Both the position numbers and the translations under genes were made by a program. A DNA stretch of 64,000 nt from Geosiphon pyriformis uo1 (Eukaryota; Fungi; Glomeromycota). How positions within the stretch are numbered: the stretch's first letter is position 1; the number at the start of each line of letters is the position of its first letter. Shown piece after piece: positions 1 to 64,000 of this stretch. Under the pieces are notes generated by a model. That model worked only from the letters and a program-made list of their open reading frames with translations, did not search any database and was not told where the DNA came from. The DNA is taken from NCBI GenBank assembly GCA_016748015.1, contig JAAOMT010000507.1, positions 42,178-106,177 of the forward strand, written 5' to 3'.

Positions 1-213
1 CAGTATTTTCTAGAACACATACTCAAAAAAAATCCAGAACACCAAAACAGGCAAAAAATTTTAATATCAAAATAGGATTTAAGTTTACAATGGGTGAAAA
101 AAATCTAAAATTTCAAGGAAGTCTAAAATATCTTTCATAAAATGGATCAATTTTTGACTAAATATGTTGTCAATTCTTATTTTTATACTTATTGCTTAAA
201 GTGGGCTTAAAAT

Positions 214-1272
214 CTAAATGATATGAGAGTTACTTGAAGTGTTATTGTAATCATTAATATAGTTCATTTCATCGAAATTATGTTGGAAAAAAAATTCTTC
301 GGGGACATCTGGGATATAATTATGATTGTAATCGGGGGGTAAAACGCCTAGCGGATTTAGCTGTGTTATTATTTCAGGATAATTTGGTGATATCCATTCT
401 GAATTCCAATATTGATAAACATCTGTTGAAGTGGAAGGAACTACTTCGTGTTCTGTTAATAGGTTTAATGTTTCTGGGTCGGCGAAATCCTCACTACTCG
501 TTTCATTAATCTGATTATTGGAAAATTGTGTCCGATTCAATTGACCAAAAGTTTCCAGAGGAGCAGTAGAAGGTGTTCTTGCAAGTATTTCTGAAGCAAT
601 TTGCGAATTGTCATGTAATTCTGATAGGGTTTTTACTATTAAATTGCTATTCAGCGTAGAATCATCAAGAGGTGGGCTGTTCGTAATATAAATTAAAGGT
701 GGACTTGTTCGATTTTGATTTTCTGTAATGTTGATAAAATCATTCACTTGTTCCCTTTCAGGTGTAATAATTTCTTCGATCCAAGTATACTCCTTTTGTT
801 TTTTGTTTGATTGACCTGGCTGATATTTATAATTAGGTGAAGCTTGACTTTGAGCACGAGTGGCAACCGTGGCAAGCCATTCGAAAAATCTTTTCATATC
901 CTGCCCTTCATTTTTCCAATTTTGTCCAAAAAGTTTTGATGTTCTTTCGAATCCTAACTTTTCCGTTTCCGGTGTTCTCTTCATTTGCAATCTCATACCT
1001 TTTTGATAAAGTAGATAACTGTTTTGGGTTCGTGGTAAATTTCCTTTTGTTCGTTTCTTACCCAAGGATAATATTTGTCGAAGATCTTGAATAGTGAATT
1101 GTAATGGGTTATTCGTTTCCGGCAATTCTACTTGGAGTAACTTTTCGACGGCATCATTGTATTCATTGAAATAAGCCGCATCATGTATCGAAGTTTTTCG
1201 TTTTTTCATAACTCTTTTTTTAGCGGTTGTTAATTTTGTCGCTACATTATGAGTGTTAGAGCTTGAAGCCAT
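214..1272 (-). CDS. MATA-type HMG-box transcription factor (352 aa)
   Basis: HMG box readable as PRTQNSYLLYQK...TSKLFGQNWKNE...KRFFEWLA...PNYKYQP, followed by an acidic S/T/N-rich C-terminal region; single open frame; TATA-like TATAAAT on the minus strand near 1331-1337. Confidence 0.85.
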   Translation of the reverse strand: MASSSNTHNVATKLTTAKKRVMKKRKTSIHDAAYFNEYNDAVEKLLQVELPETNNPLQFTIQDLRQILSLGKKRTKGNLPRTQNSYLLYQKGMRLQMKRTPETEKLGFERTSKLFGQNWKNEGQDMKRFFEWLATVATRAQSQASPNYKYQPGQSNKKQKEYTWIEEIITPEREQVNDFINITENQNRTSPPLIYITNSPPLDDSTLNSNLIVKTLSELHDNSQIASEILARTPSTAPLETFGQLNRTQFSNNQINETSSEDFADPETLNLLTEHEVVPSTSTDVYQYWNSEWISPNYPEIITQLNPLGVLPPDYNHNYIPDVPEEFFFQHNFDEMNYINDYNNTSSNSHII

Positions 1273-3314
1273 TTTTTGATTCTTGATCTTTTTCTTATTT
1301 TCTCAAAAAAGTTTGGGATTTGTGGCGAGTATTTATAAACGCGACGGTAAAACAGATGTGGCTAGTATTACCAAAAAGGTATGGCGAACTCGTTTGGGAT
1401 TCACGCGTTCTTGAGCTGTTGAACGGTTTCAAATTCCTAATATTCTCCGGTTGGCTCATCTTTTAATACACAATGGATTGGTTGTTTGAGCAGTCAATAT
1501 TCTCATTGATTCCTTTTTCGCTCAAAAATTTGAAACAGTCCAACAAAAAAAACGGCCGTTTTCCCAGAAATTTTGATAGCCGACTCTAGTTTGCAATACT
1601 GAATATTGCCCGGACCAAAAAGATGAAATCTTTGAGCAGAACTTTTTCACAAAAGTTCCCAAATCTTTGATTTTTCCGAGACTAAGTTCCGGTTGGTCAT
1701 TTTAGAACCACGCACCAAAATTATATCTTCCAAGAAATGATATCCTGATCATGAGCATTTGATATATCAGAAATCACTAAATTTGATTGCTACTTGTTTT
1801 TCAATCTAAAGCTAAATTTAGCTGTTTGTTCTTTTTTGAAGCAGGCTCAAAAAAGACACTTTCTGAAAAGTAACAAAAAATTTACTTTGATTGTATGTCA
1901 ATTTGAAACATTGTACCTAATGGTATATTTAATGAATCAAAAAATTTTTGTGAAGGACTTGCGTACAAAAACGTTACTTGAAAATTCTCCTTTCTTTTTT
2001 CGAAAAATGCTTTGCTTTGAAAATATAAACATAGTATTCCCAGCATGGTTAGATCTTACTACGATTCTAAGCCGAATAACTGGGGGCAGAATGCTTTTAA
2101 AAGTGATAAATTCGGTTGATTTTTCATGAATAAACTCGGAATAACTAAAGTATAACAATAACTAAATACTCCATGCTCAATACTTAAAATAGATATATTT
2201 TCCATGAATTTTAATTGTGATCAAAAAAAGTTTATGTTTCTCAAAGGACCCCAGGAAAATTCGTTGTTTTACTATGTAACAGATTTTCATCAGACGAAGA
2301 TAGACATAATCTCTGAGGATCGAGGGGGGTTAATTTGGTTTGAAGAATTTTTAGAACCCGTTTGTAAAGAGTTACATATATTAAATTTTTGTCGCAAGAT
2401 ATCAAGGACAATGGATAAAAATTATCTGCCTTTTTTGGTTTTTGTTAGATGCACCAACAAGCAAAATGCTGTATACTTTGAGCACAAGATGTACGTTGTG
2501 TGCATTGCAAACTTTTCTTGGTTGATGACAATAGACAAATTAGCGTCTACCATGGTTTGGGATTAAAATATAGTTTCCTAGCCTGGGATTAATAGTATCC
2601 AGACCAGGGAATTAAGGAACAATAAATAAATTGGATCTCATGTTTGACGAATTGATTCTGTTGCAAATCACGATCGTGCAGAAACCTATTTTCATTACTT
2701 TGGATTCAGGCTAAGGTTTTTAATTGCATTTTTTTAATTGGCACATTTTTATTAAGCAAACTAAAATTAAATGTCTTTATTAATCATTCTAAATTTATTC
2801 CAAGCAATTAATTTTCTGAAACAGTTGTTCCTTAACCACTTGAATTAAAATATCTTTAAAGGAAATATTAGGACCTAGTTCGTGAGCAAATTTAGAAGAA
2901 GAGAAATTTAAACAAGGGTTTGAAAAACGACCTTTTCTTCAATTTTCGTTTTTAATTTTTTCAGGGAAAAGGATAATTTTAATGTTTTAATAGTCGGCTG
3001 ATGTTTGGAATAAATTTTATTTGCAAAATACGAGGCAACCTTTTTTTTAAAAAAAATAAAATGCTATTAAAACTCTCGAGATAAAATGAAACTTTCTGTA
3101 TTTTTTATAAACATCTTAAGTTCTTGTATTTATATTCCTAAAAGAAGAAATTCAATATGGTTTTGCATAAATTGAAAAGTATAGGGGAGATATTCTTTTA
3201 TCTATTATAAATTGGTTTGTGAAGTATGGTGGAAAATCTTAAAAGAATGGTTTTTACATAATGTTCATAAGAACTTTCTTTAAATAGTTAAGATATAATA
3301 AAATTGTGTGATCC

Positions 3315-4319
3315 TCAAAATTTCATATTTATATTTGAAAAATCAAAAAATTTTGGATCGAATTGAGGAACCAAACTAAATGGTAAAGTTTCATCAGGAA
3401 AGATAGAAAAGTTTTCATCCAAGGAGCTATCCAGAATTGTTGAAGTAGAGAATTTTATTGGCCCAAAATCAAGTATTGACCAGTTCAAATACGAATCAAA
3501 ACTCAATTCTGTTTGTTCAATTAGTGCAGCGTTTTCTAGGGGAAATTTATTTAAAAAATCAAAGGAGTCATGGTCGACAAGATTTATTGAAGTGTTTTTC
3601 GGAATATCTTTGAATGCTGTATTCAATTTTTGAAATGGTAAAGATTCAATTTTGCTGGTAGAATTTTTTAGTTTTAAGGAACGACTGAATGCAGGCCCTT
3701 CCCTGAGATAAGGTTTGAAACGAAACTTTTTTGATTTTGAAGGTGAAATTTTACTGAATTGAGATGAATTTTTTTTTGCAGATCTAAATCCCCTGATAAC
3801 GCAAAGTTGGCCTTTTTCAACATTTTGACGAAGTTTAATTTCGTTAATTATCGGCGTTGGATTCACAAACATGATAGGAATTCGGGTAGATTCTTGCAAA
3901 GATCGAGCCGAATCAAACAAATTATCCGAACTTTTTTCTTGAAATTCACTCACTCCGGGATCACTAAACTCTCTTGAAACCTCTAAGCTTTCCCTGACCT
4001 CTTGGGTAGCCAGCACCAAAATGTTGGCCAATATCTTAAAAAGTCCTTTTAAACCCGGGGAAGCCTTAGTCCAATTTTGTTTCGCGATATCCGAAACATC
4101 GTCTTGATAAATTTTTGGTGAAACTTTACGAATTTGGGCATTCAAATCTATACGATACAAGACAAAATCGTTTGGAATTATCTTGACCTCGAAGGCTGGT
4201 GGTTCTAAAAGCTTCTCAAGAGGAAGAAAAGGCTTTGGAAGGTTTTTAAGAAGAGGTTGGTATTTTGCTAAAAGTTTAGTGATGGCTTCTTTAGTTTTCA
4301 ATTTCCAGATTGTGTTCAT
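3315..4319 (-). CDS. Divergent HMG-box protein (334 aa)
   Basis: KPFLPLEKLL leader then IPNDFVLYR...QDDVSDIAKQNWTKASPGLKGLFKILA matches HMG helices 1-3; basic KSKKFRFKPY motif and acidic/aromatic tail; same strand as the HMG gene at 214-1272. Confidence 0.7.
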   Translation of the reverse strand: MNTIWKLKTKEAITKLLAKYQPLLKNLPKPFLPLEKLLEPPAFEVKIIPNDFVLYRIDLNAQIRKVSPKIYQDDVSDIAKQNWTKASPGLKGLFKILANILVLATQEVRESLEVSREFSDPGVSEFQEKSSDNLFDSARSLQESTRIPIMFVNPTPIINEIKLRQNVEKGQLCVIRGFRSAKKNSSQFSKISPSKSKKFRFKPYLREGPAFSRSLKLKNSTSKIESLPFQKLNTAFKDIPKNTSINLVDHDSFDFLNKFPLENAALIEQTELSFDSYLNWSILDFGPIKFSTSTILDSSLDENFSIFPDETLPFSLVPQFDPKFFDFSNINMKF

Positions 4320-6699
4320 TTGAGAAAGCTAAATTTTTCAAAAAATTCTTTAGTAAATAGATTTTTTCTGTTTCTTAACCACCACTTTTCGAGATATTAA
4401 GAAACCGTCTTTTTATTTAAATTTACAAAAGGGCGGCAATGATTGACGTGTCCGCTTATTAGACAGTTACACAAAACTGCGAGATGGAATCTGAATTTAA
4501 CTAAATAATCCCTACTATTGTTCAAAAAAACTTTCACCCTAAGCATTTTACCCCTGTGAAAAAAATTGTTTTACAATTAACCTTGCGTGGGATAATACTT
4601 ACCTGGAGGAAAGGTTTGTCCAAAATCCTGGATATAAAATGATAAATATAAATATTTAATTTCACTCGGGAATTTGTTTCATGGGTCAAGTTTTACTTAA
4701 AACAGTGTTAAATATCCAAAGCGAGGGGAATAGGCAAAACAATGAAAATTTTCAATTGAAATATTATAAATTTTATTGTGCTTTAGAAAAATTTTCTCAT
4801 TTTTTTTTGTTCAATTCTTTAAAGTATTGTACTGTAAAATAATTAGATCTAGATTTTGTAGTTTTTGAAGGAAAGGAGCTAAGAAAAATAATTTTTACAA
4901 AAATATCCTTTTCCAAAAATAGAAAGGTTCTGAGCAAAAGATAAATTAGCCTCAGAAGTTTCAAGGTTAGTAAGTTCAAAATAAAATGAATTCCGGAATA
5001 AATATAATTGTCACTTCTAGCCTTTTTGGTTTTACCATTTCTATTAGTATTAATATTGAAACGCATATTCTTCTATGAATATAAAAAGATTTTTCCAAAA
5101 ATTTGTTCGAGCATATTCATAACAAAATCCAACCTTTTTTTATATATAAACAAAAATTTAAAAACATGAAGACGAAAATGGTATTTTTTCTATAAATATT
5201 TCCTTAAAAAGATTCTTACTAAGATATATTAATTTTAATTAAATTTTGTATTTAGATTTTCAAAAAAGAAACTCCAAAGAGAATCCTGTGATGCATTTAG
5301 TAAGTTTTTCAAATAAAAAAAATTAAATGGTTAAACTGGGATTATATCTATCTTTTATGGTTCGAAGATACTATTTTTGAATGGAAAATTTAATTGGGAT
5401 ATTTTTATGAAATTTGGTTTATGAGGTATTTTTGATGGTATTGAGGCATATTAAAGTTTTGGGGTTTCCGAAAAAAAGATAGTCCCAGAGTTTATCTCTG
5501 ATTTTTGACGATAATCTTTTTAGTATTTTATCTTAAAAGGAAAAATTTAAAACCAAAACACGTATGATCTCCAATTTATTTTTGCATTAAGGTATTAAAA
5601 TGGTTTTCTCGAGTTAAAGTGGGTAACCATGCCCCCTTCAAAACCACATATTTGATCAACCTCGCATTATAGAAGTGCATTTCAGTATGTTTTATTGAAA
5701 GGATTGATTTGATTCTTCTTTTGGGAATCTGCAATAATGAAAATTTAGCAGTTCTTTTAGTGTTTAACGCCCAAAAATTGGCCTTCAGATGAAAATCTTA
5801 GCGATAGAAGAAAACTATCAAGTCTCGTATTGTTGTCTCTCCGGGGCTTGTGCAGTATCTTCGATCTAAAATTCAAAAAAAAATTTCATTCTCAGAGCCT
5901 CAGAACGGAGTAAAAAGTCAAAATTCTGAAATTGTAAAAAAACGAATGAAATTAATATAAATGCATGCGCATGCACATCAACACTAAAGGGTTAGAAACC
6001 AGATTGAACTAGCGGTCATTTTTAAAATGGTTAATTATATAATTCAAAACATAAAATTCCTAAATCGAACAATTCCGGATGCACATAAACTAATTTTAGT
6101 TCCCCGTCCCCAATCGTTAATGTTAGGATCTCTCTTTAATTTGCTTAATTATTTACACGAATATTAACAAGCATCAAATTAATAGAGCAATAAAGTGGTT
6201 TATCACAATGCTAAATCTAAAGGAGAAAAATCGTAAAGATCCGAAGCTCGTTTCTGAAAAGGTTTTTGGGCCATCATTCTAGGATTGGCAGTGAATTCAG
6301 ATCATTAATCAATTTTTTTTCTATTCAAAATTAACAGTTAATTATTTCCCAAAATATTTGTTGATTTATATATATCAACCATTTGAGATAAGTATTTTGA
6401 GAATTTCACTGTTTACAAATTATGCTTTGTAATAATTACCTAATAATTTTCTATTTGCAGAAAGCCTAGATTTTGGAGGAAGAAAGATTTACTCAAAAAA
6501 TACGTAATCTTGACAAAGAGTCTGATCAAAGCAAAATTTTGAAGTTATATTAAGGAGAAAATTGGAAACAAAGTGGGAGGACTGACTTGAGAAAGATTAT
6601 AATTGTTAACAAAAAATCCAAATATATGAATTTAAATAAATAAAAATATTCTTTTTTAGAAAATTTCACCTTTTATTTCATAAATACTTTTGTACAATT

Positions 6700-9145
6700 A
6701 TTTGCTATTATTACAGATTAGTAACAAGCTTTTGAAAAAGCAAGTTACTTATAAAAAGTTGCAACCAGTATTATATTTAATTACCATACAATTACAGTTC
6801 CAACTTATATAATTGTATTACATATAATTTTTATTTACTAAATTCATAATTCCATTTTTATTAATAATATATTGTTACAGTTCAAAATTTCCTTTTTTTT
6901 CTGATAGAATATTAATTTTAATTATATTAATCATTCTATTTTTAAAATTAGTTGTTAACTTAATTTTTGACTTTATTATTAACTTAATTAGTGATTCAAT
7001 TATTAATTTGGTTAATTGTTTTTTTAAAAAATATACAGTATAGTTATGATTAAAACTTTAATTTTTACTTGATTAATAACTTAATTATTGATTTAGTTAT
7101 TGACTTGGTTATTGACTCAATCATTAGCTTTATCATTAATTAAATTAATAATAGAATCACTAATTTGATCATTAATTTTTTTAAGAATATATAAATAAGA
7201 TCTTTCAAAGCTATAGAAATTTATTTACACTTCAATCAATTCATTTAAACAATAATATTAATTTTTTTATTTTCTTTTTACTAACTTTTGTAAAGTACAT
7301 TGAATAAATATTTACTAAAAAATATAAATAATATTTAATATTGAATTTTAAAAGCACTAATATAAAATATTGAATTATACTAGTGTATTATTTTTTATTG
7401 ATAGTATAAACTATTTTTTTATCTTTAGATTCTTTTATTATCTTTTAAAAATATTTATAACTAAAATATTAAATCTTTACTAATTTAATTTATTCATTAA
7501 AGTTGGATTATTTTTTAATTATTTTTATTATTATATAATACTATTTTTTTTACAATTTTATTAAAATAATTGAAACTTTTTATAAGTTATTAAAAAGTAT
7601 TTAACTAATAAAAATTAATTTAATTATTTAAATATTAATAATTTATTTTTTTTATATAATAATAAAAAAATCAAAGAATAAATTTAACTTAATATGCAAA
7701 TTAAATTTGTAAAAATTTAATATATGAAATTAACTTGATAAAAATCTTAATTATTATTTTTTCAAATAAATATCAAATATTGTTTTTTTTTTAGAAAATA
7801 TTTATTTAATATTTTACAAAAGCTACCAATATAAATATTAAAAAAATTATAATTGTTGTAATAATTTTGCTAAAAACTTTAAATAAAAATAATTTTTGTC
7901 TTGAATTTTTATTTAAAATTATTTTTTTTACAACTTTAAAGAGTTTTTTTTATATATTTTAAAGAAAAAATTAATAATTAAGTCAATAATTGCATTAATA
8001 ATTCTGTTAATAATCAAATTAATAATTGAGTTAATAACTAAATTAGTGACTAAATCAAAAATTAAGTCATTAATTAAGTTAATAATTATATTAAAAACTA
8101 AAAAATTAAACTTTAATAAAATAAAATTATTTGGAAAATTTTTATTTATTAAATATGCAAAAGCAATTAAAAAAATTTATAAAATAATTAGACTTTAAAT
8201 AAAACTAAATAGAAAAAAAATTAAAAACAAATTTATTAATGTTTTATAATTTTTTTATTTTAAAAAAAATTTGACTGTAAATACAATAGTAAAATTAACT
8301 TAATTTATTGAAAATAAATAACAAATATACTTAAAAAAACATTTTTTTACTTTCTAATTAACTGTTATATTATATACTATTTATGCTCAAATTAAAATAA
8401 ATATTTAATAAAAAAATCAAAGATTTTTAAAACTTTAATACTAATTATATTACAATTAACAGCAATAATCTTAATATAAACAAAAATTTTAAAACCAAAA
8501 GCTTTTAATATATTATATATATATAAGTAATAATTATATAATATAAAACTATAATAATTTTTCAATGTTTTTTCTAAATTTAAGAAATAATATTTAAGAA
8601 AATAACAGAAACAATAACGATTGTGTTTTAAATTAAGAAGCAAATTAGATTTATATTAATTTATAAAAAAAAATTTTTAGTTAAAACAATAATTATTAGT
8701 TTAAAAATTAATAAACATATTTTTCAAAAAATAAAAATACAAATCAAGAACAAAAAAATCATTTAAATTTTAATATAATTATTTTAATATTTAATAATAA
8801 GAATAAAATTCTATAAATAAAATATTTAAGAATTTGCCAAAATTAGAATTTTTAAAAATTGTGTAGAAATTTAAGTCTTTATTTTAAATAGTTTATAATT
8901 TATTTTTAATTTTAAAAAAATTTTTAAAAATCTTAAATATTAAAAAACAACTTAAAACTAATAAATAACTTTAATAAATAATTTTAGTTTTAAGTAATAA
9001 TCTTATATATTTTATTTGTAAAATCTATATAATTAGATATTTATGAATTTAATATTAAATAATAATTTTTTAGTTAATATTATAATTCAATATTTTTTAA
9101 ATACAATAAAAAAATTACCAAAACTATAATATCACAAAAGAAATT
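6700..9145. repeat. Ultra-AT-rich decayed repeat block with degenerate ~12-bp-period sub-repeats
   Basis: Very few G/C and no credible ORF; TTGGTTATTGAC-like units at ~6950-7180 recur in inverted orientation at ~7980-8090. Confidence 0.6.
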
Positions 9146-9146
9146 A

Positions 9147-11365
9147 CATTATAGGGGTAAATCATGCGTTGTTTACACGTGATCAGACACTCGGCCCAAT
9201 CAAGAACTCACTACACTGAATCAAAAGTAAGTGAGAATAATCCCAACTCACGAATTCTCTTAATGATACCATTCAGATTTCTAGAATCAAAAATAAACTC
9301 ACTAAGAAACAATCTAGTAAACTCAATATTGCTCTTGGTTTCAGCACCAGACATTTGCCACAAAGCAATAAAATGCTCAATAGTGTCCTCACTTAAAAAG
9401 AAAAGCTTAGCAGCCAGCATACCATCATAATCCATATCACCAAAGTCAACCTCAGATCTAAGACAAGCAATGTTCTTGGAGATCCCAACCAAGAGGTTAG
9501 AAAAATTGTTAGCAGCACTCTTTATAGAAATGAAATCTTTCTCGACCTGAACAGCCTTAGCAGCATTATCATCAAAAAAACGAGACACCAAAGCAACCAA
9601 AGAACCAACAAGCTTAACAATAGACTTAACTAGAGCAGCCAAATCCGAAATCTGCTTTTCCAAAGAGTCCAACCTAGAACTAACAGCAGAATTAGCAGCA
9701 GAAGCAGTCAAAAAAGCCACTAAAGGAGGAAACTCAGAAAGACCAGAAAGAGCAGCAGTCTTGGCATATGAAGCAGAACCCACAAAATGAGACTTGAAAA
9801 TCTTGGGAACTTTGGGAGTAGGAGGTGGAGAAATCTTGCAATCTGTGGCCAGATGGCCCATTTCTTGACACTTAAAGCAGCGCTGGCAGCCAGGAGTTTC
9901 CCACCAGATATGGCATTTCCTTAGAGTACCAGTCTTGACTACAGCAGAATCCAAATTGCCTTGAGAGTCAAATGTAATCAAAGCAAACCAGAAATGACGA
10001 CCAGAATCAGAAGAACGAGGGATGAAACATGTTTGACCACCAATCTGAGAAATCATATCACTGATTTTAAAGGCAGTACAGCCAGGGGGAAAGTTGACCA
10101 ATTTGGCCTTAAACTTATCACAAGACAAAATAGTCTCATTTTAATTCACCAGAGGGAGGATTCTAACACTATCCTTGTTCACCAAGACTGACCAATGCTT
10201 CAAGGCAGATACAGCAAAGTCCAACTTTTCAAAATATACCACCACATATTGCCAAATGCCAGCAGACTTCAGCACAACACAAGTAACACTACCAAACACA
10301 CTAAGAGCCAACTTAATGTCAGCTGCAGACACACCTAAAGGCATATTATGCAGCACAACAGCAGCAAGAGAGGAACCAGATTCAGAAATCACCAAAGACT
10401 TGTCAATTTTGAGAATAACCAAATGAACAAAGTTTGTAAGCTCAACCAGAAATGCAGTTTCCAAAGACTGTTGAGAAGCAAACTTCATACAGAAAAGCTT
10501 CACATTGTCTTTTGAAACAGATTTAGCACCCAAGAAACCATGCACAGACTAAAAAACAGTCTTAACATAAGCCAATTTGATCTTAAAAGTAACATCAGGC
10601 ACCAGAGTAGAGGCCACCCACCCAGCAAACCTTTGACAACTAATAATAGTTTTCCAAGCACCACCAAAAGTAGTACCAGAAACTAGAGAAGGAGATGAAT
10701 CAGTTTCTATTTGATCAGCCCAGTTCTCAAAAACAGGTGACCCAACAGGAAGAGATTGTTTTGCTTTTAAAACCGGCAAAGATCTACTGGAAGACACCAT
10801 ATTTGGCAACACAGCCAGTAGTTGATTTTGGCTCATCTTGGATGATGTGCTGGATAATACTATAAAGATCTCATCTAAGATTTCATTGGGAACCACAAAG
10901 GGGTTTAGTGTAACAATAGCAGAGGCAAGCGACTGTTCCCACTTTTCTGAACTTTTGGTCTTTTTGATCATTTTTTTGAAGAGGTAATGCCAGAAGCATC
11001 AGGTGTTGAATCTATAGAGGGGAAGACCAGCTTATTTACTGGTCTATTATAAAAAACTTTTGGGTTCTTAGTCGGAGTGGAGACAACACTGAGACTAACC
11101 CAAGTGTGTCTCTTTGAGGGAACTTTGACTGGTGAAAAACCAGCCAAAGATGAGGAAGTTGATTCAGTGGCCATCAAAGGCAGCTTTTCACAATTACTGG
11201 GTAAAGGGAAGGCTTCTAAAACGTTTTGCCTAGTTGCTTCTACAACAAAGAGAGCTCCTTTGGTTGAAATTTTATTAGATATCTCAGAACAGATATCTAG
11301 TACAGCTTTTTTACTCTTTGCTCTGGTCGTGGTCATAAAATTAAGGAGACAAAGAGTTTTTTTAC
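9147..11365 (-). mobile_element. Non-LTR retroelement ORF1/gag-like gene (RRM-like regions + CCHC zinc knuckle), inactivated; no ORF2 follows
   Basis: Four track ORFs join into one frame (ATG ~11336 to stop 9211) with a 1-nt slip in an A-run near 10972 and in-frame stops TVF*SVH (10549) and PLVN*NET (10141); perfect knuckle CFKCQEMGHLATDC; coiled-coil-like SRLDSLEKQISDL; strongly CpG-depleted. Confidence 0.75.
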
Positions 11366-11899
11366 AAAATAATCCCAAACTATTTATCTATTTTATAATT
11401 AATATTTATAAAAATAAAATAAAACAAAAATAATTGTATTTAAATGTTAATATTAAACAATATTACCAGAAGTAATTTAATAATAATAATAATATAAAAT
11501 AAAAATAACAATAATTTTAATAACTTTTAATAAAAAATGTTTAAACAAATAATAAAAGTTTAATAATAAATAATAAATTTATTTTTTAATTTTATTATAA
11601 TATGCTCAAAAAATATTTAAAAAACAGCTTAAAAAAAACAAAATAGAATTATTAAAGACATAATTTTTATTTAAAATATTAATATAATTATCTCTTTTAT
11701 TTTTTAAATAATAAATAAATACTATGTTTAAATTTTATTAATATTAAAAACCAATTAGCTTTATTTTTAATGAAAAAATAAAAAACTTTATAAAAAATAT
11801 TTTAAAATAATATTTAAAGTTTATAATTAATAATTAAACAAAAAAACCTATTAAAAAAATATTAAATTAATATTAAAACTTTATTAATTAGAAATACTT

Positions 11900-14010
11900 T
11901 AAAGATAAAGATTTATTTGGCTCAATAAATTTTATTTAATATGTAATTAAAACCAAAAATATTTATTAAAAATTTTATTAATTAAATTCCTAAAATAATA
12001 AAAAAAATAAATTAAATAGAAAAACTGGAATTTATACAAAAAAACCAAATATTTTCAATTATAGTAATATCTAAGAAAAGAAAAATTTTTTATTTTATGT
12101 TAACTATAATCAATTAAATATAATTATCAATTAAAATATTTATTTATTTTTAAAAATTACTAATATTTTAAATCAATTTAAAAACTTAGCTTATTTATAA
12201 TAATTAATTTAATTGTTAAATTTTAGCAAGTAAAAATAAATTTTATTAGCAAAAAAAAACTGTTTTATTAAAAAATATGAAACTTATAAATTATAATAAT
12301 ATTTTTAAATTAATAAATATTTTATTAAATTTTCAAAGATTAATAAATAAAGTATTTAAGCCAGTATATCAAATATTTGTTTTAATGTATGTAAATAATA
12401 TTATTGTGTATTCAAAAATATATAATAAATATTTAAATCACTTATAACAAGTTTTTAACTTTTTTAAAAATACTAAACTTAAAATTAATTCAATTAAATC
12501 ATTTTTTAAAGATATTTTATTACAAAAAATAAAATTTTTCTAAATTTAGCCAAATTAAAAAATATATAGAAGTTTAGACAATTAATAAATATAATTGTAT
12601 TTTAATTTTTTTGAATTGGTTTTATATTATTGAAAATTTATAAAGAATTTTAATCAGCTTTATAGAAAAAAATTTAACAAATTAAAAAAATTACACAATT
12701 ACTATAATTTAATGCTTATTGACACAAATATCTTCTTGAAAAACAATTTACAGTATATACTAAATATCAAGTTTTGGTTTAGTTAAAAAACAAAAGAAAA
12801 TTAGATCATAAAAAATATTTTGCTAAATTATATACTTAAATAAATATTATTATAAAATTAAAAATTGCAAAAAAACAAATAATTAAAATACAAATATTTT
12901 ATTTTAAATAGTCATTTAGTAAAAAAATTAGTACAAACTAATAAAAACTAATTCTTAGTAAAATATTTTAAATTAATAATAACAATAAACTTAAAAAACT
13001 ACTTAAATATTTGTCAAATTTTTAAGTAAAAAACAATATTTACTAAAATATAATTAATATCAAAAAATATTTGTAAAAAACAATTAAAATTTTATTTGAT
13101 TTATTAAATCAATTGTATTAAAAAAACTGATTAATTTTATATATATAAAAATTATATGTAAATATAAATACTTAAAGAATTATTATTAAATAAAAAAAGT
13201 TTTTTTTAGCTTATTAATAAAAAAACTTTATAAGAAACTTAAAATATATTACAAACTCTTTTTTTATTATTATTTTTAAATTAACAAATTAGTAATAAAA
13301 AGATTTATAAAACAAAGTTTTATTTTTAGTACTTTTTGTTTATTTAATAGTTAATCATATTATTATTGATTATATATTCTTTTATTTTTTTATAAACAAA
13401 TAGCAATATTACTTATTAAAACAGAAATTGAGACAATATTTTTTAAAAACAACAAAAAACAAGTACAAAAACATTTTGCAATGAAAATTTGAAATAATTT
13501 TTATTTTTTAATAGAAATACAAATTAAAAAATATTATAAAAAATTTAATTAGTTATTAGTTGTTATAATATTTTTTAAACATTTTTTGAATATTAAACAA
13601 AAAATTATTTAGATGTTTTGTTTAATATTAAAAAATAAATAATAATAAAAAATAAAATTAAAGTATATTTTATTATTAATTTACAAAAAATTATTACAAA
13701 AAATCAAAAAATTGGCAACAAATTAAAAAAATATATGTTTAAATACATAATAGCCAAAAAATATTTTTTTAATATACTTAAAAAAAAAAATAAAAAGGTT
13801 TTGCTTATAAATAAAAGCAATTTATATGGAAAACAACTTAAAATATATAGAAAACTTGGTAAAATTATTGAAAATATAAAATTTATAAGAAAAACAACTT
13901 TAAAAATTCAAATAAAAATCTTAAATATTATATATTTAAAAGTTTTAAAAGTTTTTAAAAGTCTTAAAACTGTTAATTTTAACTTAAAAACAAATAAAAT
14001 AAGATAAAAA
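11900..14010 (+). mobile_element. Hypermutated Ty3/Gypsy LTR-retrotransposon pol relic (RT, probable integrase C-terminus)
   Basis: Manual translation: FYVNYNQLN (=FCVDYxxLN, ~12093), YFIIINL..KF*QV (=YFTTIDL..GFWQV), LLNFQRLINKVF (=APxxFQRLMDxVF), YVNNIIVYSK..HL*QVF (=YVDDIIVYSK..HLxxVF, 12388 on); YKQIAILLIKTEI (~13390) resembles the integrase YGRxAxLPIE segment. Confidence 0.8.
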
Positions 14011-14299
14011 AATCAAGTTTAATATAAACTAAATTGTTTTAATTATGAATAATATTATAATAATAATAATAATTAATACATGTAATTAAAATATGATTCA
14101 TATTAAATTTTAAAATAATAATATTATTAAATATTAAAAAATATAATTTAATTATAATTTATATATTAAAAATTATAGAAAATAAGTACAACTTATATGT
14201 TTTTTATGTATAATAAATTATTTAAATTAATATTAAAGTTATATTATATTAAATATTACAAAAAAATTTAGCTTCTATTTTATTAATAATAAAGTTTAA

Positions 14300-16450
14300 A
14301 TTTATGTTATTTTTAATAAACTTATTAATTAAACTTTAGTTTTTTATTATATTATATATTTTGAATCTAAATTTTTTACAAAAACTACAAATAAATCAAT
14401 AAATTATTTAATTTATTCATAAAATTATCAAGATTTTAACCAAATTCTTGATTTAAATACTTACAAAGAATCAATTTTGCTTTATTATAAATTAAGTTAA
14501 TTTTAATAATTTAAAATTTTAAGTATTTAATTCAAACTTAAGATTAATATTAATTGCATACAATACAAAAAAAATAACAGTTTTAACATAAGATTTTATA
14601 TTAAATAATTAATTTATAGAAATATTAAAAGACACAAAATTTTTTAATATAACAAAAGCTTAGCAATTTAGAAATTTTTTATCAAAATAACATTTTTACA
14701 GAATATAAATTTTAATAATAGCAATATTAAGAGCTTTCTTAAACTTAAAAATAATAGTAACAAATTTTAAAATTAAGTAATCAAATAATAAAACCAACTT
14801 GGTTTTAAAAAAGTTATAAAAAACTAAAGCTGATTGTGAATTCATATTAATTTGACAAATATATTGTTGTTATTATTATTAAATACAAAAAAAAACTGCT
14901 TTTTACAGTCAAAATAGAAACAAACACTATAATTGATACATAAATAACAGAATTTGTAAAATAATTTTTAGTTTAAGTTTTTTTAAACAACAAATTAAAA
15001 TCAATTTTAATATTTTTATTATTATTATAAAAAATCTTAAGATTTTTAATAATACGTTTTTTTTAATTAAATACAGATTAACAATTAGTTATATAATTTT
15101 AATATTATTATTTGATTTGAAAAATTAATTGAAAATATAAAAACCAAAGCAGTTTCTTTAAAATATTATTGATTTTTGGTAATATTTATTAAATTTTTTT
15201 TGGGTAAATAGTTTTTATTTAATATTTAGCATAAAATTGGTCATTAAAACCAATAATAAAATTAACTAAATTTTATTTTAATTTTTTTTTAAAATTGCGA
15301 AATCTGTTATAGCTTTCAGTTCTATTTCTGTTTTTGTTGTTATATTTCAAAACTACTATTAAAATATTTAATAAAGTTGTTAATATTAAGCTAAAATATA
15401 ATAATATTATTTTTAAGTTTTAGAAAACTCTTAATATTACTATCAAAACTAAAATTTTAAAAAATAGCTGTGTTTAATAATAAATTTTTGAATATTGATA
15501 TTATTACAAATATTAAAAGTTTGAATTATCTGGTTTTAATTTGTAAAATCACTTTTTTTGGTTTAAGTAAAAATATTATTAAACAGTTTCCAATAAAAAA
15601 AAATTATTACAACTTATTTTGTTGGTTCTATTTTTTATGTTTAGACAATTTTTTAGTCCACTGTGTCTTATTTTGTTACAACTAAATTTAATATAAAAAC
15701 CAAAAAAAATTTATTTGAATTATTTGTGTTTTCTAATAAGTTTGTTCCAAAACAAAGAATCAAATTTCAGAGTTTAAAAGCCAAAATCCCAGATTTAGAA
15801 AAAAGTATGACTTGTTTAAATAATAAATAATAAGATGTTATGTTTTATTAAAATAATAGTGAAATTCTAATAGAAACATATAAATTATTTGTTATTAGAT
15901 AACAAATTTAAAAGTAAAATATCTAATAATGTTTTTAATTAAATATTAACATTATGAAAATTCTAAAGTAAATCTGTTAAGAATAATAAATGTGTTAATA
16001 AAACTTAGATAAAAAAAATATTTGTAATAAAAAATATATAAATAAATACATTAAAAAAATAAAGCAGATAATTTGTTTGAAATACATGACGTAACATAAG
16101 TTTAAATAACTAGTTGTATATAAAAAGCATATAAGCCACATTTACACTTTTATAAACAATTTAAAACGATAAATGTATATTTAAAATATTTTAAATGACT
16201 TTATTGTAATGTTATCAAAATTTCTTTATTAAAATTTAAATTTTTGACTTATATAATTAATGTATTCAATAACGTGACAAATTTGTTTTGAATTACAAAA
16301 TTTTTTTTTACATTATAATTTCAATCATAATTATTATTTAAAAATAACAAGTTGAAATTAAAATTCCAACATTACTTTTTTTCTTAAAAGTGTTGTCAAA
16401 AAATATTTTCAAAGTTTTTTATCTTCAAAAATTTTACTTGAATTTTATTA
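14300..16450. repeat. Further decayed AT-rich retroelement fragments in both orientations
   Basis: Ultra-AT composition; a 39-bp segment at 14718-14756 recurs inverted at 15405-15443 (36/39 identical by eye). Confidence 0.5.
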
Positions 16451-18329
16451 AAGCTTAATTATCCTAGAAAAAAAATTAAACTTGTGAATAAAAATCACGT
16501 TTTTTTTATTTAATAATATTAAATCTTGATTTGGCAAATCTATATGGAGAAAATAAAGGTCATTTTATTATTACTTGTTAATATATGGTAAAAATTTTAT
16601 TATTATCAACGAAATTATTATTTTAATTCGAAAATATGAGATGTTCCCTTTTTTTGGATATTTAGAATGCTATTATTAAAATTTTAACCATGCCAAAGGA
16701 AAAATAATCTATAAATGGCAGATGAAATCACAATTGAACTTATTATGTGATTCGTTCCTAACACTCTTATAAAGTGTCTCACGACTTTTGAAGAGCAACA
16801 TTGGAAGCAATGAGTCATTGGCTAAAAAAGCAATGATCTTCCTGCATGATTTTATTAGATCTCACGTGAACTTCCCGATCATTATTGCCATCTGAGATAA
16901 TCATGATCTGTGATTCACAGATAATTTCTGGCTGACGTTAAGGGTGATAAACAATATTTTTTACGGTTGGTGTACAATTGAAAATTTACTTGTTATACTT
17001 TAATAAATATATCAAAGTCATTTTAAAATATATTTTAAGTCACTTTAAAAAAATATTCTAACAAAAACTCCGAGTATTCTTAAATAAAAGGCTTTATATT
17101 AGAACCAAGTGATACATGTATATAGTATTTAAAATTGGTTTTGGGTTTTAGATATTAAGGTAAAAACCAGTTTTAGTATTAAGGGATAGAAAACACTCTT
17201 ATATTATGAATGACAAAATCGAATGATCTTTTCCTTCACTATCTTTGTTTTTGATGTGCATACAATTGAGTTGTGGACTTCTCTTTAGAAATATAGGTTT
17301 CCTAACTGCCTATAAAGTTAATCAGGCTTATTAACGTTTAATTTTAATTAAATGTTTCAAATAATGGCTTCACAAAGCATTGTGAGATGATTTGGAACTC
17401 GAGGATTCAGAAAAAAGAAACTTCAATTGTTCATAGAAATTAATAAAGCCCAATTAAGTTTATCTTTTGTTTCGGAGGGTTTTGAAATTTCGGAGAGACC
17501 AAAAGACGTTTTTGTAAATAACTTTTTTGTAATTGGTTCTTGTCTGCATTGGGACGCAAAAATTTGAGATCAGACATTAGGCTCAGTATAGAAATATTCA
17601 ATGCATGGTACTCTTGGTTTTCAAGACAATAAATGAAGATTGTTCTTTGAGATTGTTTGAGAATGTTCTGAATTTTTTGATAAAGAGCCAAAGCTATCAC
17701 CTCATTGAAAAGAAGGAAACCAATCAGGGGTCTTTCATGTTTTTCCCAAAATAAGGTTTATTTTATTTTATGTTTATTATTTTATGACCCGCCCAATCCT
17801 TTTGGGTTTGACTGATAACTATAAAAAAAAATTTATTTGTATCATACTAATAATTATACACGCGTTTAAAGCAGCAGATCTGTGCAAAATAACAAGATTC
17901 AACAAGAAAAGACGCGTCCATTAAACCAAATCAAGTGTTTGTGAAAAAAATGAAAGATATCTTTATGTAATAATATTTATTATGCACTTTCTCCTTTATT
18001 CAAAGCCCAATCAAGTTTGAGATGAAAAATAGGTATTAAAATAATTGGCTCTAATAGAATTTTGAGAGTTACAGAATGGAGAATAGCGAGAAGGTGTGAT
18101 AAGGTTGACAAAGTAAAGAATCTGTTTGATTGAAGGAATAATTGGGAAAAATTTGTCATCATGAATTCATACATTATGCAAATTTCTACCACTCCGGGAA
18201 TCAAACAGGTTAATTATGACACAGGTTTGGACAGTAATTTACTGGTTTCAATACCCTGGTTTTGGGGCTTAATTTATATTATTTCATGTGAACAGAAAAA
18301 AATTTATAAGGTTCAGCACCGAGTATGTC

Positions 18330-18330
<1 letters not shown>

Positions 18331-18386
<56 letters not shown>

Positions 18387-18390
18387 GTAC

Positions 18391-18481
<91 letters not shown>

Positions 18482-18520
18482 TACTAATAATAATAATAAT
18501 AATAATAATAATAGTACTAA
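18331..18520. repeat. (AAT)n microsatellite with AGTACT/TACT interruptions
   Basis: Directly visible; explains the poly-N and poly-I ORFs in the track. Confidence 0.97.
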
Positions 18521-18694
18521 TAGATCTTGCGCAAAGTGTATTCAATAATCACACCTCTTTGTTTCTAATAACATATAGTCAAGATAGATCGCTTGAAAGA
18601 GCTTGGTTCTTTTTCAGTTAGCAAAAAAATTTGTGCAATAATTTATTCTCAAAGTTTTAATCAAGTACAAAATATATTCTTAAATTTATATTGT

Positions 18695-19020
18695 AATTTT
18701 ACACAAAATCTTTTCTTATATATACCATCATTTAGATGATTGGTTCAATACAATTCGCTAACTTTAAAAGTGCGAAACCTGCTTTGACTCAACGTTAAAT
18801 ATCTAAAGAAAATTTATTAGTTTTTAAAAGATTGCAGTTTAAAATTAAATTCTTTTCAGCGAGAAAGTTTATATTACGATGATATTATTAGAAATTTATT
18901 AAAGAAATCAGGAGAAGTGAAATTGAATGAACACAAAATGTGTAAAATTAAGATAACAAAGAAACTCTTTCCACTTGGGATTCAAAGAATTCAAATTCTA
19001 AATACCAGCCCAAATGTCGA
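18695..19020 (+). pseudogene. Possible degenerate HMG-box remnant
   Basis: Fragments TQN(x)FLIY (~18701), KPALTQR*ISK (~18775-18806) and NSKYQPK (~18995-19015) occur in HMG order, with stops and frameshifts; weak. Confidence 0.25.
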
Positions 19021-19562
19021 AATTCATCCCTTCCTCTCGATACAAATATAGCAATTTTATCGGCTTTCCTCGCAAGTGGTCAAGCTCTGGGAGGGAAGGA
19101 TTTTTAATTTAAAATACTTCAAAATTTTGACCTATCAATTATTATAGAATTATTGAGTAACGATATTGCTGATAAACCAAAACTTCTTGTCCATATTTAT
19201 AGTTTAATCATATAATATATCTTTTAAAGATAATTTTTTTCATATTAATGAACCCTCAGTGAAACAACTTCGAATGTTAATTTCCTAGCCTAATAGCAAG
19301 AACAAGGGAAAATTTTTCAATAGAGGAACGATGTGACAAGGAAGAGTCAAGTCACATTTGTTCACCCTCAATTTCGTCATCCCAACCAGAAATTTTTGGT
19401 TCAGAGATGAAAGTTTCCAAACAGTGCTGAATATGACCATTCTAGGATGACAATGATATTTGACAATGCACAATGTAAATAATATTGAGTTTGATCGATT
19501 CCCATAGCCAAAACCCTTAGACTTAATATTGATCACATCTTTTGAGAGTAAACAAACCTTAT

Positions 19563-19586
19563 CTCTCTCTCTCTCTCTCTCTCTCT
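19563..19586. repeat. (CT)n microsatellite
   Basis: Directly visible CT run. Confidence 0.9.
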
Positions 19587-20409
19587 TTTTGTGTTATTTC
19601 TGGTATTAGCAATAAAAAAATCGTTTCAAATCTCGACATGAATCTTTGTTGTTGTTATCGTTAAGTTCCAGAAATTGCATTGGGACCATTAATATAAATC
19701 GTATTTGTATAAGCTCCATATTTCAAAATTTCAAATTGACAAAAACGACAAGTTTTTATAATGAAAAGCATAAATATTATTTGGAATAAAGTTTACTTTG
19801 CTCAAAGTTTTCACTTCTACAAATTGTCATTTTATCCTTGTTCATATCTGATATGATCACAAGTGGTTTTCGGCGCCGTGTTCGCGACGAAAAGGGAAAA
19901 CTGATTCACTGTTTAAAAGAAAAATGTAGATCATAAAAATTTTTAGTAATTGGATCATCATGCGAATTCAAGATAATTAGTGTCGTGCAAGCATCATAAA
20001 CCTCGTACACGTGCTCAACAATGCGTAATTCCCAAATAAGTAAGTCAAACATCAAAAAGTTGTGTAAATTTTATTATGGATTCTGCTAGTTCCACGGAAT
20101 TCCGCGGGAAAACATAATTTTAATAATATCATACCAAGAAATTTTGAATGAAAAATCCCGGTTAGTTGCAAACATTCTTTAAATTTCCCATGGGAATATC
20201 CGAGGATTTTATTGTTAATTTCTATTTTATTAATCCTGTTCATATCTAATTGATTAATAGATATCACATGCTCCATCATTTGATTACAAAAAACTAACCC
20301 CATTTGGTGTTCCAATTAAATCAAAAGGTAAATTGGAGCAAAATGTTTTTCGAATTATGATTTTCAATCCAACTTGAAAGTTATTGTCACTTTTCAAGTT
20401 TCTGATTGA

Positions 20410-21647
20410 TCAATAATATTCCCCTCCTCTTCGGTCAACCATATCCCAGTCAACGCATTTCCAAAAGTTATCAATATATTTTTCTTTGCCATTCACCCCA
20501 TAATCAGTAAGGTAAGCATGTTCCCAAACATTCAAGACTAGAAGTGGTGTAAAATGACCAAGATTTGGAGGTGGGGCCGATGGTATCGCGGATGGAGCTA
20601 AAATTCTTTTTTTTTGAGTCGAATGTGAATCTGATATTTCTCTTTTAAAATTCTGAGTCCGGGATGTAAAAAAAGATGAGGTTTCATAATTTGGTTCATA
20701 CTCCTGAGTTCGGGTTGTGTCCAATGCTGTACCTTTAAAACAGACATCAAAGAATTTTGAATTATATCTTGAGGAGAAATCAAAACCAAGTTTTAGGGCC
20801 ATACCTGCATTGTATGAATTTATGATATGAAGCCTGGTGTACTCTGATTGAACAAGCCTGTGAGAATGAAAATTTAGATTAATATTTTTCAATAATAACA
20901 CCTCACGGTTTTTCAAAGGAGTTGTTTAATCCTCACCACGTCCAACCGGAACCAAATATTCCCATCGCATGATCCTTGAACTGTAAGATTTGGAAGAGAT
21001 TAATTATTGATCTAATGAGAAATATTTATATATTCATAAAGAGTCTTATTATTTATTTATTTATACCAAATCTTGAAATTGCTTCATGCTCCCAAATGTT
21101 TTCTCTATTCGCTGCAAGCTTCTATAATTGGTATCCTTTGGATCTTCTAACTATAAAAAGATCAAGATTAAAGAAAATGTTGAAATGATATTTATATCAT
21201 GAATCAATTTTTGATTACCAATGCTTGCAAAAAGAAATCGTTATTGAAAGCCTGCGAAGCATAATTAAATACAACGGATTGTGATGGCTCCTTAGAAGTT
21301 CTTTCAATGATATCAATTATCGATGCTTCTTCAAAGATTGTCGCTTTTAAACAATTATTTATTAATAGGATGTATGTCTAGAAAATTCAAGAATTTTTAC
21401 CAAAAGTATTCTTACCTGTGGTAAGGCTATTCAACCGTATAATTAATCTGGCCTGATATTCTTCATATAAAATCTTGAGAGCTGTTGGGGAAAAAAGTGG
21501 TGCTAATCCTTTTTCGGGATTATAAGGTAGTTCACGCAGATAATGTATGTTGGCTCTTTGTGTCACATTTATTCGATATTGCAATATTGACGCTTTGTAG
21601 ACAAGGTGTTTTAGGAAGGAAGAATGTGTGGAGAATTTGGGAAACAT
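20410..21647 (-). CDS. RSM26: Fe/Mn-SOD-fold mitochondrial small-subunit ribosomal protein (mS42/Rsm26-like, or mS43/Mrp1-like), ~286 aa, 6 exons
   Basis: Exons 21647-21416, 21343-21219, 21150-21067, 20980-20937, 20857-20805, 20732-20410 (all GT-AG; the last intron is in-frame and optional). Spliced motifs: LPY..EKGLAPLFS, FNYASQAFNNDFF, FGSGWTWLV, PLLVLNVWEHAYLTDYG. SOD metal ligands are replaced (no HH, NN-D for N-H, N for D in DxWEHAY). Presequence-like N-terminus. Confidence 0.8.
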
Positions 21648-23188
21648 TTTTCTGGTAGATCTTTGATGGATTTTTTTCGAATCATGATAATGAGTGATTT
21701 CTGATTGGTTTGGTGATCATTTTAAATGATCATCCAAGCTTCCAACCATTCTCAGTTGGAAGGAAAAATAATCTTGAAATTCATTCAAATGAAAGCTAAA
21801 ATTGAACCTGTATTAAACATGCATTTTAAATTTCTATTATAAGGTTAACATTGATTGATTGATTTAATTAATTAATTAATTAATTAATTTGAGAATCTTG
21901 AAAATATATTAAATAGGTTAGTCTAGTTTTCTAGTTTCTTTCTTGATAGTTGTTCGCCAAAAATAGGCTCATTTTCTTGTGTTGAAACAGAGTATAACAA
22001 TATTCATCATAATTATTGCATTAGAATTTGAGAAGGTGGCCGATAAAATTAGACTTATAATCAATTTGTGAAGGATAGTTCAAGCCTTCAGACTTTATAA
22101 ATAAGTTTTTCATTCAGTGATCAGATATTGTAAGGAATGATCATGAAAATAAAAATTTTAAATAAATGATTTTGAGAGCACATATAATTAAGTTTCCAGC
22201 GCATTATTATTTGAAATATTTTATTAATTCATCTCGGCCGGTCTTTGAGTTTCTTTCTAAAAATTGGCTGAGCTATCATTAATGATTCAATTAGGATATT
22301 CCCTATAAAGCAAATAAATGAAAGCAATTAAAATTAATGTTTCTAAAAAAGGGTTCATGATAATGCAATTTTGCGCATCAATTTTGAATTAGATTCAATT
22401 GGATGTAACTTATGCATTATAAACAGTGGCAATTTCTAAATTCCTCTTCTGCCAATAAATAAACTGGAGATTTCCACTATGTAATATTTTTAATTGGAAA
22501 AAATTTCGTCAAATATTAAAGTCCTTAGCTCTAGTGGAGTTTGGGTTTTTCCACGGGAGAATAATTTAGTGGACACTGGTAACTTTGTATAGGATGGTTT
22601 TGTTTGTCGAATTTGCGGATAAGTGAACAGTGCAAAAATGCACAAAATTTAAGTTGTCGGGTAACATAATCAACTAGTACAAAGTTAAATCAAGGTTTAC
22701 TGTGATCCGAATATTGGGACACGAGGGTTAGGTAAACTCTTGATTCATCTGTACTTTCGTTTTATTTCGATAATAAGATTATAAATTGCGTCACTTGATG
22801 AAGCAGGGTGATATTCATTAGGTTATTTTTTTCATTGGGTGAAATTTATGATTTTTTTTTATTGTATCTTAATTTAGGCAAAAAATTCTTTACCGCCAAA
22901 TTTTAACTTGACTTTCTAGGTAGGACATGAGAAAAATTCCTATTATCATTTTTCTAATACCAGAGATTCTTGTGACTCTTATAAAATGTATATTCTAAAC
23001 GAGTTTGATTATGTACTTTTTATGAATATTCGGAAAAAGTTTCCTAGTAAATGATTACATGTGAGGAAGAAAATACATAAAAAGAGAGACCTTCATAAGG
23101 AACACGTTCAATTTTAACCAAAAGCCTAAAAGAAAATTTTTTTTAAGTTTGAAAAATCAAAAATATTTTTTTATTGGAGTTTATCAAT

Positions 23189-23206
23189 ATAATAATAATC
23201 ATAATC

Positions 23207-23262
<56 letters not shown>

Positions 23263-23362
23263 TAATAAGAAGAAGAAGAAGAAGAAGAAGAAGAATAATA
23301 ATAATAATAATAAGAAAAGAATAACAATAATAATAAGAAGAATAATAATAATAATAATAATA
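23189..23362. repeat. Compound (AAT)n/(AAG)n microsatellite
   Basis: Directly visible; ends about 7 nt before the ATG at 23370. Confidence 0.95.
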
Positions 23363-23369
23363 AATTATA

Positions 23370-24992
23370 ATGGCAGTAGCAAACAAGATTTTTACAGAAG
23401 ACGAACTTTTAAAAACAAATCTACCTACAATAACCTATACTCATAACAGCAAATATGATTCCTTTTCTCATGGCAAACATTATCACCCCGAATCTATTCA
23501 AAATTGGCCAAATTTTTTCGAAGAAGTGAAGCAATATCAACTTGATAATACAAATTATCTTTACTCTCTTCCAATCCCTGAAACACAACCCATTGACGAA
23601 AAAGATGATCTCCGGATAGCCATAGAAACTCAGATTTTCAATGTCGTTTTATCTATCAAACGATGGCATCCGTTTGAATTGAGGCCTTTGGTTGATACTT
23701 CCAATATGTATATTCCATCTCCAACTATCAGCTCTTCTGTTAATAATGTTCGTAGCCCCGTTCTAGCCGCCTCTGATACGTCCGCACTTACACCCTTATC
23801 TAATCCTCCAACAACAACTCCTCCACCAAATCCTATAATGCCACCTATAACCTCTTCCAGTACAAGTCCAATCGATTGGAATTTTTGTAATAAAGATGGA
23901 AAATTATTACTTCCTATTGCTCTGAGATCAAAGTGGACTTTACCTTGCGATTCACATCAAAGAAAAATTTATTACTTCAAATCAAAATTAGACGATTTTG
24001 GATGTCATTCAATTCAAGTTTATGATTATATGCTTCAGCACGGTTATCAATATGGCATACTCTCTACTTATGAGTGTACCTGGTTTTTCAAAAGACCCAA
24101 AGAAAACCCTCGTACATTTCTAGCCTCTTATTGTATAAAGTATACCGATAAAGAGCCGACTGTCCTACAAGCTGTGAATTACATTTATCATTTAGCAGAA
24201 AATGATCCATATGCTCCAAATTGGTCTCAATCGAAGTAAACAATTCAAATAATATCAATTTTATTTACACTCCTCTTTTGAAATTGCTTTTAAATTTTAT
24301 CAAAAATACTTTTAAAACTTTTTTCTAGTATTACTTCATCCACTCAATCGATAAACCCATCATTGACCAAACTCGGAACTCCTCTTGCCACTACAAACAG
24401 AATTAAAGATCAAACGTCTGGGGATTCTATTGTTTCAACAACCAAGAAGATCAATCCAGAGATAACCTTGGTCTGGGATCAGATTGAATGGACTCAAGAT
24501 GCTGGAGTCGGAAGAAATGGGCGAGTATATCATATATATTATTGTAAAAAACATCTAGCTCTGAAATATCGTCAACAAAATTATGATCCAACCGTGATTA
24601 ATCTTCGACATGAAGTTCGAGTCTACAAACAATTACAACCTCTTCAAGGCTGTTTTATTCCACCATTGGTATTGTATGGTCCTTGTTCAAATGATATAAT
24701 GTTTTGTATTTGCACAAGTTACATTCATCCCTTAGAAAATGTCAAGCTTTCTCGACGTCATAAAGAAGTTGCAATGAACGCGATTAGGGCAATTCATAAT
24801 CTGAGAGTTTTGCACAATGATATTCGAATTGAAAATTTCATCCTGGGAAATGATCCTTACAATAGTGAACGTCTTTATATTATTAACTTTAACTCTGCTA
24901 AGATAGAGAGTCGGGACTATGAAATTACTGATGAAATGCGCGAACGAGAGCTTGATCAAGTCAAAGTCTTGTTTGATTCGTTGGAAGATTAG
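23370..24992 (+). CDS. Degenerate PD-(D/E)xK-like domain + protein-kinase-like domain (~509 aa, 2 exons); probable pseudokinase
   Basis: GT-AG intron 24236-24328 joins the two track ORFs in frame. N-terminal half has QVYDYM..GYQYGILSTYECTWFFKR, typical of fungal REase-kinase/CRN-like proteins. C-terminal half has GVGRNG, LALK, HEVRVY, LHNDIRIENF, and IINFN in place of the DFG motif. Confidence 0.75.
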
Positions 24993-26461
24993 TTATGAAA
25001 TTTTTAAAACCCTTCAATGAAATCCCCCCCTTCAGCATTTTTCCAACCCTTTGTATTGAATATTTATTTAAGATCATTTTTATTGAATAATATGCCCCCC
25101 CCCCCAAGCAAATTTTAAACAATCAAACTGTATGCATTTCCTATTCTAATCAACCTAGGCAATATTTCCCAAAATTTATAAATCTCTCAAGAAAATTTTC
25201 TCACCACTATGAAATGGCAAGTTAAAAAAAATATTCAAGAAATCCTATTCTCAGTCATCTTAAAGTCGGTCTTTTTTTTACTATATAGATAAATATCCCA
25301 ATTCCCAAAATTGTAATTTCATCATATAATTGTTTTTCGAAATTATGGTTAAAATATTAAATTTCGGAATATAAAAGGGAACAGCAAAGCTTGATTATAA
25401 AGAATTTCACCTGATATATTTCTTGAGCTTTGAAAAATTCGACTCCGACGAAGGGTTCAAACAGAATATTCAAGATTATGTGCCCAAGAAGAATCATCTA
25501 TGTCGTCTTATTGGAAATATTCTAATATATTAAAAAGCATTTCTGCTCAATGTTCCAAGTAAAAGTTGTTATACTTAACAGAATATATATTGCAATACGA
25601 TCCTCAACCCACCTATCTATACGTAATGATATATTTTAAGATCTCGCTACTGGGACAACTCTAGCTTCGTATGGCACCCGATACCCTGTCTTCACACAGT
25701 ATTTTTCCCATTGGCATTTTTGACTTTACAAATGCATAAGAACATTCAATAAAACTACGCTGAAAGATTTCTGGATGTTCACCGTTTATATTACACGCGT
25801 TGAAAGATATTGCAAATACCGCAAGCTAAATTGAAATCGCAGTGAGACTCAATGCTATAATTAGGACGCTAGACGACAATTCAAAAACAATTGGAATTGT
25901 GGCAAAATCAAACTCATATACTCACAATACTTGTTCGAAATTTACCAAACCAAACCACGCGACACCGATTTCACGAAGTAAGATTTTCATCGGATTCCAT
26001 GCGCTCACAATGGAACTCGAAAAACTATATAAAAAAAGTTATCCTCCAGGAGTCGAGGATTTCTCGGGCCTTTCTCCCGCTTGTCATGTTGAGCCCAAAG
26101 TCAGCAGAGGCCATTTTTTGCAGGTCTTTTTTGATATAATCAAAGATTTTTTTGGTTCCGCGGCATGAGCACGATTGAAACACGAAGTGGATGTTAATTT
26201 GAGTAGCGTAATAAAAAAAGATATCTGCAAAGTTAAATTACAAAGGAAAACTTGGATATTACGACGAAATGATGTATTTGAGATATTGATTTATTATTAG
26301 ACGCTTTCTTCTCATTTGATAAATTATTATATCAGATACAAAACACACACTTGGAAGAATTCAAAATGCTTTGATAGATTAAAATATTTAAAAAAGCATC
26401 GATTTATCAATTCTGACTTTAGATTTAAGAAAACTGTTATAAAGAATAGTTCTTATGCCTA

Positions 26462-27746
26462 ATGGGTCAAAATCCGTCATCTATCGGAATGTCCAATAGC
26501 TTCCCAGAGGCCTTGAAGAAAAAAGCTCACTCACCGGCTAAAAGGGACAACGGTATGTCGTCTGACAGAAAACCGACAAGGGCTCTTTGCCCTTACTAAC
26601 CTATATCTAAATATTAAATTAGCTTTGCGAAATAATGGTTTTTGTACCCGTCCCGGCTGTAATGAAAACTGTTTTATCGAACTAAACGGTTTGGTTCATC
26701 CCTTTTGCAGCCGGACATGTGCTAATTTGGCAGCAATTTTTACAACGACAGCTCCTAGATGTTCTTACCCGGGTTGTTTGAAACTGGCCTACGTGGATCC
26801 CGCAGATGGCACGCAATTCCAATATTGTGGTAGAACTTGTGCGAGGACGGCTGCACAAATAATGCCTCCTATACCAAAATGTGCCCGTCCAATGTGCAAA
26901 AATTCAGTACATGTAGATGAAAAAGGCGTCATCTTCTCTCATTGTGGAAAAACCTGCTCGCTGGCCGCAAACAATCCTTCTGGGCCGCAATGCTATCGAT
27001 CAGGTTGTGGAAGAAAAGTGTACAAAGACCCCTTGAACCCGACAAAATTTCATTCTTATTGTTCAAAGAAATGCTATTGGTTAGAAGGTTCTACCCTATC
27101 CACTACAAAACTGACCTTATTAGATACAGATAATATCGATTATGATATCGTTCATAAGAAATTTATTAGCAGACTTTCCAACATCACCATTAAAGCCATC
27201 TTCAGGCTTCAGATGCCAAAGAGCATAGTAGATCAACATCTGAATTTGAAGAAAACAATGTCCGGAAGCAGTACTTGGGGGCCAAATAATGTTACTCGTA
27301 AAATGTTTCATGGGACTAAATACTTATGCGATCCCACAATTTTGATTCAAAATAAGACTCCAACTTGCACTACGGGATGTGGGATGTGCGGAATCATTCG
27401 CGAAGGAAACCGCGGAATATATTCTCACTATCAGCAAAGCAAGTATTTGAGTTTCATTTCATTTTTTAGCCGTTTTTGGTATTGGTTTAAACTATAATTA
27501 TAAAACAGGGATGTGGTTTGCTGATGACCCTCAAATATCACTTGGTTATTGTGGTGGAAATTATGGGCTTAAATCAATGTTTATGGTCGACGTGCTTTCT
27601 CCACAAGCACAAAATATTTTGATTATTGCTGACGATGCGGTAAGAATTACATACTAGAATTCTTTGACTTTGTTATCCGATTAATAATGTGAACCTCGAG
27701 TATTATTTAGGCCACACTTCCCAAGTTTCTAGTTATATTTCAGTAA
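26462..27746 (+). CDS. Four Cys4 Zn-finger-like repeats + PARP/ADP-ribosyltransferase-like domain (~357 aa, 4 exons), MGQNPS N-terminus
   Basis: Exons 26462-26552, 26623-27438, 27509-27639, 27711-27746; TACTAAC branch site at 26594-26600; four C-x4-C-x(14-17)-[FYH]C-x3-C repeats; ART-like motifs MFHGT, CGMCGII, MWFA....S.GY, MFMVDV, and terminal TLPKFLVIF. Confidence 0.75.
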
Positions 27747-28312
27747 AAGATTGAATTCATCCAGTCTTTTTTTGGTGTATTTGCACGTCGAATTTTTGGC
27801 TCCCCGAGCAAATACCTCACCTCACCACCGTGTTGAAAACGAAAAAATGCTATAAAATTTCTTTAATTTACTTTGCTAATTACAAAATTTTGGTGCAGAG
27901 AATCATTCTAGAATATTTTTTATGTTTCTTAAATGGTATTATGTTATCAGTAGATCTGGAGTCGATAAAACCCCATTAGATAAGATAATGCGATCATGTG
28001 ATGTCAAAGGTTTAAATTAAAGAATGCGAATTTGTATATTTACAGACCTTTGGTACAAATATATCACAAAGATTACAACTTGCGCCAACAAATTTATAAC
28101 TATGAAGACAATTTTCCCAATAGCAATTTCTTTTTTTCTTCATCGTTTTCTACAGTCACGCCTGATGAAGTTGCTAATTTGTTGGGTGATGATTGTGCTG
28201 ATTCGGTTAATATTAATTCAGGTTTTTCTAATTGTTTCTTAAGCCTATTTGTAGAAATTATGTTTAGAATGAGAACAAATTTTGCACAACTTAGGAGAAA
28301 AAAATAGATGAT

Positions 28313-31300
28313 TTACTTTATTGCAAGTAAACCTCGTTTTATCCGTGGTTTCTCTTGACTATCGCTACTCATCACTGACCCCTTGTCAGAGAGTTGCTCT
28401 TCCAACAAATCATCTCCAAGTATTGGAAGTTCAAACTTGTTCTCTCGTACCACATTAGCATCTGAAAAGTTTGATGAAAATGAAGCAGTTTCGACAATTT
28501 GATCTGTTGATTCTAACAAAGTATTACTGCCACTATATATGGTGCTTAGTTGATCTTGAAGAGCAGATGAGGAAGTTAAGTTTGGATGTGGTGGTCTTCC
28601 ACGGCGTGTTTGAAGGAATTTCTCACGAACGAGTGCACCAGTATGGTATATAATTGTCTTAATAATATCTGAAATCATCCAATCGGGAATTAATATCACC
28701 ATACTTTATAAAATAAAACTACGTTATTGATTATGTGAATTACCTCTTTTCAAGTGTTCCAATAAATCTAGCCAGGACCATGTTTTATTTTGGTATATAA
28801 TTGTGGGCAATGTAAATACGAAATCATAAAGATCTTCGAGGTTTTTCTCTTTAGCGCCCTAATATAGAAGAACAATATATCAGAAGGAAAATGGGACAAG
28901 TAGAAATTGAAAAATAAAATTGAGAGATTGAAAAAATCTATCACCTGATAACTAATATTATGGGTGACCTCAGGAATATTGATGTATATAAATGTTTTAT
29001 TATTAGATGCACGGGTTTTCATTAATGTCAATTCATCTGACTCCTTAGAATTGATACTGTCACCAACTCCATTTCGGGATTTTTTGGTTGAAAGTGGAAC
29101 ATCATTGGCAGTTGAACTATTTGACGTTGCCATCAATAATCCTTCCTCTGTTACAGGTAAGATGTCTGATTCACTATAACAGGTACTCTCACCAAAAGAT
29201 GAATCATCACCGCTCATATCATTAATGGATGTAGTTTTGAAAACCTTTGAGCCGGCGTTATCTGTTCCCACTGAATCTCTGCGTGAAGATAAAGGATTTT
29301 TTTGGTTTATTATACTTTCATCCATTATTGTCGCATGTTCCTCCGAATTTATATCTTTTTGATCATCAATAATACTATCATGAAAGATGTCGAATGTTTT
29401 TGATTTTCTTTTTTGCGGGAAAATATAGGTCACAATATGTTTGCCGATTTCATATTGTATTTGTAACTTAAGTGGAAAAAACTTGACCTCAAAGTGTTCA
29501 ACAACTGCAATTCCTGCAACAGGTTCCATCTCTCTCCAATACAATCTCAACATTTTGTTACGACTAAAATCTACTACTTGTCGTCGATAATCAGTGATAT
29601 ACGGATATATTAATTCAGTGAAGACGGGTGACGGCATTTTGTTTAGAACCCTCAAGTGGTCAATTTCCAATATATTAACACTTGAATTATCTTCACGCGT
29701 CATCCAAACAAAATGTGCATTAGATAAACCCCATTCACAGAAAGAATTTTTATTATCAAGCAGCATAATCCAGATGACCTCATTTGCTGTTACGACTGTT
29801 TTCAAAGGAGTATTACTTTCAGCCTTTTGCTTCTTATTTTGTGTGGCTGTGATCGCTTCCATCAATATGTAAAGCTCTTCTTGTGAATTAAGCAATTCAG
29901 CTTTAACTGTCCATAGTTCTCTTAATCCCTCCTCTCGTAAATCTACGAAATTAGTTTGTAATTGACGACGAAATTCATCCATTTGACGGATTCTCTGTTG
30001 CAGGGAGGCCACCATTTCGGATGTGCCAGTGAGGTCATCCAAATCTGCAGCAAGAAGAATAGTTTCTAAGCGCTCCATACGCTCTGTTTTGGTGGGTTCG
30101 CGATACATAAACAAATCTGATACCATATCTACAAACACACAATATTGTGCCGAGGTGGCGGAGAACTTGAAGCTTGGAAAATTAATGTGCCACGAATCCA
30201 TTCGCCTATCAAATTTATCAGCCTCTGACTCATCCCATATAGTTTCAGTGGATTCCCTATCATCAGCGCAGCCCTTAATTCTTAGATGATTGAACTTATC
30301 GTATAGCAATGTAGCAGATGTACGCTCAACAATTCGTTGAAAGGGAAAAGAACTTTTCTCATCATAATTAAACAATGATTCAATAGGAACCCAGACGGGC
30401 CATTTTTCGTTTGCCTTTGCACCAAAATTATTAGCAGATAGCAGCTTTGAATCATCATTTTGAAAATCCCTTTTCCAAGTTAAAAATAGCTGAGTATTGT
30501 CCAATCCAAAAATTGTTCTGGTCTTGACAACCTCATTGGCGTCCCCTCTCAATCGATCTTCAATTATTGAAAAACATTTGAGCTGTGCTCTCTCTGTTGA
30601 CATTATAATGCTTGCTACAGGATTTTTGTCGCTTTGAAAATTGATCTGAGTATTGATAAGTTGAACAACATATTTCTTGCATAATGTATAGCCCTCAGGA
30701 ATGTCGCCAGATTGATGGGATTCTGTGTTTTGAGAATGATCATTATTTGTAGATATATTGTCTTCCGCCACAGGGACTTCATTCGGGACTACAAAGCTTG
30801 TATTCTTTTCCCCTACTAATTGACGTAATAATTCAGCAGCCATATGAGCATCGAACCCAGCAGGATCAAAATTTGGTGCCATGCTAGCTTGCGACTCGTT
30901 TGAAGGGGTTTTTTGGATCTTTTCGGTACTTTTTTGTAATTCACGTATGAATTTTACAGCATTCATTGACATATAGTATGTGAGGCCTTGTTGTTGTTCA
31001 ATTAGGTCCCAATATTTATAGATCAAATTGCGCAATGAGTTATTCCAAATCACTTGGGCGCTATGAATCAAAAAGCGATGATCGAAATGATAAAGCAAAT
31101 CGGCCCAGAATGGAGAGTTTGGGTTGTATCCGGACATGTCATCTTCACCAGAAAAACTAGCTTTATCGTCATTGTGGTCAAAATTTCCATTGGCGGTGTC
31201 TCTATGAATATGTTTAGCTTCTCGAACATCAGTTTGATCATTTGAATTTTTCTCAAGTTTCGCAATGTAACTTTGGATAAATCTTCGCTTTCCCGATAAA

Positions 31301-34300
31301 ACCTTGATTGCTTGTTGAATAACTCGAGACTTAAAGAAAAATTTAGGAATTAAGTTTATATGAAAAGTTTTATGAAAGGAAAATTTTGTAGAGCAAACAA
31401 ATTTTAACCTCATCTTTTATATCTTGGCTTTCAGAATAACCTAATTTCTCATCTGTATCTTTTAAATTATCGGTTTGTCTCGAAAATTCTCGTTCAATTT
31501 GATTCAAGCGTTTATTTAAAAGGTCGATCTGAGTATCACGTGTCCCTTATGATAATAGAGCAATCAATTTAAGGAAGATCTTAAGATTAGCTGTACCTCT
31601 CAATCCAAGATTTTTTACCTCTTACTTGGCCCATGATACACATATGGGCTTCTTGATCCATTCTTTTGTCCTCATCAGTGTCATCTTCAAGGACATGTTT
31701 ATAATACATCAGTTGAGGACACTGCATGAAAGGTAGAACTCTCATTTTTGGCTTCACGTTAGGTAAAATAGAATCGATCTCGACATAATCATCTTCATCA
31801 ATCCATTCCTCATCTTCTGGATTTAAAACAAAATCTTCATCTTTGCCCAGCTGATCAATCCTTATATTGTGTTCTGTTGGTTCATTAATTTCATTACAGG
31901 AATGATAAGTGGGCTCTTCGATATACCGCACAGCAATTCCGCGTACATCCAAATTTTTCAGATCCATTTCTGCTTCATGCAAGATCATCTCACGAACCTT
32001 TAATTCGTCCTGTTCAACTTGAATAAGTTTTTCTTGCACTTTTTGATGTATATCTATTTTGAACTGTTCTATTTTTCCTTTCAAACCAACAATCTGAGTA
32101 CGCCCGTCGTTCCAATCTTCAAAAGCATTTTCTTTGTAAAAATGACTTAAGAATAAAGGAGCTAAACAAATTTTGTATTTGAGGGTATGCAAAAATTTTG
32201 AAAGCTTGGGGGAAGGAGGTTCATTGGTAGGAAACAGCATTCCTTGGCGAATTGGTATAAACATAGCGTTGTCGAAAAGAGATATCCAAGCGAAAGCGTG
32301 TTCAATGGATTTGGGAGTAACTTGAATTGAATTATATGACCCAACGTGAGGTTGTTCATTATCATTATTGTTATTTATGGAACTGTCCCAATCAATCGGG
32401 CACACCATGCTGAACGATAGATGTACAATGTCTGACCGAAAACCTCGGAATGAATCATATATCTGTCAAAAGGGATTCAATTTTTAGATGATATTAATAA
32501 ACCATCATTCCGGCGATGAGAAACAAAAAATTAGGTAATATTTTACCTGCCCACCGGAAGCGGATGGATGCTCTGGCATTCTTGTAATCACTTCATAATG
32601 TGGTATAAAGTCACTAAAGCGACAACTACCCTCTCCATGACAGCGAGGACAAAGCGCATTCTCGTTAGAACAACTTCGATGGAATTGACATCCCATTCCA
32701 TACCTCACACCACCTCCGATTTTCATTAGTACTTTGACTAAACCATCATTAGATGCGGTACCCACAAGAGTATTTGATGAGCTTTGTGTTCTCATTGTGC
32801 TCGTCTCTATGTCTCGAACAATCGTATCCTGTGGAGATTTCTTTTCTTTGACGATAGTATTTTCAGCAGACAAATTCCCATTCGCAACCATTTCAACTAA
32901 ATTCGGGATAGCGAGTTTGAATTCTTCACTATCTACTTGTAAAAATTCCCCGGCGTTATTGGAATACCCCAGTCTAATTTTGACGCCATTTTTGAAACAT
33001 AAAGCAAACCCAGAACCAGGACCTGTAACCAAATAAGGATTTCTTGTTCCCTGTGATAAAAACCGCACATCACCACCACCTTTGAATTCCATTAATATTC
33101 GTATATGCATAATTAGGCGAAACTTATCCCAGAACCCTATTGGCTCTGAAAGGTCGGGATTTGGCTTTGTAAAACTTTCCACCACTCTAGCAATATCAAG
33201 TACCGCTGGCTGCATAGAAATGCTCCAAGAAAATACGGTAGTGTAAGTAGAGTTTATATCAATATAAAGATCAGAATAGAGTTTTACTGGAGAGCAAGTT
33301 CTAGGAACTATTATGTTGTAAGCCTGATTAGACGCATTATATTGAGGGGGAACAACAGTCATAACAGACTTTCGAACCGTTTCTAAACCACGAAGCTCCT
33401 CTGCAATTACAAGATCACCATTGAATATGGAAGAATATCTTTTTTTGGCTTCAAATTGTTCTATTGGTGGGATGTGAGCTAAAGGGGTTGGATAATCTCT
33501 GATCTGAACCCATGCCTCGTTTAATTTGCAATTCACATGCATTGGAACCAGAAGTGTGAATTTTGTATCTAATGGCAATCCTTTTCCAATTCTGTTCATA
33601 AATTCTGGGAGATTTTCCATCGGAAACGAAGGACATGAAAGGTTAATTAATACTCGATCCAAAGTGACTTTAAGCAAAGCAGGGGGTGATAATGAAGTCT
33701 GGGTTGTTTTGATGGGGAGATTATCTTCCTCATCCTTGGAAAAATGTTTGGTTTGATTCAATTTACAACGGAATACTTTGGCAGCCCTAATTCGTTTTAT
33801 CCAATTTCCTGAGTTATATTCATCAAGGGCAATACGTGCTGCATCTATGCTGACTTTGGCTCGAGGAGAGGGTAGGGAACCCGTTGATGTGAATTTTAAC
33901 TTTGGGGAAGATCCAATTGCTCCCTCATTTACCACATGAGACAAATGTACACCAGAATTCATGGAGTCACTCGTTGATTTTTGGGCCTGGTCAGCCTCGA
34001 TGCTTTCAACTTTTGCTTTAAAAGCAGCTTCTCTGTCTAATCTTGCTCGTTGTTCTATACCTCCAACTTGCCATATAAGCCCCAATTGACCTTCAAATGG
34101 GTCATCTTCCAGTCGAAATGTTAAAATGCCTATATCAAGTCGCAAAGTTGGCAAATGAATGGGGCCTTCTTCTTCTGGCTCAAGAGACGTTGTTTCAACT
34201 TTAAATATTAGCCTTTTCTGAATATTCTTAAGAGATTTAACTAAATCGGCCAAGCCATCAAAGACATCAGCAAAAATATAGTTATGAGGAACACGTATAT

Positions 34301-37300
34301 GGGCTGCTTCAGACTGAAATCCGATAACCATTTCGGTATTTTTCTTGACATTTTTATCCCCGAAATCATCCGAAATCAGAAGGTGGCTATCCATGATATT
34401 AATCAGTTGATCCCATAATCCACAATCAGCTGGATTAGTTCCGAAAACTCGAATCCTCTTGATACTACAGCTATTTTCAGGCCTTGGCATTAAGAATGTG
34501 TGTTTCAAGCCATCGATTCTTGCATAGAGTTCAAGGTTTTCGGAAAGATTAACAAAAATGTTAAAAACGTTTATAACTGAGGTAATTTTAAGTTTGATTG
34601 TCGCTCGTGAGGTTTTTTCAGGAAATAGAAGTTCATTGGAATGTGAAAAAGAACTATCTGGCTTGATGCAAAAGTTGGGCGCTAGTTGGATCAGGTTCAT
34701 GATGGCGACCAGAATACAATAATGGTAAAATAATGAGTATATAATCGTGAGCTCTTCGAAACTTAGTGTCGCTTCCAAAAAAAGTTCGTTTTTTGAATGA
34801 TCAACATCGAGTTTGCATTTGCCTTCAATTTTTTTTATGCTGATCAATGGTCTAGTCTTTCTTAATAGATCTAAATCCCATAGAGCTAAAATTGGAATCA
34901 ATTTAAATCCTCTCAAGACGCCTCGTATTTTACCACCAACGTTATCGCCCGACTCAAAAGGATCATCATTAGCAGAAAGCCCAAGACCGACTCTTTCCTG
35001 ATAAGACACAATTGGATCAACGCAAGCTCTGACGCCACGGTAATCTAAAACGATCGCTTCCAAACGAGCTTCAAAACCACGGGAAACCGATGGATCTATC
35101 AAACAATCTATTTCTGCTACCTTAATCTCAACCGAGTTCAAAGAAAAATGAAATTGCAAAGTTTCGGGGATCCAAGGCGTTTCAATGCCTGGGGTGAATA
35201 AGTTTGATGATGGATCGACATATGTTTCCGACCTTACAATATTATTTCCACCATCCTCGAATTCGCTTTCTTCTTTAACTTTCTGGATAATTTTTTCCAG
35301 CAAAAAAAAATTATTTTTATTGCATAATCGAACCTGAAACCCGTCAATAAGACAGCTGAGGCTGATCTGAAACGTTTCTTTTTCTATTACAGGATTCATT
35401 TCAAGAAAGGTGCCAAGTGCAGATGAAATGATATTTAGCTCGCAGGAATGATTGACTAACAAATCATTTTCCAGTGTATATAAACGCAGGTTTCGAGATT
35501 TCAAACTTGCAACAAGATTATAAATCAAGGAAAATGCAGGAGGCGTCCAACCCTTTACATAGCGTCGCGACAAGGTGCGCTCATGTTGTGTAGATGTGAG
35601 ATTATCTAATTCCCTATAATCCCCATTCAGATTGAGAAGAATATCTTGGAATCCGAAAGCAATTTGTGAATCACTACATCCCATTGATTTATTCTCTTGG
35701 AATGGGATTCCAGTTATTTTAAAATTGGGACGTAGAATTGCTACATTAAGAACTGCTTTTGGTATATTTTGAAGTTGTTCTTGGAAATATGTAGAAATTA
35801 GGGATGGCGAAGCTGAGGGTATTTTGGAAGGTGGCTTAAGCTTGACACTGATTTCTTCAGAAGCCTTTAGAGTTTTTATTATCCTGTGAAAGGAGTCAAT
35901 ATGAGTGTAGTCAATAATCACTTCTGGAATGCTAATTTCTAAATCGCCAATCACTGAAAAAGAATTGGGGTCTTCATCATCTTTAATATTATCAAGAGGC
36001 GTCGTAATTTGCAAATGATGTATGATTTTGTCAATTTCCATCAAGCGAGTTTTGCCCTTGGTGTCAGCTAAATCCGAATAAACACTGGCTATTTCAAAAT
36101 CAAAATCGAACGATCCCACCTTGGATTCCTCAATAAATGAAATTGATTTTCGAAAACAATCAGAAATCAATTTATCATTTCCGAAATCTTTTCTTCTGAG
36201 AGATGTAGAGAAATCGGTAACGTTTAAATCAACTCCGATGGGGATGTTTGTTTCCTCTTCTAGACATAAACGTTCATATTGTAAGTGTACCTGCCCAATG
36301 GATAATGATATGTAACTGAGAAATTCAATAGGCGTCCTTTTTCGACGCTGAGGAAGTATTTTACGACCAATTGGTGTATCTAACAATGATGCCATTGTAA
36401 ATGAACGTGAATGCGAAATCGCTGGACGTCGAGATAAAGGCTTAATGACAGCTTCAGCATGGTTTTTTGGAAATGCAACCTTGATAGCGTTGCTTATACG
36501 TAATATTCCATCAAGTCCCACAATAATTTTTTGGAATAATAAATTGAATTCAAGAGCGATGATGGAGGTACATGCGGGTGAAAGATCACATGACAGGTTG
36601 ATAGTTGATGGATAAGGAAAGACAATAGCTGGAGATAATTTTAGAAACTTTTGTTGATCGGATTTTTGATTTGAAGAAAGAGATTCAATATCGATAATTG
36701 ATAGCGAAGAGTAGTTCAAACTAAGATTGAGTACTTTATTTGAGAATACATGGCGAGTATTTTTGATGGAATGATGTTCTTGAGTGAGATGATCCCGAGA
36801 AGGTTGATGATACTGGGCACAATTTTTATTCGTGGTATTTTCAACTTGTGCGAATAAATTTGAATCTAAAGAAACATCTTCAATGCTAAATTGACCTAAA
36901 TCGTCTATTAAAATCTCCAAATTGGTAATGTGAAGAGATATATAATTTGTAATTGCAGATAAAAAGAATTGAAATGGAATCGCGGATATTTTAGCAACAG
37001 CAAACTTCAGCACCCAAACCGAGGACCACCATGCCTTTTGAGGAACTACAGAGATTAAACTTGGTTGACGAGCGTGAGATCGCTTTCGGGGAGGAGATTG
37101 GAATAGTTTTAGGGAAGAGATATTTAGTTTGGCATCCTTGATTATCAAGGTAACCCATGCTCTTTTCCCCAGGTGTGGTTTGGATAAATGAAAGTGAAAC
37201 TTTTGAACGGTGATACGATATGTATATTCATGGGTGCCGACCAATCGAATTCCGAAATGTTTAAGATCCGAAAGTGAGAAAAGCCCTATGGAGCCAATTC

Positions 37301-37418
37301 GAACTTGAAACTTTTTATCCAAAAGACGTAAGAGGAACTGAAGGCTATAATAGAGTACAAGAAAAAGAAAAAGAAGGAGGAAAACTTCGAAAATAGTCAT
37401 TTGGGATAGAGATTTCAT
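28313..37418 (-). CDS. FMP27: FMP27/Hobbit (BLTP2/KIAA0100) bridge-like lipid transfer protein, ~2902 aa, 6 exons
   Basis: Exons 37418-32547, 32462-31619, 31545-31409, 31329-28945, 28858-28744, 28668-28313 (GT-AG, total 8709 nt, divisible by 3). N-terminal TM anchor; EDDPFE, IRDYPTP, IGFWDKFRL, YDSFRGFRSD, WPVWVP and Apt1-like C-terminal motifs (GIAVVEHFEV, MKTRAS, NKTWSWLDL). Confidence 0.93.
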
Positions 37419-38659
37419 TCGTGGATTTTTGTTTGCGCGTATTATAGACGAAATGCATCTTGTGATCAGTGTGGTGTTACGATGAAACGATTTTAAATTA
37501 ATAAATTACTTTTTTTTTTTTTAATGCAGAATTCGATTAAAATTAAAATTAAAATTAAATTAATATATAAAAATTTAAATTAAAAGATTTTTATATGGTT
37601 AATAAATATAATTTGAAAGAGCAATCATTATTATTTCATTCAAAAAATACAAAGGTTTTTTCACTTAAAAAATCGTTTTTTAGAAGATGGGATTGGAATT
37701 ATTTCTTTAAATAAATGAAAAAAGGTTTTCTTTGAACATAATAAAAATTATAATTCCAAAAAGGTTAATTATGTTTTCGATTATCATTGCTATTTTCAAT
37801 CTAAACGAAAACGAATTTTTTTCCCTTGACAAATCTAAAAAAGGAAAAGGATAACACCTTAAAAGATCAATGCCAAACAATTTCAATTTTTAATTAAAAT
37901 ATATTTATTTGTTTATTTATTAATTTATGAACCCCAAATTATATAGAAAATGACCCACGCAGTTTTAAATTTTCTGTTTTCTTTCCACAAAGTCCATTTG
38001 TACGAGTTTGAAAAATTTTAGTTTAAAACTCTTAATTATCTGAAGCATGACTCGCATTTAACTGGTGGCCAAGTGGTTTGAACACGGAACCAAATCAAGA
38101 CGATATAAAGTCGAGGAATTAAAACGATTATCGAACCTACCGAGACTCATAGTAACGATTATATAAGATATTTGATTTGATCAACGATAATCTTTTAGAC
38201 ATTGGGGAGGGGGCATTAAAGTTGGCATACTTCAAATATAAAAGATTCAGAAGTACAGTGAATAAGACAGCGGCCTTTGAAAATTTGTAACGTATTCATG
38301 ATTTATTTTAATCTCGCTGAGAAAAGGTAAAGCTAGAACAAAGAATGCTAATTTATAATAAAATTTTATCAAAAATTTGAAAACTTTGAGGATTGGATTA
38401 CTTAGGTAAATATGAAACTTTTCACATCTTTTCCGTTACTTATTAGGAATGAATAAAATTTATTATATATTCATTTAATTTAAGACTTAAAATAATAATT
38501 GTTTCACTAATTTTAGCTAGATCATATCAATTTTTTGAAGGAACACAAGGTATGTGGCTAAATCCTCATAAGTTTTTTTCAAAAATCTCTTTTAAAATGT
38601 CAACATCTAAATTGGGCAAACTGTATTATATTTTTGAGCAGGAGGGATACGTGAAACGG

Positions 38660-39300
38660 ATGAAATACAGAAGCGGATCGATATATCATGTTCAACGATT
38701 TTTTAAAAAATAGGAATGGTGGAGCATGAGAAATGATTCAAAGAGAAAGATCACACCTACTATTACGCAGTACATTCGTCATGATGATTCAATATCTACT
38801 AAAAGTTTACCATTGAACAATAACAAAAAGCTTGTAGAACGGGCCCAACGAAACTTAAATGATGATTGAAATTGAAACGGTTTTTATAGATGAAATGGTT
38901 TTCCCAACTATTCCGGAATACATTAGGAATCTTTAGTATAAAAATATACGTCCAGTTTGCCATCTAATAGCCCGGATTTAAAATAAGGTGAGCGAATTAG
39001 AACAGTTTATGCAGGGGTGGGAAAATATTCCAAGATCTACCCTAATTAGATTAGTCGATTCAACAGTGCTGTGAGATGGTGATCGCGAATCATGGAGAAA
39101 GAATTCGCTATTAAATAGATTGGATAAAATTTTATTGTACTTTTTATCAATCCAATTTTTTATGCACCATACTATAGCTGCAAAAAATTTTATGAATGCT
39201 AATGGGAGTGATCCATTTATTTTGGATCATTTCATGGAATTTCTAAAATAACTTGTGTCACTGATCTTTAAGTGTCTCAAAAATTTTATACTCTCAGTGA
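38660..39300 (+). mobile_element. Tc1/mariner (IS630-like) transposase relic with internal deletions
   Basis: ETVFIDE..F.LFRNT (~38875-38920, first DDE Asp), LPSNSPDL (38957 on), WENIPRSTLIRLVDS and CEMVIANHGERIRY* (ends 39114); TIR-like end TTTTATACTCTCAGTG near 39284-39299. Confidence 0.75.
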
Positions 39301-39879
39301 AATTCAAAGTTCTGTTTTGATTCAGACGCAAAAGTCTAATTGGTGTCGCCCTAAAGGATTTAAAGGGAATGAACAAATGAATAATCAATCTTTAAAATAA
39401 ATTTCCCGCATTTTTCACAAAATCATTATCGACGACGATAAAATGATCTATATCCGGTTGCTTTGTAATACTCCTTTTACTATGACGGTCTTCTTATCCG
39501 TATGCATATGACATAGTAATTCTTTTGCAGAGATACTTTGCCTTAGAATTAGTCCAGTATCATTGATTTGATAAAGAGAAATATTGTTTTTGGTCAAGAA
39601 ATTTTGTCAATTGAATCTGGCACCACGAAAAGGGGAAGTAGTCTCGATAAATGAATTTTCTGTTCAAATGAAACAAAATCGATTCAATCTGAAAAATATG
39701 GTAAATTTTTAGTATATACTTAGCCTTATTCTCTTCTAATGGAAAAAATTGGTTAAACAAAACAGTTCATCCTTCTGTCTGAATTATTGGCTTCAAGTAA
39801 TTTGTCCAAAAATAAATCAATGAATATATAATCTTTAGTTTCTTTTATTAGCAATACATATATTTTATTGATTTTGAAA

Positions 39880-42140
39880 AAAAAATTATTTTAATTATGT
39901 AGTAAATTTCAAAGAAATAATATACATAAAGCACATATTTTAAAATCAGCTGATTAAAATTTGTTTAAATTTTAATCATGTTAAAATAAAAAAAACCAAC
40001 AAAATTAAAAATATTGAAAATTGAAAATATTAATTGATGTTGATTATATATACTTATTAATAAATTATTATTATTATTATTTATGTTATATTAATTACCT
40101 AGTTTATTTTTGAAATTAATTACTAACTTGATTAATAATTTAATTATTGATTTTTTATTAAATATATAAATATAATCTTTTAAAGCTACAAAAAGTCATT
40201 ATATTTTAAAAATAAAAAATAAATATACAAATATATATAAATAATTGTGTTTATATAAATTGAAATTGTTATCTTATAATAAATAAGCTTTATATTAATT
40301 GTAATTAATTGTGTTTATTTTATTGAATTATGTTTATAATAAATAAACATTATGTTAAATACGACTTCATTAAAATATTATTTTTAATTAAATTAAAATT
40401 ATAACAGTTATATTATTTTTGTTAACAATTATAAATCTATTTTTTGTGTTTTTAAATTTTTTTGTTATGTTAAAATTTATATTTAAAATTAATTTTATTA
40501 ATTAGATAATTTACATTTTTATTTTTTATTTTAACTTTTGTTATTTATTAACTTTAACTTATAGCATAAAAACAATTTTTTTTAAAATTGTTAAAAATTA
40601 TTATTAATTATTTTACAATTATATTATAATAAAATATTGCGAAATTTTTAAGATAAATTTACAATTTCACTTTTGGTTTTTTTATATTTGTAAAATTTTT
40701 ATATTTTTGAGTTAAAAAACCAATTATTAAATACTTTATTTGTAAAAAATAATAAATAAACCATAAAAATTGTTAGATTTTTTTAATTATTAAAATTAAC
40801 AAATTGCTGTAATAATAATAAAAATCAATTTTATGTTAATATATAAAACTTAATAAAATAATTAAAATTTTAAAATTGCAATTATAACAAATTAATACAA
40901 TAATAAAAATTGCAAATTATAAATAATTAAAAAAAATACTTTTAAGATTTTTTTAACTATATAACTTTTTTTAACATTTTTTTATTTCTTAATTTTATAA
41001 ATCTTATGTTTACAATTAAACCATTTTTTGTTAATATAATTATAAATAAATATAAATTTAAAGTAATTTTTATTTCTTTTAAAAGCATTTTCTAACTGTA
41101 AGTTTTTAATATTGTTATAATTATTAAGTCTTTTAACAATACAAATTACTGTTTTTTTGATTTTAAAAAAACAATACTTATTTTTTTATAATATTTTTTT
41201 TATAATGTTTTTTCTTATTACTACTTAAATAATTAAAAAAAACAAAACAACAAAAAAATAATTTCTTTATTTTTAAAACCTATTTTTTAAAAAAATAGTG
41301 AATTGGTTTTTTTAGTTTTTAATGCTTTTACCAGTTTTATAGTATCAATATAATTATGTACTTAATTTTGTTTTAGTTATAAACAATAATAATAATAATA
41401 TAATTATGAATTTGGTTTATATAATAAATTTTTATTTATAACTAATTTTAAAAAAACACAAATTATATATATATTTATAAAAATTGAGCTAATAAAATAA
41501 AATTTAAAAGTTTTTACTTTAAACATATTATTAATATTTTTATTTGAATATTTAATATTATATTAAAATTAAAATAATTTATATTTAGACTGTGTTTATA
41601 TTTTTATTAATAAATTTATGTTAAACTGACTTGTTTTTGTTATTTTATACTAAATACAGTAAAGTTAAACATGTATTTACTAAATATAATTTATATAAAA
41701 AACTTTTTAATATTATTAAAAAATATGTAAATATAATTGATAAATAATAATAATAATTAATATATATATATACAAAAAACAGATTTTTATTGTCTATTAT
41801 ATTATTTTTAATAATAAAACTTAAACTTAAATTGTAAATAGTGTTTTTATTAATTTTTTATTTGTTTTTTTTTTAAATATTAGTTTATTAATAAATAATA
41901 AATTTTTTTAATTTATTTTTGAATTTAAAATTTAATATGTTAATATGTAATTTAAAGTTTCTTTTTTTTCTATTTTTTTTAATGAAATTTTTTATTTTTA
42001 AGTTCTATTGTATTTAGCTTTATAATTATAAAATTAAATGGTTTAAAAAAGCTTTTAAAATCTTTTAATATTGTTTTTTATGACTAAATAGTTTAAATTT
42101 TAATAATAATTTTTTAGATTTTTTTTTAATAACTATCTTT
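39880..42140. repeat. Ultra-AT decayed repeat block (may include the ORF1 region of the adjacent LINE)
   Basis: Extreme AT content; its left part (40126-40195) resembles 7067-7220. Confidence 0.55.
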
Positions 42141-42149
42141 TTAATATTA

Positions 42150-45100
42150 CATATAGTAATATTTTAAATAAAACTAAACAATTTTGCAAAGCAAAAAATA
42201 TTTTAAATTACTATAAAAATATAAATAATTTGATATTTATTATTATTAAGACTAAATTAAAAAATTATATTAAGTTTTAGATTGGAAATAAGTTTAATAA
42301 TATAAAAATATTTACTTTTGATTTGAATTTTGATTATTTAAATTTTGATATTACAATTATAATAAATAATAGTTTAATCTAATATATGTATAAAATTTCT
42401 AGAATTGTAATTTATTTCTTGTTAATTAAATTGCTGTTTAAAAATAAGCTTTTTGTTTTAATTTTAAAATTTTATACTAATATTTTTGTAAAAATACATA
42501 TAATTCAAACTGATAATATTAAATTTTTAATAGCTAAAACTGTAAATAAGAATTTTTTATAGTTTAATTAGTAATTTCAATAAAAAAAGCTTTAAAAAAT
42601 GTGCTAACTTTAAGAAATATTTGGATATTGGCATGATTAACTCTTTAATAAACAATTTAACAATTAAAACTACAACTTAAAAAAATTTAAAGAAAATAAA
42701 AAAGACTATTAATTATATTTTTGCTTCTGTAAATTTTGTTAATATTATAATTAATTATAAGATATTAAGTATAAAATTTTTTTTAATATTAATTACCAAG
42801 CTGTTTTATTTTAGTAAATTTAGATGGTTTTTTAAACATATAATTGATCATTTTATAAAGATAGATAAGCAAAACTGGTAAAAATACAATTAATAAAATA
42901 CAAATATTGTTAAATAAATTCATTTTAAAAATCTTTTTTTATTAATGGCAGTTAATTTAGATAAAAATTTTAATGATTTTAGAAAAAACATAAATTTAGA
43001 TATAATCTGAAATTTTATTTGTAATATAGTGTATTAATTAGCTAATAAATTATTTGTAAAGATTTGGTCTTATAATTTCGATAATATTATGATCAAAAAA
43101 TTATCTAAATTATTTAAGTTAAAACTTATGATTTTAAAATCATTTACATTAATAAATTTGTAATTGTATTTTAAAAATATTAAGATTATAATTATTTAGA
43201 ATTTAGTGAATATAAAATATAAAATTATAAATATTAGATTTGTTTTATTTCAAGCAAAAAGATCTTATTATGTATTTAAGTTTTATAAATTTAAATTGTT
43301 ATAAAATCAAAAATTTGGTCATTTAATTTTAAGCATATAAATAGTTTTGTTGAACACAATATTCGATTTGTAACTTTATCAATATTCTTTTTTGGCATAT
43401 ATTAATAATAATATTTTTTTTAATATAAAAAAAAATTAGATATAATAAATTGCTTGGGGTAATTAAAGATATACCAAATAAAAAGACCGCTAATTTGTTT
43501 AGAATTACAAATAAACTTTGAAAATATTGTAATAAGTTTGTTTTAAAACTATTTTTAAATTTATTAAATTTGTGTTTATTGTGTAAATTAGTTTTTATGT
43601 TTTAGAAAAAAGTCTGAACGTTTATAATCCTAATAAATACTAGACCTATTGTTTTAATTGAAACTACTAGAAAAATTTTTTTTCTAACAAAATATCTTTT
43701 GTTTATAAAAAATTTAATATGCTTTGTAGTAATAATTTTTTGGTTTTAAAAGATACATTTATTTAATTTTCTATCTTTACAGTAAGCATAATAATTAATA
43801 CTATCTTAAAAAAGAATAAAAAACTGTGGTTAGTTTTTTGAAACATGTATAAAACTTCTGATTCTGTAAAATCTTATTATTTAAGATATAGTTTAATTAA
43901 AATTAAAATGTATAAAAATTTATTAGATTCTTTAATAGCAAGTATAATAATAAAGTCGATTAAATAATAACATATTTTGGTTTAATTAATAATTATATTA
44001 TGTATAATAGTCTTAATTAAAATAAAATTTTCTCTTTACTGCTTTGAAAAATATTTTATAATCTTATTTTGTATAAGATAAAAAAGCATAAAAGTTTATT
44101 ACTAAATCTGACAGAATTAAGATTAAAACTGGTCTGGCTTTTTATTTAACTATTAGTATTTTTATTAATAACGTAATTTAAATCAAAAATAATCAAACTA
44201 CAAATCAATGTATTTTAAATATAGTAAGCAAATTTTATAAAATCAATAACACTTTAATTAATAATAATAAAACTGTAGTTATTTTTATTAACTAAAAAAT
44301 CAAAAATATTTCTTTATTAATTAATAATTTGCCAATTTTTATTGCAAAAAAAAAGAAAGTTATACAGATATTTGGGCATTTTTTTTATAAAAAGCTTATT
44401 TAAGTTTAGTTTAACTAAAATATATTTGAATATTAAATTTTTTGTAAAAAAAAGTTATCATAAATAAACAGTTTTTTTATTTGATTTTAATAATTTTATA
44501 TTTTATTATAAGCTATAAAACTTAATTTAGGTTTGTATTAAAAAGTATATATAATAAATAGAATGTTATAATTATAAAAAAACTAAAAATTAAGACTAAT
44601 TTATCAAAAATTTATCTATTATTGTATAACTTAAAGTCTTTTAACTAAATTTAAACTGAATACAAAATGGTTACTATTATGGTAAATTTGGTAATATTTT
44701 TAGTATATTTTTTAATTATTGTGTTTTGAATTTGCAAATCTTGATTTAGATGCTATACAGTTTACTTATGTTTTTTATTAGACTGTTAATTGCTTTTATT
44801 AATAATTTTCTGGTTAATATAAAATTTTTCTGGGTTGTAATATATTTTTTTCTAATAATTTCATAAATGTTTTTTATTTTGTGAATAAAGCTTCTATTTT
44901 AGATATATTGGGCTATTTAACCTATTTTAAAATAATTTATTTTCTTGAAAAATTCAACATAGCTTTTGCAAATCAGCTTTTAAGTAGATATAATTACTGC
45001 TTTAATTAAAAAAAAAATTATTATTGGAAGAGACTTAATCTAAAAAAATTCGTTTCTTCATATTTTAATACTATGGTGAATTTTATTGAGATAAGTAGCC

Positions 45101-45720
45101 TAGTTAGCAAAAAATTGTTTTTGTTATTTTATAAGAATTTGTTTAAATTATAGCATTTTAATATAATCTAAAATAGTTTAAAAGACATTTCTTTAGATAA
45201 AATATTTGTTTAAACAAATGATTTCATTAAAAATTTTGGCTTATTAGATATCGTTAAAGAAGTAACTACATATTTTCTGATTTAAACATCAATATTAGTG
45301 TAAGTATTTATAGTTTATATTATCAAATTTGGCTGAATTACAAGCTATTGTTTTATTATTTAAATGTGTGCTGGTTTTTAGTATGGTGGTTGTTTATTTG
45401 AATCATCAAATAATTCTAAATACTTGTAAAATAAATTAAGTTTGGTTTGTTTTAATCTTTATAATTGAAGTTGAATTAAAAAAAGACACATTTACAATAT
45501 TATTTATAATAAAAATTAAGTATAAGATAAGTCAAAATTAAGAATTATTTAGGTAATATAAGAAATAATTGTGTTAACTTATTTGCTAATAATGGTATAA
45601 ATTTGAATTTCATGTTGTTAATCAATGTTAAGAAAAAATTTTTTATGGTTGATGACAATAAAATTTTTATTCAACTTTTTAAAAAGGCAATCAGAAAATT
45701 CATTTAAATTCAATCTTTGT
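42150..45720 (+). mobile_element. Hypermutated LINE ORF2 relic: APE endonuclease, reverse transcriptase, RNase H
   Basis: Manual translation: IKTKLK (=TETKL), LLFKNKL, SNFN (=GDFN, ~42570), TT*KN..KKTINYIF (=PTW..TIDYIF), NINYQAV (=DTDHxAV); NTRPIVLIETTRK (~43637), LWLVF*NMYKTSDSV (=LQDMxKAYDSV), SLN*NKIFSLLL*KIF (=GLDQGxxxSPLLW), FINN at 44161-44172 (=FVDD); V*TND (=YTDG) and LAELQAI (~45330). Confidence 0.85.
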
Positions 45721-47240
45721 TAATTATATTTTTATTTTATTGGTTTTATTCCTTGTTTTTAAATAAATACTTAAAGAGCTAAATTTGAAAAACTAGCATG
45801 TATCTCTTTAATAAGAGGAATTACGTATAACCCTAAAACATTCGATTACATGTGAATGATCGTGATGGAGTTTACCAAACATGAAAATATTTATTGTCAA
45901 ATATTTATTCTACTCTGTTAGTCTCACAAATTTTAAATAGCATTTGGTATTGCATATAAATTTTTTAAAAGCGCAATGTAATATTTGATACTTTCTAAAA
46001 TTCTTAAAAACCATAAAAAGATTAAATAAAATTTTCTTTATAAAGTTTTTTTGCCATTTTTTAGAAAAATAATGTTATTTTATGTGAGTCAAAGATTTAA
46101 TTGTGTTTTCAAGAAATTAATATTACAATTAGATAAATAAATGATAATTTATTCAAAATCATATTTAATTTCTACCAATAAAAACTACTAATATTATAAA
46201 GTTTCAAATTATATTAAAATAACAGCATAATTTAATTTAATAGTTTATAATAACTAATTTCATATATTGGTTATTTTTAATATTAAAAACTAGATGATAA
46301 AAATACGATAAACATTGTTTAAAAAATAACTTTTATGTGTCGGCCTTTTGAAATTTGGAAACGCGATAAATTTTGATTATGGTGTTGCTTCTAATCGCTT
46401 CGCCCAAGAATTAAGCCTGATTATCTCTGTTCAAAATTGATTCGACTTAGTTTAATTGATTTTTATTAAGATTATTTATGTTTCAAAAATAATTCATGAA
46501 ATTAGGATGAAGCCAGTCAAAAAATGAATCATTGCTAAACATTTTTTAGAAAAATTATTCAATCGATTGGAAAGCCTATAAAAGTGCAATTTTATGATTT
46601 TTTTCCCAGTGTTAAGTTTTTATAAAATTTATAGAATCGGTGGCTTATTTTTTTAAAAATATCATGTGAAAAACCGAATTCAAAAAAAAGCCAAATAAAT
46701 AAAACACGGTTTTTTTGTACTGAATTAAAAATATATAGTTTTTATTTAAATGAAAACTAAAATCTTCTTCTCAATTTATTGTTGTAAACCCATTAGCTTT
46801 GTATCATAATAGTATCTAATTATAAGATGCTCAAATTTTGATGAGATTAATATGTATATATTTAAATAAGTTCTTTAAAAGTGAAATTTCTTGAGTGAAA
46901 ACTTTTGATTAGATTTTCTCTGCTTTCTAAAATTTTCAAAAACTAAATATTAATTTTAATAATAAAAATAAAATATATATATTACAAATTGTGTCTTCTA
47001 CTTTTTTTAAAGATATTTAACTGTTAATTAAGCTTTTTTACAAACTTTGTAACTACAAATAACAAAGTATTTTGGACAACTAAATAATTTTTTATGTTTG
47101 AAAAACAATTCACTACTTAAAACTGAAAAAAATTTATAAAAAAGGCATAAATAAGTTCTTTCATAAAATAATGTCTATTTCTGTAACCAATTTATAACCC
47201 TATTGATATTGAAACCGTACTTGTGACCTTAATCCACATC

Positions 47241-47372
47241 CTAATCCTGATCTTCAAATGGATTGAAACACTGATTCTGAGGTGCAGGGATCGGTAGAGC
47301 CGAGATATGTGTGAGAAGAATTGTTACCACCAAAAGAATAATGAATGCATGGGTGAATCGTAGGTGCAACAT
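47241..47372 (-). CDS. Small secreted peptide ORF (43 aa) or truncated secreted-protein pseudogene
   Basis: MLHLRFTHAFIILLVVTILLTHISA|LPIPAPQNQCFNPFEDQD*; signal-peptide pattern with a small-x-small cleavage site, CAAAATG start context and a TATA-like element ~140 bp upstream; not in the ORF track. Confidence 0.5.
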   Translation of the reverse strand: MLHLRFTHAFIILLVVTILLTHISALPIPAPQNQCFNPFEDQD

Positions 47373-48654
47373 TTTGAAAAAATTAAAATTGATAGGAAAA
47401 TCAAAAAAGTTATTTACTGGAAACTTTAATGTTTTTAAAGAAAATTTTGTTAATTTAATTGATTGATTTCAAAGGTGCTTTTTTTTTTGGGTGGGCCTTC
47501 AACCTTCTTTTTATAAAAGATTTTACTGGTTTATTTAGCTTGAAAAAGATTTAATAAATTTATGCGTTTCACTTTTAAAAATAAAAATTTCAAAACTTGT
47601 TTAGTTTTCACAACATTACCAAATTAAAATTTATTAATACATGATTATTATTAAAATTAAGTAGATAGGATCAAGAATATTTAGCCTCTTACCTTTTTAA
47701 GGATCTCAATTGAAATATTTTTCATTCGGGAGGGGGTAGAAGAAACAAGAGGAATATTGTATTTTTTGAAATCTATCAATAATTATTCATTTTAAAGATT
47801 TTAAATTTATGAATTAACTTGATTCTGGTAGCATATATGCGTTATAATTTTAATCTTTCCCTGATTGTAATATTCAGAATTGAAATACGATAACCGTCAA
47901 GATCGAAAAAAGTTGTTAGCTCTCTTATTTCAGATTGCTTAAATGAAAATATAAAAAAGAAATTAGTTATATTTCAGTTTTTAATTTTTCGTTAGGTACT
48001 AGATTAAGAATAGAATAGAGTGATTTTCCATTTCTGAAAACAAAATCAAGCATTATAAAAATTTACGTTTGTTTGTATGCTAAATCAAAAAGATATCATA
48101 TCACTTCTTCACACTTTGCTTAAAAAGATAAACTTAGGCAAACAAACAAAGAATCTAACGTTTTTTGTTTAGCATATCTGCTCTCTTTCAAAGGTTAATA
48201 AATGAACTGCCTAATTCAATTTTCGAGCCTTGTCAACATTTTCCTTTATTAAATGTAGTGACGTTGAGAAAATTAATTAACTTTACTTGACTATTAAAAA
48301 ACAATTAGTTCACCTGGTTGAATTATTTCAGTTGGATGAATTCCACAGTAGAAGAAAATAAAAAAAAACAATCAATAACAAAGTTGATTGGAACCTATTT
48401 TTTTTTTAAGTAGTGATTTATTCGTGTAATATCAAAATTTAGTAGCTGTTAAGTGATACGATTCATATTTGATAGCTTGATAAGAGTGGTTTTATGAAAC
48501 TAAATGCCATATTGAACCATACTATAAATATGCTTTTTAATTTATTTGAAGCCAAATCTCTGATGACATGATCCATGTGTTTTCATCACTATTTAATAAA
48601 TATTTTGAATTATTTAATTGGAAATAAAATGTGAATTAATGATTTTTATCTGAT

Positions 48655-48699
48655 AACAACAACAACAACAATGATAATAATAATAATAATAATAATAAT

Positions 48700-48781
<82 letters not shown>
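48655..48781. repeat. (AAC)n/(AAT)n microsatellite
   Basis: Directly visible; source of the poly-Y/poly-C ORF. Confidence 0.95.
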
Positions 48782-48783
<2 letters not shown>

Positions 48784-48819
48784 GTGATGTGATGTGAGTT
48801 TTTAGAATTTCATATTTTA

Positions 48820-49415
48820 TCAAGTAAATTAGCCTTAAGAAAAAATATCAATGTTAAAAATTTTATTATGAATATAGCTTCCCATAAATCCAATTTGAAA
48901 AAATTAGTATTTGAGCCATGTATTTGGATATTCATATTACTATCATAATTCGAGGCAAAGGTATTGGCCGATTCAGCATCAGAAAAAGAAAATCTTGGTT
49001 GTAAAATTGGGAAACCTTGATTGTTTGTGAATTGTAGAAGGCTGGTTTCAAATAAGTCTTATACAAAGTGTGGTGTTATCAATAAGGCTTTTCAAATTTG
49101 GTTGATCATCGATTATTTGAGAAAATCTCTTCATCCTCACTATTTTTCGTTTTGGCTCCCAAACATCCGACGACGACGGAGGTTTATTTGAGAATAAACT
49201 TTCACTATCAATTAGAATGAAACCATTGGACAAATTTTTGTTTGGAGATGTTGGTTTATCTAATAAAATGCTACCTCCATTTTCAAATAAAACAAAATTC
49301 CACCAATGTCATTTCCAAAATTTTGAACTGGTTTGGCCTGAACCATTGACTAGAAATTATACAATATAAGCAATGAGAGCTGAAATAAATAGGGTTTCAA
49401 AAATAAATTCGTCAT
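48820..49415 (-). pseudogene. Possible disrupted secreted/membrane protein gene
   Basis: ATG at 49415 gives MTNLFLKPYLFQLSLLILYNF*SMVQA|KPVQN (signal-like, stop at 49350-49352); downstream coding-like fragments (49048-49233) lie in shifted frames. Confidence 0.3.
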
Positions 49416-51989
49416 TTAAATTTTTTTGAAATTAAAGTCAATTGTGAATAAGACAAGAAAGATGAACAGAATATTTCGAAGGTTGATAATCAAAAATTTC
49501 GAACTCGTCGTTGCTTCAAAGATCAATAAATATTTAAAGATCTATGCATAGAAGTCAAATCATGATAATATTTGTATTAAAATTGTTTGTCTTTGCACAA
49601 TTAAACGGTGGAAATAAATTACTCAACGACTATTGAGTTTATAACTAATGTAGGTAACTTCTGAATGAAAAAAAGCTTATCGCAATTCATCTTATCCGTA
49701 AAAGGTTTGTTGGGAAAAATTCTCAACATTATATTAGGAGTTGATTGATAAAATTTTATTCCTTATCTTAAAAATTGAATGGAAATTTTATTTATGTTAA
49801 TGAATCTTTTATCACTGTTTGAATTAATGTTGTTACTCGATACCACCTTTTTAATCAATAAATAAATGAAATAGAAATAAATATAAATATTATAAATTCG
49901 AAAAGTTTTGAATGAATTAAATAAACCATTTTAATTTTAAAAAATTGATTTTATTATCAAAAAAATTAGTTTCCAATAAATTCTCCAAATAATAATTTTT
50001 ATTTTAAAAAATAATTTAAATGTTATAAATATTGTTTTGAGAATATAAATATATTTAAATAATATTTATAGCCTAGAGTTGCTTTAAATATTGTTCAATT
50101 ATCCAAGATTCATGTGAAAAATGATATTATTTTGAGTTTTACGTTTCTCTCAAATTTTGAAAAACTTTTTGCGAGTAAAAAAAAGTAAAAGAAAAAAACT
50201 TGATTATATAAACTTTATTTGCTGATCAGCAGTATTTAATATACTGATTAACTTTTTCAATCTCCAAAGGTACCCAGGTAAGATTGATCTTCACTTATTG
50301 ATGATCTATATTTTTGAGGTTAATACATATGTACTTCTTTCGAACAACCAATTCATCAGCTGATTGAAAAAGTTAAAGAGCTAAATTCCGTCATTTATCA
50401 ATCATTAAATTCGATCAAAAGATCATAAATTTATTTTCAATCTTGGCATTGATTCATCATAAAACTCAGAAACAAACTGCGAATTTAACCCAGAAATCTG
50501 AAAGCTTATTGTGGTGAAACAAACTCTTACTAAATGATATACACCACTCAAACTTTTCCTTTTTTCTTTTCAAAGATTCAATTTCTTGAGATTCATGAAA
50601 CTTTTAGAATCTTAGAAAAAGATAATTTGGTCCTTAACAATAAATCAAAGCAAATGATTAAAGCCGATTAAAACTTTAAACATAAGCTTTATTCACTATT
50701 GACTTGTATTGATGATTATTAACTAAAATATACAAAAAATGAGATTTATTAATGTTGTGGATAATAAATATTTTTTTTTAAAAAATACAAAAAATTCATT
50801 CTTATTGATAAAGTTGTAAAAATTGAAAAATATCATAAATAATAGTTATATTTAAAATTATATATAATTAATAATTTGCTTAATAAAACATTTTTTTTGT
50901 TCATGTTTTAAGTGTGATTTTTAAAAATTGATAATTAATTATAATCAATTAAAATAATTGCAATAATTATAGAAAGTTACAAAACTTTGTAAAAAAATCA
51001 AAGAATAATAATATGACTAAAATTTTATTAAATAACATATAATATTAATTAATTAAAAGAATGATTAATTGAAAAAATAATTAATATTTGTTTAGACATT
51101 GCTTAAGAGGAGGTATATTTTGCTGCACACATTTAATTTGATTGAAATGGTAGAATTTCTTGATTTTAAAAAACATATTATATGCAATATAAAAGCTCTT
51201 TTTTTAAAAAATATTTGTTGTTTACACTTTTGGATCCCAATGATTTGGGAATATGGGATTTGCAAGACATGTTAACAATCAATTAAGAGTATGCCAAGTC
51301 ACTTTAATGGATAATCAAATTATTAGATTCCCAGTCGATGGTCGGAATGTGATTCTTGATCCATTTTATTAACGTTTATACTCGTGGTTTAATAATTTCT
51401 TGTTTACATGTTTTTAAGATTCGATCATATGGTGTGCTTCCAAAACCTTGCACATATTCTCGTCAGATAAATTCAATTTTAAAGGCAGTATAGGATTAAG
51501 AAATAAACTTAATGAATTGGGGGCTATTAGTAGAGCAAGCAACTCATCCAATAACAATATAAAAAAAAATATTTCCTTTTTTACACTTCTACAATTTGTT
51601 TATTAATTTTCTCTTTTGTACAATTTTCTTTGTGTGGTTCTATCATAATTCTTTTTTTTTAATACTCATTGCCCAAGAAATAAAATGTCAAACGCCTTTG
51701 TTCAAAGTTCAACCGTTAAAAAATAAGTCTTATAACTTTTTCCAGTATTTATATTTCAACTCGAGTTTTCCCAAAAATCTGTTTCTAATTCGGATAACTA
51801 ACAAAGAAATAAATTTAATCTTAATGCTATTAAACTTGGTAAATGCACACCAGACAATCATGAAACTCAGATAGCACAACAATGTGCACCAACACATCAT
51901 CGTTCATTGTAGTCATGTAAGTTATTGTATCACACTATTATTATTTGAACTCAAAATGTGCCTATAGAGGATTAAACCTTACATATTCT

Positions 51990-52500
51990 TGGGAAACCAA
52001 CAAATTGATGATCTTATTTTTGAAAAAGGTAAACTGGCTGTCTTTAACTCAAAGCATAAGAACACAGAGTCCAGGACTCAAAAAAACAGTCTCATACATA
52101 CGACGACGACGACGACGAATAAGAAGAAAGATTGTGTGACTGCAGAGTGAAATCCACAGAAAGGCGATCGTTTTTTCACTCGCAAATTTGATGAAATTAT
52201 TATCCCCGCCATTTTATAAAAATTCATAAGGCGAGAAAAATTACACGGAAGACTATTAGGAAAATGCGCTGCTAGGCATATTACCATTTTCCTTCAACAT
52301 CTTAATACTAATGTGCAGGAGTTAGGAGTGTGTGTTGTCATCCAAATGAGGCATATACAATAAAGACTTGTAGGTGATATGGTAACATAAAGAGCATCGG
52401 AAGAATCGCGGTACTGTAGTTGACAGAGATGAAAATGGCACTTGGGGATTTTCTTCCGAAATTGCTTTGATGGAGTTTTAATTATCATACAGGAAATAGT
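51990..52500 (+). mobile_element. Decayed TnpB/Fanzor-like RuvC nuclease gene, copy A
   Basis: Across frameshifts: RRRIRRKIV*LQSEIHRK (52140 on), FFTRKFDEIIIP, TRKTIRKMRC*AYYHF, QELGVCVVIQ-NEAYTIKTC, VDRDENG (52422-52439), GIFFR..DG. Confidence 0.75.
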
Positions 52501-54049
52501 AATGTTACTTAGCAATCCCTACCCCTATCTACTATTGATGATGAGTATTTCAAATTTGGTATCAAAAAAGTTTAAACAATTTAACATTCTGTCTTTGTGA
52601 TGCTGAGCGACTATAAGTGCATCATTGTATATTTTCTAATGTTGATAAAATTACACTTTTGTATTTTTAAATAATCAAAGTTCTTGATTATGGAGAAAAA
52701 GTAAACAATTGAACTCCAAAAATCTCTTATTTTTATTAAAGCGCACTTACAAAGCAGAAAAATATTTTGAAATTAGTTTTCAGTCAATTAATAATTATAA
52801 AAGTAGTTTCAACTTTTAAAAGAAAATTACAAGAAATTCGAAATTATTATTAAAGCAGAATTTAAAACAAATTGTTTTTAAAAAACGGACAATTTTTTTA
52901 ATCACAAGTTTTTTATTTTTATCGAAAAATGACAAGCAAATAAAAAAGTTTTTAAAAGAACAAAAGGTTATATTTATCATTTTGTCGTCCTATTTTGGTA
53001 AAATGATCTAATATTTAATAATTGTTTGTGTAATTTTTAAGATATGTAATTTCAATCAAACCTGAACAGGAAATATTAATAATAAATGCCACACCCAAAT
53101 TTAGATTGGAGTCTTGACCAAACTTAATGTTGATCGGCAACAGAAAATATTTTCTATTGTCATTAAATATCCCGATTTCGTAGCCTGCATAGATAGATTG
53201 TTGATCACTTTTCTGTGTAAACTTCTTTAAATTCCCATACCATAAAATTAGAAAACATGTCTTTTGGAAATATATTCAATGAAATTATGATTAATATTTA
53301 TAGAAAGCTATAAATTAAAAAAAATTACGATTAATTATTTATAATTAAAATTTTTTAAAAAAAGATAAGAAAATATTTTAATTAATTTTTCAATTTATAT
53401 ATTTCTTATTTTTTAATAAATTTGTTTATTAAAAATATTTGAAGTTATACTTTATATTTTAATTAAATTATTTTTTGTTTTTTTTAAAACATTATTATTA
53501 AGATAATATCTTTATTTATTTTTTTATAAAAATCATATGTTTAATAATTTAATAAATTTTGTTTCATAAAATTTAACAAATAATATTATTTACAATAAAT
53601 TTTTTACAATTAAAATGAATTACAATAATGTAGTAAAACAATTTATTATTTAATTGAATATACATCAACTTGGAAAAATTATTAAATTTAATTTAATTTA
53701 ATTTAATTTATAATGTGAATATTTTGTTTATATTTAATACATATGTAAAAAAAATTTTAAATAAAGTTTTGAATAAAGCAAAAAAAAATTTAATTAAAAT
53801 ATGTTTTTTTTAACACTTTTTTATTAATAATTAATAAGTGGGCATTAAATAATTTAAAATATTTCTAATAAATCAAATAAAAAATTGAATTTAATAAATT
53901 TAAAATATTGTAATTTATGGCTTCTTGTAAATTCTTTTAGGATTAAGCTATTTTGCAGCTTAATAATGTATATTGATAAAATGCTAGTAATGTTTATCAG
54001 GTTCAAAATTATGAAAATAAATACACCACCTTTTTCTCTTTCTTGAACT

Positions 54050-54690
54050 AACCTCTCAAAATGCTCCGCTATCAAGAAGCAAATATGTAACCTCAGGCGA
54101 CAAATCAACTCCTCTCTCCTCAGCGATATCGGGTCAGGTATCAATTTTAGATGTAGACAAGATTGGCGATCATTCTATAGTTCGCATTTACAAGTACTTG
54201 GATGATCTCATTTGCGAAAAGGATAATCTATTAGCATCCTCCCCAAAACGTAAGAATAAATGGCCTGGGGACTTGATAAAGCAATTTTTCGAATGCGGTA
54301 AAAATTTATACCTCTACAAAGTGAAATTCAATGGAAATCAGTGAGATTCTTTACCCGGGAATTCGATACCATTATCATTCCTCTTTTTGAAGTGTCGGAT
54401 ATGGAATCCCAGACAAGAAAGATTACAAGAAAAATGCTTTGTTGAGCGCATTATCACTTTCGACAACACCTGATCAGCAAGGTCGAGGAATTAGGGGTTC
54501 GTCTTATTATCCAGAACAAAGCTTATAAATCTAAGGCTTGTATTTAATTTTTTAACATCAAAGAATTGATCCGAAGTGTACAATTGCCAGAATTGTGGGA
54601 GTATGATAGATAGAGATGAAAATGACGTCCGTGGGATCTTTTCTTCGGGCATTGGTTGATGGGGCCTTGGTCCTAGAGTGACAATATAGG
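54050..54690 (+). mobile_element. Decayed TnpB/Fanzor-like RuvC nuclease gene, copy B
   Basis: KIGDHSIVRIYKYLDDLI, LDKAIFRMR*..LQSEIQWKSVRFFTREFDTIIIPLFEVSDM (putative RuvC-II Glu at 54389), RKMLC*AHYHFRQHLISKVEELGVRLIIQNKAYKSKAC, YNCQNCG (54585-54596), IDRDEND.RGIF-LRALVDG (RuvC-III, 54609 on). Confidence 0.82.
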
Positions 54691-55326
54691 AAATAATAGG
54701 CAATCCTTATTATTGATGTATTATGATCAATCTGTTAATAAATAATTAATAGAGCACCATCTCAGAAAATAATATCAATTTGAAATGTCAAATATTGTAA
54801 TAATTATTTTTAGAAAACGAGAGAAGGCAATTTTCGTTTTTAAAAAATTTATTCAATATTGGTTAGTTTAGATATTTTTGGTAAAAACGCTAAAAGGTGG
54901 CTTTTAGGGTTCGTTTGTGAAAAAGAAAATATCGTAATTTGACTGGAAATCTTATCAAAGCCGCATTAAAAAAGTAGCATAGAAAGACAAAAACCTAACA
55001 CTTAATTGATTGTTCAGCTTTTCGTAATCCGTGTATTTTCCAAAAATAGAAAATTAAACTATTAGAAAATAGGTGTAACTTTATTTAGACATGTATTTTC
55101 TCCATTGACAGGAATTACACAGCCTCATTTCAGGTATTCTAGTTGGACTGATACATTGTGGCTGAGGAATCCAAAAACAAATTAATTCAAAACTCCTTAC
55201 AATTAATTTTTTTCATTTCTTATTGATAAACAAAAATGGCAGCGCATTATTACATGCTCTCATAGATTCGTGAACAATACGTTAAAATCAAAAAATAGAA
55301 AAATCGTTCAGTTGGCTTTCATGAGA

Positions 55327-55361
55327 CTCTCATAGAGACTCTCATAGAGTCTCTATGAGAG
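55327..55361. promoter_or_regulatory. Perfect 16-bp inverted repeat (3-nt loop) upstream of the polyprotein gene
   Basis: CTCTCATAGAGACTCT-cat-AGAGTCTCTATGAGAG; an extra CTCTCATAGA copy at 55257-55266. The structure is certain; the regulatory role is inferred. Confidence 0.55.
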
Positions 55362-55427
55362 ATCAAGAGACAAACAAAAGAGAGGAAATTTTTTTTGGAA
55401 ACAGCGTGACTTTGCCGAGGAAAAAAA

Positions 55428-55437
55428 TATATAAAAA
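55428..55437 (+). promoter_or_regulatory. Putative TATA box of the polyprotein gene
   Basis: TATATAAAAA about 180 bp upstream of ATG 55610, which has a CAAAAATG context. Confidence 0.5.
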
Positions 55438-55609
55438 GATGGGGAGGGCTTCAGAAAAGATCATTGCTCCAAATCTCAAGTCTTCTATCCAAAAAATTTA
55501 GCAAATTTGATCTTATCAAATTGTTTCCACAATTCAAAGAAAAAATCCATTTTAAAAGCTTCCAATTTTTGATCCCAACTTCTATATTTTTATAATTTTA
55601 TTTTCAAAA

Positions 55610-56821
55610 ATGGCACCAAAATTCATCGCTTTATCTGCTTTGGCATATGCCACTCTTATTTCTTTTGTTCTTTCTGCTAATGCTGATCGAAATGTCAACG
55701 ATAAACGTGGTAGTGGAAATGGTAACAATAATGGCAACGGAAACAATGGTTCATTCAATGGTAACGGTAATGGAAACAACAATCAGGGATCATTAAATGG
55801 CAACAATAATGGCAATGGAAACAATGGTTCATTCAATGGTAACGGTAATGGAAATAACAATTTGGGTTGGTTTAATGGAAATGCTAACGGAAATTTCAAC
55901 GATGGTTCATTCAATGGTAACGGTAATGGAAACAATAATTGGGGTTGGTTCAATGGAAATTCCAATGGAAATTTCAACCATAAACGTAGTAACGGAAATG
56001 GTAACAATAATGGCAACGGAAACAATGGTTCATTCAATGGCAACGGTAATGGAAACAACAATCAGGGATCATTAAATGGCAACAATAATGGCAATGGAAA
56101 CAACGGTTCATTCAATGGTAACGCTAATGGAAACAACAACCAGGGTTGGTTTAACGGAAATGCCAACGGAAATTTCAATGGTGGTTCATTCAATGGTAAC
56201 GGTAATGGAAACAACAATTTGGGTTGGTTCAATGGAAATTCCAATGGAAATTTCAACCATAAACGTAGTAGCGGAAATGGTAACAATAATGGCAACGGAA
56301 ACAATGGTTCATTCAATGGCAACGGTAATGGAAACAACAATCAGGGATCATTAAATGGCAACAATAATGGCAATGGAAACAACGGTTCATTCAATGGTAA
56401 CGCTAATGGAAACAACAACCAGGGTTGGTTTAACGGAAATGCCAACGGAAATTTCAATGGTGGTTCATTCAATGGTAACGGTAATGGAAACAACAATTTG
56501 GGTTGGTTCAATGGAAATTCCAATGGAAATTTCAACCATAAACGTAGTAGCGGAAATGGTAACAATAATGGCAACGGAAACAATGGTTCATTCAATGGCA
56601 ACGGTAATGGAAACAACAACCAGGGATCATTAAATGGCAACAATAATGGAAATGGAAACAATGGTTCATTCAATGGTAACGGTAATGGAAACAACAACCA
56701 GGGTTGGTTTAACGGAAATGCCAACGGAAATTTCAACGATGGTTCATTCAATGGTAACGGTAATGGAAACAACAATTGGGGTTGGTTCAATGGAAATTCC
56801 AATGGAAATTTCAACCACTAA
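55610..56821 (+). CDS. Secreted Kex2-processed repeat protein (KEP): signal peptide + four 91-aa Asn/Gly-rich peptides separated by KR
   Basis: Signal MAPKFIALSALAYATLISFVLSA, short pro-segment ending DKR; KR codons at 55703, 55982, 56261, 56540 (279-bp period); last unit ends exactly at the stop; intact 403-aa frame with synonymous variation between units. Confidence 0.88.
   Translation: MAPKFIALSALAYATLISFVLSANADRNVNDKRGSGNGNNNGNGNNGSFNGNGNGNNNQGSLNGNNNGNGNNGSFNGNGNGNNNLGWFNGNANGNFNDGSFNGNGNGNNNWGWFNGNSNGNFNHKRSNGNGNNNGNGNNGSFNGNGNGNNNQGSLNGNNNGNGNNGSFNGNANGNNNQGWFNGNANGNFNGGSFNGNGNGNNNLGWFNGNSNGNFNHKRSSGNGNNNGNGNNGSFNGNGNGNNNQGSLNGNNNGNGNNGSFNGNANGNNNQGWFNGNANGNFNGGSFNGNGNGNNNLGWFNGNSNGNFNHKRSSGNGNNNGNGNNGSFNGNGNGNNNQGSLNGNNNGNGNNGSFNGNGNGNNNQGWFNGNANGNFNDGSFNGNGNGNNNWGWFNGNSNGNFNH
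55709..56818 (+). repeat. Hierarchical coding tandem repeat: 4 x 279 bp, each 7 x 39 bp + 6 bp
   Basis: 13-aa unit G-[SW]-[FL]-N-G-N-x-N-G-N-x-N-x, 28 copies (the first of each seven is variant). Confidence 0.97.
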
Positions 56822-59800
56822 TTGGATTCAAAAGAAACATTTTGGTACCATAAAAATATATAGGACAATCCAGGACAATAATTATTTGCATTTTTTTCAT
56901 GTTCCTTGTACTTAATTACGATCTTCAGACAAAAACATCAATTTGATTAGATTATAGAAAAAATCATGGGATTATTTAACAACATTATTTTATCAATAGC
57001 TATTTAAATCTTGAAGTTCCCTAACTATCAAAATTCAAAAAAGCCCTTTATATTGTCGCAATTGAAGACCTAACTTTGTGGTCACAATGCAGTTAGGAAT
57101 TTACCATTATCAAAAACTTAAACCTCGTAGCCCATGATCCCAAGATGGAAACTTATTTTGCTACTCTTATTAATAATAATAAATTGTGAGTGATATATTT
57201 TATGTGATAACAAATTGGCAAGTAAATGGTTTTGTTGAATGATCGAATTAAATATGTTGATTAGATGGAAAACAGCATATATATACACAGCTGGTTCATT
57301 CCTATTGCGATTGTACAGCTCTGGGAAAACTAATCAAATTGACTATAGAACATAAGCATCTTTTAAGCTTTTAATATATTTAAATAAAAATAGTATCTAA
57401 TATAATATTAAAATTTCGAATTTGAATTAAAAATTATAATAATATTTTTATTTATTAGCTTTGATAAATGGTGATTTCACTATCTATTTATATAAAATCT
57501 TTAATTAGTCTTACAATAGAAGTAGATTATGTGTTATTTACATATAACCAGCCACCTAGGCTCGTCAAGACAACATTAACTTAAAATCTACTATATATAT
57601 CAGCAGCAATCTCATAAAGAAACAAATACAACATTAACAGCTTTCATCAGATCCATGAAACTCAAGTGATCTAACAATAGATTTTTTTATAATATTTTTG
57701 TTTCGAAGTGCCCAATCTGAAAAATCTGAGATTACATGAGTAGTAAAGTATGTACATCCAGGGATGGAACACTGGATCGAAACCAAATGCGATTGTGATA
57801 TGCAGCATTATTACATTCATCATTTAGAAATTTCAAATTGAAATATATTTTTTCTTTCCAATTTTAAACTTTAATCTGTTTTTTGAGAATTACTTTATTT
57901 TTCTTTATGCCAAATTTTCAAATATTAATAAGATCTATCTTTTGAAATTATTTTTTGGGGCCAATTATCTCGAAAAATTATGGAAATAGGAGTGATATAG
58001 GAGTCATATTTATCCTCTTAAAGCCAATTATCTTTTAATGACATATAAAAATTCAAGTAATGCAACTGGGACAGAAATGCAGTTCCAATTTAAAATAGTT
58101 TTCTACTTTTTATGATAATTTTTTTAAGAAACCGATTTAATCCTTTAATCCTATTTAAGTAAATACTTTCTTGAATTTTTATCATAAAATTTAATAAAAA
58201 GCAAATGAATTTCTTTCATAATATTTCAAACTTTAGTTTAATTCAAATACGGGGATAGCAGCAAAATTAGTTTTTGTAACGTTTTGATATTATTATTATT
58301 ATGGGATTAAATGGTTTTTAACTTAAGAAATCATATGTCTAATAGAATTAATCGAATATAACCAATTTGATTAATGCATTAGATTAAAGTGGCATTTAAA
58401 TATATAAAAAAGATAACTTAGCAAGATTTAATTCAAGACTAAAGTGTTTTTCAACCAAGATTAGCATATAAAGCAATTTCTCCTTGTAATTAATTAAATT
58501 AGGACTGTGAAAAAATAATTACTGTTCAGTCTTTATAAAAGCAAAAAATGAAATAATGGCCTGGTTTGAAAGACCTAAAAATAATAAATTACTTTTCATC
58601 AATAAGACTATTTAGATATCATGAGTTAAGGAAATTGAATTCAAATAAAAATTAAATTTTCAAGCAACTACATATAATTGCTTTTATGCTGATCAAAATA
58701 TATTTGTTTTGGAATTTAAGCAATTGTTATTATATATATAAATATTATAAAAATTAATAAGTAAATAATATTCACATTTTTTAAAACATTTGGTAATTAA
58801 TTATTATTGTTTTTAGATTTGCAATTGATAAAAATAATTATATATATTAATTGGTTTCATTATAATATTGTTTACTCTATTGTGTTATAAGAATATGTTT
58901 CTTTAAAATAAAATTATATATAAGTCAAGAAGATAAGTTGAAATTATTTTACTCTTGTCTCCATAATTCTTTCTTCGTTTCGAGAAAATTGACCTTTATT
59001 ACAACTACAATATGTCACGATGATCCCATCTTGTTCGGAAACGAATATTTTGTCAACCAAATGAATCAATTTGGTATACCATTTAATTATATATTCCCCA
59101 AATTTAGAATCTTTATTATGGCAAGGTTTAAATTCAAATATAGCTATTACAGTCCTTATAAAAAAATATGATGGAATAATCGCTATCAAGTTTAATTACC
59201 TTTGATACTTATGAAAATTATCTTATTTAAATGGATTAAAATTCTCATGAAATTCTAAAAATAATAATAATAAAGTGACATGCTCTGCGAATATTTTCCC
59301 ATTGCCAATTCTTTTGTATTCATTGTCCAATTCCTATTTTTATTTTGTATCTGCTGCTTAAAATGAAATCCTCAACAAAAAATATTTGTTTATGCTATTT
59401 ACCTAATTATATTTCTATTTAATTAAAGAAGATATCATCATTGGAAATCATCCCTTATTATCTTATTATTGCTAATCGTCTTGTTGCTATTTTCAATAAA
59501 GAATAAATCTGCTTTATATATCACTTCTTATATTATTTACCGATTTCAAAGAACTTTATAATCCTAAATTTTAACTCAACTTGAAAAAACGGTTTCAATT
59601 CCGATTTAGACTAAGAAAAGTTTGCTTTAAAATATATAACTAGTATCTATAGTTTTATTTCTTTATCCATCTATCTTTATGCCAAAAATTTTAGTTACTA
59701 AGAGTTTTTCACTCTGAATTGATTATCCAGAGGCTTGGACATATTTATAAAATACCGGCGTTCCAGATAATCATTCTAGCCGCCGGTCTACACAGATTGG

Positions 59801-60609
59801 TCATTCTTATTTTGGCATAACAATCACTTTTAGATGTTATAACAAATTGGGGGTTATTTTATGGGGACCAACTATTTGCACATGAAAATTATAGTAGTGA
59901 TTAATAATGCTTTTGGGGTGAGGCAATATGGTGTATTTTAGATTTCGAATATAGGATTCATCGCTCATATAGTACTTGAAAAAATCTTTGGAATGTAAAC
60001 AAATCTTGCTAATTTATGTTAACCTATAGTTCCGACTATATTTAATTTCATTTGTCTCGTTGCCTACGTTTCTGTGCTTTCCTGGCATTTTAGCGTATAG
60101 TAAAATATCTATGATACTATGAATGATGGAGAGAAATAGATGTCAACACGCTCATGACCGATAGCGGAACCTATTTTCAAACAAGAAAATTTCAAATTAC
60201 AATCATCACAATTTTGAAAATTGAAAACTTTTAAATCATCTAAATCATCATTCACAGATTAAAGATTTCTTGCAGCATGCACCATATCAAAGGAAATAAC
60301 CTCTTAGGCTCAAGGGATTTTTGGTTACTCGAAATACTAATTTAGGCTTTTAAAATGTGTTTATATTTTGAACATTGATAAGGAAACGCTTTAACAGTTA
60401 TTAATCTTTACACTCAAAAATAAAGGTAACCTTCTTTTAAGAAAAAAACTATATATGATAGGCTGTAGTACATTTTTAAACATAAATAAAGAACCAATTC
60501 GTCCCTCAAATTCTTTTTATGTTTTAACTTAATGCCAAATTCAACTCTGAAAAAAAACCTTTAAATTAAAAAAATTCTCAAAAAGATTAAATAATAATAA
60601 ATGAAAAGC

Positions 60610-62469
60610 TTACCATTTGTAAAAAATTTGAGGTTTCGAGATTAATCGGCTTGTATATCTTGTAGTATCTTGAATCTCTTTGGAATAAAATTTTTTTTCA
60701 CAGACAGATTCATTTAAGTTACAGTTATCGCGTGCAGCAATAAATTTTTATTGAAGTTGTTCTGCAGTGTCGCGACAAGCCTGATTACCATCCTAATTTT
60801 TTTCAATCATTTCCTGAATACATTGAGGCATATGTTTCTTGATTATAGGACGCTTGTCATCAATCATATCAAATTGAATGTGAATAGGATTTATGTTATT
60901 CAAAGATCTTTCTCCTTAAATAATTTCACAGGAAATAATATCAAAACTGTATATATTGCTTTACTTAGTATGAGAACCCCCATTGCAAATCTCGGGTGCA
61001 AGATACTCAAGAACAGCATAAATCTTGCCAGACTGTAGAGTGTATAATCTGCAGGACGACAGAGTCCAAGATCAGAAATGAAAACTTTTAAGTGGTTTGA
61101 TTTCAAACCAAGAATATTTCCAGAATAGAAGTTCCCATGCACCATTTTTGATTCATGTATAAATCTTAGCCCACAAGTGATTTGAAAAGGAAATACGAGG
61201 AATCATGTCTCAAGTAATATCTTGTTTAACTTGTTCCACAAATGGTAAAACCATACCATATCCATCGGCTGTAACATCTTTGGTAATTCCATAACATTCA
61301 AGGATTTATTTGGCAAATGGCACTTTTATGATCTGTGATAAACTATAGAAATACAGTTTTTAGTGTTAGAAAAGACATAGGGATAATAAAAATCAAATAG
61401 ATTTCTTAGAAGGAAATACCTCATCTGAATTAAAATGGTTTACATTTTGGCTATCTTTAAGATATTTCAAAGCAACCTTTGTAAACCCAGTTTGTTTATT
61501 TTTTTGAATTTCTCGTCCCAAAATAGAATTCTGCCTCTCTCCCATCTACCTTCTTTAGCAATACCAAATCTTCCACTCTTACTCTATCTAAATATATAAT
61601 CTTATCGGGAGAAATCCATTCCAGATAGCCTCTGCAGTTTTCAGAATTACACTGTGTATATAGTACATACTGATCAATATTATCATTTTCACTATTCCAT
61701 GTTTGCCAAATCTTTGAAAATCGTGATGACTCACAAGATTTACACCAAAGTAGATCTTTTGATGTGCAATAGCATTCTGGACATTTCGGCAAGCTGGCTT
61801 CAACTACATTATTATCACTTTTATCAGTATCACAAAATGGAAAGCTGGTCAAAGAAAGCTTCAAAATCGAAAAATTTCCCTTTCAAATTATCAGGGTATT
61901 TAAAGCCTCGATTTTGGAACCGTAAAAAGGATACATTCCAAATTGGTTTGATCTTTAAAACAGGAAAATCACTTCGAAAACAAAAGTTATTTGCTCCCGC
62001 TGCTTTTAAATAGGGTTCAAAGGCTTTTTCTAGGTTTTTTATAGTTCCTCATCCAAGGTTAAATTGTGCATTTTGATTTCCCTCTGCTGTTTTTAAATAG
62101 AATCAATTTTTCTTTTAAATTTTTCATTGTTCCCCATCTTCCGTTGTTTCCAATCGATTTCAGATAATATGCTCTAAGACCGATTTGCCCAAGTAAACTT
62201 CCTGGCTCTGCTGCTTTTGAATAGAGTTCGAATGCTTTTTCTGAATTTTGCATTGTTCCTTCTCCATTAGCATAATAAAGTGCCAGATTGTATTGTATAT
62301 TTAAATGTCCCGTCTCTGCTGCTTTTGAATAGAGTTTAAATGCTTTTTTTTTAATTTTTTGTCGTTCCCCTTCCATTATCATAAAAAAGTGCAAGTGTAT
62401 TATCCGCCTCTGCAGCTTTTGAATTGAGTTCAAATGCTTTTCCTCTAACTTACGAAGTACCAATTCCAA
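60610..62469 (-). pseudogene. Frameshifted Sel1-repeat + tyrosine-kinase-like (TKL) gene
   Basis: Sel1 repeats (KAFKLYSKAAETGH..QYNLALYYANGEGT..NSEKAFELYSKAAE); CPEC..WCKSC..WNSENDNIDQY..LEWI pre-kinase module; VALKYL, YGITKD, IHESKMVHGNFYSGNIL, ISDLGLCRPAD; several frameshifts and stops; catalytic HxD reads HGN. Confidence 0.8.
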
Positions 62470-64000
62470 GATTATAACAAGAATTGTCCAAAAGAATTTT
62501 CTCCATTCACTGCTTCCTGTAATTCTAAAAATGCTTTGTTAAATTAGGAATAGTTCTAATCACATGTTCCAAAGAAAACCCGCAAACCAGTCAAGGGGAT
62601 GATGTTGCGTTTTCAATTGATGAAGTTGCAGGCATGATTTTCGAGCACCGAAATTTTGTATGTTTAAAGAAAGATTTTTAAGGAGTTCGTCTTGCTACCG
62701 CTAAATATATATAAAGATTTTAACCTATAATTTTGTTAAATCACATTCTCGAAAGGGCTAAGCCAAGAAGAAATCAGAAACGCTAGAACACTAAAGATAG
62801 TTTTCCTTACTTCATTCCCTTATTTACATTGCTTAAACGGGTAGAGAAAGTCTGTAAATTTTTAAAAGGTTAACTATGCTTATGGTTATCATTGTCTGAT
62901 TGCCATTTTGAATTTTAATGAAAATCTAAAGTTGAGTTACACTTTGATTGGTGATTGCCGGTTTCAATAGCTCATTGATAAATTTCTTTGAGAATTTTCT
63001 AACTGCATAATCTAGTTCTACGGTCTTTGTCACTTCTTTTAAGATGAGTGATGACTTTTTTCTTTTTAAAAGTTTTGAATAATTTAATTATTTCGAATTT
63101 TAAAAACTGAAATTTTTAAAAAAGATATAACAATACTGTTATAGTAATAGTTCTAGTTAATACTAGTTTGTTTAAAATCAAAAAAAATAAGTTGAATATA
63201 AATTTAAAAAATATAATAAATTGTAACTAGTTTGAAGAAAGATAAATAACGTAGGATTTTCTTTTTTACTATAACTAATTTGATTCTAATAGAAAATATT
63301 TATTTTGTTTAACCAATTTAATAATTGGTATTTGCCATCAAATATCAATATTAAATAATTTTAAATTTGAATTAAGAAACGTATTTATAATGTATATATG
63401 ATGATTATGTTAAATAAAAATTATTAAAGTTTATAACTTTATCTGATTTTTTATTGACTTGAACTAAACATCAAAATAATTGTACTTATATTTCAAAGAC
63501 AATGGAATAAAACCATAATTTTTTAATATTCTTGAATTACTTAATTTCGAAAATTTCAGAATTATTTTCATTTTTCAAAATGTTTTGTAGCTTGAATTCA
63601 GATAAATTATTGCTTAGCTCCTTTTTCTTTTTTCCTAATCTATATTCTTAAAGTGTATCTTTCTAATCACAATTTTTAATATAACTAGTTATTTTATCAT
63701 TATAAAAATATTTTTATAAATTATTTTGTTGTTTAATATACTTCTTTTGTTATATATAGTTGATCAATTGTTAATAAAAATTATAAGTTTTGTAAATTTT
63801 AAAAATTGGATTGGATTATGAATTCAATAGCATAAACACGAAAATAGATTCGTTTAAAAGAGCATTTTTAATATTTCCGATAATTACTATTTAAAATGTT
63901 TGTGTTTAAGTTTTTTTGTTGTTTTCTGAAATTGATGTTGCTTTTTTTTGTTTTTCCTTTATACCAAATCTTTTAGTTTCTATAAGCCATTTTTGTTTTT

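Follow-up and report, generated by a model that had tools for sequence, protein, structure and literature searches.

A secreted Gly/Asn-rich repeat protein of Geosiphon pyriformis with putative Kex2-type processing and a strict 13-residue register

Secreted proteins rich in glycine and asparagine have been described as 'IDPs' from Ambispora leptoticha and Paraglomus brasilianum (Schultz et al. 2022, PMC8786786). In that paper, KR motifs in these proteins are read as possible Kex2 sites, an amyloid tendency is inferred from their composition, and the Geosiphon proteins RIC1-3 are listed under the GenBank accessions MH580277-MH580279 with reference to a thesis (Hoffrichter 2018). A second point of comparison is offered by the fungal Kex2-processed repeat proteins (KEPs) as defined by Le Marquer et al. 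(2019, PMC6339444), who also cite the amyloid-forming Rep1 repellents. Furthermore, class II hydrophobins have G-x-N repeats in their N-terminal extensions, and such repeats also occur in the spacers between the domains of multipartite hydrophobins of Claviceps (Kubicek et al. 2008, PMC2253510).

Here we analyzed a window of 64,000 nucleotides from the genome assembly of Geosiphon pyriformis, which contains an uninterrupted open reading frame (ORF) of 403 codons at 55610-56821 on the forward strand, as identified by ORF translation. Geosiphon is sister to the arbuscular mycorrhizal fungi and, to our knowledge, the only fungus that houses cyanobacteria intracellularly. An earlier note on this DNA had not assigned the product to any named family. 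This view does not hold, as PMC8786786 covers both KR-bearing, GN-rich Geosiphon proteins under the names RIC1-3 and GN-rich proteins from Ambispora and Paraglomus, and GN repeats of hydrophobins are covered in PMC2253510.

Precursor layout, coding status, and locus

Translation of the ORF bore out the organization proposed in the earlier note, namely a signal peptide followed by four units of 91 amino acids that are divided by KR (Table 1). Each unit consists of exactly seven 13-mers with aromatic residues at fixed positions, and all 28 13-mers of the protein are in register. N4, G5, N6, N8, G9, N10, and N12 are invariant over these 28 repeats, and F3 occurs in 20/28, W2 in 8/28, and F11 in 8/28 of them. 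Tryptophan had been proposed to be restricted to the last three rungs and was indeed found in rungs 5-7 alone. The units draw on an alphabet of N, G, F, S, W, Q, L, A, H, and D and are, as expected, free of Cys, Pro, Lys, Arg, and Glu; K and R of the four-unit array are confined to the KR dipeptides at the unit borders. In total, the mature part (370 residues) comprises 169 Asn and 105 Gly residues. Unit 1 has a mass of ~9.1 kDa, a pI of 5.1, and 21 Asn-Gly dipeptides, and its sequons are located at residues 13 and 39, the positions at which the two postulated N-G-S sequons per unit were found. All units are neutral to acidic (pI 5.1-6.5) and contain 21-22 Asn-Gly dipeptides each, amounting to 85 in all. 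At the nucleotide level, Tandem Repeats Finder recognized the coding array with a period of 279 nt (4.0 copies, 96% matches, score 2083), and unit 2 is separated from unit 3 by one nucleotide. The 403-aa protein contains no Cys, and a hydrophobin eight-cysteine domain was found neither by Pfam search nor in the sequence. Unit 4 has no hydrophobic C-terminal tail, and a GPI signal is therefore absent.

Table 1 Features of the gene and its upstream region (window coordinates).
Feature	Position	Strand	Remarks
Palindromic element, arms CTCTCATAGAG / CTCTATGAGAG	55331..55362	+	~250-280 nt before ATG; equivalent position in L004 and L005
TATA-like box TATATAAA	55428..55435	+	182 nt before ATG; octamer at -180 to -182 in L001, L004, and L005
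Signal peptide, 25 aa	55610..55684	+	n-region MAPK, hydrophobic core, c-region S-A-N-A; read by inspection of the translation
Propeptide DRNVNDKR	55685..55708	+	ends at the first dibasic (putative Kex2-type) site
Unit 1, 91 aa, seven 13-mers	55709..55981	+	followed by KR at 55982-55987
Unit 2, 91 aa	55988..56260	+	followed by KR at 56261-56266
Unit 3, 91 aa	56267..56539	+	followed by KR at 56540-56545
Unit 4, 91 aa	56546..56821	+	C-terminal ...GNFNH; stop codon included; from translation

The coding status of the ORF needed testing, because the other frames and the opposite strand are likewise open across the repeat. Over the first 97 codons, compared in the frame of the ORF, the gene (here L001) showed dN/dS ratios of 0.18 and 0.15 with its nearest paralogues L004 (contig C771) and L005 (contig C773), respectively. 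The invariant Asn and Gly residues are encoded by mixed codons (AAT 97 and AAC 75; GGT 46, GGA 45, and GGC 14). The signal peptides of L004 and L005 equal that of the present ORF save one substitution, and an upstream stretch of ~550 nt (55056-55609) is common to all three genes, with ~85% identity to both paralogues and, in the L004 upstream alignment, 80% over 500 nt. The palindromic element in this region overlaps a 12-nt tandem repeat at 55319-55354. No alignment with L004 or L005 was obtained for the 3' flank of the gene. A bacterial promoter and terminator scan carries no meaning for a fungal gene.

An exact look-up of the ORF and nine paralogues in a collection of 15 billion proteins returned no match, and a comparison of the N-terminal 48 residues with public proteins revealed no relative. 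The sole public run containing the gene is of unrecorded type and includes two contigs that are identical to 56032-56340, a stretch with 100% identity within this gene alone; the flanks and the signal-peptide region had no coverage in this run.

Judged from these sequence data, the ORF represents a functional gene whose protein-coding frame is maintained by purifying selection. That it is not a gene at all, but an open frame that was made by a minisatellite and merely looks coding, is hardly credible. Such an origin would be in line with the openness of the other frames and of the opposite strand over the repeat, with the absence of the ORF from public protein sets, and with the single run of unrecorded type, which does not prove expression. 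It is contradicted by the dN/dS ratios in the ORF frame, the ATG and signal peptide common to the paralogues, the conserved TATA box, the mixed codons for invariant Asn and Gly, and the existence of at least 25 paralogues with equal protein-level architecture.

The gene is isolated within an AT-rich stretch of the window, which has a G+C content of 27%. Its remaining gene content is of an ordinary eukaryotic kind and includes a Hobbit/FMP27 gene with three exons at 28.7-37.4 kb, an ORF with an HMG box, and a remnant of a zinc-knuckle retroelement. The earlier note had pictured an intact frame amid heavily decayed neighboring repeats. The frame is intact, but the window contains no decayed copy of the 13-mer repeat, and the tandem repeats that Tandem Repeats Finder located close to the gene are short and AT-rich. 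An apparent second copy at 18317-18484, the sole other tblastn match in the window, was rejected as an (AAT)n microsatellite.

Paralogues, dibasic sites, and distribution of the 13-mer

A search of the source assembly (128.3 Mb, 792 contigs) with the protein resulted in 55 genome matches. The GenBank protein G9A89_006378 of G. pyriformis has a 99% match in this assembly, which confirms the species. From 32 matching loci that were fetched, we obtained 26 distinct intact G/N-rich ORFs, nearly all of which carry a signal peptide. Clusters of paralogues are located on contigs C773 (377-423 kb), C580 (222-308 kb), and C701. In 20/25 family ORFs, a dibasic [KR]R motif, typically in the form E-K-R or D-K-R, ends at residues 26-47 and directly precedes the first 13-mer. 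Internal KR-bounded units were found in 10 family ORFs and are of many sizes (91 aa in the present gene, 65 aa in L004/L005, 66 in L031, and 77-78 in L012), with those of 91 and 65 aa being whole multiples of 13 to which KR is extra. L025 encodes 30-aa peptides that end in W-W-W and are divided by spacers of the DPQEYKR type, and alpha-factor-type spacer peptides are carried by both L022 and L025. An aromatic residue lies within the last six residues in 40/45 KR-bounded family units, compared to 9% aromatic residues elsewhere, although this count is inflated because the units within a gene are near-identical and hence non-independent. Finally, a kexin-type gene with subtilase (Peptidase_S8) and P-domain (P_proprotein) exons was detected on contig C608.

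The conserved dibasic pro-sites, the KR-bounded units, and the kexin gene suggest, therefore, that Kex2-type processing is a conserved design feature of the family. For the present gene, the earlier proposal of a secreted Kex2-type polyprotein is well supported by the predicted signal peptide, by KR at the exact unit borders, by the pro-sites of 20 of the 25 paralogous ORFs, and by the kexin gene, and it is from this pattern that we infer the cleavage.

The product could also be a secreted but uncut 37-kDa protein of the wall or matrix, disordered, glycosylated, and very hydrophilic, in which the KR dipeptides are incidental. The low confidence of the AlphaFold models (see below) would be consistent with such a protein, as would the classification of these proteins as IDPs in PMC8786786 and the use of GN regions as spacers in multipartite hydrophobins (PMC2253510). 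Moreover, long arrays without internal KR exist in the family (L002, L003, L009, and L016), and single arrays reach up to 50 consecutive in-register 13-mers (L016, 934 aa). However, a dibasic pro-site is present even in most of these long arrays, and K and R occur in the present array solely as KR at the exact unit borders. Incidental KR dipeptides are also difficult to reconcile with subfamily units that are whole multiples of 13 with KR on top, with the recurrence of KR-bounded units of other sizes in 10 paralogues, and with the alpha-factor-type spacers in L022 and L025. We thus regard an uncut protein as unlikely and favor processing into separate peptides.

The consensus of the family, derived from 408 13-mers, is G1 (88%), S2, x3, N4 (100%), G5 (100%), N6 (70%), x7, N8 (96%), G9 (100%), N10 (96%), x11, and N12 (99%), with a mostly hydrophobic residue at position 13. 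This consensus can be parsed into three successive G-[N/S]-x-N quartets and a single extra residue, the variable positions being 3, 7, and 11. That the register is kept so strictly across hundreds of 13-mers speaks for a defined repeat structure and not just for a skewed composition.

A profile of the unit matched 105 protein clusters among 1.84 billion representatives, and the matching 13-mers mostly sit just after the signal peptide. They were detected in annotated hypothetical proteins of Geosiphon (KAG9291474, KAG9292667, and KAG9289063) and Ambispora, and homology was seen to the annotated GN-rich proteins P0004, P0023, P0077, P0092, and P0003 of Geosiphon/Ambispora. A Microdochium protein named hydrophobin in UniRef contains eight or nine 13-mers and had no match to the Pfam hydrophobin model. 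Outside the fungi, the 13-mer occurs in proteins of Coccomyxa, in plant proteins with a Root_cap domain, and in bacteria (Mesorhizobium, Rhodopila, and Flavobacteriales); one metagenomic bacterial protein with the 13-mer showed a near-threshold match to VPLPA-CTERM (23.5 bits versus a cut-off of 25.35). Searches with the protein in Pfam, NCBIfam, and the PDB sequences gave no useful match, and an ESM Atlas feature search yielded scores of 0.77-0.78, which are below the useful level. The sole PDB sequence hit, an insert of a pyridoxal kinase, was rejected as a low-complexity match.

These data also bear on the idea that the peptides are symbiosis signals or effectors. Geosiphon, the only fungus known to us with a cyanobacterial endosymbiont, has a greatly expanded family, the RIC cDNAs derive from a Geosiphon expression library (PMC8786786), and KEPs of other fungi are the source of pheromones and effectors (PMC6339444). 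Yet, known KEP signals are much shorter than these low-complexity units of 91 residues and carry more information, GN-rich relatives occur in the plant-hosted Ambispora and Paraglomus (P0003; PMC8786786), and the 13-mer is present in free-living bacteria, algae, and plants. A role of the peptides in symbiotic signaling is thus distinctly unlikely in our opinion.

Predicted fold of the repeat unit

AlphaFold2 modeling of one unit (26-row alignment) resulted in a mean pLDDT of 46.3 and a pTM of 0.36, with beta-bridges every 13 residues. For the 370-residue mature protein (24-row alignment), the mean pLDDT was 47.7, with no structure in units 2 and 3. The best-modeled part was unit 4 (pLDDT 57-69), with one five-residue and one two-residue strand per 13-mer. 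When the mature model was compared to 48,161 chains by VIA-align, beta-solenoids alone were returned. The top match was TibA (Z 10.4, rmsd 2.8 over 155 residues); bactofilin (Z 7.6, rmsd 2.3 over 81 residues), Ag43, the ice-binding proteins of Marinomonas and Lolium (rmsd 8.4 for the latter), an RTX block, and pectate-lyase-like folds were also matched. Z-scores near 8-10 are common for repeat models. Foldseek searches of the PDB with the unit model and the mature-protein model gave no match. The predicted complex of four copies of one unit received a score of 0.00, which, with the fold of the unit itself being uncertain, speaks neither for nor against self-assembly.

The earlier suggestion that each unit folds as a beta-solenoid gains from the strict 13-mer register and from model matches that are exclusively solenoids, and it loses from pLDDT values of 46-48 overall and 57-69 at best; the models thus hint, faintly, at this fold. 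We also considered a beta-hairpin meander, in which 11-residue strands would be connected by G-S turns and all Asn residues would lie on one face. The AlphaFold model favors the solenoid over the meander, although the methods used cannot separate the two. Asn-Gly dipeptides deamidate fast unless they are structurally held, and ordered assembly could be prevented by N-glycosylation and by the 85 deamidation-prone Asn-Gly dipeptides of the protein.

The structural matches include two ice-binding proteins, and ice-binding or water-ordering solenoids are one further function to be weighed, together with glycine-rich antimicrobial peptides, for which polyprotein precursors exist in plants. Such roles would suit a repeat in which Asn occupies every other position between 4 and 12, and the ice-binding solenoids of Lolium and Marinomonas are among the many structures with which the model could be aligned. 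However, all of these matches are generic solenoids, the rmsd of the Lolium alignment is large, the pI range of the units is unlike that of most antimicrobial peptides, and neither role is hinted at by experiment or context. Both are, in our view, very improbable.

A broader reading would regard the 13-mer as an unrecognized extracellular beta-solenoid module of bacteria, green algae, plants, and fungi, from which Geosiphon, apparently devoid of hydrophobins, made a Kex2-released, aromatic-tipped, self-assembling coat of its surface or symbiotic interface. We consider this reading conceivable but doubtful. Should the 13-mer indeed fold as a solenoid, the present classification of these proteins as IDPs would need revision, and the 13-mer would define a repeat module spanning bacteria to plants.

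Proposed function and comparison with known systems

Our main reading, to which we assign a probability of roughly 0.6, is that kexin yields four uncharged, secreted 9-kDa peptides, probably narrow Asn-ladder solenoids with an aromatic tip at the C-terminus, that serve outside the cell as a structural or surface-active material. The precursor would enter the ER, where N-glycosylation would be possible at two N-G-S sites per unit. Kexin in the late Golgi would then cleave after each KR, the KR would probably be trimmed by a carboxypeptidase, and the four peptides, nearly identical and uncharged, would be released outside the cell. Each peptide would comprise seven turns of the 13-residue repeat (three G-N-x-N quartets plus one residue), for which a narrow beta-solenoid with Asn ladders appears to be the likeliest fold; its last three turns would be enriched in aromatic residues. 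The likeliest role would be that of a structural or surface-active component of the wall or extracellular matrix rather than of a diffusible signal, comparable to the repellents of Ustilago and to the GN-rich regions of hydrophobins. Three features underlie this analogy, namely the organization of the precursor, its aromatic tails, and a genome that seems devoid of hydrophobin domains; none of these domains was detected in the G. pyriformis assembly by searches that had no positive control.

Secreted Asn/Gly repeat peptides are encoded by dozens of Geosiphon genes, most of which are absent from public annotation, and these peptides are obvious candidates for material of its wall or symbiotic interface. 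The family is already known in outline, yet uncharacterized. The gain from the single gene is smaller, as it adds one more member to the family, whose unit, unusual in its length and regularity, would lend itself to structural work.

Of the known systems, TibA/Ag43, bactofilin, and the solenoids of Lolium perenne and Marinomonas resemble the modeled Geosiphon protein in having a regular short coil with stacked Asn (Z 7.6-10.4). They differ in that there is no sequence relation and that the Geosiphon coil would have 13 residues, consist of Gly/Asn only, and possess almost no hydrophobic core. This likeness is a resemblance of a low-confidence prediction, not membership. Trichoderma QID3, Passalora HCf-6, and the Claviceps hydrophobins share with the Geosiphon protein a G-x-N-type repeat in a secreted fungal surface protein. 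Unlike these hydrophobins, the Geosiphon gene encodes no cysteine-rich domain, and the repeat makes up the whole product.

The likeness to the KEPs lies in the signal peptide, the near-identical units divided by KR, and the kexin gene in the genome. Unlike in KEPs, the Geosiphon units are themselves internally repetitive, no STE13-type dipeptides follow KR, and the protein has no sequence similarity to any described KEP. Usual KEP peptides are well below 91 residues in length, with those of Rep1 measuring roughly 35-55. No sequence relation to Rep1 or curli emerged from Pfam, NCBIfam, the PDB, or the lists of homologues. The Rep1 peptides of Ustilago maydis remain on the hyphal surface as amyloid-like fibrils, and the Geosiphon units may, as a working analogy, behave similarly.

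The closest likeness is to the RIC and other GN-rich proteins. According to PMC8786786, these proteins originate from Geosiphon or related fungi, bear an ER signal, are rich in Gly and Asn, contain KR di-motifs, and were missed by genome annotation. The present product likewise has a putative ER signal, a high Gly/Asn content, KR di-motifs, and an origin in the Glomeromycotina. With 403 aa, its ORF compares with 456 aa in RIC2 and 470 aa in RIC3; it is likened to the RICs by their description in that paper, and no entry named RIC was among the matches of the protein searches. The 13-residue register, its 3x(G-N-x-N)+1 composition, the seven-turn units, and the solenoid reading do not appear in the excerpted text of PMC8786786, where the proteins are regarded as disordered. 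On the strength of the shared sequence features, we place the gene as an unannotated member of the expanded family of secreted Gly/Asn-rich repeat ('RIC'/GN-rich) proteins of Geosiphon.

Surroundings of the precursor gene

The three ORFs on the minus strand at 28768–37418 match consecutive parts of the Hobbit/FMP27 family of bridge-like lipid-transfer proteins and make up a single large intron-containing gene. The zinc-knuckle ORF and the short ORFs that follow it are probably a retroelement remnant. The G+C content was just 10–18% at 12001–16000 and 40001–46000, compared with a window mean of 27%. The palindromic repeat preceding the precursor gene is kept upstream of the paralogues L004 and L005 (the closest), and could be a transcription-factor site.

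Features of the window and of two paralogue loci (C-numbers, contigs of the G. pyriformis assembly G000)
Feature	Position	Strand	Remarks
HMG-box ORF	window 214-1272	-	352 aa
Zinc-knuckle (gag-like) ORF, then more short ORFs	window 9211-11378	-	
Hobbit/FMP27 gene	window 28768-37418	-	ORFs of 881, 273 and 1637 aa
12-nt tandem repeat forming a palindrome	window 55319-55362		~260 nt upstream of ATG
Family-member ORF in L022	L022:2522-4012		C580, about 252.7-254.2 kb
Paralogue L025	L025:1499-2971		C773

The 13-residue repeat outside Geosiphon

The same 13-residue Asn/Gly repeat directly follows the signal peptide in plant Root_cap-domain proteins (P0013, P0016, P0131) and in proteins of green algae, Coccomyxa or similar (P0010, P0011, P0015, P0130), and lies close to the N-terminus of two bacterial proteins (P0001, P0006), one of which has a near-threshold VPLPA-CTERM match. 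This recurrent placement across plants, green algae and bacteria points to a common extracellular module or else to repeated convergence.

Paralogues in the Geosiphon genome

Family members form multi-gene clusters on C773 (377–423 kb), C580 (222–308 kb) and C701 (130–289 kb), and the window's copy is alone on its contig, C370. The L022 ORF encodes 496 aa with ten KR sites, and possesses a start codon and a signal peptide of its own. The 697-aa GenBank model G9A89_006378 (P0004) looks like a chimera, in which an F-box-like N-terminal part is joined to this family member. Cleavage at the 19 dibasic sites of L025 would release 30-aa peptides, each with two 13-mers and a C-terminal R-D-G-W-W-W. 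Scattered among these are DPQEYKR/DPLLYKR spacers, which resemble those of yeast alpha-factor precursors.
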